A stretch of 64,000 bases of DNA from Desulfatiglandales bacterium (GCA_963666345.1 OY762721.1:2592001-2656000), one strand, 5' to 3'. Shown: positions 1 to 64,000, counted from the stretch's first letter. Notes: a model not told the origin generated them from the letters alone. Made by a program: numbers and translations.

Positions 1-608
1 TAATCGGGCCCATCCATCCAAGGAAGGAGTGGAGCCATATGAACAACCTGGCCCCCATGGAGGACGGCAACATCATGTCAAGTTCCAGATTCCTGGATAT
101 GGCCTTCATAATAGAAAGGGCCACAGGGAGGATTGTCTGGCGCTGGGGAAATGCGGCCTTCCTTGACAGGAAAAGCGGCCAGGTCCTGACAAGGTTCAAT
201 GAAAAGACCCTGGGAGGTCCTCATGACTTTTCCGTGATCGAAAGGGGGCTTCCAGGCGAGGGTCATATGCTTGGATATGACAATGGTATGTATACCGGGG
301 TTTCAAGGGCACTTGAGGTGGATATCGACTCAGGGGAGATCGTTTGGCAGAGCACGGATCACACATACCGGCACGGCAGGCATTCCTTTTCAGCCTATAT
401 AAGCAGTGCAAACAGGCTGTCCAACGGAAACACCCTTATCTGCGAGGGACAGAACGGCATCATATGCGAACTTACCCCTGATAGGCAGATCGTATGGCAG
501 TGGGTAAGGCCCGAGCCGAGCAGAACTTCCACGGTATGGGCCATATTCAGGTCCTACCGCTTTGCGCCTGATTACTGCCCTCAGCTGAAAGACCTTTGTC
601 TTGGATAA
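1..608 (+). CDS. Aryl-sulfate sulfotransferase (ASST)-like beta-propeller protein, 5'-partial
   Basis: Frame is open to the window edge (IGPIHPRKEWSHMNN...). EWSHMN, GGPHD, YDNG and SSANRLSNGNTLICEG motifs match the ASST family. Confidence 0.7.
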   Translation, partial: IGPIHPRKEWSHMNNLAPMEDGNIMSSSRFLDMAFIIERATGRIVWRWGNAAFLDRKSGQVLTRFNEKTLGGPHDFSVIERGLPGEGHMLGYDNGMYTGVSRALEVDIDSGEIVWQSTDHTYRHGRHSFSAYISSANRLSNGNTLICEGQNGIICELTPDRQIVWQWVRPEPSRTSTVWAIFRSYRFAPDYCPQLKDLCLG

Positions 609-632
609 AAAAGAATGATTCGCTTTCTTTAA

Positions 633-672
633 AAAGGCCCCCGCCTGATTGATCATCAGGCGGGGGCCTTTC
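633..672. terminator. Bidirectional intrinsic terminator
   Basis: 17-bp perfect stem AAAGGCCCCCGCCTGAT/ATCAGGCGGGGGCCTTT between convergent genes. Confidence 0.85.
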
Positions 673-681
673 ATGCTTATA

Positions 682-1281
682 TTAGGACATGGAACGGGAA
701 TAGACCTCGATACCCCTTTCAAAGCAGTCCATGTTTGCCTTGATAAAGGCCTTTTTGGTCTTTGTCTCTATAGCCTTTTTGAAGTCTGAGTCATTCATGG
801 GAAGCTGCCCTGATGCGCAAAGCGCCCCGACCATCACCATGTTTACTCCCAGGGGGTTCCCGGCCGCCCTGGCCTCTTCCATGGCGTCAAAGGCCACGAC
901 TTTACCCACCTTTGATCTGATGTAATCTATCGCCCCTTTTGTTTCAGGATATTTCCCCTGGCCGATGGCCACGGTAAAGGGGGGAATGGCTGATTTTGAC
1001 ATTATCACAAGGGTCTTGCAGTTCATCTTTTCCAGCGCCCTCATAGCCTCAAGAGGCTCGAACGCAAGCGCTATGTCCACCTCGCCCTCCGAGATAATGG
1101 AGCTGCAGGCGGGCCCCACAACGGCGGTCGACTCTACTACTCCGCCCCTTTGGGCCATACCGTGCGTCTCGCTCATATTGACCGGCACACCAGCTATGAT
1201 TGCCGCCTCTCCAACCAGTTTGGTGGCGAGGATGTTACCCTGTCCCCCGACACCTACGAAATATACTCTCTTTGTTTCCAT
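682..1281 (-). CDS. iorB: Indolepyruvate:ferredoxin oxidoreductase beta subunit
   Basis: GVGGQG and SETHGMAQRGG motifs; start overlaps the iorA stop. Confidence 0.9.
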   Translation of the reverse strand: METKRVYFVGVGGQGNILATKLVGEAAIIAGVPVNMSETHGMAQRGGVVESTAVVGPACSSIISEGEVDIALAFEPLEAMRALEKMNCKTLVIMSKSAIPPFTVAIGQGKYPETKGAIDYIRSKVGKVVAFDAMEEARAAGNPLGVNMVMVGALCASGQLPMNDSDFKKAIETKTKKAFIKANMDCFERGIEVYSRSMS

Positions 1282-3140
1282 TATCGTCTCTCCTGTTTCT
1301 TCCTTGGTCCAATGGCGTTTTCAGGGCAGACCTGAACGCAGACCGCACATCCTATGCAGAGGTTGGGATCGATGTTCACCTTATCGCCGTCCAGATAAAA
1401 GGCAGGGCAGGCAAACTCTTTGTAACATGTGCCGCAACCCGTGCATTTTTCCTGTTTTACCTCAAACACCGGCCTCTTTGCCTTTTTGATTTTCATCTGG
1501 TGAAGCGGGCAGACCTCCCTTGATATGATCACGGAAAGCCCGTCATAGGCAAGTGCGTCTTCTACCGCCTTCTGTACCTTTTTGAGATTTGTGGGTCGGA
1601 CCACCTGAACATGTTTGACTCCAAGCCCTTTTACCACATCCTCAAGATCGATGTTGGTCAGGTTCTGCCCGGCCGCAACAGTGTCCATTGCTGCTGAAGG
1701 CTGATGCCCGGTCATGGCGGTGATTCCGTTATCCAGGATCACGAGCGTGAATTTGTGATTATTGAACACCGCGTTTGCAAGACCGGTCATTCCCGAATGA
1801 AAAAATGTACTGTCTCCTATGAAGCTTACCACTCTCTGTTCTGATGCGGTTGATATCCCGGCCGAACTGCTCACAGAGGCCCCCATACACAGGACCATGT
1901 CGGCCATGTTATAGGGGGGGAGAAAACCGAGCGTGTAGCATCCGATGTCGTTGGGGAAGATTGCATCGGGACCTGCCGCCTTTTTTACCGCATAATAGGT
2001 CATCCTGTGAGGGCATCCGGGACACAGGTTGGGAGGACGCAGCGGCAGCTCGGGGCGGTCGGATAAATCCAGCCTTGCTGGGCTTTCATAAGGTACCCCG
2101 AAAAACCGTGCCACAGCCTCCCTTACCATTGCAGGGTTATATTCCAGCATGCGGCTCAGTCCTGCAACTCCCTTTCCCTTTATCGAAAGGGCAAGTCCCG
2201 CCTCCTGGGCCGCCACCTTTACCGCCTCTTCCATAAAGGGTTCAAGCTCCTCGACCACCAGGACCTGTTCCTTTTCTTTGAGAAATTCCCTTATGAGCCT
2301 GAAGGGCATCGGATTACTCATCCCGATCCTGAGTACTGAGACCTTTTCTTCCAGACCCAGGTCCTTTACGGCATCCATGACATAGTTAAATGAGATGCCG
2401 TTTGAAACAATGCCTAATGAGGCCTTGCCTATAATCAGGTTGTAGGGGCTGTTGTTGCTTATCTTTTCCGCTTTTTTCTGCTTTCCAAGAAGTCTCTTGT
2501 GCATGGCAGGGGTGTTGGAGGGGAGGGTCACAAATTCTTTAGGCGATTTTTCAAAATGGCCTGCATTTTCAGGCCGTTTTATCTCTCCAAGCTCAACCAC
2601 TCCCCTTGAGTGGGCGATCCTGGTCGTGGACCTGATGATGACCGGGATATTCAGCTGCTCTGAGAGATCAAAGGCAAAAACGGTCATATCCTTCATCTCC
2701 TGGGCATTTACAGGTTCAAGAAGGGGAAGACCGGAAAATTTCGCAAAATACCTGTTGTCCTGTTCGTTCTGGCTTGAAAACATGGATGGGTCATCCGCGT
2801 TGTATATTACCATACCGGCCCTGACCCCCATGTAGGCAAGGGTCATCATTGGATCGGCAGCCACGTTCATCCCGACATGCTTCATTGCGGTCAGGCTCCT
2901 GACCCCGCTTATGGCAGCTCCTCCTGTCGCCTCCATTGCAACCTTTTCATTGGTTGCAAATTCCATGTAAAAGCCCATTTTGTCCTTGAGTGCGAAAAGG
3001 TTGTTGGGTACCTCTGAAGAGGGGGTACCAGGGTAGCAGCTGGCAAAGGACATCCCCGCCTCAAACGCGCCTCGGACAAGAGCCTCGTTTCCTAGAAACA
3101 GGGCCTTTTGGCCCTTTCTATCAGATGTTAGTTCCGACAT
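1281..3140 (-). CDS. iorA: Indolepyruvate:ferredoxin oxidoreductase alpha subunit
   Basis: LGNEA, YPGTPSSE, NEKVA, CPGCPHR, DIGCY, TPP motif GDSTF..SG...DN, C-terminal 2x[4Fe-4S]. Start moved to MSELTSD (ATG 3140, with SD). Confidence 0.92.
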   Translation of the reverse strand: MSELTSDRKGQKALFLGNEALVRGAFEAGMSFASCYPGTPSSEVPNNLFALKDKMGFYMEFATNEKVAMEATGGAAISGVRSLTAMKHVGMNVAADPMMTLAYMGVRAGMVIYNADDPSMFSSQNEQDNRYFAKFSGLPLLEPVNAQEMKDMTVFAFDLSEQLNIPVIIRSTTRIAHSRGVVELGEIKRPENAGHFEKSPKEFVTLPSNTPAMHKRLLGKQKKAEKISNNSPYNLIIGKASLGIVSNGISFNYVMDAVKDLGLEEKVSVLRIGMSNPMPFRLIREFLKEKEQVLVVEELEPFMEEAVKVAAQEAGLALSIKGKGVAGLSRMLEYNPAMVREAVARFFGVPYESPARLDLSDRPELPLRPPNLCPGCPHRMTYYAVKKAAGPDAIFPNDIGCYTLGFLPPYNMADMVLCMGASVSSSAGISTASEQRVVSFIGDSTFFHSGMTGLANAVFNNHKFTLVILDNGITAMTGHQPSAAMDTVAAGQNLTNIDLEDVVKGLGVKHVQVVRPTNLKKVQKAVEDALAYDGLSVIISREVCPLHQMKIKKAKRPVFEVKQEKCTGCGTCYKEFACPAFYLDGDKVNIDPNLCIGCAVCVQVCPENAIGPRKKQERR

Positions 3141-3281
3141 GCATGATCCATCCTTTCTATATAAATTTACAGTAAAATAAGCTCCTGCCGGTGCATGAAA
3201 AAGGGGCACAACAGAAGCTGAGTTGAAAATCAAAAGATCCAACTGACGGCCTTGATCGAGCAGGCCTTAAATGAAGTTTTT

Positions 3282-4070
3282 TCAGGGTCTATAGGCGCCG
3301 TTTAGAAACTGCGGTTCTATGTGATAACCCATGTAGTTTGATATTTCGCCTGCCGTATCCATTACCCTCTGCGCAAGGGTATGAAACTTCTCCCCGCTTA
3401 TCTTTTTCGGGTCTCCGTTAAGGCTTATAGCGCCAACCACCTCTCCATCGATTCCGAATATGGGAGCGCCTATGCTGTCAAGATGCATCATGAGTTCCTG
3501 GTGAACCACCGAGTAGCCTCTGTCCCTGGTTTCGGCAAGTTCCGCAAGTATAAGATCACGCTCAGATATGGTCTTCGGTGTGTATTTTATAAGTTCCACC
3601 CTTTTAAGATGTTGATCAATCTCCTGGTCAGACATAAAAGCGAGAACCGCCCTTCCCATGGAAGAACAGAAGGCGGGAACGCTCGGACCCATGTAGGGGG
3701 CAGCCGACCCGCTTTCAAGGGGCAGCGTGCTCATGGTGACTATGACGGCATCCCTGTGAAAGACTCCCAGCCTGCCTATGAGGCCGGTTTCCCGCGCAAG
3801 GTAGCTGACCGGTATGGAGGCCTTCTGATTGAGCTCAAAGGTGCCTTCATATATTGTGCCGAGCACGTGGAGCCTTATGCCGAGGCGGTATTCCCGGCTC
3901 CTGGGTGCCTTTTTAAGAAAACCGGCAACCTCGAGTGCCTGTACAATACCGTGAGCCGTGCCTATGGGAAGCTTAACCGCTTTTGCAATGTCACTGATGC
4001 GCCACTGGGGTCGTGCATAGGAAAAAAGTGAAAGTATATCGGACGCCCTTTGTATTGACTGGTTGCTCAT
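3282..4070 (-). CDS. IclR-family transcriptional regulator
   Basis: N-terminal HTH (SIQRASDIL...ISDIAKAVKLPIGTAHGIV) and C-terminal IclR motifs (CSSMGRAVLA, RDRGYS, IGAPIF). Start at ATG 4070 after SD AGGAGG. Confidence 0.92.
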   Translation of the reverse strand: MSNQSIQRASDILSLFSYARPQWRISDIAKAVKLPIGTAHGIVQALEVAGFLKKAPRSREYRLGIRLHVLGTIYEGTFELNQKASIPVSYLARETGLIGRLGVFHRDAVIVTMSTLPLESGSAAPYMGPSVPAFCSSMGRAVLAFMSDQEIDQHLKRVELIKYTPKTISERDLILAELAETRDRGYSVVHQELMMHLDSIGAPIFGIDGEVVGAISLNGDPKKISGEKFHTLAQRVMDTAGEISNYMGYHIEPQFLNGAYRP

Positions 4071-4080
4071 ATGACCTCCT

Positions 4081-4095
4081 TTCGAATATGTCGAA
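4081..4095. promoter_or_regulatory. Putative IclR operator 1
   Basis: TTCGAATATGTCGAA palindrome lying between the iclR promoter (TTGACA 4132-4127, 17 nt, TATTTT) and its SD. Confidence 0.65.
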
Positions 4096-4164
4096 CAATA
4101 ATTAAAATAAAGAAAAAATAAAGCCATGTCAACCGATAATAACAAGAAAAATAGCCAAAAACCC

Positions 4165-4193
4165 TTGACAGGTGTGAATTACAGCTATAATAT
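4165..4193 (+). promoter_or_regulatory. Sigma70 promoter of the FAD-oxidase gene
   Basis: TTGACA followed by TATAAT at 15 nt or TAATAT at 17 nt. Confidence 0.6.
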
Positions 4194-4211
4194 TTTGTAA
4201 ATTATAAATAC

Positions 4212-4230
4212 ATTTCGACATAGTCGAAAT
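4212..4230. promoter_or_regulatory. Putative IclR operator 2
   Basis: ATTTCGAC-ATA-GTCGAAAT perfect palindrome; its core differs by 1 nt from the reverse complement of operator 1. Confidence 0.7.
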
Positions 4231-4307
4231 TATAGGTTTTACGATCGGCTGCATATGCAGCCGATTCTTTTATCGAAGAGAGACGGATTTTAGGAGGACC
4301 ACTCTGG

Positions 4308-6935
4308 ATGCAATGGTTAAGCGAGTTAGAGAGGATCGTAGGGCCGGATAATTTGTTGTCGGAAAAGGTCGACTGTCTTGGCTATTCAAGGGACATGTCC
4401 ATTCATGAAGGGGTGCCTGAGGCGGTTGTTTTTGCGCAGAACACGGAGCAGGTCTCTCAGGTGGTCTCGCTTGCAAATCAAGAAGGGATACCGGTGACGG
4501 CAAGAGGTGCAGGAACATCGGTCACAGGTGCCTCTCTTGCCTCAAAAGGAGGCATAATCCTTAACCTGGTCAAGATGAACAGAATAATTGAGATAAACAG
4601 GACAGACTGTTACGCAGTGGTTGAACCTGGCGTAATCTGTGATGATCTCAACAGGGAGCTTGCCCCTGCCCATTTTTATCCGCCTGACCCGGGATCGGCA
4701 CCTGTTGCGACTATAGGAGGCATGGTAAGCACAAACGCCTCAGGCGTGCGGGCGGTAAAGTACGGAACTGCAAGGGACTACATCAAGGCCATGAAGGTGG
4801 TTCTTGCAGACGGCAGGGTCATAAACACCGGGACCAAGGCCCCTAAATCATCGGCGGGATATGATCTTAACAGGCTTTTTTCAACCTCGGAGGGGACTCT
4901 CGGCATCATCACGGAGATTACCGCCAAGATTCTGCCGGTGCCTGAATACGCCGCCTTTGCCAAGCTTTCCTTTCCTTCCATAGTGGAGGCCGGTGCAGTC
5001 GTAGAGGAGATAATAAGAAAGGGTATCCCGATATCTACCTGTGAAATCCTTGACGGTGTTTCAATTGAAGCGGTCAAGGAGGCCATGGGGCTTAAGATCC
5101 CGGGAAATGTCAGCGCACTTGTGTTTGCCGAGATTGACGGGGCCCGTGCCGCAGTAAAGAGTCAAATGGAAGAAATGAATTCCATTTTTAGAGAAAAAGG
5201 GGGGATTGAAATAGAGTGGTCGGACGACCAGGAAAGACGGGCCGAGATATGGTCGGCCCGTCATGGACTTGTTTCATCTCTTTCCCGATTGCACAGGGGC
5301 TCCAGGCAGGTGCCGATTACAGAGGACTTCGGCGTGCCCATGAGCAGGATCCCTGAAACCATAGATGCGATACAGGAAATCGGGCGAAGATACGGGGTCG
5401 ATATCGCCACCTTCGGTCATATAGGGGACGGAAACCTTCACGCCGTTCTTTTAATGGATATAAGAGATAAGGATGAATGGGAGACCATAAGAAAGATATC
5501 TGAGGAATTCATTGATCTGACCCTTCGGCTTGAAGGGACACTTACGGCGGAGCATGGCATAGGCATGGCCAAATCACCCTACATAGAAAGAGAACTGAAC
5601 GGCGCACTGGATGTCATGCAGACGGTAAAGAGCGCGCTTGACCCGAAAAATATCCTCAATCCGGGTAAAATGGGTTTTAATGACTCCATAGGTTATATCT
5701 ATGACAGGTGCGGCTCAAGGGACCTTGAAGGTGGAATAAGGGAGGAAAGCAGCCTGGGGGAATCAGCGGACGAAGACGTCCTTGCATGTACCCAGTGCGG
5801 TTTCTGCAGCCTTGTCTGTCCCACCTATTCCGAGACCCGGATTGAAACCATGAACGCGAGAGGAAGAAACACCCTTGCGTTTGATCTTTTAAGCGGCAGG
5901 GCGGAGTTGAGCGAGCAGATGGTAAATCGCTTCTATCAGTGCACCATGTGCGATGCATGTGCCTCATCATGCCCGGCGGGTGTAAAGACCAGCAGGATAG
6001 TACAGGCGGTCCGGAAAAAGTCATTCGCCTCGGGGTTTGCCCCGGAAGGTATCAGGATGGCAAACAGATCCGTGGAGGATAACAGAAATCCCTTTATGCA
6101 GCCGAGGGACGAAAGGGACGAATGCTTTATCGATCCGCCAGCGGCACCTGAGGGTGCCGAGGTTTTATACTGGCCCGGCTGCGTCAGCTCATACCAGGAA
6201 GAGGACGTCGTGCCTGCAACGGCGGAGCTTCTGGACAGGGCGGGGATCGCATGGACCGCACTTGGCAATGAAGAGGGATGCTGCGGATATCTCGCATATG
6301 TAAGCGGTGACATGGAGCTTTTTGATGAGCTCATGAAGGAAAACCTGGCGGCCTTTAAGAGATCAAAGGTGAAAACCCTGGTTACGACATGCCCCGGCTG
6401 CTACAGGACCTTCAAGGACCTGTACGGAAAGGATAAAGGGGGCCTGGAGGTACTTCATTCCACGGAGTATTTCAGCCGTCTTATTCAGGAGGGCAGGCTG
6501 CGGTTTTCAGAAGGCGGCACACCTCTCAGGGCTGTTTATCATGATCCTTGTGATCTCGGCAGGCATATGGGGGTCTATGAAGCACCCAGGGAGATTCTCA
6601 GGTCCATGAAGGATGTTGAGCTGCTGGAGTTCAGCAGAAATCGTGAAAACGCCAGATGCTGCGGGGCTGGAGGGGGCATGAAAGGTCATGACCTTAATCT
6701 GTCTCTTGATGTGGCCTCCAGGCATATCCTTGAGGCCGCCGAAATGGGTGCCGACGCCATAGTGAGTGCGTGCGGCACGTGCAAGAAGAATTTCCAGCAC
6801 GCAACGGTGCGGGTGAGAAAAAAAGGGCTGCTTTCCAGGAGGATCGCAGTCTATGACGTTATGGAACTGATGGCCCAAAGGATGGTTGTCTCCTCCTGCG
6901 GGGCATTGGATAAGGCCGCCAGGGAGGCCGCCTAG
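4308..6935 (+). CDS. FAD-linked 2-hydroxyacid dehydrogenase (GlcD/D-LDH-like) fused to 4Fe-4S and CCG (GlcF/HdrD-like) domains
   Basis: RGAGTS, PPDPGS, TIGGM, SEGTLG, GHIGDGNLH, AEHGIG; two CxxCxxCxxxCP motifs; two CCG domains (EGCCG, RCCGAGGG). Confidence 0.88.
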   Translation: MQWLSELERIVGPDNLLSEKVDCLGYSRDMSIHEGVPEAVVFAQNTEQVSQVVSLANQEGIPVTARGAGTSVTGASLASKGGIILNLVKMNRIIEINRTDCYAVVEPGVICDDLNRELAPAHFYPPDPGSAPVATIGGMVSTNASGVRAVKYGTARDYIKAMKVVLADGRVINTGTKAPKSSAGYDLNRLFSTSEGTLGIITEITAKILPVPEYAAFAKLSFPSIVEAGAVVEEIIRKGIPISTCEILDGVSIEAVKEAMGLKIPGNVSALVFAEIDGARAAVKSQMEEMNSIFREKGGIEIEWSDDQERRAEIWSARHGLVSSLSRLHRGSRQVPITEDFGVPMSRIPETIDAIQEIGRRYGVDIATFGHIGDGNLHAVLLMDIRDKDEWETIRKISEEFIDLTLRLEGTLTAEHGIGMAKSPYIERELNGALDVMQTVKSALDPKNILNPGKMGFNDSIGYIYDRCGSRDLEGGIREESSLGESADEDVLACTQCGFCSLVCPTYSETRIETMNARGRNTLAFDLLSGRAELSEQMVNRFYQCTMCDACASSCPAGVKTSRIVQAVRKKSFASGFAPEGIRMANRSVEDNRNPFMQPRDERDECFIDPPAAPEGAEVLYWPGCVSSYQEEDVVPATAELLDRAGIAWTALGNEEGCCGYLAYVSGDMELFDELMKENLAAFKRSKVKTLVTTCPGCYRTFKDLYGKDKGGLEVLHSTEYFSRLIQEGRLRFSEGGTPLRAVYHDPCDLGRHMGVYEAPREILRSMKDVELLEFSRNRENARCCGAGGGMKGHDLNLSLDVASRHILEAAEMGADAIVSACGTCKKNFQHATVRVRKKGLLSRRIAVYDVMELMAQRMVVSSCGALDKAAREAA

Positions 6936-7207
6936 GTCATGGAAGGTGTTATTATGAAAAATAAGAGGAAAAAACCGGGACTGCGAGCCTGGGCAGGATT
7001 GTGGCAGTATCGGTGTCAGACAGAATAGGTTGGGAAACACCATCCTGACGGTACTTGTAGTTCAGGTCTGCCTCATGTCTCTGGCCGTCAGGATAGTCGG
7101 AGGCGAGGCCGCCCGGTAATGACAAGAAAACTTGAAAGTGCGGACGAAGGTGATTATTAGAGGTTGATCTTTTACCTACAGATGAATATCGGAAACGAAA
7201 AAATATC

Positions 7208-9679
7208 TTGGAGTCTAGGAATATGAAATCAAAAAAAAATAAAGGTGATGGCGGTCCTTCCATGATCAGGGAAACGCCGGGGCTGGAGATCGATTTTGAT
7301 GCTATAACAATGCAGTTTCAAGCCGCCTATGAAGAGGGGCGCGGATTTCTGTTCGAGCATGAGGTTTACGGCCTGCTGAAGACCTCCGGGGCGGAAACCC
7401 CTCCCAAGTCGAAACTGCTCCTTAAGGGAAGCCGACCTTCGGACCGGGATCTGATTGAGCTTTCGGGCGAATATGTGGTTCTCAAGATCGTGTCCCCCAT
7501 GATTATTCATAAGACGGAGGTGGGGGGGGTCAGGGTTGTTGAAAACAGGTCTGAAAAGATCCGTTCGGCATGGCGAAGGATGATGCATGAGGTACCTGAA
7601 AATTATTCATCATGGATTGAAAAGAACAGGGGTTCAGAGCCTGCGGCCTACAGGGGGTTAAGCTCCGAGACCCTTCTTTCGGCTATCTCAAGCGATATCA
7701 AGGGGGTGCTGATGGTTCAGTACATGCCCCCTGATTCAGAGGCCTTCGGCAATGAACTGATAGTGGGTATAAGGCGAACCAGGGAATTCGGTATGGTCAT
7801 AAGTGCCGGACTGGGGGGGACCGACACCGAGCTTTATGCCGATCGGTTCAGGAAGGGGCAGGCCATAGTTGCGGCCTCCACCGAGCTTACAGACATCGAT
7901 ACCTTTTTTGAGATATTCAAGAGGACTATTTCCTATAAAAAACTTGCCGGGCTTACCAGGGGTCAGAGGCGGATTGTCACTGATGAGCAACTGGTAGAAT
8001 GTTTTTCCTCTTTTATCGCAATGGCCAATTTTTTCTCCCCGACAAATGAAAGGGCACCCTTTGTAATTGATGAGCTTGAGATAAACCCTTTTGCCTTTTC
8101 AGATTTTTTGATGGTGCCCCTTGACGGGCTTTGCAGATTTTCGGAAAAGGGGAAAAAGGGCGCTTCAAGGCCTATTGAAAAGATAGGCCGTCTTCTTCAT
8201 CCGGGATCCATAGGGATTGTCGGGGTTTCGGCGAAAAGGATGAATTTCGGCCGGATAATACTCAAAAATATCCTCGCAAACGGTTTTGATCCACAAAAGG
8301 TCTATATAATAAAACCGGGCACGGATCAGATAGACGGCATAAGGTGTGTGCCCGACCTGAAATCTCTTGAACAGAGGCTCGATCTGTTTGTGGTTGCAGT
8401 CGATGCAAGCAAACTGCCTCAGCTTGTTGAAGAGGTGATAGATCTGAAGGCCGCGGAATCGGTCATGCTTATCCCGGGGGGGCTGGGCGAGAAAAAGGGG
8501 AGTGAGGAAAGGGCGAAAAGGCTCATAAAAAAGATAGGTGATTCTCACAAAACTCCCGACGGCGGTCCGGTATTTCTGGGGGCCAATTGCCTGGGGGTCA
8601 TATCGCATCCAGGCTCATTTGACACCCTTTTTATCCCTGAGGAAAAGCTGCCCAAGGACAGAAAATCCAGAAAGCAGAGGGCTGCGTTTGTCAGCCAGAG
8701 CGGTGCCTTCATGATAACCAGGCTGAGTAAAAAACCGTGTCTTGATCCCTCCTATGTCATTTCAGTGGGAAATCAGACAGACCTCACCCTGGCGGATATC
8801 GTCATCTACCTAAAGGATCTGGATGATATCGATGTCATAGCGGTTTATGCGGAAGGTTTCAAGGATCTCGACGGCCTTGCCTTTGCGCGCGCCGTCAGGC
8901 AGGCGATACTCAGGGGCAAGTACGTCGTCTTTTACAAGGCGGGTCGTACCCCCGAGGGCAAGACCGCCACTTCAGGGCACACTGCATCCCTTGCCGGTGA
9001 TTACATGATCTGTGAATCTCTTATCATGCAGGCAGGCGCGATCGTTGCCCAGACATTTAGCCAGTTTGAATCCCTTTTTCTTCTGGCCGAGCGGCTTCAT
9101 GGGAAGAAAATAAGAGGAAACCGGATGGCGGCCGTAAGCGGGGCCGGTTTTGAGGCCGTGGGTATGGCGGACAGCATATATTCGGATGACTATGACATGC
9201 AGTTAGGAGCCTTTGCCGGCGAAACCGTGAGAACAATCGAGGGCATACTGGAGGAAAATTCCCTCCACACCCTGGTAGACGTAAGAAACCCTCTGGACAT
9301 AAACCCCACTGCCAGTGATGAGGTGCATGTCAGGGTAGTGGAATCCCTTATCGGGGACCCCAATGTCGATTGCGTCATAGTGGGCCTGGATCCCCTGTCG
9401 CCGGTAACCTGTACCCTGGCCGGTGACACGAATGGTTTCTCTCTTGATTCGGAAAAAGGGACTGCAAGGCTGATGCCCGATCTCGCATCAAGGAGCGAAA
9501 AGCCTATAGTGGGAGTCGTGGATGGGGGAAAACGGTATGATCCCCTGGTGGAGGCCCTTGAGAAGACGGGTCTTCCCATGTTCAGGTCCTCCGATATGGC
9601 CGTGTCGGCCCTGGCAAGATACATAAAAGGAAGATTGAGGGCTGAAAAAATCCGCCTCAGAAACGGAATAGACAGATAA
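7208..9679 (+). CDS. ADP-forming acyl-CoA synthetase (acetate-CoA ligase family), single chain, ATP-grasp first
   Basis: LKIVSP..IHKTEVGGV, ELEINP, CoA-binding domain, GANCLG, SQSGA, SGHTASLAG (phospho-His), NPLD. True start may be 7223 or 7262. Confidence 0.85.
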   Translation: MESRNMKSKKNKGDGGPSMIRETPGLEIDFDAITMQFQAAYEEGRGFLFEHEVYGLLKTSGAETPPKSKLLLKGSRPSDRDLIELSGEYVVLKIVSPMIIHKTEVGGVRVVENRSEKIRSAWRRMMHEVPENYSSWIEKNRGSEPAAYRGLSSETLLSAISSDIKGVLMVQYMPPDSEAFGNELIVGIRRTREFGMVISAGLGGTDTELYADRFRKGQAIVAASTELTDIDTFFEIFKRTISYKKLAGLTRGQRRIVTDEQLVECFSSFIAMANFFSPTNERAPFVIDELEINPFAFSDFLMVPLDGLCRFSEKGKKGASRPIEKIGRLLHPGSIGIVGVSAKRMNFGRIILKNILANGFDPQKVYIIKPGTDQIDGIRCVPDLKSLEQRLDLFVVAVDASKLPQLVEEVIDLKAAESVMLIPGGLGEKKGSEERAKRLIKKIGDSHKTPDGGPVFLGANCLGVISHPGSFDTLFIPEEKLPKDRKSRKQRAAFVSQSGAFMITRLSKKPCLDPSYVISVGNQTDLTLADIVIYLKDLDDIDVIAVYAEGFKDLDGLAFARAVRQAILRGKYVVFYKAGRTPEGKTATSGHTASLAGDYMICESLIMQAGAIVAQTFSQFESLFLLAERLHGKKIRGNRMAAVSGAGFEAVGMADSIYSDDYDMQLGAFAGETVRTIEGILEENSLHTLVDVRNPLDINPTASDEVHVRVVESLIGDPNVDCVIVGLDPLSPVTCTLAGDTNGFSLDSEKGTARLMPDLASRSEKPIVGVVDGGKRYDPLVEALEKTGLPMFRSSDMAVSALARYIKGRLRAEKIRLRNGIDR

Positions 9680-9750
9680 TACCGGAACCCTCCGCCCTTG
9701 AGTTCAGCAAAGGAAGAATTCAGGCGGGGGCGGGGCATGGAACTTTTCTC

Positions 9751-11451
9751 TCAGTTCGAAGAGGGGCTGCGTAAATCAATCATGGTGATGAAATTTGAGT
9801 AGCGCGAATCAAGATCCTTGACCGGGATCCATTCATATTCCTCGCGAAATTCTTCCCATATTTCAGAAAGCGTTTCCTTCAGGATTGCTCCCGCCTCAGG
9901 ATCGGGGTTCGAGGCGAGGGAAAGGAAATAATCTATAAAGGGGTCCTTGAATCCGGGCATATTGTATGGAGGAGCCTTTTCATCAGCCCTCAAGAAATCA
10001 AAAAGCCTCTTTGCCTGCCCGGTCGGGATCCCGGAGAAATTGAGTTCTTCATGTAATACAAATCTGGCCCATAAATTAAAGAGCAGAGGCCTGAAGGTCG
10101 TGTCGGATGCCTTTATCAATCCATCTTCAACCGGATAACTTTGTGTAAGGTTCTCAAAAAGGCTGTCAAGCACCATCGTCTTGCGGAGGGCATCCATGCA
10201 GGCGGTAAGTTCCAAAACCGATTTGAAGTCTCTGAACTCCTCTTCCTCCTGAATCCCGGAGTAAAAGAGAGGAAATTTTTGAAGGATTCCTTTAAGGGCT
10301 CCTCCCCAATCCTCTCCCCAGAATTCAGGCCTAAGCGATTCTTTTCTTGACCAGCTTTCTTTTTCCCATCTCACAACCTCCCACTTTACCTTCAGGACAA
10401 GCCCTAGACCCACACGGAAGAAGGCCTCAAGGGAGTTGTCCCTTACCATCTTTTCAGCACTTGCGATATCTCCTTTGCAGGCCCTTTCCATGGCAATGTT
10501 GATGTAACCCGCGGCTTTCCTGCATGTGCGTATCAATATGTCCAGGTCCTGATCCATATTTCCGTCTGCTGAGATTATCTTGTTGCACAGGCCTGCAAAT
10601 TCAAGACATACCCTGTCCATCAGGATCGGGTCGGCTATTTCCGAGACGGTCTGCTGAAGAAGAGTGCCCCCGCCGCCCTGGTGGAAATGGGTCCTGGGCA
10701 CAAGCGCATTGCCGTCTTGTTCAATCAAAATGCCCGGTATCTTCCCTTTATCTTCTACCGCCAGGGCATCGGGCAAAAGGGGCGAATAGACCTTAAGAGC
10801 CTCTTCAAAGGGCAGGAATCCATGTTCCGCCAGGCGGACATTTCTTATCCTGTACATGCTTTCTTCCGATTCAGCCGGAATTACCCCTGCAAGTCCGAAT
10901 ATGAAGGCCTGATATTTCACAAAGTCTGTCTTCGCCATCTCTTTGATTATATTGTAAAATGTATCATGGTGTTGAGGCTCCATTACCCTGATGTAGCAGA
11001 CTCCGTCAAGGGTGAAAAAGCCTTCCGGCATATTATGGAGGTCGTCTTCGGAGTCCATTATCAGGACCTCCAGGTTTTTAGAAAGGCTGTAAAAGGCGAT
11101 AGGCTGTCCACTGCTGAAAAACCATTTCACGAGTCTGGGACAATCGGCCTGATAAAGCCTGGTTATCCACTCTGCAGTCGATGCAAGGTCAATCCTGTCC
11201 TTTTTCCATATCTCAAGGTCCATTATATACTGCCACTGTTTCTCCGACGCAAGTTCAAGTATTGGCAGACAGTCATCTTCCCCCAGTTTCTTGACCAGCC
11301 AGTAGAGGTCTTCCTCGGCAAGCCGCCTGACCATCCTGCCTGGGTCATCAAGCTCGAATATGCTGTTCAGTATCCTGCTTCCCGAAAGAGAAGAGAACTT
11401 CTCCGTCAAGGCCTTTCCCTTGTCAGGGGGTATGAGGTTACCCTCAGCCAT
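9751..11451 (-). CDS. Conserved deltaproteobacterial hypothetical protein (DUF6178-like)
   Basis: Long ORF with DLEIW and YRIRNVRLAEHGF motifs. Start placed at MAEGNL because the longer ORF overlaps ferritin. Confidence 0.6.
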   Translation of the reverse strand: MAEGNLIPPDKGKALTEKFSSLSGSRILNSIFELDDPGRMVRRLAEEDLYWLVKKLGEDDCLPILELASEKQWQYIMDLEIWKKDRIDLASTAEWITRLYQADCPRLVKWFFSSGQPIAFYSLSKNLEVLIMDSEDDLHNMPEGFFTLDGVCYIRVMEPQHHDTFYNIIKEMAKTDFVKYQAFIFGLAGVIPAESEESMYRIRNVRLAEHGFLPFEEALKVYSPLLPDALAVEDKGKIPGILIEQDGNALVPRTHFHQGGGGTLLQQTVSEIADPILMDRVCLEFAGLCNKIISADGNMDQDLDILIRTCRKAAGYINIAMERACKGDIASAEKMVRDNSLEAFFRVGLGLVLKVKWEVVRWEKESWSRKESLRPEFWGEDWGGALKGILQKFPLFYSGIQEEEEFRDFKSVLELTACMDALRKTMVLDSLFENLTQSYPVEDGLIKASDTTFRPLLFNLWARFVLHEELNFSGIPTGQAKRLFDFLRADEKAPPYNMPGFKDPFIDYFLSLASNPDPEAGAILKETLSEIWEEFREEYEWIPVKDLDSRYSNFITMIDLRSPSSN

Positions 11452-11570
11452 GCCGGGGGTCTTATTCTTTTTCTGTAGGCTCAAATGTGTAACTCCCGAT
11501 ATCATGCGGTTTTTTTGTTTAAAATGATAACATGGTTGGAGATTGCCATGTAACAAAGGGCAAGTCAACC

Positions 11571-11650
11571 GCGGCATCCCTGATCCACCATCAAGGCGTG
11601 GTCCGTTCCTGTTCTGTTCAGAGCCGGACTGCCTCGAATCCATTGGTCCT
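11571..11650 (-). repeat. Intergenic structured motif, copy 1 (candidate ncRNA or non-autonomous repeat)
   Basis: Shares the exact 15-mer TGATCCACCATCAAG plus AGGACC and GATTCG blocks with 14685-14788. Confidence 0.45.
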
Positions 11651-11659
11651 CGTGCCGAT

Positions 11660-12202
11660 TTACCCGGCCCCTTCCAATCCTTTGCTGAAATCTGTAAGGA
11701 CATTCGTCACTCTGGCTCCGAGCTCCTTGTCAAGCATGAAAAGGCCGTTTTTGCCTCCTTCGCCCGAACCTACGAGATTCAACTTGGCGATAATGTCGTT
11801 GTCGTTTTCCTCTTCTTCCACCTGCTCGGTTACGTACCACTGAAGGAAGATGTGTGTTGCATGATCCTTTTCCTCTATAGCGAGGTCAACCAGATCGTTG
11901 ATCGATCTGGTGATGAATTTCTCATGCTCCAGTGTTTTTTGGAACATATCAAGAGGAGAATCAAATTCCGCAGGCGGTTCGGCAATTGACGCGAGTTTAG
12001 GTCTTCCCCCCTGCCTGCCTATATACTCATATAGCTTCATGGCATGAAACATCTCTTCATGGTATTGAACCATAAACCAGTTTGCAAAGCCCTTAAGGCC
12101 TGCTGAATCGCTGTGGGTTGCCATGGACATGTAAAGATAGGCCGAATACATCTCCTTGTTCACCTGTTCATTAAGGGCCTTTTCCATGTTTTCACTTATC
12201 AT
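11660..12202 (-). CDS. ftnA: Non-heme ferritin
   Basis: LNEQVNKEMYSAYLY, EEMFHA, LEHEKFIT, FLQWYVTEQVEEE ferroxidase pattern; SD AGGAGG. Confidence 0.93.
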   Translation of the reverse strand: MISENMEKALNEQVNKEMYSAYLYMSMATHSDSAGLKGFANWFMVQYHEEMFHAMKLYEYIGRQGGRPKLASIAEPPAEFDSPLDMFQKTLEHEKFITRSINDLVDLAIEEKDHATHIFLQWYVTEQVEEEENDNDIIAKLNLVGSGEGGKNGLFMLDKELGARVTNVLTDFSKGLEGAG

Positions 12203-12299
12203 GACGCATCCTCCTTTAAAGAATTATGTTCACTTCCCCTGACCTTAATACAGTAATGTCTCAATGCACACTGTTCAACCCTGAAGGAGAAAATATATG

Positions 12300-12335
12300 T
12301 TGACAAGATGCCGGTTGTCGTTTATTTTTATAAAC
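12300..12335 (+). promoter_or_regulatory. Sigma70 promoter with overlapping palindromic operator
   Basis: TTGACA-17-TATTTT; GTTTAT-TTTT-ATAAAC (12320-12335) covers the -10. Confidence 0.6.
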
Positions 12336-12435
12336 ATCAAAACGGGACTGCCTGATTTCAGGGCAGGTTAAGCGGTCTTGAGCGCTTAAATAAATTGTTT
12401 TCAGGCTTTAATCAAAAAGGGATTTTTAAAAAGCG

Positions 12436-13095
12436 GTGCAGGAATTGAAATCAGGATTCGATTCATTTTTCAGGCGTATCTCCGAGGCGGCAGGGATTTC
12501 CTCCCAAAATGAGCTTGCCTGTCTCCTTGGTGTAAACCGTTCCGCCATAACCCAGGCCAAAAAAAGGGGCGTTATTCCTGAAAAGTGGATCCTCAATCTT
12601 TCCCGCTCCTTCAGGCTTAACCCCGACTGGATTGAGTCGGGTCAAGGCCCTAAATATATAAGGGGTTCTGAAGATGATAGCCTTGAATTCACTGTAATAC
12701 CAAAGGTCAGGGCCAGGCTGAGTGCCGGAGGAGGTTCCTTCGAAGTGGGTGAGGAGATAGAAGGTTACTATTCCTTCAGGGGACAGTGGCTTGCAAGAAA
12801 GGGAAGCCCGAGGAGCATGGTCCTTATGAATGTTTTTGGAAACAGCATGGAGCCTGAGATAAAGGACGGGGACACAATACTCGTTGACGAATCACAGAAG
12901 GATATCCTTGCAGGTGCAATATATGCGGTAGGTGTGGATGATACGGTTATGGTCAAAAGGGTAGAAAAACACCCGAATAAACTTGTCCTGCAAAGTGACA
13001 ACTCTACTTATCAGCCGATATACCTTGAAGGTGAGGAGATAGAAAAGGCGCGGATTATAGGCAAGGTCTTATGGGTGTGTCGTGAGCTCAGGTAG
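12436..13095 (+). CDS. LexA/phage CI-like repressor (HTH + S24 autopeptidase)
   Basis: HTH (QNELACLLGVNRSAIT), Ala-Gly cleavage site (LSAGGG), catalytic Ser (GNSMEP) and Lys (VKRV). Confidence 0.88.
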   Translation: MQELKSGFDSFFRRISEAAGISSQNELACLLGVNRSAITQAKKRGVIPEKWILNLSRSFRLNPDWIESGQGPKYIRGSEDDSLEFTVIPKVRARLSAGGGSFEVGEEIEGYYSFRGQWLARKGSPRSMVLMNVFGNSMEPEIKDGDTILVDESQKDILAGAIYAVGVDDTVMVKRVEKHPNKLVLQSDNSTYQPIYLEGEEIEKARIIGKVLWVCRELR

Positions 13096-13172
13096 GCGAA
13101 AGGCATTTTTTTATCTTCCATGTTGTTATTTATAAACATAAATTGGTTTAAATAAACGAAGAGGAGGATAAA

Positions 13173-13337
13173 ATGCAACAAAGGTACTGCGTATGCGGGT
13201 GTATGATTTGGGTTCAGTATGAATTTGCAGGTGCGGACTTACATACCAATTTTTGGGCGGAAAAGTTTAAGGGAAACTCTTTCCTGTTAAAGTGCCCCGG
13301 ATGCGGAAAGCATCTTGATATCGATGAACTGGGTTAA
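13173..13337 (+). CDS. Small Zn-ribbon protein, 54 aa (below the ORF-track cut-off)
   Basis: MQQRYCVCGCMIWVQYEFAGADLHTNFWAEKFKGNSFLLKCPGCGKHLDIDELG; SD GAGGAGG; CxC...CxxC; followed by a terminator. Confidence 0.75.
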   Translation: MQQRYCVCGCMIWVQYEFAGADLHTNFWAEKFKGNSFLLKCPGCGKHLDIDELG

Positions 13338-13351
13338 ATGCCTTGGGAAAT

Positions 13352-13399
13352 CTCCCGGTTGGCCTGTTTCAAACAGTGCTAAGCCGGGAGTTTTTCTTT
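13352..13399 (+). terminator. Intrinsic terminator
   Basis: CTCCCGGTT...AGCCGGGAG stem followed by TTTTTCTTT. Confidence 0.65.
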
Positions 13400-13434
13400 G
13401 ATTGAGCAGATGTGAACCCACATTTTGCTAATTT

Positions 13435-13596
13435 TCAAGTTGAGTGAACTTTGTTCCTGACCCCTTTCCCGAAGTTTACGACATTTACTTCGTATTCCAC
13501 ACTTTCAGGGAGCAGGATCTGCTTTGTAACCTTGTTAGAGGTGAAAAGCGGGTTGTGCGGCGTTTTTTCCGCCTTTTCCATGCTGACTATCTTCAT
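13435..13596 (-). pseudogene. Truncated cupin-domain gene (N-terminal half only)
   Basis: MKIVSM...VNVVNFGKGVRNKVHST* stops within cupin motif 1; no continuation seen downstream. Confidence 0.5.
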
Positions 13597-13635
13597 CTGC
13601 GTCTCTTTCAAACTTTTGTGATTGGATCGCAAGGA

Positions 13636-14571
13636 TCAATCATTCATGGCCTCTGATTCCTGCCCTGCCTCTTTTGACTCAGGTTTTACGGCATCCTCTT
13701 TTTTATCTTCAGGCTCGGGAGCGGCAACTTCCGCCTGTTTTGGTTCCTCCATCCTTACTTCTTCTTTGTCCCTGATTTTTTCAGGTTCCTGACTTTTTTT
13801 CTTATCCTTTACGATCTTTTCCTTTTCCTCCCCTTTTTTATCGTGCGGTTTAACGTCTTGTTCGAGGTGGATCTTCTTGTACTGGTGTATCATGGTATTG
13901 GTAAAGCCTATAAGGATGTCATCTATATACGTGCGGTGGTTGCCTCCCACATAGGCCTGAAGAGCCTCACTGATCGATTTTTTTGAGTCAAAATATTCGG
14001 AAAGGATCATCGAGCCAAGGTGAATATTATTGTCAATATAAAAGATGCTGTCATTGGTAATTCGAAGATTTTTAAGCTTTTTAGGATGAGCCCTTTCGAG
14101 AACCTGCATGAGGCCCTTTGCTCCCTTATTGCTTACCAGAATCAACCTGAAACTGGATTCCCTGTTTATTATGTGTACTATGAGTTCAGGCGGGATACCG
14201 AATTCATTGGAATACTTCAAGGCGGTTCTTGCTATAGCCTCCGATATATTGGGATCAAGTTTGGGTTGAAGTTGACGGATCAGATCATTTATTTTTTTGA
14301 ATTCATCGGCTTTGTCCCTGTTTTTGTCTCTTATGCCTTTTTCCTTAAGAATCCCGATGGATTTTTTAAGGACGGCAATTTCCTGATTTTTGACTGTTTC
14401 ATTCATCCTTGCCGTATCAAGGTTTTCAGCGATCCTCTGAATGTCAAGGTTCACCTGCCTGTAATATATACTGGCAACGGCAGCCACAGACACAGCGGCG
14501 AGTAAGACAATTATTATTGTAAACAAGTAAAAACGCCTTGGATTTGAGCCTCCATCACCCGATGGTTCCAT
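13636..14571 (-). CDS. Membrane-anchored soluble-lytic-transglycosylase (SLT) domain protein
   Basis: N-terminal TM helix, coiled coil, IINRESSF (catalytic Glu), GAKGLMQV, ALQAY; Lys/Glu-rich tail. Confidence 0.8.
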   Translation of the reverse strand: MEPSGDGGSNPRRFYLFTIIIVLLAAVSVAAVASIYYRQVNLDIQRIAENLDTARMNETVKNQEIAVLKKSIGILKEKGIRDKNRDKADEFKKINDLIRQLQPKLDPNISEAIARTALKYSNEFGIPPELIVHIINRESSFRLILVSNKGAKGLMQVLERAHPKKLKNLRITNDSIFYIDNNIHLGSMILSEYFDSKKSISEALQAYVGGNHRTYIDDILIGFTNTMIHQYKKIHLEQDVKPHDKKGEEKEKIVKDKKKSQEPEKIRDKEEVRMEEPKQAEVAAPEPEDKKEDAVKPESKEAGQESEAMND

Positions 14572-14684
14572 CCGTTTTTCCTCCAGATTATTGGTTGTAT
14601 GTCAATCGTTCTTATGCGGGGGTTGAATTTATGGGTGCAACAAGAATAGAATTTTAAAAAATTAAATGAGACTTGTCAAAATTT

Positions 14685-14788
14685 GTGGTATCCCCTTGAT
14701 CCACCATCAAGATATCATCTGTCCCGCTTGAGCGGGGTTACCTTTGATCGCTCGGCCTTGCGAATCGGTTGCTCCGAACCGGGGTCCT
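14685..14788 (-). repeat. Intergenic structured motif, copy 2
   Basis: Same conserved blocks as 11571-11650 with two extra inserted hairpins. Confidence 0.45.
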
Positions 14789-14864
14789 TTACTATTTTTC
14801 TTTTATTTATTAATATTTGATCAAATATCATTAAGGGCATATAAAAAATAAAGGCTGATACTAA

Positions 14865-15034
14865 AGTTTATCCATAAATCAAGATTTATGGACTCACGCA
14901 ATCAGCTGTCAGTAGTCAGTAAAACACCCGGGATATCAAATTATTGGCTACTTGCTGATAGCTGCCGCTTGCCCGCCGCTAATGTGGCGGGGCTGAAAGC
15001 AGCATCCGGAAATGGTCCATTTCCGGATGGGACT
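14865..15034. mobile_element. MITE/REP-like palindromic element
   Basis: Imperfect terminal inverted repeats (AGTTTATCCATAAAT / ATTTCCGGATGGGACT), each end forming its own hairpin; internal CAGCTGTCAG/CTGATAGCTG arms. Confidence 0.45.
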
Positions 15035-15055
15035 AAATAAGTTCACACCGGACCC

Positions 15056-15847
15056 ATGGGAGGAATGGCAATGAGTTACAGCACGGTCTTGATCGAAAGA
15101 AAGGGGCATATCGGAACGGTAATACTTAACCGGCCGGAATATATGAACACATTCAGCTCGGAGATGGCGGATGAATTGAATGCCGCGCTTGTTGGACTGG
15201 ATATGGATCAGGATGTCAGGGTTATTGTCTTAAAGGGTTCAGGTAAGGCCTTTTGTGTCGGCATTGACGTGTCGGAATTCCATGGAAAGAGCCATGCCCA
15301 GTATCTGGAATGGGTTACACGTATGGAGAATGTGATCATAACCATCTCGGGCATGAAAAAACCTGTGATCGCCTCCGCCCACGGCTATGCCGTCGCCAAT
15401 GGCGCCGGCCTTATAGCCGCGTGTGATCTGGCGATTGTGGCGGAGGGAACCAAGATCGGAGCGACTGCGGTAAATGTGGGGCTTTTCTGCATGGGTCCGG
15501 CTGTCCCGATATCCAGGATCCTCGGCAGGAAAAGGGCGCTTGAAATGGTCCTGACGGGAGATTTGATAGACGCTTCAAAGGCACTTGAATGGGGGCTCGT
15601 AAATCAGGTCGTGCCTGCGGGTAAACTTCAGGAGGAGACGGAAAGGCTTGCGGAAAAGCTGGCCCTGAAGAGCCCTCTGGCCGTTCAGATGGGGAAAAGG
15701 GCCTTTTACGGAATGTCCGATATGGAGCTGTCAAAGGCAGTAGAATATTCCAATGAGGTCTTTGCCTCTCTATGCATTACAGAAGATGCGAGTGAAGGGG
15801 TGGAGGCGTTTCTGAACAAGAGGCTGCCTGTGTGGAAGGAAAAATGA
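15056..15847 (+). CDS. Enoyl-CoA hydratase/isomerase family protein
   Basis: LNRPE, GKAFCVGID, KPVIASAHGYAVANG, ALEWGLVN, EDASEGVEAFLNKR. Start may be 15071. Confidence 0.88.
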   Translation: MGGMAMSYSTVLIERKGHIGTVILNRPEYMNTFSSEMADELNAALVGLDMDQDVRVIVLKGSGKAFCVGIDVSEFHGKSHAQYLEWVTRMENVIITISGMKKPVIASAHGYAVANGAGLIAACDLAIVAEGTKIGATAVNVGLFCMGPAVPISRILGRKRALEMVLTGDLIDASKALEWGLVNQVVPAGKLQEETERLAEKLALKSPLAVQMGKRAFYGMSDMELSKAVEYSNEVFASLCITEDASEGVEAFLNKRLPVWKEK

Positions 15848-15863
15848 GGGCATGAGCCGATAT

Positions 15864-16658
15864 CTACCCGGGGACCCTGCATCTGAGATCAACATAGGAA
15901 TCCACTTTGGCGAATATCTTGTCGACCTGTGCCGATTTCGGCAGGGCATCCCTGATTATCCTCATATACCCCCTCTGCCGCAGGAGTTCAAATGCACGCC
16001 TGAAGGTCAGATCAAATACCCAGCCTGTCTGAAGCAGTTTGAAATCGTTGAATGTCTTGAGGCTGCTTATCTTGACGACCCTTTCAGCCATGATATCCGA
16101 AACAACGTCAGGGGATATATTCGGGGAATCAGGCAGATCCAGTTCAATGGCGCTGTTTTTTCTTCCTCCACTATCTTTGTAGTACTCGGTCACAACCCGC
16201 CAGATGTCCAGTTTGTCCGCGTCTCTGAGCAACCGCAGAAAAAAAAGACAATCTTCCGATGCCTCTTCTGGAAGGACCGCACGGTTGTGGTTTGAAACGG
16301 CGTAGAGGATCAAATCCCTGTCCCGGTTGTCGAGCAAATCAAGTACCTTTTCCTTTTTCAGCACCCTGGCGCCCAGTGAGGCATGATTTTCAGATTTATG
16401 GTCGGCAAAGGTGCCGTAGCGTGAATATTGCTCGAATCTGCCTATATCATGAAAAAGCGCCGTCACCTCCGCCAGCCGGATCTGTTCGTCAGTAAGGGCG
16501 ATACTTGTCGCTATATCAAGTATTTCTTCACAGACCCTTTCGGTGTGTTTCGCCTTGAGGTCCATATTCTGCTGCTGCCCGGGATCAAAAGAGCGATACC
16601 TGGATACATATCGGCAAAACCAGTCCTTAAGAGATGCAAGCGTCTTATTATCAATCAT
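15864..16658 (-). CDS. HD-domain phosphohydrolase
   Basis: KHTERV, LFHDIGRF, NHA, NHN, RDADKLD. Confidence 0.85.
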   Translation of the reverse strand: MIDNKTLASLKDWFCRYVSRYRSFDPGQQQNMDLKAKHTERVCEEILDIATSIALTDEQIRLAEVTALFHDIGRFEQYSRYGTFADHKSENHASLGARVLKKEKVLDLLDNRDRDLILYAVSNHNRAVLPEEASEDCLFFLRLLRDADKLDIWRVVTEYYKDSGGRKNSAIELDLPDSPNISPDVVSDIMAERVVKISSLKTFNDFKLLQTGWVFDLTFRRAFELLRQRGYMRIIRDALPKSAQVDKIFAKVDSYVDLRCRVPG

Positions 16659-16674
16659 TATCTCGGCCAGTTTC

Positions 16675-16983
16675 TCATGTGCTTATTTCAAAATCCGTTT
16701 TTTCCTGTACGCTTTTTATCTTGTTTTTGAGCGCACCCTTCACCCCTTTTCTGATGTCAAATTTTACTGAAAGACTTATCCTGTCGGAGTCCTTCTCAAG
16801 GTTTCTGTAACATCTTGTGAGAAGAGCCAGAAGTTCGTCCCAGTCACCCTCCACGACAGTTCCCATGGGGTTCAGTCTGTAGTCCAGGCCGCTGTCCTTT
16901 ATTATGGAAACAGTGCCTGCAACATACTTGCTGAAGCTGGAGCCCTTATCAAGTGGAATCAGTGTGAATTCCATTAAACCCAT
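16675..16983 (-). CDS. MTH1187/YkoF-family thiamine-binding protein
   Basis: FTLIPL..G.SFSKYVA, SGLDYRLNPMGTVVEG, KFDIR, KIKSV. Confidence 0.85.
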   Translation of the reverse strand: MGLMEFTLIPLDKGSSFSKYVAGTVSIIKDSGLDYRLNPMGTVVEGDWDELLALLTRCYRNLEKDSDRISLSVKFDIRKGVKGALKNKIKSVQEKTDFEIST

Positions 16984-17239
16984 TTTGTTTCTCCTTTCTG
17001 TTCCGGTTACTTGTTTTCAGGAGGCTATGTATACTCCATCGGGCATAAGAAGAAAAGTCCTGAAACCGGTTTTTTATGGCCCGGGAATTAATATCCGAGA
17101 ATGCTTCAATAAAAGATGACATCCGAGCCATGATTTTCAGGGTCTGACGGAAAAATGGCATCTTGCTCTTGCTTTTGCTTGTCAAGGCATTAACTTTCTA
17201 TTTTTACTACTTAATTACGCATTCGCCGGGGGTCATTTT

Positions 17240-18157
17240 ATGATAAGTCTTTCTCAGTTAGAAGACATAAAACTGGTCACCATCCCAAGGTTTCAGGAGT
17301 TTATCGCAAGATTTTTTCTTGGGCCGAATTACAATTTCTTTTCAAAAGTGGATATACAAATAAGAGGGATTGAAAATATACCCAGGGACAGGACCGTCAT
17401 TTTCGCCATGAACCATACCGACAGGTACAACTACTGGCCATTTCAATATAAGTTATGGAGCTTAAGGGATTATCATTTCACCACGGTGTGGGTAAAGGCC
17501 GATTATTACAGAAACAGATTCCTTGCCGGGACACTTGATTTATGTAACATGATTCCCGTTCCAAACAGAAAATACCTGATACAGGAATATTTTACAGAGC
17601 GATTCGGAAGAAGAATGAAAAATGCGGAATACAACGCCCTAAAGGCAGGTGCTGAATCGGAAAGTGAGATTTCATCGACCACAAAAGAGATCTCGGCTCT
17701 GATTCGTGAAAATTTTATGAATTTTATTGCGGAGCGTTATAATGGCCTGATGGAAAAGGTCGCCCATCTGAGCAGAGAGGCCCTGCTTTTAAAGAACCTG
17801 AATCTCATTATTTTCCCTGAAGGCACAAGGTCCACAAGGCTTGGCTCCGGCAGGACCGGACTGGCTCAACTGGCCCTTGATACCGGGGCGCCTATCGTTC
17901 CCGTGGGGTGCAGTAACTGTCACAGGGTATATCCCGGGACCCTGCCCTTTGCAAGGAGCGGCAAGGTGGAATACCGGGTGGGCGAACCGCTTACCTTTGA
18001 AGGGGCCTTGAGCAATTACAGGATAGATGAGGGGTTCGACCTTTTTTCAGATGATTCAAGGGAAAGGTACAGGGAAAACTTCGAGTCCGTGACCGATCTC
18101 GTAATGCAGGCGATCAAGGGCCTTATTGATGAGGAACACAGAGACCGGGACGATTGA
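17240..18157 (+). CDS. Lysophospholipid acyltransferase (PlsC-like) family protein
   Basis: FAMNH, IFPEGTRS, PIVPVG motifs. Confidence 0.75.
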   Translation: MISLSQLEDIKLVTIPRFQEFIARFFLGPNYNFFSKVDIQIRGIENIPRDRTVIFAMNHTDRYNYWPFQYKLWSLRDYHFTTVWVKADYYRNRFLAGTLDLCNMIPVPNRKYLIQEYFTERFGRRMKNAEYNALKAGAESESEISSTTKEISALIRENFMNFIAERYNGLMEKVAHLSREALLLKNLNLIIFPEGTRSTRLGSGRTGLAQLALDTGAPIVPVGCSNCHRVYPGTLPFARSGKVEYRVGEPLTFEGALSNYRIDEGFDLFSDDSRERYRENFESVTDLVMQAIKGLIDEEHRDRDD

Positions 18158-18175
18158 ATATGCTCACAAGCATAG

Positions 18176-18919
18176 TCAACCGCCGAATGTGTCGGCGATC
18201 TGCTTTGCAATAAGACCTTTTACCTCTTTTTCACATTCTTTCCACTCAAGTTTCTTTTTTTCCGCTGTAATCTTAAACGTTGTCTCTATCTGTTTGTAAT
18301 TACTGCTGTCATTTATGTCCTGGCTCACTGTGGAGGAAGTCCCCTGTTTCAGCTCGGTTCTGGTCTCAGTAATTATGGGGGTGGCCCTTTTTTCAAGGAT
18401 TCTCAGGATTCCGTCCATTTCCAGCCTTCCCACCTTGACCAGACTGCTGGTCAGATCGGCCAGCGCCCCTGCCGCCACTCCGATGGCGGCTCCGGCGACT
18501 GCTGCGCCGGTGCCTTTTTGAGCACCTATAACCCCTCCTGCCACACCACCTACCACCGCCCCTGAATCAGGACTTCCCATGATTTCCCTGGCGGTTTTTT
18601 CACTGAAATTGCTTGTTATTACAACCTGGGCAATATATCTTGCCTCCCGGGGACGGACAATATTATAGCCCTTTTGCCTCAGGTCGTTTCGCACCTGATT
18701 CCATACCTCATCGCCTACCTCGAACCTTGACTGGTCCCTGATTTGAACCGCCACATCGTCTCCAGGCTCCGCCATCAGAAAGATCGGATCCGGATTGATG
18801 ACGTTTATGCGAAGGTCCTTGTACTCTATCTCCGTTCTGGCCGCATCCATCATGGAGCAGCCGCTCAGGCAGGCAAGAAACAGACAGGCAAGTGCCACGG
18901 CACTGATAATATATTTCAT
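18176..18919 (-). CDS. traT: TraT-like (complement-resistance) lipoprotein
   Basis: Lipobox LSGC, PIFL, KGY.IV, glycine-zipper GGVAGGVIG, TELKQG. Confidence 0.65.
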   Translation of the reverse strand: MKYIISAVALACLFLACLSGCSMMDAARTEIEYKDLRINVINPDPIFLMAEPGDDVAVQIRDQSRFEVGDEVWNQVRNDLRQKGYNIVRPREARYIAQVVITSNFSEKTAREIMGSPDSGAVVGGVAGGVIGAQKGTGAAVAGAAIGVAAGALADLTSSLVKVGRLEMDGILRILEKRATPIITETRTELKQGTSSTVSQDINDSSNYKQIETTFKITAEKKKLEWKECEKEVKGLIAKQIADTFGG

Positions 18920-18945
18920 GTCATTTTCTTCACTTTCTTTAAAGA

Positions 18946-20310
18946 CTAAGTTTTTTCAATCTCTTTTGAGATCGCCTCTCTTTTGAGTATATCATAATAA
19001 GTTAGTATCCTGTTTACATATCTTACCGGCTCGGTCCCCCTGCAGTATCCGTATCTGGTGCCGGTGTAATATCCGGGGTAGCTCAAAAGCGGCAGGATTT
19101 CCTCCATGGATGCCCAGTTATAAGGGTTGAGCCCTTTTTCCGTGGCGATTTTCTGTGCATCCCTTATATGTCCATGCCCTACATTGTAACTTGCAAGTGC
19201 AATAAGGAGTCTGTCCGGGTCCTGTGCCTTTTCGTAGCGGTCATAAAGTTTTCTAAGATAGTCGACTCCTGCCGTTATGCTCTGATCCGGATCTTTACGA
19301 TCCTCTATCCCCATCTCTTCGGCTGTTTTGCGGGTGAGCTGCATAATACCCTTTACCCCTGTATGGCTTTCCGCCTCCGGGTCGAGGTGGGATTCCTGAT
19401 ACGCAACCGCCGCAATCAGCCTCCAGTCAAACCGGTTCCTGCCGGATGCCTCCTTTATAGCCTCTTTATACCTTGGCAGCCTGGTATCCAGCCTTTGATG
19501 ATATTTTTTCAGGTCAAAGTAGTCGAAGATTTCAACATTATTGTAATATTTTTCATAGATCGCGGCAAAGGTCCCGTCTTTTTTTATCTTTTCAAAGAAC
19601 CTGTTTATCTCATCCAACAATTCCACGTTGCTTTTGTCGACCGCCCAGCCGAGAGATTGAACCTCTTCGAGCGGGAAGGCTATGCGAATGTCGGGATAGT
19701 AACGGCGATTCAAAAGGGCCACATTGGAATCCGCTACGGTTATATCTATCTCCTTATCAGCCACCATTCTTATCAACTCTTCGGTGGGGATGTCATCATA
19801 GAGCCTTATGTTTATGTCAAGACCCTGCCGCCTGAGTTGATTAAGCCTTTCTTCGTATGACGTACCCCTTCTGACGCATATGGTTTTTCCGGAAAGGTCC
19901 TTAATCGATACTGTATTGTAATCGGCGGCATTAACTATTACCTGTTGCTGCACTGTGAGGTATTCCCGGGAAAAATTTACATGCATTGCCCGTGACGGCA
20001 GAACGCTCATGCTGGCGGCAATGAAATCGGCCTCGCCCTGTTTAAGGGAAGGGATTAGGTCCGTCCAGGAAGTGCTTTTGATCCTCAGTTCCACCCCAAG
20101 GTGCCTGCTGAACGCCAGCGCGAGGTCATACTCAAAACCCATAGGCTCTTCCCTGTAATAGTAATAGGAGTGGGCATTATTCCTGGTGAGCATTGTTATC
20201 TCGCCGGAGTCTTTAATCCTCACCAAGGCCCCTTCTCTTGAACATGAACAGGGTATGAGCATAATGATCAGGATAAGCAAATGTATCCTGATAAAAAGAC
20301 CTGACTTCAT
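18946..20310 (-). CDS. mltF: Membrane-bound lytic murein transglycosylase F
   Basis: SBP-3 domain (GFEYDLA) plus SLT domain (AYQESH, GIMQLT, LASYNVG.GH..DA, YGYCRG.EP..YV). Start moved to MKSGLF. Confidence 0.9.
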   Translation of the reverse strand: MKSGLFIRIHLLILIIMLIPCSCSREGALVRIKDSGEITMLTRNNAHSYYYYREEPMGFEYDLALAFSRHLGVELRIKSTSWTDLIPSLKQGEADFIAASMSVLPSRAMHVNFSREYLTVQQQVIVNAADYNTVSIKDLSGKTICVRRGTSYEERLNQLRRQGLDINIRLYDDIPTEELIRMVADKEIDITVADSNVALLNRRYYPDIRIAFPLEEVQSLGWAVDKSNVELLDEINRFFEKIKKDGTFAAIYEKYYNNVEIFDYFDLKKYHQRLDTRLPRYKEAIKEASGRNRFDWRLIAAVAYQESHLDPEAESHTGVKGIMQLTRKTAEEMGIEDRKDPDQSITAGVDYLRKLYDRYEKAQDPDRLLIALASYNVGHGHIRDAQKIATEKGLNPYNWASMEEILPLLSYPGYYTGTRYGYCRGTEPVRYVNRILTYYDILKREAISKEIEKT

Positions 20311-20532
20311 GGTTCTCTCCGATATACTTCTGTTTCCCCTTTTTTGCTCTAAAAACAGCTCAATAAAAAGAAATAATCTATATCCTAAAAAGATTAAGTC
20401 AATGGCCCCATAAAAGAAAGGCTCAAGTTGCCATTTTGATGGCTGCTCCTTGAGCCTTTTTTTATGAATATGGCTTTTTAAATTTTTTGGACACCCTTCC
20501 ATTTTAGATGAGAAAGGGTATCTTGAGGGCTT

Positions 20533-21462
20533 TTAGCTCCTGAAGAAGACCTTTACGAATTCAGACCAGTTTTCACCATCAAGTTCTGAAAAAATGTCAT
20601 CCACAGAAACACCACCATCCGCTGCCAGGCTGAGATCTTTATTTGCTTGGTTAAAAAGCCTTTCCTTCTCTTCTTTTAGGAAGGCTTTCGCATTTTCCCC
20701 AAAATAGAGGCCCTTGAGGTTTTTACGCAAAGAAGCAGGTTCGACTATGAACAGCCACCCTTCTCCGTAAGGGGATTTATTCACCAACTCGCTTTGCTCG
20801 GCTATCTTTTCATTTACACGGACAACTAAACCATCAATAGGTGACAAAACCTGTGCCGTGTCACCATTTTTTCTTATAGTGAACGCTGTCTTGCCCTGTG
20901 AAAGACTTTGGCCTGTATTGGGGAGCTCAATTCGACTCGGTTTTTTGAAGAATCTCTGAGCAAAATCATCAAGCCCTACTCTGACACGCCCTCCGTATTC
21001 CGGCCTTGCCCAGGTATGGCCCTCGTGGTAGTAAAAGTCTTCAGCAATTCCAAAACCTGCTGCTTCACCGGTTGTTTTGGCCGGTAGTTCATCTGTCTGT
21101 ACTCTTTCCTGCATCATCTGGTCGAAGGCGCAGTTACCGCACTCATAGGAATTAGGGCAGAGTTTCCGGACAACCTCCCCGGTTATCATGTAGCGGCATT
21201 TACGCTGGGATGAGGGTAGCTGCATCATCTTTTCAACCCATGAAGCAGGGATTTGATCAGCAGCTTTTTGATCCGGTGCCGCAAGGGCTGCTTCTTTTTG
21301 GCGGGCAACTTTTAACTGCATCGCCTGATCGTAGACGCAGGTCGAACAGTCGTAATTATTGTCACATAGTTTGTATGATACAACCCCTGCCTCCATCCAG
21401 ATGCATCTTTTTTTACCGGGGGGCACTATTTTCATTGAATCTTTTCTAATATTTTTCCCCAT
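20533..21462 (-). CDS. GcvH-fold protein lacking the lipoyl-Lys, with two N-terminal Cys4 repeats
   Basis: HEGHTW, VRVGLDDFAQ, SPIDG.V..VN, NKSPYGEGW; the ESVKA hairpin is replaced by RKNGD. Start MGKNIR after SD AGGAG. Confidence 0.8.
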   Translation of the reverse strand: MGKNIRKDSMKIVPPGKKRCIWMEAGVVSYKLCDNNYDCSTCVYDQAMQLKVARQKEAALAAPDQKAADQIPASWVEKMMQLPSSQRKCRYMITGEVVRKLCPNSYECGNCAFDQMMQERVQTDELPAKTTGEAAGFGIAEDFYYHEGHTWARPEYGGRVRVGLDDFAQRFFKKPSRIELPNTGQSLSQGKTAFTIRKNGDTAQVLSPIDGLVVRVNEKIAEQSELVNKSPYGEGWLFIVEPASLRKNLKGLYFGENAKAFLKEEKERLFNQANKDLSLAADGGVSVDDIFSELDGENWSEFVKVFFRS

Positions 21463-21594
21463 GACTATTTCTCCTTGCAAATACTTTTTTTGAGTTTGGA
21501 TATTCAATGGTTTTTAAAAAATTTGATATGGCTTCTCGGGTTGTCGTACCCTTTTTGAGGCCTTCTCGGTTACACAGATTCTGTAGATTTAAGA

Positions 21595-21610
21595 AGCAAG
21601 AAAAATGCCA
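21595..21610 (-). promoter_or_regulatory. Sigma54 (-24/-12) promoter of the GcvH-like gene
   Basis: TGGCATTTTTCTTGCT (GG-N10-GC). Confidence 0.75.
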
Positions 21611-21707
21611 CTTTTTCATGAAAGTGTAATTTCTTTGTAACCAGATGATTTATCATGGAATTTTTTTAAATCGGCGAAATGACCCTTTTCAAGAAAGTCC
21701 TCCACTC

Positions 21708-21823
21708 TGTTGGAAAATTAGGCATTTGTTATAATTTAAGGCCATCAATAAGTTGTAACACCTTAATATTCGGTCTGTTATAAAATGTGTCAAAAAATAC
21801 GGCATATGTCTAATAACTAGGCA
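21708..21823. promoter_or_regulatory. Four 17-bp enhancer-like boxes for a sigma54 activator
   Basis: TGT-N11-GC(A/C) at 21708, 21727, 21788 and 21807. Confidence 0.6.
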
Positions 21824-21853
21824 TTCTTTCTCATGTTTTATAAATGAGGTTGT

Positions 21854-22417
21854 CTATAAGGATGAGGTCTTAAGGTGCCACTGGAAGAGGTCCCGACAGG
21901 TAGGACAAAAGGCAAACCCTTTACGGTCCGTATCCTTTATGAGTGAAGAGGAGTACATTACACATCGCCTGTCTCTGCAGTGTGTGAGGCCGAAACAGTG
22001 ACCCAATTCATGCAATGCGGTTTTCTTTACCCTGGACATGAAAAGGCCTGGGTCAGGGGGAAGGTCATAAAACTGTGGACGCAGACGAAAAAGAGAAATG
22101 ACTGAACATTTTCCTCCCATCTGGGCCAGACCGAAAATATATTTGAAGATCGGTACATACAGATCCAGATAGGTGACGCCGATTATCCTTAAGGCCTCAT
22201 GGGGGCAGCATTTCAAGAGATAGGGAAGAATCAGTTTTGAGTTGTATTGATCCCTTTCCCTGTTGTATGCATGATAAGGGCACTGTGCTGTATCGGCGAT
22301 AATACATCCGGTGCCGCATTGAGTATCAATGCAATGGGCAATACAGGTAAGGATATCTTCTTCGACAAAACCGATGGGGCAGATCGTAACGCAATCTGAA
22401 TAATTGATCCGGGACAC
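21854..22417 (-). CDS. Archaemetzincin (peptidase M54) zinc metalloprotease
   Basis: HELGHCFGLTHC, C.M Met-turn, D.K...FC..C second Zn site, IFGLA, R.QY. Confidence 0.88.
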   Translation of the reverse strand: MSRINYSDCVTICPIGFVEEDILTCIAHCIDTQCGTGCIIADTAQCPYHAYNRERDQYNSKLILPYLLKCCPHEALRIIGVTYLDLYVPIFKYIFGLAQMGGKCSVISLFRLRPQFYDLPPDPGLFMSRVKKTALHELGHCFGLTHCRDRRCVMYSSSLIKDTDRKGFAFCPTCRDLFQWHLKTSSL

Positions 22418-22494
22418 CCCCTTTTTAAATGTTTCCGCCCTGTTTACCGCCTAGAGTCATATATGAAAATTTGGATGTCGGTGGCAGACTATCT

Positions 22495-23838
22495 TTACAC
22501 CCTTACGATTTGATATTTACTAAGCTTGTTGTAAAGCGTCTGTCGGTCGATGCCCAACTCACGGGCGGTAAGGCTGATATTCCAGTTGTTTTCATTGAGT
22601 ATTCTCTCGATATGCATTTTTTCCATCATTTTAAGGGATTTTGGCAACTCCCCCTGCCCGATATCCTTCCTAGAAAAGGGCAGGTCTTCGATGCTAATCT
22701 CGTTACCCCTTCCGATCACCAGGGCGCGTTCAATGATGTTCTCAAGCTCCCTGACATTTCCGGGCCAGTCATATTCGGTTAACAGCTTCAGGGCGGAAGG
22801 TGCGACCTTCAGCATCTCTTTATTCATCTCCAGACAGTATTTGTGGATAAAGGCTTCTACCAGCATAGGTATATCTTCCCGCCTTTCTCTCAAGGGAGGA
22901 ACGTGAATGGTAATTACATTAAGGCGATAGAACAGGTCTTCTCTGAATTTGTTTTCCTTGATGGCATTTTGAAGATTACGATTGGTTGCAGCCAGTATAC
23001 GCACATCCACCTTTATCTGATTTTCACCCCCCAGGCGTCTGAATTCCTTTGTCTGCAATATCCTCAAAAGATCCACCTGGGTTTTAAGGCTTATATCGCC
23101 TATTTCATCCAAAAACAGTGTCCCCTGGTCGGCCATTTCGAATCGGCCCTTTTTGGTATGCTCCGCTCCTGTAAAGGCACCTTTTTCATAACCGAATAGT
23201 TCACTTTCAAGTAGCGAATCGGGTAATGCTCCGCAACTTACTGCAATAAAAGGCATATAACAGCGTTGGCTGTTTCCATGGATGGCCTCCGCGATCAATT
23301 CCTTGCCTGTGCCGCTTTCACCCGTGATAAGAATCGTTGATTCGGTAGGCGCAACCTTATCGATCAGCTCAAAAATTTCCTGCATGGCATCGCTTCTTCC
23401 GATTATCTCATCGTACCTGTATTTTTCTTCCAGCTGCCTTCTCAGAAGGATGTTTTCGAGAATCAGTTCCTTATGGGCGACAATCTTTTTGACCTGCAGC
23501 TCTATTTCATCAGGATCAAAGGGTTTCACGAGATAATCAAAGGCCCCTTCTTTCATTGCCTTGACAGCCGTATCTACTGTTGCATAGGCGGTCATCATCA
23601 GCACTTCGGTTTCCCGGTTTATCTCCTTGAGCCTCTTGAGTGTCTCAAGGCCATCCATGCCAGGCATCTTAAGATCAAGCAATACGACATCCCACTTGTT
23701 TCCCCGGGCAACAGCTATAGCTTCCTCCCCACTTGAGGCAATCCCCACCTCATAGCCATCTTCCATGAGCCAATCCTTTAGGGAACCCCTTACGGAGGCT
23801 TCATCATCAACGACAAGAATTTTGGGATTTTTGGCCAT
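22495..23838 (-). CDS. Sigma54-dependent response regulator (NtrC/AtoC type)
   Basis: Receiver (VVDDE, DLKMP), GESGTGKE, ESELFG, GAFTGA, WPGNVRELEN, Fis HTH. Confidence 0.95.
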   Translation of the reverse strand: MAKNPKILVVDDEASVRGSLKDWLMEDGYEVGIASSGEEAIAVARGNKWDVVLLDLKMPGMDGLETLKRLKEINRETEVLMMTAYATVDTAVKAMKEGAFDYLVKPFDPDEIELQVKKIVAHKELILENILLRRQLEEKYRYDEIIGRSDAMQEIFELIDKVAPTESTILITGESGTGKELIAEAIHGNSQRCYMPFIAVSCGALPDSLLESELFGYEKGAFTGAEHTKKGRFEMADQGTLFLDEIGDISLKTQVDLLRILQTKEFRRLGGENQIKVDVRILAATNRNLQNAIKENKFREDLFYRLNVITIHVPPLRERREDIPMLVEAFIHKYCLEMNKEMLKVAPSALKLLTEYDWPGNVRELENIIERALVIGRGNEISIEDLPFSRKDIGQGELPKSLKMMEKMHIERILNENNWNISLTARELGIDRQTLYNKLSKYQIVRV

Positions 23839-24013
23839 TCTATTTTCACCTCCGATATCGCTTTTCCCGCAATGCCATTTCTTATGCCGGCCGGGAATTG
23901 CCCGAAAAGGCAGAGTTTCTAATTGAATTTTTCACTGCCCATGCATAAATACTTATTGATCCCGCTTGGTGAGAATCAAAAAGTTTTTGACGGCTACGGT
24001 TGATACACACTTT

Positions 24014-26080
24014 TTATTCTGCCACAGGCAGTCTGACAGTAAAGTCAGTTCCTTTTTCAGGGGAGCTTTCCACCGTGATGGCGCCATTGTGATATGTGAT
24101 AATCCCGTACACTACAGACAGGCCCAATCCGACCCCCTTACCCTCTTCCTTGGTCGTAAAAAAGGGCTCAAAGATGTTTTCAAGATCTTTTGCGGAGATA
24201 CCGCAGCCGGTGTCCGAAATCATTATTTCGAGGAAGTCGTTGTCTTTAGAGGGCCTCACATCCAGTGTGATGGTTCCCCCATGCGGCATAGCCTCCGAGG
24301 CGTTACTTATCAGGTTCAGAAAGGCCTGCTGCAACTGCTTGAAATCGCATTTCACCTTTGGCAGGTCTTTTTCAAAATTTTTGACAAGTTTGATTTTTTT
24401 CATCTCGAGATCGTGTGAAATAATGGCGATTGTTTTTTCTAGGATACCGTTAATGCTCTGTATTTCAAATGAAATGGGAGAGCGGCGGGAAAAGGCGAGA
24501 AGATTTTTCACAATTTCACCACACCTGGTTATCTCCGATTCCATGGTTTCCAGATACCGTGATATATCCTCGATCCTTTCAGGGGTAAACATGCCGCGAT
24601 CCAGGAGTTTCATCATTAATCGGAGATAGGTCAATACAGCGGTCAGAGGATTGTTTATTTCGTGGGCAATGGTGGCTGCCAATTTCCCCAGGGACGCCAG
24701 TTTTTCTGTACGGATGATCTGCTCTTTGGCCTTTTTCAGCTCATGATAGGCGGTTTTGAGATTTTCATACAGGTTCGCGTTATCCACCGCAACCCCTATC
24801 TGATTGCCGATTGCTGCGAGAAATTCCAGGTATTCAGGCGAAAATTTGAAGATATGGCTCGAGACACACATGACTCCCACTGATTTGCCTTTTGAGACAA
24901 GAGGGATATAGGCGGTAGACATAAGGCCCTCTCTCAGAAGAGCTTCCTTGTGTGGACTTTCCGCCTGAAGAAGGTTATCCATTATTTTCGTCTCTCCCGT
25001 GAGCACAGTCCCTCCGAGGAACCCTACCCCAACCTCACGGCTCTTGATGAAATCCTTGGCCACAAATTCCTCTGATAACCCCTTTTGCGCAAACAAGTTG
25101 AGGGTTTTCTTCCGTCTGTCCAGGAGGTAAATCCTGACGCTTTGAGATTCGGTGATTTCCAGAACTTTATCGACAGTGCTGCGAAGGACCTCGTCCAGTT
25201 TAAGAGAACTGCTAACCTCCATGGAGATTGAATTTAGGGTGGCGAGCCTTGCATTCTGCCTCTCTATCTGAAGCTGGAATTTTTTTCTCCCGGTAATGTC
25301 CCTAATGATGGTTACATAACCGCTGATATGTCCCTTTGCATCCAAAATAACATTTGAAGACAACAGCGCGTCAAATATGCGTGATCCTTTTCCTGAGAGC
25401 CTTGCTTCGAATTCTTTGACCACCCCGTTGCGAAGGGACATCTCTCGAAAACGTTTGAGATCCTTCTTTCTGACAAAAAGGGATCCACTGGAGTGAAGGG
25501 AAAGAATCTCCTCTTTGCTATTAAAACCAAGTAATTCGATTCCTGCGCTGTTGATATCAATAATCTTTTCCAAAGAATCGATCAGGATGATAGAATCACG
25601 GGATCTTTCAAAGATGGTCCTGTATCTTTCCTCAGATTTTTCCAGTTCCTTCAGGCGTGAAAAAAGAATTTGTTCTATGTTGTTTGTTGCCTTTTTTAGT
25701 TCCTGCTGTAAGTGCTTTTTCTGAGAAAGGTCTGTTGCAGTTTCAAGAGCGAACAGGATATCCCCCCTGTCATCTCTGACCGGAGTGGATTTAATGAGCA
25801 TTTTAGCCCTTCTGCCGTCTCTCATTTTTACGAATTCTTCATCCCAGTGCACTTTGCCGTCTTTAAAGGATTTTTTCACAGGGCATTTCTCACACCTTTT
25901 TCCCCGCTTTTTCCAAACGCTGTAGCAATAACTGTCAGGCTCGATTCCGAATTCATTTTTGAAAAGGTTATTCGCCATAATTATCCGGAAGTCTTTGTTG
26001 ATGGCTATCACGTAATCGGTAACACTCTCAACGAGCGCCTGGTATTCCTTCCTCCCGTCTGTTTTATCACCGATTTCCAT
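24014..26080 (-). CDS. PAS-PAS-GAF sensor histidine kinase
   Basis: AHEINNPL H-box, NLISNA, DTGCG, FEPFFTTK, GLGL; no TM helices. Confidence 0.92.
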   Translation of the reverse strand: MEIGDKTDGRKEYQALVESVTDYVIAINKDFRIIMANNLFKNEFGIEPDSYCYSVWKKRGKRCEKCPVKKSFKDGKVHWDEEFVKMRDGRRAKMLIKSTPVRDDRGDILFALETATDLSQKKHLQQELKKATNNIEQILFSRLKELEKSEERYRTIFERSRDSIILIDSLEKIIDINSAGIELLGFNSKEEILSLHSSGSLFVRKKDLKRFREMSLRNGVVKEFEARLSGKGSRIFDALLSSNVILDAKGHISGYVTIIRDITGRKKFQLQIERQNARLATLNSISMEVSSSLKLDEVLRSTVDKVLEITESQSVRIYLLDRRKKTLNLFAQKGLSEEFVAKDFIKSREVGVGFLGGTVLTGETKIMDNLLQAESPHKEALLREGLMSTAYIPLVSKGKSVGVMCVSSHIFKFSPEYLEFLAAIGNQIGVAVDNANLYENLKTAYHELKKAKEQIIRTEKLASLGKLAATIAHEINNPLTAVLTYLRLMMKLLDRGMFTPERIEDISRYLETMESEITRCGEIVKNLLAFSRRSPISFEIQSINGILEKTIAIISHDLEMKKIKLVKNFEKDLPKVKCDFKQLQQAFLNLISNASEAMPHGGTITLDVRPSKDNDFLEIMISDTGCGISAKDLENIFEPFFTTKEEGKGVGLGLSVVYGIITYHNGAITVESSPEKGTDFTVRLPVAE

Positions 26081-26317
26081 GTTTTATTCTTGAATTTGTC
26101 GAAAGGACTCTCTTATAAAAAAGAGTTTTGAGTTAACGAAGTATTAAGAATCGTATCTGATTTTGATAAATGAGCCTTTAAAAAAAACATCATTATTGCT
26201 GAAATTACAGCACAAAAGACATGGATGATCAAGCAGATAAACTTGTTCTACGGCAACTCGGATGGGAACGATCTCGGCGGTTAAGGGAACGGCCTTTGAT
26301 GAAAGGGAAATAGCCTC

Positions 26318-26347
26318 TTGACAAAAAGGGAAGATTGCTAGTATAAA
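26318..26347 (+). promoter_or_regulatory. Candidate sigma70 promoter of the hdr-flx cluster
   Basis: TTGACA with TG-n-TAGTAT or TATAAA downstream; spacing is not ideal. Confidence 0.4.
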
Positions 26348-26435
26348 CGTATGTTTTTATAACTATTTTATTATTTTTTCAGTAAGTTAAATCACATAGA
26401 TCACAAGCAAATGTTGCATATGATAGGAGGCACCA

Positions 26436-29400
26436 ATGAGTGTAAGCATGCCCGAAAGTGTTTGCGGTGCAGTAATGGTCGTTGGCGGAGGGATCGGCGG
26501 TATTCAATCGGCCCTTGACCTTGCTAATTCAGGCTATTATGTTCATCTTGTGGAAAAATCACCTGCGATAGGTGGGGCTATGTCACAGTTGGATAAAACA
26601 TTTCCAACAAATGACTGCGCAATGTGAATTATCTCGCCCAAACTGGTCGAGGTCGGCCGGCACTTGAACATCGAGCTTCATACCTGCTCCGAAGTTGATA
26701 ATGTTGAAGGGACGCAGGGTAATTTTCAGGTGACACTTCGCAAACACCCCCGTTTCATAGATCTTGAAGCCTGCACAGGATGCGGAGACTGCGCCAAGGT
26801 CTGCCCTGTGGTCAGGCCTAGTGAATATGACATGAAACTGGGTACTCGTAAGGCGGTTTACAAGCCTTATGCACAGGCTATTCCAGGTGCATTTGCAATA
26901 GAAAAGCTTGACAAGGCCCCATGCGGACTTGCCTGCCCCGCCAACCTGAATGTGCAGGGCTATGTGCAGATGGTTAAGGAGGGCAAGTATAGAGAGGCGG
27001 TCGAGATTATTATGAAGGATCTGCCTCTGCCGGGAGTACTTGGCAGGGTTTGCCCCCATCCCTGCGAAAAGAGTTGTCGGCGTCTTGAAGTCGATGAGCC
27101 GATTGCCATCCGTGAACTCAAGAGGGTCGCAGCCGATCAAGTCGATCTGGCGGATATCCCGGTGCCTGAAACCGCGACGCGTGAAGAAAGCGTAGCTGTA
27201 GTAGGTTCCGGTCCTTCAGGTCTGTCCGCGGCCTATTTCCTGGCCCTTGATGGGTATCAAGTAAGCGTTTATGAGGCTATGCCGGAAACAGGCGGAATGT
27301 TGCGGTATGGTATCCCTGAACACCGGCTTCCCAGAGATGTGCTTGATTCGGAAATAGAGAACCTCAAGAGATACGGCATCAAAATTTATACAAATACGCC
27401 TATAGGGAAAGACCTTACTCTGAAGGACCTGCGAAAAGGAGGAGCTCGGGCGATCTTTCTGGCTACGGGTGCCTGGAAAGGCCTTAAACTTAGAGTTCCC
27501 GGGGAGGGCCATTCTAAAAATGTTGAGGATGTTACCTCTTTTCTAAGGCAGGTTCATCTGGGAGAAAAAAGAGCGCTTCAAGGCAAAGTCTTGGTCATCG
27601 GCGGCGGGCACTCGGCCATAGACGCTGCTCGATTGGCGCTAAGGTTGGGAGCGGAGCAGGTCGGTATAATTTATCGCCGATCAAGCCGGGAGATGCTGGC
27701 TGAGCCTGAAGAGGTAGCGGAGGCTGAAAAGGAAGGAGTAAAAATCCATTATCAGGTAGCTCCCTTGAAGATTGAAAGTGATGGAGAGAAGCTTTCAGGG
27801 ATTGAATGTATTCGTACCCGCCTTACTCAAGCCGATACAACGGGAAGACGAAAACCTATTCCCATAGAAAGCTCGGAATTTTTTATCGAAACCGATTATA
27901 TAATCTCCGCCATCGGCCAGGAGCCGGATCTTGATTTTCTGGGTGAAGGCCATGCTCTTGAGGTTTCCAAATGGAAACTTCTCATGGTAAATGGTGAGAC
28001 CTTGCAGACGAATATCCCTGATGTCTTTGCGGGTGGTGACGTTATTACGGGCCCTGCCACGGTAATAGAGGCGGTTGAAGCCGGGAAGAGAGGCGCAAAA
28101 TACATCGCAAAATATCTGCAGGGCGAAGATCTTCCTGCAGAGTGGTCCGAAGAGCCGCCTATCGGTACGAACTGGACGGAAATCCGAGATGATGAACCAA
28201 CCAGGCACCGACTTAAAACGCCCAGCCTTGCTTTGAAAGAGCGCCTTTCAGGCTTTAAGGAGGTTAATCTGCTCGCAGATGAAGAAGAGGCCCGGAAGGA
28301 GGCGGAACGATGCCTTAACTGCGGTGGGTGCTGTGAATGTTATCAATGCGTGGAGGCATGCAAGGCAAAGGCATTAACATTTGAGACGCACTCCCAAAAA
28401 GGACAGTCTGTTAAGCTCGATGTAGGCTCTGTGATTTTGGCCCCCGGTTTTGAATCTTTTGATCCTAAGCGTTTTGCCACGTACGGATACACTTCTTATC
28501 CGAACGTGATTACAAGTATGGAGTTTGAACGGATCCTCAGCGCTACGGGACCTTTTCAGGGACACCTGCAAAGACCATCCGATAGAAAGGAGGTCAGGAA
28601 AATCGCATGGCTTCAATGTATCGGATCAAGAGAGATCAACCAATGTGATAACGCCTACTGTTCATCCGTCTGTTGTATGTATGCGATAAAAGAGGCCGTG
28701 ATCGCAAAGGAGCATGCCGGAAGCGATCTTGATGCGACTCTGTTTTTTATGGATATGCGTACCCATGGAAAGGGTTTCGATAAATATTATTCCCGCGCCA
28801 AAGATGATCTGGGGGTGCGATTTATACGTTCCAGAATTCATACCATCGATCCTGCAGGCCCCGGCTCAGATGATCTGAAACTTGTTTACGCCGACGACAC
28901 CGGCACACTTAAAAATGAAATTTTTGACATGGTGGTTCTCTCCACCGGGCTCGAGATTTCCCCGGAGTCAAAGGAACTGGCTAAACGCCTCGATGTCCAA
29001 TTGGATTCCGATGGATTTGCCGAAACGAGCAGCTTTTCTCCTGTCGCATCTTCAAGACCCGGAGTATTTGTGTGCGGTGCCTTTTGCGGGCCCAAGGACA
29101 TACCTCAGTCGGTAATGGAATCCTCCGCCGCCTCTTCGGCCTCTGCAGCACTGCTTGCAGCCGGCAGGAACACGCTAGGCAGGAAAAAGACCTACCCGGA
29201 AGAGATGGCGATAGGAGATGAGGAACCGAGGATCGGGGTATTTGTCTGCCACTGCGGTATCAATATAGCCGGTGTGGTAGATGTGCCTGCTGTGAGGGAT
29301 TACGCGAGGAATCTTCCCAACGTGGTTTATGCAGGCGACAACCTTTTCACCTGCAGTCAGGATACCCAGGGGGTTATCAAGAAGGTGATCAAGGAAAACA

Positions 29401-30908
29401 GGCTGAACCGAGTCGTGGTTGCCGCTTGTTCACCTCGAACTCACGAACCCCTCTTTCAGGAGACCATTCAGGAAACAGGCCTTAACAGGTACCTCTTTGA
29501 GTTTGCAAATATCCGTGATCAGGATTCTTGGGTGCATCAAAATGAGCCTGAAAAGGCCACTGAAAAGGCCAAAGACCTTGTTCGCATGGCCGTATCAAAG
29601 GCAGCGCTTCTGGAGCCTATCGAGCGATTGAGAATGGATATAAACCAGAGCGCTCTGGTAATAGGGGGAGGGATTTCCGGTATGAATGCGGCCCTTAACC
29701 TGGCGGACCAGGGTTTTAAAACTTATCTGGTTGAGCGGGCAGAAGAATTGGGTGGTCATGCGCTCACTGTAAGAAGCACCTGGAAGGGAGAAGATGTCGG
29801 GGCCTACCTGAAGGGGCTTTGCAGAAAGGTGACAGACCATGGCAATATCGAAGTGGTGCTGAATGCCGAAATAGCGGAAGTAAAAGGCTTTATAGGAAAT
29901 TTCACGACTTCTCTAAAGACCGATACAGGTGAAAGCTCAATTGAGCATGGGGCGATTATCGTTGCGACCGGCGCCGGGCCGTTTATTCCTGATGAATATC
30001 TTTATGGGAAGAGCGACCGGGTTACCATATGGCATGATATGATGGAACGCCTTGATGCCGATCCCGATCTGCTGGATAAGGCGGGAGCGGTTGCATTCAT
30101 CCAGTGCGTGGGCTCGCGAGAGCCTCAAAGGCCCCACTGCTCCAAGATATGCTGCACCGCATCCATCAAAGAAGCGATAGAGCTTAAAAAGAGAAAACCT
30201 GATCTTGATGTTTATATACTATATCGTGAGATCCGCACTTACGGCCAGAGGGAAAGGCTTTATCAGGAAGCCAGAAAGCTGGGAGTTATTTTCATCAGGT
30301 ACACTATTGATGAAAAGCCTGTGGTAGAGGAAATCGAGGAAGGGAAGAGACTTCAAATCACTGTTAAGGATCATATCCTTGGTTTTCCTGTTTCCATCAA
30401 TGTGGATTATCTGAATCTCGCAACGGCTATAGTATCGGAGGGTCAGGACAAGATATCCAGGATGCTCAAGATACCTGTCCATGAGGATGGCTTTTTCCTT
30501 GAGGCCCACATGAAGCTCAGACCGGTAGATTTTGCTACAGACGGCATATTCGTCTGCGGCCTGGCTCATTACCCGAAACCTATTGAGGAGTCAATCGCCC
30601 AGGCCCAGGCGGCCGCCGGCAGGGCAGCGTGTGTGTTGGTCAAGGAATTCATAGAGATTGAGCCTATAGTGTCGGTTGTTGATGAGGAGCACTGCATAGG
30701 ATGCGGTCTGTGCGAGGCGTCATGTCCTTTCGGGGCCATAAGGTTAAAAAAAGTGGAGGGCAAAGGCTTCAGGGCTGAAAATCTCTCGGCCCTATGCAAG
30801 GGCTGCGGGGTATGTGCGGCCGCCTGTCCGCAGAAGGCCATAGACATGAAACATTTTAGAGACAGCCAGATTTTCGCGGCCATAGAGGCGGGCGGGTTGA
30901 GTTTATAA
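26436..30908 (+). CDS. hdrA: HdrL-type large heterodisulfide reductase A (two HdrA FAD modules plus inserted GltD-like NAD(P)H module), selenoprotein, 1490 aa; Sec at TGA 26625-26627
   Basis: ORFs 26436 and 26664 are in frame. Read-through gives [24 protein letters not shown], where HdrA has CxxC. Also [29 protein letters not shown]. Confidence 0.92.
26643..26660 (+). promoter_or_regulatory. SECIS-like hairpin
   Basis: CTGGTCG-AGGT-CGGCCGG; loop G lies 24 nt after the TGA. Confidence 0.75.
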
Positions 30909-30980
30909 CCAGGGCAGGGTTTTTATCAGCCCGACCTGAACAGACCGGATATTTGTTGGAACCAAATTAGGAGATGTAAT

Positions 30981-31739
30981 ATGAGTGATACTTTTGAACC
31001 CAAGATCCTTGCGCTTCTTTGCAACTGGTGCGCTTATGCCGGTGCGGATCTTGCCGGGGTGAGCAGGATGCAGTACCCGCCGTCTATCCGCGTAATCAGG
31101 GTAATGTGCTCAGGTCGTGTCGACCCGCTTTATGTGGTAAACGGACTCAAAAGCGGATTTGATGCGGTATTTGTGTCCGGGTGACATATCGGTGAATGTC
31201 ATTACCAGGATGGTAATATTTATACCGCAAAAAGAACGGAAGTGGTAGCTCATCTTCTTGATATATCAGGTATCGGAAGCGACCGCCTGCAACTGAGCTG
31301 GGTAAGCGCGGCAGAGGGGCAGCTGTTTGCCCGGTACGTGACTGAATTCAGCGAAAAGATCAGGGAGCTGGGCCCCTTTAACAGAGAAGAGAATGGATTC
31401 AGGCTTGATGCCGTTGTCAGGACTCTGGACTCCCCGCGCATCCGTTGGCTCATGGGTATGACACGGGTGCTAACCGAGAGGGAGAACGTATACCATGAGA
31501 AGCTGAAGGAAGAGGACTACAACAAGCTGGTATCAGAGGCTACCAGGTCGGAGTACCACAAGGCCCTGCTGATAGAATCACTCGGAAAGGGGCCCAGGAC
31601 GGTTAGAGAAATGGCCGAAGATACCGGGCTTCCCGTCTATACTGTCTCTCAGCGTCTTAACGAGCTTGAAAGATCCGGTCAGGCAGAGCTGAAGGAATAC
31701 AACGGAACCACCCCGTTATTTGTCAGTACTGCGGCATGA
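30981..31739 (+). CDS. mvhD: MvhD [2Fe-2S] selenoprotein with C-terminal winged-HTH extension, 252 aa; Sec at TGA 31182-31184
   Basis: CNWCAYAGAD, RVMCSGRV, VSG-U-HIGECHY, WVSAAEG; ORFs 30981 and 31242 are in frame. Confidence 0.9.
31201..31217 (+). promoter_or_regulatory. SECIS-like hairpin
   Basis: ATTACCA-GGA-TGGTAAT; loop G lies 24 nt after the TGA. Confidence 0.75.
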
Positions 31740-31850
31740 TGTCTCTATACTTTTTGATTATGATATTTGATTAGGATAGTTGATCCCGATAAAGCGGGAA
31801 ATTATTGCATCTCGTATTCAGAATAATTATCAGCAGAGTGGGGAAAGTTA

Positions 31851-34800
31851 ATGGCAGACAAGAATGGTAAAACAGGTAGCGTAATGGTAGTAGGAGCGGG
31901 GATTGCCGGTATGCAGGCGGCTCTTGATCTTGCCACTGCAGGCTATTACGTTCACTTGGTTGATAAATCTCCTACAATCGGAGGGATAATGGCGCAGTTG
32001 GATAAGACTTTTCCAACTAACGATTGTGCCATGTGAATTATCTCACCCAAACTGGTCGAGGTCGGCCGGCATTTAAATATAGACATTATCACCAACTCCG
32101 AAGTCGAATCGCTTGAGGGAGAACCCGGAAACTTCAGGGCGACACTGATCAACCAGCCACGATACATTGATCCTGATGTTTGCACAGGTTGCGGCCAGTG
32201 CGCTCAGGCCTGTCCGGTTGACGGGGTCAACGACTATGACTGCGGGCTGGATCTCAAGGCAGCTACCTCCATAAAGTATGCCCAGGCTATCCCTCTTGCC
32301 TATTCCATAGACAGGGATCTGTGCGTGGGCTGCGGTTTGTGCGAGAAGGTCTGTCTTGCTCAGGCCATCCGCTATGATGACAAGCCCAGGAAAAGGGAAC
32401 TTGACATAGGGGCGGTAATACTGGCCCTGGGCAATGAGGTTTTTGACCCCGGAGTTCAGGATACCTACGGTTACGGCAAGTCGCCCAATGTGGTTACAAG
32501 CATGGAGTTTGAGCGGATTCTCAGCGCTTCAGGCCCGTTTATGGGTCATTTGATGCGGCCTTATGATCGTGAGGAACCGAAGAAAATAGCATGGCTTCAG
32601 TGTGTCGGTTCCCGCGACACGCATGAATGCAGCAATGCATACTGCTCTGCGGTTTGCTGCATGTATGCGATCAAGGAGGCGGTCATAGCCATGGAACATG
32701 CCAGGGGCGACCTTGAGTCCAGTATTTTTTTCATGGACATGAGGACCTATGGCAAGGATTTCGAGAGTTATTACGATCGAGCCAGGGAAGAACATGGGGT
32801 AAGGTTTATCAGGTCCCGTGTGCATACCGTGGAGCCGGTCGAGGATGAAAACCTCAGGATCAGATACATGGATGAGGGCGGGGAGCAGAAAAGCGAAATA
32901 TTCGATCTCGTGGTTCTCTCCGTGGGATTTCAGGTCGGCCGGGAGTCGATAGAGCTTGCCGAACGTCTGGGGATAGAGCTCAACAAGTACAATTTTTTAA
33001 AAACCGACAGCTTCAGCCCGGTGGCGACATCAAGGGAAGGCATATATGTCTGCGGCTCGCTTCAGGGACCCAAGGACATACCTCAATCTGTGATGGAGGC
33101 ATCAGCGGCCGCTGCGGCCTCGGAAGCCATGCTGAGCGAGAGCAGATGGAGCAAAACCCAGGTTCAGGAAATGCCGCCGCAGAAAAATGTGATAGGCGAG
33201 TCTCCCCGTATCGGAGTGTTTGTGTGCCAGTGCGGCATCAATATAGCGGGTGTGGTTGATGTGCCTGCGGTGCGGGATTACGCAGCCAGCCTACCATATG
33301 TAACCTATGTGGAAGACAATATGTATACCTGTTCACAGGATACCCAGGTCAAGATGGCCGAGGTCATAAAAGAGCAGGGTATAAACCGGGTGGTCGTGGC
33401 GGCCTGCACACCCAAGACGCATGAGCCGCTGTTTCAGGAAACCTTGATGAGTGCGGGGCTTAACCGCTATCTCTTCGAGATGACCAATATCAGAAATCAG
33501 GATTCCTGGGTCCATGGAAACGACCCTGTGGCGGCAACCGAAAAGGCCAAAGACCTTGTCCGTATGGCGGTGGCAAAGGCGGCGCTCCTTGAGCCGCTTC
33601 CCGACACGGAGCTTGAGCTTAATCCTGTGACTCTGGTCATAGGCGGCGGTGTGTCAGGCATGGTCTGCGCCGGAAACCTCGCAGACCAGGGCTATGAGGT
33701 CCATCTTGTGGAACGCTCCGGGGAACTGGGTGGTCAGGCCAACCTGCTCAATAAGACCTGGAAAGGGGAGGACATACAGGATTATCTGAAAGACCTAATT
33801 GATAATATTTCTTCCAGGCCGAATATACATGTCCACCTGTCGACGGAGCTGGTTGATGTAGAGGGGTTTGTCGGAAATTTCAGATCCGGACTCAAAAAAG
33901 AGGGACAGGAGGCGTTTGAACTTGAATACGGTGTTGCGGTAATCGCCACCGGGGGAAAAGAATATAAGCCTGATGAGTACCTGTACGGGAAGGATCCCAG
34001 GGTAATGACCCACCTGGAACTGGACAAAAGATTAGTTGAAGATGACCCCGGTCTGAAAGAGGTCAGATCAGCCGCCTTTATTCAGTGTGTAGGTTCCAGG
34101 GAGCCTGACAGACCCTACTGCAGCAGGGTCTGCTGTACCCACACCATGAAAAGCGCCCTTGAACTAAAACGCAGGGAGCCTGACAGGGATGTATATGTCT
34201 TCTACAGGGACATGAGGACCTATGGCGAAAGGGAGGATCTGTTCAGAGAGGCAAGGGAAGCGGGAGTCATCTTTTTCCGTTATGATCTGGACGGCAAACC
34301 TGATGTGACCGCGGGTGAAGATTCTCTGGAAATAGGAGTTCATGACCCGATACTTGACAGGCGTGTAATAGTAAAGGCTGATCTTTTAACACTTGCCACC
34401 GCTATCCTCCCTAACGAGGAGGATCAACTGGCGACATTCTTCAAGGTTCCTGTAAATGATGACGGCTTTTTCATAGAGGCGCATGCCAAACTGAGGCCTG
34501 TTGACTTTGCCACGGAAGGTGTGTTTTTATGCGGCCTGAGCCATTATCCAAAGCCGATCGATGAGAGTATCGCTCAGGCACTGGCAGCGGCTTCCAGGGC
34601 GGCAGGGCTTATTTCGACCGGCAAGGTCTATGCGGCCGGTACTGTCGCGTACGTGAATCCCATGGTATGCAGCAGTTGCGGGGTGTGCGTTGAAATCTGC
34701 CCCTATTCCGCTCCTTCCTTTGTGGAGGAGGGACGTTTTGCGGGAAGGGCACAGATAAATCCTGTGCTGTGCAAGGGGTGCGGGCTGTGCGTTGCATCCT

Positions 34801-34871
34801 GCAGGTCAGGGGCTATCAGTCTCAAGGGGTTTGACCAGGAACAGATCATGGCCATGATCGAAGAGATATAA
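31851..34871 (+). CDS. hdrA: Heterodisulfide reductase subunit A-like (tandem FAD modules), selenoprotein, 1006 aa; Sec at TGA 32034-32036
   Basis: TNDCAM-U-IISPKL; frame is stop-free from 32037 into ORF 32325; [16 protein letters not shown], ferredoxin motifs. Confidence 0.92.
32052..32069 (+). promoter_or_regulatory. SECIS-like hairpin
   Basis: Identical to 26643-26660; loop G lies 24 nt after the TGA. Confidence 0.75.
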
Positions 34872-35024
34872 TTATTAAAGGAAGTAAAAAAAAATGTTGA
34901 ATGGCTAAAACAAATATGGTTATTTGTTACGCAATTTGATATATGCAATTTGATTTATATTTGATGAATATGCGATTCGCCTAAACCATTTAACAAAATT
35001 ATTAATCAGATCCGGGAGATAAGA

Positions 35025-35456
35025 ATGGATAACTGGGAGCCTAAGATAACAAGTTTTCTTTGCAACTGGTGCAGTTACGGAGCTGCGGATCTTGCAGGGG
35101 TGAGTCGGTTTCAGTACCCCCCCAATTTCAGGATAATAAGGGTTCCCTGCTCCGGCAGGGTCAGTCCCAAATTTATCCTCGCGGCTTTCAGGCATGGCTC
35201 TGACGGGGTATGGGTGTCCGGGTGACACCCCGGCGACTGCCATTACCTGGAAGGTAATTATTATGCGAGAAGGAAATTCGCTCTTTTAAAGGGGCTGCTC
35301 GAACATGTCGGAATAGAGCCCGGCAGGCTGCATTTTTCCTGGATATCCTCTGCTGAGGCTACCAAATTTGTGGAGGTGGCCAAGGAGGTGGCGTCTGCCG
35401 TGAAGGAGCTTGGACCTGCAAAGTATCTAATCAAGAACAAGGCAGAGGTTGCGTGA
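35025..35456 (+). CDS. flxD: MvhD/FlxD [2Fe-2S] selenoprotein, 143 aa; Sec at TGA 35223-35225
   Basis: [40 protein letters not shown]...WISSAEA; the true stop overlaps the next start. Confidence 0.9.
35242..35258 (+). promoter_or_regulatory. SECIS-like hairpin
   Basis: ATTACCT-GGA-AGGTAAT; loop G lies 24 nt after the TGA. Confidence 0.75.
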
Positions 35457-36406
35457 TGCAAGGCTACACAGAGAAGATAAGGGAGACGGCAGAGAGGCTT
35501 TTGAAAGACGGTGTGGTGGAAGGTTTCATCGGGTACAGGAAAGGAACCGTTCCGATGATGAACGAACCTGTCCTCATAAAGGATGCTGATAAGGCCAAGG
35601 ATCTTCATTGGGACAGTTTCTGTGCGCTTAACCTGTGTAACTATCTGACCAAGAGGAAGGAAAAGCTTGGTGTGCTGGCTACCGGGTGTAATTCCAGGAA
35701 CATCGCCACCCACATAACCGAAAACCAGATAAGCCGTGAGCAGGTTTACATCGTGGGCGTGCCCTGCAGTGGAATGATAGATCACAGGGCGGTTGCAAGG
35801 GCGTTCAAGGGGAAAGACATCCTTGACGTGGAAGACAGGGGTGAGGAGTTCGTGGTCAGGGGCGAAGGGTTTGAAGAGACCCTGAAAAAGAAGAACTACC
35901 TTCAGACCAACTGCTCGGTGTGTAGGCACAGAAATCCCGTAATCCATGATGAACTTGTCGGAGAACTTGTGGATGAGCAGGTCGATGTCGATGCCTACAA
36001 GGATGTCAAGAAGATCGAAGAAAAGAATCCTGAAGAAAAATGGGATTTCTTTACTCAGCTCATCGGTAAATGCATCCGATGTTATGCCTGCAGAAACGCA
36101 TGCCCGCTTTGCTATTGTCCCACCTGCTTTGTGGATGAATCTAATCCCCAGTGGGTAGGAAAGAGCGTGGATTCGACAGACACGATGACTTTTCACCTGC
36201 TCAGGGCATACCATTGTGCCGGAAGGTGCACCGACTGCGGCGCATGCGAAAGGGCCTGCCCGGTCGGCATCCCTGTGAGGCAGTTTACGAAGAAACTCAA
36301 TAAGGACGCAGAGGAACTGTTTTCCTGGGAGGCGGGTTTGACGACAGACAGCAGGCCGCCTCTGGATGTATATCAACCTGATGATTACGATGAATTTATC
36401 AGGTAA
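35453..36406 (+). CDS. flxC: 4Fe-4S protein, FlxC/FdhB-like
   Basis: CIRCYACRNACPLCYC and HCAGRCTDCGACERACP motifs; position after flxD. Confidence 0.8.
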   Translation: MMQGYTEKIRETAERLLKDGVVEGFIGYRKGTVPMMNEPVLIKDADKAKDLHWDSFCALNLCNYLTKRKEKLGVLATGCNSRNIATHITENQISREQVYIVGVPCSGMIDHRAVARAFKGKDILDVEDRGEEFVVRGEGFEETLKKKNYLQTNCSVCRHRNPVIHDELVGELVDEQVDVDAYKDVKKIEEKNPEEKWDFFTQLIGKCIRCYACRNACPLCYCPTCFVDESNPQWVGKSVDSTDTMTFHLLRAYHCAGRCTDCGACERACPVGIPVRQFTKKLNKDAEELFSWEAGLTTDSRPPLDVYQPDDYDEFIR

Positions 36407-36444
36407 CAGGTATAAAGAAAATAAGAAGCAAATAGGATAAAAAA

Positions 36445-37482
36445 ATGACCGAAAAGATATACGGCAAGGAAGAGTGGGAGAGCGCTCTCAAGGGATTGAG
36501 CCGGAGTTACAGCCTTTATGTGCCTGTTAAAGAGGGAGACATTCATTTTTTCAGGGAATTCAAAGATGGTGTAAAGACGGCCTTTGATTTCGACAACACA
36601 CGGATGTCCGCCAAAGAGATCGTGTACCCTCAGACCGAGCGCATGTTCGACTACAATATCGATGCCGGCAGAGAGGATTCAAACGTATTAAAGGAGTCGG
36701 AAAAAGACTTTCCTCCCCAGGCTATTGTGGGAATAAGACCATGTGACGCCCATGCCTTTGTTCTGGTAAAAAGGAATTTCGACACCCCGGAGTTTCAGGA
36801 TCCCTGGTGGATCAAACGCTACGAATCCACCACCCTTGTCGGGCTTGGATGCAACGCGCCTTCGGCTACCTGCTTCTGCACGTCCGCAGGCGGTGGACCC
36901 TATAATGAACAGGGCCTGGACGTGATGCTTTACGATCTGGGAGATCGATACCTGGCAAAGGGGCTTACCGAAAAAGGCGAGGCCTTCCTTTCAAAGGCTG
37001 AGGGAGGGAGTGCCGTAACGGAAGCGGACCTGGATGAGGCCGGAAGGCTGGCAAGGGAATCCGAGGCGAAGATTACCCGCAAGGTTCCAACCGACAGGTT
37101 GAAAGAAAAAAAACAGCGTGAACTATTTGATGCCCCTTTCTGGGATGAGGTAGCCTTCGGCTGCATAAACTGCGGAACGTGCACCTTCCTGTGTCCTACC
37201 TGCTGGTGTTTCGACATCCAGGACGAGGTGCAGGGCAAAGAGGGTGTCAGGATGAGAAACTGGGACTCATGCATGTTTCCGCTTTTCACCCTGCACGGCT
37301 CCGGCCACAATCCCAGGGATGAAAAATACCAGAGGGTCAGGCAGAGATTTATGCACAAGCTCAAGTATTATGTGGACAAGTACGAGGACGGCATCCAGTG
37401 TACCGGTTGCGGAAGGTGCGTGAGATATTGCCCGGCCAATATCGATATCAGGCGGGTTTGCGAACTTATGAACAACTATTAG
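36445..37482 (+). CDS. flxB: 4Fe-4S protein, FlxB/AsrA-like
   Basis: RPCD, CFC, CINCGTCTFLCPTCWCF, WDSC, RFMHK, CTGCGRCVRYCP. Confidence 0.82.
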   Translation: MTEKIYGKEEWESALKGLSRSYSLYVPVKEGDIHFFREFKDGVKTAFDFDNTRMSAKEIVYPQTERMFDYNIDAGREDSNVLKESEKDFPPQAIVGIRPCDAHAFVLVKRNFDTPEFQDPWWIKRYESTTLVGLGCNAPSATCFCTSAGGGPYNEQGLDVMLYDLGDRYLAKGLTEKGEAFLSKAEGGSAVTEADLDEAGRLARESEAKITRKVPTDRLKEKKQRELFDAPFWDEVAFGCINCGTCTFLCPTCWCFDIQDEVQGKEGVRMRNWDSCMFPLFTLHGSGHNPRDEKYQRVRQRFMHKLKYYVDKYEDGIQCTGCGRCVRYCPANIDIRRVCELMNNY

Positions 37483-37563
37483 TTATGATTTGAGATTCGG
37501 GTCTTAAGTTTTAGGTCGACATCTAACGCTTAACACCTGAAACGACGAAAAGGGAGAGCGGCC

Positions 37564-38406
37564 TTGGAGAATCCATATTTGCCTTATCCTGTAAGGATAG
37601 AGGATATCACCACTGAGACAGAGGACAGAAATCTGAAGACATTCAAGTTTGTGTTTTTGGAATCTGGAGATGAGGAAAAATTTTCCTACACGCCCGGCCA
37701 ATTCGCCGAGTTATCGGTGCCCGGCAAAGGAGAGATACCTATCGGCATAGCCTCTTCACCCACTGAAAAGGGGCATGTATCCTTTACCGTCAACCGTGTC
37801 GGCCTTGTTACAACCCATCTTCACAACATGAAAGAGGGTGACGTAATGGGAATCAGGGGGCCTCTGGGCAACTGGTATCCCTGGGAACAGATGGAAGGTA
37901 AGAACGTGGTTATCATAGGCGGGGGATTTGCCTTTACCACCTTGCGTTCCAGCATCATATACATGCTTGACAAGAAAAACCGCGATCGTTTCAAGGATAT
38001 CATCGTGGTTTACGGGGCGAGGAGTCCCGGTATGCTTCTGTACAAGGATGAGCTGACCGAATGGGAAAAGCGTGACGACCTCAAGATGCATATAACCGTT
38101 GACGGCACGGATGATCCGGAATGGAAGTACAATATCGGATTTGTTCCGGCCATTACCGAGCAGAAGGTGACGAGTGCCGAGGATACCATAGCCCTTGTAT
38201 GCGGACCGCCTATAATGATAAAATTCACGCAGCCCGTGCTCGAAAAGCTCGGGTTTCCCCCGGAGAGGATAATCCTGTCCCTTGAAATGCGTATGAAATG
38301 CGGAATAGGCATATGCGGCAGATGCAATATCGGCGATCAGTACGTTTGTAAAGACGGGCCTGTGTTCTCACTGGCTCAGCTGAAACAGATGCCTTCCGAA
38401 TATTGA
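37564..38406 (+). CDS. flxA: FAD/NAD-binding [2Fe-2S] protein, FlxA/AsrB-like
   Basis: PGQF, RGPLG, GGG, YGARSP, CGPPIM, SLEMRMKCGIGICGRC, CKDGPVF. Confidence 0.85.
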   Translation: MENPYLPYPVRIEDITTETEDRNLKTFKFVFLESGDEEKFSYTPGQFAELSVPGKGEIPIGIASSPTEKGHVSFTVNRVGLVTTHLHNMKEGDVMGIRGPLGNWYPWEQMEGKNVVIIGGGFAFTTLRSSIIYMLDKKNRDRFKDIIVVYGARSPGMLLYKDELTEWEKRDDLKMHITVDGTDDPEWKYNIGFVPAITEQKVTSAEDTIALVCGPPIMIKFTQPVLEKLGFPPERIILSLEMRMKCGIGICGRCNIGDQYVCKDGPVFSLAQLKQMPSEY

Positions 38407-38431
38407 TATCCGTTCCTACTGCTGAAATCAC

Positions 38432-38474
38432 ACCCCCGGTGCGCAGGCGTTCTGCCGCACGCGGGGGTTTTTTT
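38432..38474 (+). terminator. Intrinsic terminator of the hdr-flx cluster
   Basis: ACCCCC..GTGCG/CGCAC..GGGGGT stem followed by 7 T. Confidence 0.75.
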
Positions 38475-38748
38475 GCCGCCCATGGATAATCCATACTCCG
38501 CACCCCAACCGACACAATGTCAGGGTCGCTCAAACATATTGAGATTTAACGGTATGGGCCGGGGTGGAGTCCGGGGAATTTGTGAGACCGGGTGTGGAAA
38601 TACTGCCTGAAATGAGTTGATAGGGCCGGCCGGTTGGTTTATCATTGCATCGACAGTTGTTGATTATCATTGAGGCGGATACGGATCTTTCAGAAGCTGT
38701 TACAGAGTAGGGCCCCATGGAAAATTATATGGGTTAGGATTATATGAG

Positions 38749-39495
38749 ATGAACGTCAGGCAAAGGATTAAGACCGTTTCTCTTGAACTTGCAGGGGAGA
38801 GGCGTGTCATGGATGTGCGAATAGGGCTGGGTTACACTGCCGTGCTTCTTGATGATGGCCGACTTGGCGTGGCCTATACCTTTCACCGGGATCAGGTCGG
38901 AGGGTGCACTGTTTTTAAGGCAATACGGCCCCTGGCGGGAAGGAAGGCCTTTGAACTGCTCCACCTTTTTGACTCCAAGGATATGGTTGAATCGGCCGTG
39001 GCCCTGGCCACATCAAATGCCCTTTCAAATAGAATGAAGGATGGGCTCGATCAGGGTGATGTCCTTGATAAGCTGGAGATTGTTTCTGACGACAGGGTTG
39101 GCATGGTCGGCTACTTTGCCCCTGTCATACCTCCGCTCAGAAAAAAGACTTCACACATAAGGATATTTGAACAGGACAGTGGGCCAAAGAACGATGTCTT
39201 TTCAGAAGAGGAAGCCTACAGGCAGCTGCCGAATTGCCAGATAGCCCTTTTGACGTCTACCTCAATTATAAACAACACTGTGGACAGGCTTCTTGAAGCT
39301 GCCGCCAATTGCAGGGAGGTGGTAATGCTGGGGGCGTCAACCCCATTGCTCCCGGCGGTTTTTAAAGGCACGTCCGTAAATGTTTTGTCAGGGGTGGTTG
39401 TGACGGATCCTGAAAATATCATGCGGGTGGTGAGCGAAGGAGGGGGAATGAGGTACTTTAAGGGGCATATAAACAAGGTGAATATGCGATTGTAA
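38749..39495 (+). CDS. DUF364 (Rossmann-like) protein
   Basis: GLGYTAV, AVALATSNA, VGMVGYFAP, TSTSIINNT, GASTP. Confidence 0.75.
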   Translation: MNVRQRIKTVSLELAGERRVMDVRIGLGYTAVLLDDGRLGVAYTFHRDQVGGCTVFKAIRPLAGRKAFELLHLFDSKDMVESAVALATSNALSNRMKDGLDQGDVLDKLEIVSDDRVGMVGYFAPVIPPLRKKTSHIRIFEQDSGPKNDVFSEEEAYRQLPNCQIALLTSTSIINNTVDRLLEAAANCREVVMLGASTPLLPAVFKGTSVNVLSGVVVTDPENIMRVVSEGGGMRYFKGHINKVNMRL

Positions 39496-39511
39496 ACGGG
39501 CAAGAACATAA

Positions 39512-39934
39512 GTGCGAAAGGAAACGGGAATGCCGAAGAGAGGAGCCGTTGAGGATTTTATTGGAAAAGATCTCTTTTTGTGGATCAGCAGGGAATTTAA
39601 TGCGAATACCAAGCTGAAGGAAATACCTGGGGAGATAATCGATAGAATTTCCCTGATAGACATAACATCGAGAGACTATCAAAGCGATCTTAACTGCGTA
39701 ACGGCTATTGCACTTATAACCTTTGCCTATAAAAGGGCGGGCAGGTATCCGGATATTCACGCCGGTCCGAAGGATCTGCTTTTGATGAAGGTGCTGGCAA
39801 AGCAGGAAAGATCAAGGAGAAGGAGCCCGGATCAGGCAGGTCTCTATCCTGCCGAGCAGTCGTTTTGTGAGATATTTACCGGTGAAATAGGATCCCGGAT
39901 AAGATCGATGGGTACAATGAATTGCGCGGTATAA
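39512..39934 (+). CDS. Hypothetical protein
   Basis: ORF fills the gap between co-oriented genes; no motif recognised. Confidence 0.5.
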   Translation: MRKETGMPKRGAVEDFIGKDLFLWISREFNANTKLKEIPGEIIDRISLIDITSRDYQSDLNCVTAIALITFAYKRAGRYPDIHAGPKDLLLMKVLAKQERSRRRSPDQAGLYPAEQSFCEIFTGEIGSRIRSMGTMNCAV

Positions 39935-40020
39935 TCAAATGTTTTTATCACACCAGCGGATTTGCGTGCCTTGAATAATAATTATAGTATCAATATATTC
40001 GAAGGGAGTTTGTAAGGCCG

Positions 40021-40470
40021 ATGAAAGAGAGCCTCATCTGTCCACATTGCGGCAAGGAGGTGGAAAGATATAAGAATCCCTTTCCCACCGTGGATATAAT
40101 AATCGAGATGGAGGGAGGAGGGATTGTGCTGATAAAGAGAAAAAATCCCCCTTTCGGGTGGGCTCTGCCCGGAGGTTTTGTGGACTACGGTGAAAGTCTT
40201 GAGTCCGCGGCCAGAAGAGAGGCCCTTGAAGAGACATCTCTTGAAGTAATGCTTACGTCACAATTGGGAGCCTATTCGGATCCCTCCAGAGATCCAAGAC
40301 AACATACAATCAGTGTTGTTTTTCTGGCAAAGGCCGATGGTGAGCCGAAGGCGGCCGATGATGCCGATGAGGCAGGTATCTTTTTCCGTGATTCTCTTCC
40401 CGGTGATCTGGCATTTGATCATGGCAAAATAATTCAGGAATACTTTGAAAAATGCAATATAGAAGAATAA
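40021..40470 (+). CDS. NUDIX hydrolase
   Basis: Nudix box [37 protein letters not shown]. Confidence 0.92.
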
Positions 40471-43400
40471 GGAAGCTTTTAATCCCTGCCTTTCTGCTGT
40501 TCCTCCTATTGATAGCCTCTATCCTGTACCTTGAGACGTTAATCCAGGACCCTTCTACTCAACGAATTATCATTAAGAAGCTTTCAAATGCCATCGGTTA
40601 CGATATAAGCACCGGAAAGGTGGAGATTACCTTCCGGGAGGGGATCGCACTCATCGCGCCTGATTTTCTTGCCGAATCAAGGACAGGTTCTGAGAAAATA
40701 GCGGCGTCACGAATAATGCTCAAACTCGATGTGGGTGAACTCCTTCATGGGAGGTTCGTGCCGAAAAAGGTGTCCCTCTCAAGGCCGCGGATTGAGATTG
40801 CCTCAGAGCGGTTTTTCGGGCATCAGGGCGCCCCGGCTGGAGGTGATTTTCAAGAGCACTTCCATGACAGATTTGCCGCATTTCCCACTGTCTCAATTGA
40901 GTCGGGAAGCATAATCGTGCCCGGCCGTTCAATTACGATTGAGAACCTTTACCTTAATACCTTTCAGGGAAAAGGGGAAAAATCGCCTTTCAGGTTCGGC
41001 ATGCACGGCATATTGAGATACATGGGGAGAGACGCGTCCTTTGATGCGAATGGAAAGGTATTCAAGGGAGGCACCCAGGCAGGTGAAAATCTGGAATGTT
41101 CCCTTTCGATAAAAAAAATTCCGATACTCTGGTTCCCGTTGCCGGCGGAGATCCCTGCCCAGGGTGGCAGGGCTGAAACCGTTTTGCAGATCAAGGGAGA
41201 TACCAAGGAGGGGCTTTCAGGTGAAGGCGGGATAACAATAGAGAACTTCAACTTTCTCCTTATGGAAAAAGGACAGCTAAAGGTATTCCTGTTCCCTGAA
41301 TTTAAGGTCAGATTCAAGTCTGCATATAAAGATGGAAAACTGAATATCCCCCTTCTGGAGGTAGAGGGTAATGACTTCAGGCTGGATGCAAACGCGGATA
41401 TCGGCCTGGACAACCTGAAAGATCCTTTGATCGATCTTTCTCTGAAGGCCCCTTTCATGCCTGTTGCCGCTTTTAAGAGGATTTTCCCCACACCTCTTGT
41501 GGGCGGATGGATCGAGGGGGGGCTTTTCCCGGCAATAAAGGAGGGGATGGTTGAAGTTCCCCGTTTTTCTCTCAAAGGGACTGCTTCCGAAATAATGCAC
41601 CTGGGAAGAAAAGAGAATTCGGGTGTGCTCAGAATGGAACTCGCCTGGAAGGAACTGGAGGTTATTGAAGCAAGAGAGACAATCCCATACAGGGATATTT
41701 CCGGCGCGCTAATCGTTGAACATGGAAGACTCCTTGTCTCGGATGTAGTGGGGAAATTCGGCGGTTCGTCAATCAACGATTCCTCATTTGAAATAGGTTC
41801 CCTTTATGAAAAGGAGACTTTTCACCGTTACAGATTCGAGGGTGCTGTGGAGTTGCCGGAATTGAGGGAAAAACTGGAAAGAAATTTTATACCGACAGAT
41901 CTCAGAAATTTTATAGAGGAAATAGATCCGGTGCAGGGCATACTTAAGGGTTCGGTAGAGATAGAAAGCGGGGACTCGGGCAGGGATCTCATCCTTTCGA
42001 AAGGCAAAATGGAATTTTCAGATTGCTCTTTTTTGATTCCAGGAATCGGTCTTCCTCTTAAACTGGATAATGCCGGGGTAAAGATAGATAAAGATGTGGG
42101 ATTGCTTTTCAGCGGCAAAGGCCAGTGGGGTTCTTCCTCCTTCATGGCGAAAGGCTCTTCCGACAGTGCCTTAAGAGATTGGGAAGTGGATTTCGAGGGC
42201 GGGGCATATGTCGGCGAGCTTTATGAGACCTTTTTGCTGGATAAAAAATTACCTCTTAATTTCACCGGGCCTGTTAAATGTTCAGGTTCAGTCAAAAAAC
42301 ATGAGGAATTATGGCAAATTACCGGTGAAATAGACATGAGCAGCACCTCTTTTGACTCCAAATACTTCAGCTTCCGGCCTGCCAAGGGGAGTAAAAATTC
42401 CTTGTTTTCAATAGAGCGGCATCCGGAAAAGGGGCTGGTTCTTAAGAAATTTGATTGCAATGTCGGATCATCAAGTTTCCGGCTTTCAGGTTACCGTGGT
42501 CCTTACAAAGGCGATTCCATTTTTTTGAGCCTTAAGACGGAAGATCTTTCCCTGGAGGACCTTGGGATTCGCTTCAAGGATGACCTGACAGCAGTAAAGG
42601 GAAAAATAGGTGGTCGGGCAAATGCGGTCATCCCTTTTGAAACACCTTCAAATACCTCCATTAACGGAAAAATAGAAGGGGCAGGGATCTATTTTTTGTC
42701 CCCAATGTTGAAATTCCCCATCAGTGATACGGATATTGCTCTTGTTTTTTCAGACAAAAAAGTCCTTGTCAGCAATTGTACAGGGAAATTCAAAGGAATC
42801 CCCTTTGTGTCTTCAGGCTCACTTGAGGGATGGGAAGGTCTTAGCGGGGCCTTGAGTATCGGGTTGTCATATCTCGATTTTGAATGGCTGATAAGGAGCG
42901 GTGAAACAAAGGAGGAAGAAGGAAGGGCCGGAAGCATCAAGCGTTTCCCTGAATATCTGGAGCTGAAGGTAAAAATAGAGGCGGAAAAAGGGGTTTATAA
43001 AAAAATAAGAGGAGGACCTTTCTCTGCCGATTGTTCTATAAAATCGGGAAATATCTATATCGAGCGCGCCAGGTCCGGGCTGGAGCATGGCGAATTGTCA
43101 CTGAGGGGGCATATCAAGTCCGGGGAGCCTTTTGAAAAGCTGTTCGCGGGCTATATAAGCCTTCATGGTCAACCGGTGCAGGAATTTCTGGAGTCTCTGA
43201 ATATAAAAGACACCTATGTCGAGGGAGTTGTCGATATGGAGGGGGTCTTTTATATGAAGGGAAATGATAAGGATGATCTCATAAGAAGTCTTACCGGGAG
43301 CGCCGATGTGTCTGTTGAAAAAGGGGTGATAAAAAAAGATCATATCATGTTCAAGGTCCTCGATTTTTTAAGTCTTCAGAAGGTATTCAAAGACAGGCCG

Positions 43401-43856
43401 GAAGGGATATCAAAGGAGGGGATATATTTCGACAGTATAGGAGGCCGGCTACTGGCTGATAAGGGTTTGGTTGAAAGTGAAAAAATTGTGATGAAAAGCC
43501 CCGTGTTTAATGCCGCGGCAAGCGGTAAAATCGATCTTTCAGAAAACAGGATAGATGTCGATCTCCATATTCAACCCCTTGGATCAGTTGACATCCTGGT
43601 GAGCAAGATCCCGCTCGTTGGATATATCCTGGCAGGAGAAGACAAGACATTTATTGTTTATTATTTTACGGTTGAAGGTCTTTTTTCCGATCCCGAGATA
43701 AAATATGTCCCCCTGTCTGAAACTATAGGAGCGACTACAAAAGGATATTTTGAACGTCTTTTTGAGACCCCGAAAAGGCTCTTTGAAGGTTTTTCCAAAA
43801 TGACGCAAGAGCTTATCAAAAGAGGCGTTCCCATAACAGAGGAATATATCCCCTGA
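40452..43856 (+). CDS. AsmA/YhdP-like envelope protein
   Basis: N-terminal TM helix, long beta-rich body, C-terminal [10 protein letters not shown] motif. Confidence 0.75.
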
Positions 43857-43906
43857 AACACTGATCGATGGAGACTGCCCGGTAGATCAGGAGAAGAGAG
43901 TGGGGC

Positions 43907-43935
43907 TTGAAAAAAGATTTATCTCATGTTAAAAT
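43907..43935 (+). promoter_or_regulatory. Sigma70 promoter
   Basis: TTGAAA-17-TAAAAT with extended TG. Confidence 0.5.
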
Positions 43936-44048
43936 TAACAATTTTGGTAAAATAAGCGGGTTTGTTTCGGGCTTTTCATTAAAAACATCTTGTAGTTGTT
44001 TTGATAAACTGAGTTGAGTGGTTATTGTAATATGAGATGTCAAGGGTT

Positions 44049-44167
44049 GACGGCTTTGTAAAAAGACCGCCGCTCGTCGGGTTCATGGCCCTGAGTCAAG
44101 TCGAAGGGCTGGAGCTTGGTGCCCCGGAAGATCAGGACTCGGCGGGAGAACCTTTTACCGTGCCGTC
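44049..44167. mobile_element. MITE-like palindromic element
   Basis: GACGGCTTTGTAAAA ... TTTTACCGTGCCGTC ends, inner CCGCCG/CGGCGG arms and a GCCCTGAG..GTCGAAGGGC REP-like hairpin. Confidence 0.45.
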
Positions 44168-44231
44168 TCAATTTTGATTTTTTACGGATGTATGGAAGTT
44201 ATCTAAAACGAAAAAGAGGAATAGTTTTAAT

Positions 44232-46067
44232 ATGGATATTGTAGAAATTTTCAAGAAACGAACCAGACACCCTTTCAGACCCAGGGCTTCCAATATAATA
44301 AGCGAAATCTTCACCGATTTTCAACCCTATTCGTATAACGGAGCATCCCTTATAGGAGGGTCCTGCCATTTCATGGATAAAAAGCTCTTTGTGATAGGGC
44401 AGCAAAAGCCGACTCCTGAGGATCTGAAGAGCAGCAAAGATCTGCAAAAATTAAACTACGGCATGCTCACCTCAGATGACCATTCTTTTATCTTGAATGT
44501 CTTAAAAGAGGCCAAGGCCTCAGACCGTGAGAATACTTATATTTTCACTATTATAGATACCTACGGTGCTGATATCTCGATGTATTCGGCCCAGAGGTTT
44601 CAGGCCTTCTTTATCGGGCATCTTATAAGGGAATTCCTTACTATCCCGTTGAGGACGATTTCTCTCGTCCTTGGTGAGGGGGGCAGCGGGGGTGCCGTTG
44701 CCATACAGGCGACCGATATAAGGGGTCAGATGGAGGACGCCCTGTATGCTACCGCACCACCGGAGAGCACCGCGTCCATAGTGTTCAGAGATGCCAGCAG
44801 AATTAAGGACGCCCTTACAATCCTTAGGCCTACCGCCAAGGAACTGAAGTCTCTGAATGTCATAGACCGTATAGTTCCTGCGGCGGAAGATGTTACAAAA
44901 TGCGACGAGATGGCGGGAAATATCAAGCTGTTTCTTTCAAAGGCCATCAAGGATTTGTCCAGGTCGAGAATAAAGAAGCTGATTAAAAAGAGGGAAATTA
45001 CCGCCAAGAAGCATGGCCTTTCAAAGGGAAGCGGCACCTTTTTCGATATCAAAAGATATATTGAAAAACCTATAAAAAAGGCATTCAGAAAACCGCCTCC
45101 GGATATTCAGATTGTTAACTATTCAAGCCTTACTGAAGTAGGTGACGAATATGGGGATATAAATGTCCGAACGGCCGGTGAATTTATCGAATGCGGGGCC
45201 AGAAGAGGTGGAGGTAAGAGGATCGGCGGCTGCGGGAAAATGATTCCCCTGAAGGAATTGATCGATAACTTCAATGTGTGTCCTGAATGCGGGTATTCAT
45301 ATACCCTTGATGCCACAGGCTGGATCGATTGCATGGTCGATACCGGTACATTCCATGAGCTTTACAGAAACCTGAATGTCGACCAGCTTCTTGCTGAGGA
45401 TTCGATTACCGGTTATTATCGCGATTTCCTGGCAAAGCAGGAGGGCCGAAGCCATTTCAAGGAGTCTCTTGTCGTGGGAAGCGCCCGGGTCAATCAGTTC
45501 CATGTTACGATGGCTATCAGCGCGTTTTACTATTGCGGCGGTTCCATGGGGGTGGTATTCGGAGAAAAATTCAGACGGGCGGTTGATTTCGCCATTCAGG
45601 AAAATACCCCATTTATAAGCCTATGTTGCTCAGGAGGCGCAAGGCTCTATGAAGGAACTTCGGCCCTGATGCAGATGGTAAAGACGGTGGAGTCCGTAAA
45701 CAGGCTGAAAAGGCACGGCCTGCCCTACATATCGATCCTTGCCGATCCGGCCACAGGCGGCGCTATCGCCAGCTACGCCGCGTTGGGAGACATAACGATT
45801 GCTGAGCCGGGCGCCCTTGTAATATTTGCCGGTCCCAGGGTTATGCAGTCAAGGGGATTTGATGTGGATGAAAAGCTTGTGCGATCAGACTATCTGCACG
45901 AGCTTTCAAGGGATATCTATAAGGATCTGGATTATTTCCATGACATCCGGGGCATACAGGAGATCTGTGAAAGAAAGAATATGAAATCATGTCTTTCGAA
46001 ATATCTTGAGCTTTATTCGAGAACAGCCTTAAGAAGCAAGGGCAGGGGAAAGAAGCGAGGTGAGTGA
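44232..46067 (+). CDS. Fused acyl-CoA carboxylase carboxyltransferase alpha-beta (AccA-AccD)
   Basis: N-half: IDTYGA, GEGGSGGA, PPESTASI. C-half: Zn finger ending in CPEC, GGSMG, SGGAR..EG..ALMQM, TGG..AS, FAGPRV. Confidence 0.8.
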   Translation: MDIVEIFKKRTRHPFRPRASNIISEIFTDFQPYSYNGASLIGGSCHFMDKKLFVIGQQKPTPEDLKSSKDLQKLNYGMLTSDDHSFILNVLKEAKASDRENTYIFTIIDTYGADISMYSAQRFQAFFIGHLIREFLTIPLRTISLVLGEGGSGGAVAIQATDIRGQMEDALYATAPPESTASIVFRDASRIKDALTILRPTAKELKSLNVIDRIVPAAEDVTKCDEMAGNIKLFLSKAIKDLSRSRIKKLIKKREITAKKHGLSKGSGTFFDIKRYIEKPIKKAFRKPPPDIQIVNYSSLTEVGDEYGDINVRTAGEFIECGARRGGGKRIGGCGKMIPLKELIDNFNVCPECGYSYTLDATGWIDCMVDTGTFHELYRNLNVDQLLAEDSITGYYRDFLAKQEGRSHFKESLVVGSARVNQFHVTMAISAFYYCGGSMGVVFGEKFRRAVDFAIQENTPFISLCCSGGARLYEGTSALMQMVKTVESVNRLKRHGLPYISILADPATGGAIASYAALGDITIAEPGALVIFAGPRVMQSRGFDVDEKLVRSDYLHELSRDIYKDLDYFHDIRGIQEICERKNMKSCLSKYLELYSRTALRSKGRGKKRGE

Positions 46068-46074
46068 AAGCCTC

Positions 46075-46347
46075 CTATTTTTCCTCACTGTTTTTTTCAA
46101 GAAGATCACGCAGGGCCGGTTTGACATAGATCCTGCTTAAATCGAAGCGTTTAAGGGCCCTTTTAAGGGCCCTGACCTTTTGTTCCAGGGAAATTTGTTT
46201 GTTTATGATGATTGTGTGTTTTCCCCTTATCCTGCAAAGCCCCCCGGTCATACTCGCCTTTTCGCCTTCCATCCGCTCATAACGTATGGAGATATCGAGC
46301 GACTGTGCAAGTTCTTCAAGACGATGCAAGAGAGTCGGTTCGTCCAC
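46075..46347 (-). CDS. Small conserved hypothetical protein
   Basis: IRYE...GGLCRIRG...IYVKPALRDLL; SD AGGAG. Confidence 0.65.
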   Translation of the reverse strand: MDEPTLLHRLEELAQSLDISIRYERMEGEKASMTGGLCRIRGKHTIIINKQISLEQKVRALKRALKRFDLSRIYVKPALRDLLEKNSEEK

Positions 46348-46560
46348 GGGATATCTCCTGGCGCGTTATCAATTGTCTGGTTGAAGAAGCGTTACTTGTT
46401 TTAAGTTAAAAAGCTCCTGCCCGGAGGCGCCCTTTAAAATGCCTGAAGTGAGATAAAGTGACTGGAGTGCGTAATGTTATGGAATTTGGCTTCCCCAATC
46501 CGGTTTGGAAAATCAACCTTTCCATCTCCTTATAAACGGGCAGATAATTAAATCAAGGAC

Positions 46561-47745
46561 CTATTCCTTATCCCCTACAGGAAACACCAGAACCAGAATA
46601 AAACCCGCAAAAGCCAACAGGCCGCAGGATGTAAAAAGGGTTTCCAGACCGGCCGTGTGAACGATCCAGCCCGACAAATAGGCCCCCGTAAAAAAACCGG
46701 TGTCATAAACGGCCGTAAAGGTAGACATGGCAAGAGATTTTTCCCTTCCGGTACCTTGAGCCGCGGCCAGTGCGTTATGGACGGGGAATAGAAACCCGAT
46801 TCCCGCTCCCATAAGTATGGCTGAAACCGGAAACAATCGTGATCCTATCATAAAAGGTATAAGTATGATGCCGCATGCAAAAAAAGGATATAATGAGCGA
46901 AGAAAAAGGGTCCTGCCGAAACGGTCGATAACCTTTCCGGAACAGATCAATATCACCAGTGCCGTTAAAAAGGTGACAAAAAAGAATTTCCCGCTTGTCG
47001 TTCCCTTTTGTTCGGAAAGCAGCGCCAGAAAGTTTATCACACTGGCCTGGCAGTGAGAGAAAAGAAGGGTTGAAAGCAGAAGCATAAGGTAGGAGGGGGA
47101 AGTTATGAGGCCAAGGAAATATGCCTTTTTCACCCTTTTTTCCATTTTGTCTGATGAGATGCCTCTATCGAGCCTGGACGCGCAAAACCATCCCAGTGCC
47201 CCCATTAAGGCGGCCGTAAAATAGAGTGTATGAAAACCTGCGTGGTAGACAATAAATTCACCGGCCGGTGGCGCAAGGGCAATCGAGGCCATAATGGAGA
47301 CGCCTATAAATGAAAAACCCTGAGCCCTCATGAAACCCGGAATTCTTCTGGCTGCGATGGAAAATGATGCGGCGATAAAGCAGGAAAAGCCCAATCCATG
47401 AAGTATCCTGAGTAAAAGTAATGAAGTTCCATAGGAACTTATCAGGTTGTAAAAAAGTGTTGAAAGGAAAAGCAGCAAAAGACCGAGGCAGAGCACCGGA
47501 TATTCGCCTTTGGCGGCTGATGCCTTACCTAAAAGGGGCCTTGAGACAACCGCTGAAAGTGAAAATATCCCCATTGCAAAGCCGATTTGCCTAGGGCCGG
47601 CACCGAATTTTTCAAGAGCCAGAGGGTAGAGATAGAAAAAACCGACATTTGAAAATACGAAGAAAAAAGACAGGAGCAAGAATATGAATTGAAATTCAAA
47701 GATCGATGAAAACCGGCCTTCTCTTGTTGTCTCTTTCAGGTTCAA
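46561..47745 (-). CDS. MFS transporter
   Basis: About 12 hydrophobic helices, RILHGLG, GKVIDRFGR. Confidence 0.85.
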   Translation of the reverse strand: MNLKETTREGRFSSIFEFQFIFLLLSFFFVFSNVGFFYLYPLALEKFGAGPRQIGFAMGIFSLSAVVSRPLLGKASAAKGEYPVLCLGLLLLFLSTLFYNLISSYGTSLLLLRILHGLGFSCFIAASFSIAARRIPGFMRAQGFSFIGVSIMASIALAPPAGEFIVYHAGFHTLYFTAALMGALGWFCASRLDRGISSDKMEKRVKKAYFLGLITSPSYLMLLLSTLLFSHCQASVINFLALLSEQKGTTSGKFFFVTFLTALVILICSGKVIDRFGRTLFLRSLYPFFACGIILIPFMIGSRLFPVSAILMGAGIGFLFPVHNALAAAQGTGREKSLAMSTFTAVYDTGFFTGAYLSGWIVHTAGLETLFTSCGLLAFAGFILVLVFPVGDKE

Positions 47746-47923
47746 ATCTTAATCCCCCTGATCTTGTTAAGACAGTAAACAAAAGATATGCCAATTGACC
47801 AACTAATCGGGAGAAGATCCACAAATATTTGCGGGCTCCATGTCAGGATTCCAGTGGAACGGCTGTTTAAAGTAAAATGCAAAGGTGTCCGGGGCATCGG
47901 AGCGGCGGTTCTCCCTTTATCCT

Positions 47924-48238
47924 CTAAAGTTGATTTCCGCAAAAAGGGCAAAATCTGAATCCCTCACTGATCACGGCGCCGCAGTTTGGGCATTTCGGCG
48001 GCGTGTCGAACGCATGAGTGTGCGCGTAATCGGTTGATCCATCTGAAATAGTACCACACCGCCGGCACTCGACAAAATTCTCACCCTTTTTAACCCTGAA
48101 CAGCGGCAAAAAAAACAGAGACAGGTAATGATCGGTACGTTTGAGCATGGCCTGGTAAAGTCCGCAGGACGGGCATCTTCTGGGCCGGTCTTCGATTTTT
48201 ACGGTCTTGGGCTGTATCCCTGCAATAAAGAAAAACAT
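47924..48238 (-). CDS. Zinc-ribbon domain protein
   Basis: FFIAG, CPSCG, LFFLPL, CRRCG, CPNCG, FCPFCG. Confidence 0.8.
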   Translation of the reverse strand: MFFFIAGIQPKTVKIEDRPRRCPSCGLYQAMLKRTDHYLSLFFLPLFRVKKGENFVECRRCGTISDGSTDYAHTHAFDTPPKCPNCGAVISEGFRFCPFCGNQL

Positions 48239-48785
48239 GTATTCAAAAGTCTCCGATCCTGGAGTTTGAAAAGATGGTACCGGTAAAACAGAGATAGAAT
48301 ATTACAACAAGCCGTGTCCGGCCTCCAGGATAAATTTTGTCTTTGCTCGATGGATCTATGAAATCGGCCTTATCTGTGCCTAACGTAGAAGTTCCCGCAT
48401 CCACGGGCTTTTGTAACCGTTACCTGTGCTGAGAGGGCACCCGGGAGGAAAGGCCCTGCCTGCGCTGCGGTTGGCTGTGGTATTTTCCGTGAGACAAGGG
48501 CTGCGGAAAGTGCCCCGGCGCATGCGTTTGTAAGCTGGCGGCTGGTGGCATAAAAATGGGCAGGGGGAGTCTTTTCGAAAAAAAATTAAAGCAGACCCCG
48601 GTTTGCGGCCTTCTGAAAAACAGGTGGCGGTCATGTAAGGGATTTTTACAGGGTAGGCAGAATATGATATGCTGATATTTATCTCTTTGACCTATTAAAG
48701 ACAGGCCTGCCTCGGCAGCGCTGCATCATGATTTTTCATTCCAAGGTATATTTGATATGGACTTAAAACGCGGGGTTGGCAGAGT

Positions 48786-49835
48786 ATGGGAAAGACAGGT
48801 ATTCTAAGAGACGAGAGATTCCTGGATCACAGACCCGGGCCTTTTCATCCTGAAAGCCACAAACGGCTGAAGGCCTTGTATGCCATGCTTGATGAACCTG
48901 ATATGGAAGGAAGATTTTCCGCGATACCTGCAAGGCACGCAAGTAAAGAAGAGCTTCTTTTTATTCATTCCCCTTCTTATATTGAAATGATCGGAAAAAC
49001 AGCCGGGAAACCGCACCGTTTCCTGGACCCTGATACTTCGACTTCTGAAGGCTCCTATGAGGCTGCCCTGCTTGCTGCCGGAGGATTTTGTAACTCTATT
49101 TCCATGGTGACCGCCGGTGATCTGGATAATGCCTTCGCCCTTGTGAGGCCTCCGGGCCATCATGCGGAAAATGGCAGGGCAATGGGTTTCTGCCTCTTTA
49201 ATAACGTAGCAATCGGGGCACGATACGCCCAAAGGGTTTTGGGCCTCAGGAAAATAGCCGTCGTAGACTGGGATCTGCACCATGGAAACGGGACCCAGCA
49301 CGCATTTGAGCATGACCCCACTGTCCTTTATTTTTCTACCCATCAATATCCCTACTATCCCGGAAGCGGGGCATTCGAACAGGTGGGTAAAGAAAACGGG
49401 AGGGGGTTCACGGTTAATGTGCCTCTTTCAACAGGGCATGGTGACGGAGAATACGCCGCTATATTTGAAATGATTCTCAAGCCTGTTGTGCTTGAGTTTG
49501 ACCCGGATCTCATACTGGTTTCAGCCGGTTTTGACAATTACATACGTGACCCCCTGGGTTCCATGACGGTAACGGAAAAGGGCTTTGCCGTGATGACCTC
49601 CTGTCTCATGGATATCGCTGAAAAGTGCTGTAAGGGCAGGATAGCCATGACGCTTGAAGGCGGATATAATCTGACGGGACTTAGTGAATCCGTAAAGGCG
49701 GTTTTAAATGAAATGGCAGGAGTCACTTCGACCGAAAGGCAGGCCGCTATCTGTCTTGCAGACAGCACAATGCTCAATCGTGCCTTAAACGGAGTTCAAA
49801 GGGTGCACGGATCATCGTGGAAGGTGTCTAAGTGA
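48786..49835 (+). CDS. Histone deacetylase-family (Zn-dependent) deacylase
   Basis: [37 protein letters not shown]. Confidence 0.93.
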
Positions 49836-50296
49836 ATAAACATGGCCCCTTTTTCTCGACAAGACAGGCCGGTAAGGCCGACTGCCGATACATAAAGTCT
49901 CTTGGCTGTGCCGTGTTCGATCTTTACGGCCCCTACGGGGAGATCCTTTCATCATGGTTTTCTTCCGAAATCACCTATACCGTTGTGGCATCGACCCAAG
50001 AGGGAATGTCAGGATTCGCAATGCTAGCCTTAACCTCCGGGATCGCAGAACTTCTCGCAATCGCGGTGGAACCGGACATGCGGGGGATGGGTGTAGGGGG
50101 TTTTCTCATGGATGAGGTGATCAGAAGGGCAAGACAGGGTAAGGTCAAGTATTTTATGCTTCACACCGCGGTTGATAACTCGGCAGCTCAGGGTCTGTTC
50201 GAAAAATATGGCTTTGTCCGTTCAGGCATAAGAGATGATTTTTATCCGAATGGACAGGACGCCTTTATAATGACCAGGCATATCTATGATGAATGA
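49832..50296 (+). CDS. GNAT (RimI-like) acetyltransferase
   Basis: [38 protein letters not shown] overlap with the deacylase. Confidence 0.8.
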
Positions 50297-50382
50297 CAGG
50301 TGCTTCCTGACGGGGAGCAGCGATTTTATCCACGATGCCTTTGTGGAATGTGAAATAAAATCCGATAAAACAGGAGAATGTA

Positions 50383-51102
50383 ATGAAGCAGGTTGCCGAA
50401 GGTGTGTTGTTTATTCCGGGAAGAGATGATCTGATACCCGATTCCCACACATACATAATAGGGGATCCTTTATCCGGAGATCTGAGCATGATAGACCCGG
50501 GGCTCATGGGCAAGGGAAGATACAAGCTCGAATCGGTAAAGAAGCTGGTAGACACATCCCGAATAAAAAGAGTCATAATGACTCATACTCATCTGGATCA
50601 TATAGGGTGCCTTTCCGAAATCCTTGAACAACTGCCGTGGGCGGAGCTGTGGGTCCACCGCATTGAGGGGGAGGCGCTCGAACAGGGAGATGAACGTACT
50701 GTCTACGGTATGGAAATGTTTAAAAACATGTGCCAGGCGCAGTACGGAATAAAATCAGGGGCCTTCAGGTTCAATGTGGACAGAAAGCTGGAAGAGGGGG
50801 AAAGGCTTAAGATCGGGGCCATGGAATGGGATGTGATGCATATCCCGGGGCATTCATCAGGGAGTATCGCGCTTTATAAAAGTGATTCCGGGATACTTAT
50901 CCCGGGAGACGTTGTTTATGCGGACTATGCTATCGGCCGTTTCGATCTTTACGGCGCGGACGGGGACGCGTTGAAGGGATCACTTAAGAGACTTGCCGGA
51001 CTGGACGTGAAAATCCTTCTCCCGGGGCATAATGAGATTGCTCATGATCTGCCTCCGGGATATATTTCCGAGACTCTGAGGCAATGGGAGCCGTATCTCT
51101 AG
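50383..51102 (+). CDS. Metallo-beta-lactamase-fold hydrolase
   Basis: THTHLDHIG, PGHS, GD, PGH. Confidence 0.88.
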   Translation: MKQVAEGVLFIPGRDDLIPDSHTYIIGDPLSGDLSMIDPGLMGKGRYKLESVKKLVDTSRIKRVIMTHTHLDHIGCLSEILEQLPWAELWVHRIEGEALEQGDERTVYGMEMFKNMCQAQYGIKSGAFRFNVDRKLEEGERLKIGAMEWDVMHIPGHSSGSIALYKSDSGILIPGDVVYADYAIGRFDLYGADGDALKGSLKRLAGLDVKILLPGHNEIAHDLPPGYISETLRQWEPYL

Positions 51103-51216
51103 CCTTCATCCGTAAATGGCCCTTTTGTCCGATATCAAAGGCAACCGATCGGAGAAGGATAAGACTGTTCAGCTTTTGATTTCCTGATGGATGTTAAACC
51201 GTAATTGTGGACAGGG

Positions 51217-52695
51217 TCATATTTTACGGTAGTGCACAAATCTTTCCACTTCCATCTTGAGCCAATCGGGCCAGAAGGCCTCGTCAATCGGGTAGCTTGC
51301 GTCCAGGGCCTGAAACGATCCCTCGCCCGCCACCTTTTTTATCCTTTCCTGGGTGTTGTACTTTACCTCGTCGACACCCACCAGTTTTGCCACGGCATGA
51401 TTGATTTCATCCAGGTCCTTGTCATAGGGGTTATCCCCTGTAAATGCGCGTTGCGCGGCAAGTTCCTTGATGCTTTCCTCTCCCCTGTGCCATTCCTTGA
51501 ATGAGGGGAAAAACATCGGGCCGTAAGAGATCCAGAACTCTATAAACCTGGCCCCGGCGTTGTATGTAACCCAGACTGAACCTCCCTCGCTGACCGTTCC
51601 CCTTACTATGCTGTCATCGCCCATTGCGATACTTCTGCCGCTCAGCAGGGAATCTATACCCCCGAATTTGAGCCCTACTTCCTGATTTCTTGTCTGTTTG
51701 GCACCCTCCTGGAAGGTCCTGACCGCCTGGGGCAGTTTTATCAGCGCCGGATAAAGGGGCTTTTTCAGGCCTTCTGCTATGCCGACCGATACACCCCAGC
51801 CTGACTCCGGGTTTGGTATTACAATGTCCGCTTTTGAACAATTATAGTATTCAGTAAGCTCAAGGCCGAGTTCTCTCCTGATCTGAAATATCTCCTTGCC
51901 TCTGAACCTGGATGCCACGTTTCCGTAATAGACTCCCTGGAAGATGTCGGGCGCCATAGGGGATTCCTTGAGGCGCCTGGTTTCGACCCCGCCTGAAGAG
52001 CATATGGTCATTTCCGCGCCGTCATACTCGTTTTCGGTAATTCCGTGCAGCCTTCTGTGAGAGCATGACTCCGAGCTGGCAATGAACATCCCGTCTATCG
52101 TGGCGTAACAGAAAGGCTCAAAGGCCTTTTCATCGTTAAGGGCCAGCAGGTAGACTTCTTTTCCCCTGTGCAGAAGACAGGTTATGGCAAAGGTTGCCCT
52201 GCCCTTTAGCCTTTCCAGAAGTCTGTGGCCCGCGGAAAAGACGATTCCTTCCTCTTCCAGGTACTTGTGAAAAAGGGCACCCACTATCTCGGTCTTATTA
52301 TCGGTCTGGATGCTGTATTCCGGTTCAATCTCGGCCCTGAGGTCGTCATCCCTTATGAGATAACCGTCCATAGTCAGTACCATGCTTATGGAACAGGATC
52401 TTTTGGGCTTTATTTCTATCGGTTCGGCATTGATTTTTTCCGCTATCTTCCTTTTCGTATACCCGATATTGCCTATGGCGGCTACAGGTTCCAGGTCTGT
52501 AAACGTCTTTATTATGTTGTAATCTATTACCTCGGCTATCCTTCCGAGCCCCTTGTGAACATAAAGGCCCTTTGAGGTCCCGATGGCAAGGCCGGTGCAG
52601 GCCTTGCCTCTGTGCTGGCAGGCGCCGGTGGCAAGAAAGGTCTTGGAAACCAGGTCCGCATCATTATGCGCATAGGTTCCTACGATTCCGTCCAT
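51217..52695 (-). CDS. purF: Amidophosphoribosyltransferase (PurF) homolog lacking the N-terminal catalytic Cys
   Basis: MDGIVG, QHRG, PESG, RTF, PRPP loop DDSIVRGT. Confidence 0.7.
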   Translation of the reverse strand: MDGIVGTYAHNDADLVSKTFLATGACQHRGKACTGLAIGTSKGLYVHKGLGRIAEVIDYNIIKTFTDLEPVAAIGNIGYTKRKIAEKINAEPIEIKPKRSCSISMVLTMDGYLIRDDDLRAEIEPEYSIQTDNKTEIVGALFHKYLEEEGIVFSAGHRLLERLKGRATFAITCLLHRGKEVYLLALNDEKAFEPFCYATIDGMFIASSESCSHRRLHGITENEYDGAEMTICSSGGVETRRLKESPMAPDIFQGVYYGNVASRFRGKEIFQIRRELGLELTEYYNCSKADIVIPNPESGWGVSVGIAEGLKKPLYPALIKLPQAVRTFQEGAKQTRNQEVGLKFGGIDSLLSGRSIAMGDDSIVRGTVSEGGSVWVTYNAGARFIEFWISYGPMFFPSFKEWHRGEESIKELAAQRAFTGDNPYDKDLDEINHAVAKLVGVDEVKYNTQERIKKVAGEGSFQALDASYPIDEAFWPDWLKMEVERFVHYRKI

Positions 52696-52832
52696 ATTTC
52701 ATGTTCCTCCGGAAATGGTGTCCCAGGATAAGGGTTTTTCAGATGAGACGGCCATGTGTTACTGTTTCACCTGGTTGACGGGCCTTGCGGCTATTCATCC
52801 AAGGAAGCGGGACCGGTTCATTCGGTCCCGAA

Positions 52833-55800
52833 CTATTTGATATCCGCATGATAACTCTGGAGCGATTTCATCTGCCCTCTTCCCCGCAGTTTGGCTACTA
52901 TGCCCCTTGCCGCTGCAAGGGCGGCCGACAGGGTGGTTATATAGGGGACCCTGTATCTTATGGCGGCCTTTCTGATATAGGAATCGTCATGCTTGCTGAG
53001 TCTTCCGCTGGGTGTGTTTATAATGAGCTGTATCTCATTGTTTTTAATGGCATCAACGATATTGGGCCGCCCTTCATGCACCTTCAGTATCTTCTCGGAC
53101 CTTACATAGTGTTCTTCCAGAAAATCATGTGTTCCTTGAGTGGCCCGTACCTTGAATCCGAGTGTGGCGAAAAGCCTTGCCACTTCTATTACAGCCGGCC
53201 TGTCCATCTCGGAAACGGTTATGAGAACCGTTCCCTCCGAAGGCAGGATCTGCTGTGCGGCCTCCTGGGCCTTCAGATATGCAAGCCCGAACTTGTCGGC
53301 CATGCCGAGTACCTCCCCTGTGGAGCGCATTTCAGGGCCGAGGATCGGGTCGACTTCGGAAAACATGTTGAAGGGAAATACCGCCTCTTTGACGCCGTAG
53401 TGGGGTATGGACTTGGGTGAGATGTCGAGTTCCGAGATTTTTTTACCGAGCATGAGCTGGGTGGCTATCCTTGCCATTGAAATATTACATACCTTTGAGA
53501 CAAGCGGCACGGTCCTGGAGGCCCTTGGGTTGGCCTCGATTATATAGACCGTGTCTTGTGCTATTGCATACTGGATGTTCATGAGCCCTACCACGTTAAG
53601 GTCTTTTGCAATCTTACGGTTATTCTCAAATATGGTGACCAGATGTTTGGCAGGGATACTTACGGGCGGGATTACGCAGGCCGAATCCCCTGAATGGATG
53701 CCGGCCAGTTCTATATGCTCCATAATAGCCGGCACAAAGGCGTCCGTGCCGTCGGCAACCGCGTCGGCTTCCACCTCGATTGCGTTTTCAAGAAACCTGT
53801 CAATGAGTATGGGGCGTTCCGGACTCACATCTACCGCGGCTGAGACATAATGCCTCAGCATCTCTTCGTCGTGAATCACCTCCATCGCCCTTCCGCCAAG
53901 CACATAGGAAGGCCTTACCATTAACGGATAACCTATGGAACCGGCCACTTCAAGGGCCTGCTCCATATTGCTTGCCATGCCCGATTCAGGCTGATTAATG
54001 CCCAGTTTTCTCATCTTTTGACGAAAACGGTCCCTGTCCTCGGCAAGGTCTATGGTATCGGGCGATGTCCCTATGATGTTTACACCCTGCTCGGCAAGCT
54101 CGGAAGCGATATTGAGCGGAGTCTGCCCTCCGAACTGGACTATGACCCCTTCAGGTTTCTCCTTTTCATATATGCTCAGGACATCTTCCACGGTCAGAGG
54201 TTCGAAATAGAGCTTGTCGGACGTGTCATAATCGGTTGATACCGTCTCAGGATTACAGTTGACCATGATGGATTCATAGCCCATATCACGAAGGGCAAAG
54301 GCCGCATGCACGCAGCAATAGTCAAATTCGATACCCTGACCTATCCTGTTGGGCCCTCCCCCGAGCACCATGATCTTTTTCCTGTCGCTTGTTTCAACCT
54401 GGTCAGGGGCGTTATATGTGGAAAAATAATATGCGGCGTTCTCTGCCCCGCTGACCGGAACAGGCTCCCATCCCTGAACAATCCCGAGGGATTTTCTTTT
54501 TTCTCTTATCTCCTTTTCCCCCTTTTGCAGGATCAAGGAGAGATAGCGATCGGAAAAACCGTCTTTTTTAGCCTTTTCAAGGAGCTGTTCAGGGATGTCC
54601 TTCCCCCTGTACGTGAGTATCTTCTCCTCCAGCTCAACCAGTTCCTTCATCTGCTCGATGAACCAGGCCTTGATGTGTGTCTTTTCATGGAGAATTTCAA
54701 CGGATGCGCCTTTTCTTAAGGCCTCATACATGATGAACTGTCTTTCGCTTGAGGGTTCCGACAAGAGGTCAAGGAGGTCATCAAGCGGTTTTTCATGGAA
54801 ATCCTTTGCAAATCCAAGCCCGTATCTGTTGATTTCAAGAGAGCGAATCGCCTTTTGAAAGGACTCCTTGTAGGTCTTCCCGATACTCATGACCTCGCCT
54901 ACGGCACGCATCTGGGTCCCCAGTTTATCCTCTGCGCCCTCGAACTTTTCAAAGGCCCAGCGGGCGAATTTCACTACGACATAATCTCCCCATGGCTCAT
55001 ATTTTTCCAGGGTCCCCTCTTTCCAGTAGGGGATTTCATCCAGCGTGAGTCCCCCCGCCAGAAGAGAGGAGACCAGCGCTATCGGGAATCCGGTGGCCTT
55101 TGACGCCAGGGCTGACGACCGGGATGTCCTGGGATTTATCTCGATTACCACCACACGGTCGGTCTTTGGATCGTGGGCGAACTGGATGTTGGTCCCGCCG
55201 ATGACCTTTATCGCCTCTACAATGTCGTAGGAATATTTCTGAAGACGTTTCTGCAGCTCAGGAGCGATCGTAAGCATAGGCGCCGTGCAGAAGGAATCTC
55301 CGGTGTGAACCCCCATGGCATCGACGTTTTCAATGAAACAGACGGTAATCATCTGGTTCTTGGAATCCCTTACGACTTCAAGCTCCAGTTCTTCCCAACC
55401 CAGGACGGATTCTTCCACAAGGACCTGACCGACAAGACTGGCGGCAAGGCCTCTTCCCGCAACCGTTCTCAGCTCCTCAACATTATATACCAGACCGCCT
55501 CCCGTACCTCCCATGGTATAGGCCGGCCTGATTACAACTGGATAGCCCAGCTGATCGGCTATCTTTTCCGTTTCCTCCACTGAGAAGGCAGGCTCGCTTT
55601 TGGGCATATCGATCCCTAGACCGTTCATCGTCTCTTTGAATGCGATCCTGTCTTCACCCCTCTCAATGGCATCTATCTCAACGCCTATGACCTTGACGCC
55701 GTGCTTTTCGAGCACTCCTCTTCGGGCCAGCTCAGAGGAAAGATTAAGGCCAGACTGTCCCCCCAGGTTCGGGAGGATCGCGTCCGGTTTTTCCTTTTCA

Positions 55801-56033
55801 ATGATTTCCGTGATGGTATCCGCATTGAGCGGCTCTATGTAGGTGGCGTCAGCAGTATCCGGATCGGTCATAATTGTTGCGGGGTTTGAATTTACCAGCA
55901 CTATTTCATACCCAAGCTTTTTTAAGGCCTTGCAGGCCTGAGTGCCTGAATAATCAAACTCGCAGGCCTGTCCTATAACTATGGGCCCCGAGCCTATAAT
56001 CATAACCTTATTGATATCGGTACGTTTTGGCAT
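52833..56033 (-). CDS. carB: Carbamoyl-phosphate synthase large subunit
   Basis: MPKRTDI, GSGPIVIGQACEFDYSG, duplicated ATP-grasp, GPNRIGQGIEFDY, MGS domain. Confidence 0.97.
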   Translation of the reverse strand: MPKRTDINKVMIIGSGPIVIGQACEFDYSGTQACKALKKLGYEIVLVNSNPATIMTDPDTADATYIEPLNADTITEIIEKEKPDAILPNLGGQSGLNLSSELARRGVLEKHGVKVIGVEIDAIERGEDRIAFKETMNGLGIDMPKSEPAFSVEETEKIADQLGYPVVIRPAYTMGGTGGGLVYNVEELRTVAGRGLAASLVGQVLVEESVLGWEELELEVVRDSKNQMITVCFIENVDAMGVHTGDSFCTAPMLTIAPELQKRLQKYSYDIVEAIKVIGGTNIQFAHDPKTDRVVVIEINPRTSRSSALASKATGFPIALVSSLLAGGLTLDEIPYWKEGTLEKYEPWGDYVVVKFARWAFEKFEGAEDKLGTQMRAVGEVMSIGKTYKESFQKAIRSLEINRYGLGFAKDFHEKPLDDLLDLLSEPSSERQFIMYEALRKGASVEILHEKTHIKAWFIEQMKELVELEEKILTYRGKDIPEQLLEKAKKDGFSDRYLSLILQKGEKEIREKRKSLGIVQGWEPVPVSGAENAAYYFSTYNAPDQVETSDRKKIMVLGGGPNRIGQGIEFDYCCVHAAFALRDMGYESIMVNCNPETVSTDYDTSDKLYFEPLTVEDVLSIYEKEKPEGVIVQFGGQTPLNIASELAEQGVNIIGTSPDTIDLAEDRDRFRQKMRKLGINQPESGMASNMEQALEVAGSIGYPLMVRPSYVLGGRAMEVIHDEEMLRHYVSAAVDVSPERPILIDRFLENAIEVEADAVADGTDAFVPAIMEHIELAGIHSGDSACVIPPVSIPAKHLVTIFENNRKIAKDLNVVGLMNIQYAIAQDTVYIIEANPRASRTVPLVSKVCNISMARIATQLMLGKKISELDISPKSIPHYGVKEAVFPFNMFSEVDPILGPEMRSTGEVLGMADKFGLAYLKAQEAAQQILPSEGTVLITVSEMDRPAVIEVARLFATLGFKVRATQGTHDFLEEHYVRSEKILKVHEGRPNIVDAIKNNEIQLIINTPSGRLSKHDDSYIRKAAIRYRVPYITTLSAALAAARGIVAKLRGRGQMKSLQSYHADIK

Positions 56034-56300
56034 GAGTCTCTCCTTAGCTGTGATTAATGTCCAAAGGCATCAAAGGCCTCCGCCTGCCGCCTCTTGATAA
56101 GGACTATATGAATTCGGAATTAAACCGTGTCCGCCGTCAATATCTCTTTTCGTGAAAACATGCTTATACAGGAAGCGGCAAGCGGTCATGGCACATATGA
56201 AAATGATGTGGTTTGTTTTACAGAGAAAGGCGACAGACCATGTGCCTCCGCAAGTCCCGGCCTAGGTGGGCGCAAGTGGTAAAACAATACAGTCGCCGAA

Positions 56301-56329
56301 ACTATAGAGGAGCACCGGTTTTGTGTCAA
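56301..56329 (-). promoter_or_regulatory. Sigma70 promoter upstream of carB
   Basis: TTGACA-17-TATAGT. Confidence 0.65.
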
Positions 56330-56442
56330 GAGGAAACTAGGCCGATTTACATGGGGTGTAACTAACTGAGAATATATGATATTCAGACATCGACATGCCT
56401 TTTTTTAAATCCCATCTTCCAAAGAGAGGCCATCGGATCGCT

Positions 56443-56946
56443 TCAGCCGGCGGAATTGCCGTGGGGAATATCTTCAAAGGATTTTACCCCCCCTTCCAGG
56501 AATTCCTTTAAGACCCTTATATGCCTTTTTTCTTCATCGATAATGGTTTCAATGCAGTTGAAGGCCTCGGTGCCGTTAATAAATGAGCATAACATCTCGT
56601 AAAAGATCACCGTATCCTTTTCAAATTCGATTGCCTTCTCCAGTATCTCCTCAACCCGGTCCAGGCTGTGAAGGTCGTCGTCCTCAAGCGAAAAGGCCTG
56701 CCCCCCCATTACCGCGCCTAACATCTCCCGGCCGAGCCTGTCGATCCGCTCATCCTGAGTTTGCTCATTAAACTCCTTGCAGAGTCTGTTGAAGACGGTC
56801 GCGTGCTCGGCCTCATCATCGGCTAGCCACTTTAAAAGGGATGCAAGCTCCGGGTTTGATGCCCTGCTTAAAGCCTCCCTGTAGATCCTTTCACCGTTTT
56901 CCTCAATCTGTACGGCAAAATCTATGATCTCTTTGATCGTAAACAT
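56443..56946 (-). CDS. Rubrerythrin/ferritin-like protein
   Basis: AVQIEENG..IY, DEAEH, AIEFEKDTVIFY, EEKRH. Start moved to MFTIKE. Confidence 0.82.
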   Translation of the reverse strand: MFTIKEIIDFAVQIEENGERIYREALSRASNPELASLLKWLADDEAEHATVFNRLCKEFNEQTQDERIDRLGREMLGAVMGGQAFSLEDDDLHSLDRVEEILEKAIEFEKDTVIFYEMLCSFINGTEAFNCIETIIDEEKRHIRVLKEFLEGGVKSFEDIPHGNSAG

Positions 56947-57111
56947 AATTGCAGTTGTTCCGTAGAATAATATGTATGCTAATGTTAAAATGCTAAATAT
57001 CAACAATTTAATATAGTATTTATCAATAAAATATGAAAGAAAAAAATCAGGAGCAGTTGATATCCTGATGAAGGTTTTTAATTGGGAAGTGTCTGCGGAA
57101 AGGCCTGCAAA

Positions 57112-57141
57112 ACAAAAAAGGCGGCCCAGAGGCCGCCTTTT
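57112..57141 (-). terminator. Intrinsic terminator of hsp20
   Basis: AAAAGGCGGCC/GGCCGCCTTTT stem with a U-tract on the minus strand. Confidence 0.8.
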
Positions 57142-57169
57142 GGTTTAATAATTTCAGGTAGTTGAATTA

Positions 57170-57613
57170 TTAGTTAACGCTTATTTTCTTTGGTTCCTTC
57201 TCTTTAGGTTTCGGTATTTCTATTGTCAGTACACCGTCCTTGAACTCTGCATTTATCATGTCCGGATCAAGGCCCTCAGGGAGCGAAAAAGACCTGTTGA
57301 ATCTGCCGTAGGCACGCTCTTTTTTATAGAAGTTTTCCTCTTTCACCTCATTTTCATATGACCTTTCACCACTCAGGGTAAGTACGCCCTCTTTCACATC
57401 CACGTTAACATCCTTTTTGTCAACACCCGGAAGCTCGGCCTTTATGGTGGTTTTTCCATCCTTTTCGAATATATCAACCGCCGGAGTCCAGTTCCCGATT
57501 CCGGATTCGTCCTTAACCCCTATACGTGGAAAAAAGGTCGTCCCGAATATATCGTTCATTCGGTCTGAAAATAGATCCATCTCTCTCATGGGTTTAAATC
57601 TCACAAGGTTCAT
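57170..57613 (-). CDS. Hsp20/alpha-crystallin small heat-shock protein
   Basis: PAVDIFE, AELPGV, LTLSGER, ER.YGRF.RSF.LP, AEFKDGVLTIEIPK. Confidence 0.95.
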   Translation of the reverse strand: MNLVRFKPMREMDLFSDRMNDIFGTTFFPRIGVKDESGIGNWTPAVDIFEKDGKTTIKAELPGVDKKDVNVDVKEGVLTLSGERSYENEVKEENFYKKERAYGRFNRSFSLPEGLDPDMINAEFKDGVLTIEIPKPKEKEPKKISVN

Positions 57614-57796
57614 TTCTGATACCTCCTTTCCGTGATATCAAATAATGTTTATAATCGATTCTCCGTGCTCAAAAAATAATTACGAGCGTTATGATGTCAA
57701 GGGGCCGGCTATTATAAATGTACATTATTTATATTTGACAAAAAAGAATAGTAATGTAAACATCAACTCCTTGGATTTAGCTGTCGGGAGGAGATA

Positions 57797-58411
57797 ATGG
57801 ATATAATCCGTAATGGAAAATATAATAAAGATGGTCCGGAAGGGGGTTGTTTTTCATCCAGCCTCAGGGGAAAGCAATCCGTCAGGGCTACCTTCAGGCT
57901 GTCGAAAAGGGCCATAGACATCCTAAGCCTTGTGTCCAGTCATTTGAAAATAAAACAAAAATCCCTCTTTGATCACCTTTTTGATGATCCTGTGACCATG
58001 GACTATCTGGCGCAAGGCATCGAAATAGGGGATTTCATAGAACTTGACCGGGTGCAGAAGACATATGTCATCAGCAGGAAGACTCTTTCCTGTCTCGATA
58101 ATGCCTCCAGATCCTTTGATTCTCCCAGAGACGCCCTTGTCGAATATGCGGTTTATCGTCTTCTGCCGGTTATCAAAGAAGAGCGTGAAAAACAGTGGAA
58201 GCGAAAACAGGTATTAAGCGATATTAATCTTTACCTCAAAAAGGGGATGGATATCCTGCATAAGAGCAGAGAGGCCCTGGGAGAAGATGATCCTCTATGC
58301 CTTAGCCTCGAAAAATTGATTCTCGGCCTTGATAATGCATGCTCCGAGATGGTGGATTTTGTCGAAAAAGGCAGTATAATCGAAACATTTGACAAGGAAG
58401 GCGATAAATGA
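57797..58411 (+). CDS. Hypothetical protein with two ribbon-helix-helix-like units
   Basis: SVRATFRLSKRAIDIL...KQKSLFDHL and RVQKTYVISRKTLSCL...PRDALVEYAV; SD GGAGGAG. Confidence 0.6.
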   Translation: MDIIRNGKYNKDGPEGGCFSSSLRGKQSVRATFRLSKRAIDILSLVSSHLKIKQKSLFDHLFDDPVTMDYLAQGIEIGDFIELDRVQKTYVISRKTLSCLDNASRSFDSPRDALVEYAVYRLLPVIKEEREKQWKRKQVLSDINLYLKKGMDILHKSREALGEDDPLCLSLEKLILGLDNACSEMVDFVEKGSIIETFDKEGDK

Positions 58412-58453
58412 AAATCGTGGAATCAATCCACTGTAAAGTACCATGGGTCAGAT

Positions 58454-60580
58454 ATGGTCTCACATGAAGGAACTACCGAATCGGAAACCGAACGCATGCT
58501 CTCAATTTTCATGGCGAATCTGCCAGGCATGGCCTACAGGATTGTCAAAAACAGCACCTGGAAATTGGAATTCATCAGCGAGGGCTGCCTTTCTCTTACA
58601 GGTTTTTCAGCCGAGGATATGATTGAGGGGAAGACGGTTTCTTACAGGGATTTGATTCGTGATGAAGACCGGGCCGAAATAAGATCCGCCCTGAGGAAGT
58701 CTCTGGAAAGAAAGACCCCTTTTCGTGTCGAGTACAGGATAAATACCGCCGCAGGTGAAGAAAAATGGGTCATGGAACAGGGTACCGGGGTTTTCAAAGA
58801 GGGCGTGGGCCTTGTCGCGCTTGAAGGGTTCGTGACCGATGTAACGGACAGGAAGAAGGCTGAAGAGGCCTTGCGGGAAAGCGAACGGAGGCTTCAGGTC
58901 AAGCTCGATTTCATGCTTTCCCCTGATGAGGATCTGGGGGATTTCTCTCTCCTGGACATAGTGGACCTGGAGGAGCTCCAGACCATCCAGGACGCCTTTG
59001 CACAGGCAAACGAGGTATCCACGACCATTTGCGACCTTGACGGCAATCCCATAACAAAGCCGAGCAATATGCCCACCGTATGCCAGCTTGTCAGACAGAC
59101 TGAGAAAGGCAGTGAGAGATGCGCCATATCCTCCAGGGTGTTGGGGGAAAAGGCGAGAAAAAAGATGACCCCGGTGTACCAGGATTGCCTGAGCCTTGGA
59201 TTCGTGGATGCCTGCGCGCCTATAATTGTTGCGGGAAAACATATCGCAAACTGGGTTGCGGGCCAGTGCAACGTGATGGGCGTGGACAGGAAAAGGATCA
59301 AGGAGTACGCAATAGAGATCGGTGCAGATGTAGGGGAGATGCTTCAGGCCTTTGACAGTATGCCCCCTCAGATGTCAGTCGAGCGCTTTGAGAAGGTGTT
59401 GAACCTTCAGTGGCTCATGGCAAAGGAGATATCAAGCCTGGGTTACAACAATCTCAAACTGGCAAAGCAGATCGCGGAACTGACCAAGACCAAGGAGGCC
59501 CTTGCAGAGAGCGAAGAGAGATCCAGGCGCCTTGTAGAAAATTCGCCGGTCGGTATTTTTATCTTCAGAAATGACCGCATGCTCTATATGAACCCTGAAC
59601 AGGAAAGGATCTCGGCTTGGCTTCCGCAGAGTTTTGCCTCGATGAATCTATCCTGTATACATAAGGATGACAGGGAAAAGGTGAATAAATTTATCAACCG
59701 GCTCCGTGCAGGGAAAAGCGGCAATATGGAAACTGAATTCAGGTTTTATTGCCACAATGAAGCCGAAGGCAGGGTGGAGACCAAATGGGTATCCTGCAGC
59801 GGAAGCAGTTTGGAATACGGGGGAAAAGAGGCCATCCTTGTCAACATAATGGATATTACCAGGGCCAAGGAACTGGCCAGGATGGTCAAGATCCAGGACA
59901 AGATGAGTTCATTAGGACGTGTAGCCGCTGGGATCGCACATGAAATAAGGAACCCCCTGTCAGGCATAAACATCTATCTTTCCGCTCTCAGAAAGATTCA
60001 TGAAAGGGGTTGCGATTTTGAAAGAGTGCAGGAGATCCTGGGCCAGCTGGAGTCTGCGTCCAACAAGATAGAATCGGTTATAAAAAGGGTGATGGATTTT
60101 TCGCGGCCGAGTGCCCCCAGACTCGAGATAACTCAAATAAACGAACCGGTGAAGGAGGCCCTTGAGCTTTCAGCCGTCATGCTGCGAAAGAGCGGGGTAA
60201 TTCTGGAAACTGATATCAAAGAGGATATGCCCCCCTGCGCCATAGACAGTCAGCTTTTTGAGCAGGTGGTGTTGAATTTTATTACCAATGCGGCAGAGGC
60301 CATGGAGAACCGGGAAGGGGAAAAAAGAATCAGAATATCTACGGACGCCTCTAAGTCATTTGCTATTGTCAGGGTCGCGGACTCAGGTCCCGGGGTAGAT
60401 TCGGAAGTAAGAGAAAATATTTTTGACCCCTTTTTTACTACAAAGAACGGAAGCTCCGGCATAGGCTTGAGCCTGAGCCACAGGATAATAAGCGATCACG
60501 GCGGTACCATCAATGTGGGCAAAAGCCGCTGGGCAGGGGCTGAATTCGTTATCTCACTGCCGCTTAAAAGGGGGAACTAA
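58454..60580 (+). CDS. PAS-PocR-PAS sensor histidine kinase
   Basis: NLPGMAYR PAS, PocR pattern (LQTIQDAF..., C..VR....G..RC..S, APIIV.G.HIA), AHEIRNPL, DSGPG, FFTTK. Confidence 0.88.
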   Translation: MVSHEGTTESETERMLSIFMANLPGMAYRIVKNSTWKLEFISEGCLSLTGFSAEDMIEGKTVSYRDLIRDEDRAEIRSALRKSLERKTPFRVEYRINTAAGEEKWVMEQGTGVFKEGVGLVALEGFVTDVTDRKKAEEALRESERRLQVKLDFMLSPDEDLGDFSLLDIVDLEELQTIQDAFAQANEVSTTICDLDGNPITKPSNMPTVCQLVRQTEKGSERCAISSRVLGEKARKKMTPVYQDCLSLGFVDACAPIIVAGKHIANWVAGQCNVMGVDRKRIKEYAIEIGADVGEMLQAFDSMPPQMSVERFEKVLNLQWLMAKEISSLGYNNLKLAKQIAELTKTKEALAESEERSRRLVENSPVGIFIFRNDRMLYMNPEQERISAWLPQSFASMNLSCIHKDDREKVNKFINRLRAGKSGNMETEFRFYCHNEAEGRVETKWVSCSGSSLEYGGKEAILVNIMDITRAKELARMVKIQDKMSSLGRVAAGIAHEIRNPLSGINIYLSALRKIHERGCDFERVQEILGQLESASNKIESVIKRVMDFSRPSAPRLEITQINEPVKEALELSAVMLRKSGVILETDIKEDMPPCAIDSQLFEQVVLNFITNAAEAMENREGEKRIRISTDASKSFAIVRVADSGPGVDSEVRENIFDPFFTTKNGSSGIGLSLSHRIISDHGGTINVGKSRWAGAEFVISLPLKRGN

Positions 60581-60587
60581 AAGAGAT

Positions 60588-61979
60588 ATGATAGGTTACA
60601 GGATCTTTGTGGTAGATGATGAGAAGACGATCAGAGACGGACTGGTCATGGGGCTGGAACAGGATTATGCGGTCGACGGTTTCGCAAACGCTGAAGATGC
60701 CGTAAAGGCGATGAAAGAGGGACCTCCCGACCTGATTCTTCTGGATATCGGCCTGCCCGGAATGAGCGGACTCGACGCGATCCCGGTTATTAAGGAAATT
60801 AATCCCGATGTAATCGTAATCATTATTACCGCGTATGAAGATATATCGACTGTGATAAGCGCCATGAAGCTGGGGGCGTACGACTATGTTGTAAAACCGA
60901 TACACCTGGACGGTCTGGAGGTCAGCATAGTAAATGCCCTTGAGACCGTCCGGATAAAAAGAGAGGTTCAGGATCTTCAGGAGAGGTGTCTAAAGGAAAA
61001 TGTCCCCTTCTTCATTGGTGAAAGTAATGCGATCCAGGACGTAATGGAGTTTGTGGGAAAGGTCGCTAAAAGTCCCGATACCCCCATACTCATATGCGGT
61101 GAGACAGGTACGGGCAAGGAATTGATCGCGAATGCGATCCATTACAGAAGCCCTAATTTCAAGGGCCCCCTGATTGCGCTTAACTGCGCGGCGGTTCCTA
61201 AGGATCTCGTGGAAAGCGAATTGTTCGGATATGAAAAGGGGGCCTTCAGCGGGGCCAAGCCGGAAGGTAAAAAAGGGCTGATAGAAGAGGCTGACCAGGG
61301 AACTCTTTTCCTGGACGAAGTGGGTGATCTGAGCTATGAGGCTCAGGCAAAGATGTTGAGATTTCTGCAGGAAGGGAAATTTTACAGGATAGGCGGGACA
61401 AGACCCGTCAATATAAAAGTCAGGGTTATTTCAGCCACCAACAAGGACCTTGACTCAATGATTGCCGAGGAAAGTTTTCGTAAGGATCTCTATTTCCGGT
61501 TGAGTGTGATAAAGGTCGCGCTGCCTTCTCTCAGGGAGCGAACAGAGGACCTGCTGCCCCTGGCGATGCATTTTCTGTCGGAATTTTCGGGAAAATTCGG
61601 CAAAAAGGTCTACTCCCTTTCAAAAGAGGCTCAGCATGTACTTCTTGAACACAGCTGGACCGGTAACATAAGAGAGCTGCGAAATTATATCGAACGAGCA
61701 GTCCTGATATGTGAAGGGGATGAAATAACGCTGAATGATCTGGGTCTTGTTCCGGAAAGAGGGAAATCCATTGCAGAACATGGTAAAAGCGGTATCAGCT
61801 TCGCCCCTTTATCGGAAAAGGGCGTTGACCTTTTATCGGCCCAGACTGCGCTTGAAAGGTATTATATAGAAGAGGCCTACAGGATGTCGGGGGGAAACGA
61901 AAGCAAGGCGGCGAAATTACTCAACGTGAATCACCATACCTTCAGGTACCGCAGAAAAAAATTTTTGGAAAACGATTAA
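60588..61979 (+). CDS. Sigma54-dependent response regulator
   Basis: VVDDE, DIGLP, GETGTGKE, GAFSGA, WTGNIRELRN, HTH. Start moved to MIGYRIF. Confidence 0.93.
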   Translation: MIGYRIFVVDDEKTIRDGLVMGLEQDYAVDGFANAEDAVKAMKEGPPDLILLDIGLPGMSGLDAIPVIKEINPDVIVIIITAYEDISTVISAMKLGAYDYVVKPIHLDGLEVSIVNALETVRIKREVQDLQERCLKENVPFFIGESNAIQDVMEFVGKVAKSPDTPILICGETGTGKELIANAIHYRSPNFKGPLIALNCAAVPKDLVESELFGYEKGAFSGAKPEGKKGLIEEADQGTLFLDEVGDLSYEAQAKMLRFLQEGKFYRIGGTRPVNIKVRVISATNKDLDSMIAEESFRKDLYFRLSVIKVALPSLRERTEDLLPLAMHFLSEFSGKFGKKVYSLSKEAQHVLLEHSWTGNIRELRNYIERAVLICEGDEITLNDLGLVPERGKSIAEHGKSGISFAPLSEKGVDLLSAQTALERYYIEEAYRMSGGNESKAAKLLNVNHHTFRYRRKKFLEND

Positions 61980-62017
61980 TCTTTACTTCCATCCTTTACC
62001 CGCATTTGCCTCAACAC

Positions 62018-62035
62018 CCCGCGGCTTGCCGCGGG
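62018..62035. repeat. REP-like GC hairpin
   Basis: CCCGCGG-CTTG-CCGCGGG, no U-tract. Confidence 0.4.
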
Positions 62036-62163
62036 AAGCGGTATCCTGAATTTAGAACATTTCTTGCAAATATCGAAAAATTGCAAAATTACTCCATCCC
62101 ATGAATGACGGTTCTATCCTTATAACATACTGAAATTAAAAGTTAATTACTATTAAAGGTCTT

Positions 62164-62179
62164 TGGCATCCTTATTGCT
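62164..62179 (+). promoter_or_regulatory. Sigma54 (-24/-12) promoter
   Basis: TGGCATCCTTATTGCT (GG-N10-GC), directly downstream of a sigma54 activator gene. Confidence 0.72.
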
Positions 62180-62359
62180 TTAATAATATGTAAATGGGGT
62201 TGCTGAATATAGACATCGTGAAACGGCAAATCGCAAAATGCAACACCGGGAAGATTCCGACAGGTATTGTAGCAGCATAAATGATCGTTTAATAAGGCAA
62301 GTATAAACATTCTATAAAGCAGCCGTAAAATTGAACGGCCGTTAAAAGGAGAGACTGAG

Positions 62360-62839
62360 ATGAAAAATAAATCGTTTAAAAATATTCTTTTTTGCACCGA
62401 CTTATCGGAAACCTCGAATTCCGCCTTTGAATTCGCCTTAAGTATGGCGGGTAGGGACCAGGGAAGGCTCAATATACTGTATGTGATTCCTGATAATCCG
62501 AATAAAGGCATGTCCGAGGGATACCTTTCCAATCCGAGGATTAAACAATTCAAGGAAAATTTCAAGAACGGGGTCGACAGAAAATTTTCAGAACTTTATG
62601 TTGAAAAGATAGAGGATGCGGTGGAATTCAAGACCGTAACCAAGTCCGGAACTCCTCACGAAGAGATAATGCTTTACGCGGAAGAGGAAAACTCGGATAT
62701 TATCGTTATGGGCACAAACTGCAGGAGAGGGGTTGCAAAGCTGCTTTCAGGCAGTGTGTCGGAAAAGGTTGCGCGTGGAAGCAAAAGACCTGTAATGCTG
62801 ATTCATTCGGAAAAGACAGGGAACTTCATAACCGCCTGA
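62360..62839 (+). CDS. Universal stress protein
   Basis: KNILFCTDLSE, G.PHEEI, DIIVMG, GSVSEKV, PVMLI. Confidence 0.9.
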   Translation: MKNKSFKNILFCTDLSETSNSAFEFALSMAGRDQGRLNILYVIPDNPNKGMSEGYLSNPRIKQFKENFKNGVDRKFSELYVEKIEDAVEFKTVTKSGTPHEEIMLYAEEENSDIIVMGTNCRRGVAKLLSGSVSEKVARGSKRPVMLIHSEKTGNFITA

Positions 62840-62894
62840 TTAAATAACCGCGGCGGAGGCGGTTCAATCTTTGAGATAAATGACAATGCCCTGC

Positions 62895-64000
62895 TTATTT
62901 CTCCTTCCACCTTTGAAGGAGATAGGGCTTTGTCATTTCAAAGGTCACGCAGTCGTCTTCAATGGCCTGTTCCGCCTGTTTAATAGACATCCTGGAGGTG
63001 CTTTTGACAAAGGACAGTGTCCTTCCGAAATAGAGGGGAATCAGGGCGTCCATCATTAGATCCGTATCGACAACGACATTCTTGTAGGCGACCGCCACAT
63101 CAAACAGGACCCTGGCCCACAGATCAGTTGGAAAGCCGAATTCCTTTTCCTTCATACCCAAGATTTCCACGAGCTTCTTATAGACGCCCTCTGTTAGAAT
63201 TTTTTTCCATATCTCTTTGTTCTCTTCAAAACCGCCATGAAATTTTTCCAGCAGATTATTGGTGTTAACTTCTACCTTGGGAGGCATTTCGACTTCGCCC
63301 AGTCCAAAGCCGTAAATGGCAGTTGGTTTGCTGTATTTTATCCTGGTCCATAAGGATTCAAAGTTTGTCATCATCGCGAAAATAGTTCCGACCACCTGCC
63401 TGAACATAGGTCCAAGGCTTGCTCCTGGATCCTTGGTTCGGTGTATCTTGGGTCTGCCCATGAATGCCTGGGTTATTTTCGCCCTTTGATTAATAGCCAG
63501 TGTGGTCATCCAGATATCGATGCCGAAGTTTGCCACGGCCTCATCCCAGACTTTGCTCTCCAGGTACGCCTTCGCCAGTTTTCCGGAGAATCCGAAGTCG
63601 CCTCCGATAGGCTGTCTGACCCTTCTTCCGTAGAGGCTCCTGGTCATGGGATATGCTATGCCGTTCGTAATTGTGCCGTCATACTTATGCCTTACATACA
63701 GGGGCGCCACGTATGAAAAACCCTGAAAAAGCGGTTCACCGAGGTGTTTTATCCATTCAGGAGTAATGCTTTTCAGATCGGCATCAACAACAACCACTGC
63801 CTTCGCGCGTAATTCGACCACTTTTTGGAAAAGATTTTTGAAATTATTTCCCTTTCCCTTTATCCCGGGAGGAGTTGAAAGGTAAATCTTCGGATATTTT
63901 GACGGGGTGTCCAGAAATACCTGCCCCGTATTATCCGGAGAGTTGTTGTCACAGTTGATAATAACGGCTGATCTGTCCTTGAAATACCTTTGAAGCCCCT
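62895..64000 (-). CDS. GT2-like glycosyltransferase (glucosyl/mannosylglycerate synthase-like), 5'-partial
   Basis: Frame is open to the window edge. DNNSPDNT, GKG, DADL, Y.RHKYDGTITN, RQPIGGDF, FGIDIWMT. Confidence 0.78.
   Translation of the reverse strand, partial: GLQRYFKDRSAVIINCDNNSPDNTGQVFLDTPSKYPKIYLSTPPGIKGKGNNFKNLFQKVVELRAKAVVVVDADLKSITPEWIKHLGEPLFQGFSYVAPLYVRHKYDGTITNGIAYPMTRSLYGRRVRQPIGGDFGFSGKLAKAYLESKVWDEAVANFGIDIWMTTLAINQRAKITQAFMGRPKIHRTKDPGASLGPMFRQVVGTIFAMMTNFESLWTRIKYSKPTAIYGFGLGEVEMPPKVEVNTNNLLEKFHGGFEENKEIWKKILTEGVYKKLVEILGMKEKEFGFPTDLWARVLFDVAVAYKNVVVDTDLMMDALIPLYFGRTLSFVKSTSRMSIKQAEQAIEDDCVTFEMTKPYLLQRWKEK

Follow-up and report, generated by a model that had tools for sequence, protein, structure and literature searches.

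We found that a gene in a 64,000-nucleotide stretch of a Desulfatiglandales bacterium genome (GCA_963666345.1 OY762721.1:2592001-2656000, hereafter the window) encodes a long form of the electron-adaptor subunit MvhD, in which a complete MvhD domain with a putative selenocysteine is followed by a helical linker and a predicted winged helix-turn-helix. The long MvhD belongs, as an unexceptional member, to a family that has been recognised only recently. Its C-terminal extension is probably a protein-docking arm inside an HdrL/HdrA flavoenzyme complex, a reading that draws on the BamF subunit of class II benzoyl-CoA reductase and on the HdrA/HdrL gene context. The features on which the analysis rests are collected in Table 1.

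Table 1. Features of the long MvhD gene, of its operon and of the bam-like cluster; positions are those of the window, except for the bam-like cluster, which is placed by its own locus.
Feature	Position	Strand	Remarks
hdrL	26436..30908	+	1490 residues; double HdrA with GltD/NfnB-like NAD(P)H insert; Sec64 (TGA 26625-26627)
Long seleno-MvhD gene	30981..31739	+	252 codons and TGA stop at 31737-31739
MvhD/FlpD domain, residues 9-131	31005..31373	+	Pfam PF02662
Sec68, in-frame TGA	31182..31184	+	motif GUHIGECHY
Candidate SECIS apical stem-loop	31201..31217	+	7-bp hairpin; starts 19 nt past the UGA
Helical linker, residues 135-176	31383..31508	+	motif R-x-R-W-L-x-G ... N-V-Y-x-E-K; AlphaFold2 helices
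Long helix and winged helix-turn-helix, residues 177-250	31509..31730	+	AlphaFold2, fold searches, sub-threshold Pfam
Second double-HdrA gene	31851..34871	+	1006 residues; Sec62 (TGA 32034-32036)
Short seleno-MvhD paralogue	35025..35456	+	143 residues; Sec67 (TGA 35223-35225); no tail
Three downstream genes	35453..38406	+	317/345/280 residues; two Fe-S proteins and a FAD/NAD(P)-binding [2Fe-2S] protein
Terminator-like site	38450-38466		after the three downstream genes
bamBCDEFGHI-like cluster	L091 (G000:C1:738000-757900), ORFs 8295-19266	minus

With TGA read as selenocysteine (Sec), positions 30981-31736 translate into 252 residues, and codon 68 is the sole in-frame TGA among them. Under genetic code table 11 the gene is split into two ORFs, 30981-31184 and 31242-31739; as had been foreseen, the fusion becomes visible only upon Sec read-through, since ORF callers cut the gene at codon 68. 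The N-terminal part matches the Pfam FlpD/MvhD profile over its whole length (positions 1-123 of 123; E 2.4e-49; 166.9 bits versus a cut-off of 22.3). Its cysteine set (Cys14, Cys17, Cys43, Sec68 and Cys73) matches the conserved MvhD set; Cys43 and Cys73 are invariant in our alignments, and position 68 is either Cys or TGA among the relatives. Sequence matches of this domain in the PDB were 5odc_D, 8rvu_F and 7bkb_F (E 2e-45 to 1e-42), and the top four Foldseek matches of the whole model were MvhD chains of solved Hdr complexes, with a TM to the target of 0.86-0.91. NCBIfam returned MvhD-type domains and weak HTH models only. The gene product is predicted to act as an electron adaptor of the [2Fe-2S] type, with selenocysteine as residue 68.

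Past the MvhD domain lies a C-terminal extension of ~118 residues. AlphaFold2 modelled the full protein, from a 69-row alignment, with pLDDT 91.0 and pTM 0.89, and the tail by itself with pLDDT 95.5. The modelled tail comprises helices 135-149, 152-159, 161-165, 177-201, 208-215 and 219-231, followed by a beta hairpin of strands 235-241 and 244-249, so that residues ~177-250 are confidently predicted to form a winged helix-turn-helix. At least ten winged-helix Pfam families matched residues 193-244, every one under its cut-off; the best were HTH_20 (21.6 bits), MarR_2 (20.0) and HTH_5 (19.2) versus 22. For HTH_5 (PF01022), this hmmscan score of 19.2 bits rose in a six-frame search to 22.1, a borderline value relative to the cut-off of 22. 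The best PDB matches of the tail in Foldseek were all winged-helix proteins (NolR, Zalpha, BigR, CzrA and SmtB, E 3e-3 to 4e-2), Zalpha aligning at TM 0.88 and an rmsd of 1.6 over 63 columns, and VIA-align gave Z 9.6 for 1ku9, then 9.5, 9.2 and 9.1 for 5jbr, 4nb5 and 5bpd. The closest structural matches are mostly DNA-binding regulators, and winged helices that do not bind DNA (cullin WHB, RPC62 and TFE-alpha) are also among the matches. By sequence, no PDB chain covered the tail (138-252) except for a marginal 66-residue match, 9sgv_A (E 0.029). Pfam, AlphaFold2, Foldseek and VIA-align thus agree on a seleno-MvhD followed by a helical linker and an ArsR/MarR-like winged helix-turn-helix. Together with the paralogue at 35025-35456, which ends after 143 residues and indeed lacks the tail, they confirm the domain arrangement of the original prediction.

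Decoding of codon 68 as selenocysteine is plausible from the alignments and the gene content of the organism. Of 17 aligned homologues, 15 have Cys opposite the TGA and the remaining two have W. Among 35 distinct full-length relatives (loci fetched twice were merged and two partial ones dropped), nine carry TGA at aligned position 68, 12 carry it at aligned position 17 (CxxU) instead, and 14 have Cys at position 68 and no in-frame stop; wherever an in-frame stop occurs in these relatives, it is TGA. In the genome, selA scores 608.9 bits, selB 393.8 bits and selD 372 bits, each over its cut-off. The selD match (G000:C1:620342-621268) itself holds one in-frame TGA, so the SelD of this organism is probably a selenoprotein. 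The candidate SECIS hairpin past codon 68 has a folding-energy z of -1.25, which is not significant, and a similar hairpin lies 3' of the UGA at 35223. Each of the three further in-frame TGAs of the operon, those of the two double-HdrA genes and of the short paralogue (Table 1), is likewise followed by a small hairpin ~18-19 nt downstream. The hairpins past all four operon UGAs fold no better than shuffled sequences (z -0.46 to -1.25), and an Rfam scan of 26000-36000 at E ≤ 1 returned no family, hence no curated SECIS match. Sec64 of HdrL and Sec62 of the second double HdrA both lie in NDCAMU, a CxxU motif.

The end of hdrL lies 72 nt upstream of the long MvhD gene and the start of the second double-hdrA gene 112 nt downstream of it. 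We presume that the MvhD domain pairs with HdrL, and the second double HdrA is a candidate partner of the winged-helix arm. Divergently from hdrL, on the minus strand at 22495-26080, are encoded a PAS-PAS-GAF histidine kinase and a sigma-54-dependent response regulator. The intergenic region upstream of hdrL shows a TTGACA box at ~26318. TGGCAC-N5-TTGC, which we take to be the sigma-54 motif, had 45 matches in the window with up to two mismatches versus 53 expected, none of them in the 355-nt region 26081-26435.

A search with residues 135-252 matched 200 of 237 candidate clusters, and the tail, for whose fusion to MvhD the original prediction had proposed a survey, proved to be a conserved module of long MvhD proteins. 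Among the 120 matches listed, 15 are full length (252-259 residues) and the majority are 146-170-residue fragments beginning past the Sec codon; because gene callers cut at this codon and leave mostly fragments, annotation hardly shows the long MvhD family. Some public entries are misnamed as DprA/Smf, ArsR family regulator or NtrC family response regulator. An exhaustive search of representatives at 50% identity gave 129 clusters with the tail. FlpD is present in 30 of the 31 representatives of at least 200 residues and absent from ten short ones (114-134 residues); tail-bearing fusions among the representatives comprise one HdrA-MvhD-tail protein of 810 residues and two Fer4-MvhD-tail proteins. 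A tail HMM was positive at E ≤ 1e-5 in 152 of 401 sampled genomes of the phylum, an upper bound for the family, as BamF-type tails, and perhaps other winged helices, are among the weaker matches; at E ≤ 1.1e-20 it found 66 places in the 401 genomes. A set of 20 contig loci (from Roseomonas, Bradyrhizobium and others) was discarded as chance matches that cover only tail residues 1-24 or 1-57.

The gene order around the module is conserved. In 19 of 20 related loci the long MvhD gene sits between two large HdrA-type genes; these loci, from 16 genomes, are the strongest matches with enough flank and thus a sample of kin, not a random one. The exception, L060, lacks a neighbouring HdrA gene. Seven loci share with the window a GltD insert in the upstream gene, five have the insert in the downstream gene, and in another seven neither neighbour has it; given this variation, one partner domain cannot account for all loci. 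Five downstream "HdrA_N+GltD" proteins that appeared as single ORFs were rejected, L070 and L072 each containing a real stop, and all five were left out of the alignment. In all six further loci (L092-L097; genomes G094, G083, G045, G025, G249 and G241), a gene of its own encodes the tail, immediately 5' of an hdrL of the GltD type. These separate genes encode ~126-128 residues (126 and 128 in the two ORFs read) and are followed by hdrL after a 12-nt gap, as judged from one junction read base by base. At L097 4857-4872 a TAG is followed by 12 nt with a Shine-Dalgarno-like GGAAAGGAAAG and then by the in-frame ATG of hdrL. An apparent tail-HdrL fusion in G241, an open frame of 1626 aa, was rejected since a TAG stop and 12 nt part two genes. 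At one locus HdrC- and HdrB-like ORFs, recognised by eye from CCG and Fe-S cysteine motifs, precede the separate tail gene, which is therefore not the first of its operon. Taken over the 19 of 20 fused and six of six separate loci, the start of an HdrA-type gene almost always comes next after the tail. We also noted in one relative, at L066 12752-15208 (minus strand), a second, divergent tail (24% identity) that ends a fused HdrA-MvhD protein; this gene is near NuoE/NuoF-like genes (17049-17998) and upstream of a double-HdrA/long-MvhD/double-HdrA set.

The most telling relative is a paralogue in the same genome, which encodes eight MvhD domains. One of them belongs to a BamF-like protein of 255 residues that has its TGA at codon 19 (CHWU) and matches HTH_5 with 36.8 bits, over the Pfam cut-off. 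Its cluster runs in the order AOR-type enzyme (668 aa), Fer4 protein (183), CCG protein (383), double HdrA (963+), MvhD with HTH_5, NuoE-like protein, NuoF-like protein and Fer2_4+Fer4 protein (196). The order is that of bamBCDEFGHI, and the complete set suggests a class II benzoyl-CoA reductase and, with it, anaerobic breakdown of aromatic compounds. BLASTP aligned the BamF-like paralogue with the window protein at 35% identity over 237 residues, up to residue 233, and the tail HMM matched it with E 7.2e-7. For BamF of Geobacter metallireducens, a cryo-EM preprint (bioRxiv 10.64898/2026.04.10.717634) states that its winged helix-turn-helix "interfaces with BamI" in the class II benzoyl-CoA reductase, that BamF is more than 100 residues longer than other MvhD adaptors, and that it ties BamE to BamGHI in this tungsten enzyme, BamBCDEFGHI (coordinates PDB 29QY, 29RC and 29RN). 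An ArsR-like signature is thus compatible with protein contact, given the HTH_5 score of the BamF-like paralogue and the protein contact of the Geobacter BamF winged helix.

BamF is, like the window protein, described as a selenoprotein in which a C-terminal extension, over 100 residues long and with a winged helix at its end, follows the MvhD domain, and both genes stand directly after a fused double-HdrA gene and before the gene of another redox module. The two differ in their surroundings, the window gene being flanked by HdrL and a double HdrA instead of BamE and BamGHI, with no adjacent AOR-type or NuoEFG-like genes. They also differ in the position of selenocysteine, which is at 68 (GUHxGxCHY) in the window protein and at 19 (CxxU) in BamF, where the window protein has the equivalent Cys17. 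The BamF-type homology of the window tail was established with the BamF-like paralogue of the same genome. Short MvhD/VhuD subunits of the Mvh/Vhu-Hdr, Fdh-Hdr and Elp-Hdr complexes (5odc_D, 7bkb_F, 8rvu_F and 9sfi_K) align end to end with residues 1-137 (E 2e-45 to 3e-29) and share the conserved Cys set and the fold of the window MvhD domain, but these chains, of 129-141 residues, lack the extension. HdrL-MvhD pairs have been described in other organisms: in Desulfobacterium autotrophicum HRM2, HdrL is followed by mvhD, with selenocysteine, at a tandem hdrL/hdrA locus (PMC2702500), and the proteome of Syntrophobacter was found to include an HdrL-MvhD set (PMC5947623). As far as these descriptions go, the pairs of D. 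autotrophicum HRM2 and Syntrophobacter fumaroxidans resemble the window pair in that a large HdrA/glutamate-synthase fusion (HdrL) precedes mvhD and both contain selenocysteine; the pertinent passages of the two papers do not mention a winged-helix extension of MvhD.

These observations bear on what the tail does. The original prediction held that the [2Fe-2S]/Sec subunit may couple electron flow through HdrL, or selenium supply, to DNA binding. On such a reading the winged helix would recognise operator DNA near the hdr genes, under the control of the cluster and Sec state or of read-through. The fold itself argues for such a regulator: it is a genuine ArsR/MarR-like one, shared, with Z up to 9.6, with ArsR/SmtB and MarR proteins (PF01022 and PF12802; NolR 4omz, BigR 3pqk, CzrA 1r1u and 1ku9), along with the hydrophobic pattern of helix 2, helix 3 and the wing. 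In addition, Y220, S223 and R225 of the recognition helix are invariant in close homologues, the stand-alone tail genes lie 5' of hdrL as arsR-type autoregulators do in their own operons, and the nearest ESM Atlas clusters, which resemble these stand-alone forms, carry HTH_5 and are in some cases auto-named ArsR regulators. However, the window tail, besides staying below the Pfam cut-offs and being tethered to an Fe-S subunit, is acidic. Its 66-residue winged helix has a net charge of -2 and a pI of 5.3, whereas nine of the ten other HTH_5-type matches in the genome, the BamF-like tail (+2) included, are at +2 to +8. In the family the charge of this domain has a median of 0 and ranges from -5 to +11 (69 members), so that some tails are basic, a point against the docking reading. 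Across the same 69 sequences, neither the first half of the recognition helix (helix 3) nor the wing has a conserved basic position. In helix 3 only the hydrophobic core residues V222, L226 and L229 are conserved, plus R231 at its end, which is the sole basic column (≥ 60% K/R) of helix 3 or wing; the wing tip has the consensus E/D-G-x-x-P, and position 241 is 64% D/E. The best-conserved tail positions, R155, W156, G159, N169, V170, Y171, E191, V208 and P245, fall instead in the linker motif and the core.

The three intergenic regions that the original prediction singled out, 26081-26435, 31740-31850 and 34872-35024, contain no operator-like palindrome and no sigma-54 motif; the only inverted repeats are two AT-rich palindromes of 11-12 nt, at 26108-26123 and 34933-34950, and 31740-31850 has none. 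Moreover, a conventional sensor kinase and sigma-54 response regulator are already encoded divergently upstream, and the module also ends HdrA-MvhD enzymes of 810-867 residues. The proposed dependence on selenium holds in the trivial sense that the helix-turn-helix is only made if the UGA is decoded, but it is not a conserved link, as 14 of the 35 relatives have Cys without a TGA and another 12 place their TGA at position 17. With the BamF winged helix contacting BamI, according to the preprint cited above, and with the module an integral and conserved component of HdrA/HdrL gene clusters, a regulator of this kind is very unlikely, and the coupling of electron flow or selenium supply to DNA binding is not supported. 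We give equally little credence to a moonlighting role, in which long MvhD, when unassembled or changed in redox state, or the stand-alone tails would adjust hdr operon expression by binding DNA or RNA; were it true, an enzyme subunit would let gene expression follow the state of an electron-bifurcating complex.

A winged helix could also serve as a site for a small protein substrate or effector, such as DsrC, TusA or a ferredoxin, or act allosterically as DsrD does on DsrAB. DsrD, a winged-helix protein of sulfate reducers long suspected of binding DNA, binds it non-specifically and is an allosteric activator of DsrAB, according to PMC8794893. It is thus a small Zalpha-like winged helix that looks DNA-binding and works via a redox enzyme, and Zalpha is also a top match of the window tail; unlike the tail, DsrD is a free protein of 78 residues that acts on DsrAB, and the likeness is one of fold and description. 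A carrier site would also suit the proposal (PMC5947623) that HdrL complexes reduce DsrC, and the finding that the window operon encodes no HdrB/HdrC-type module. However, none of the 26 loci examined has a conserved carrier gene beside the module, the conserved neighbour always being an HdrA-type gene, and the BamF arm, as the preprint describes it, holds a fixed subunit; we consider this explanation unlikely. Still less probable is that the tail merely stabilises the MvhD fold or the solubility of the subunit, as an appendage packed on its own MvhD domain and without a partner. The full-length pTM of 0.89 suggests a fixed tail-MvhD arrangement in the model, and the best-conserved residues, being in the linker, could pack on MvhD. 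Against this, the module also exists as a separate gene adjoining hdrL, short MvhDs such as the one at 35025 fold and function without a tail, and a specific role is suggested by its conservation across 152 of the 401 genomes.

We therefore return to the docking arm as the probable function of the extension, which agrees with the fallback of the original prediction, that the helix-turn-helix could be a structural domain; the BamF precedent and the HdrA/HdrL gene context both speak for it. The complex in question would be a large cytoplasmic HdrL/HdrA assembly for flavin-based electron bifurcation or confurcation. In it, the MvhD domain would be seated on the upstream double HdrA, HdrL, as MvhD is on HdrA in solved complexes, and the winged-helix arm would hold a second module. 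The gene order and the analogy with BamF lead us to infer a protein contact for the arm and also its partner: most likely the double HdrA encoded immediately downstream or, alternatively, the NAD(P)H-binding GltD-like insert of HdrL. The arm would act much as BamF does in bridging BamE and BamGHI, and not as a transcription factor.

For the window, the analysis yields a corrected annotation together with a hypothesis on the partner that can be tested, and no new kind of system. For the family, public gene calls are mostly cut at the Sec codon, and the tail is easily mislabelled as a "transcription factor". If the arm does tie HdrL to the second double HdrA, operons that are common in sulfate reducers and syntrophs would give rise to coupled bifurcation machines resembling that recently described for benzoyl-CoA reductase, and this would bear on how electrons move between NAD(P)H, ferredoxin and further acceptors in these organisms.
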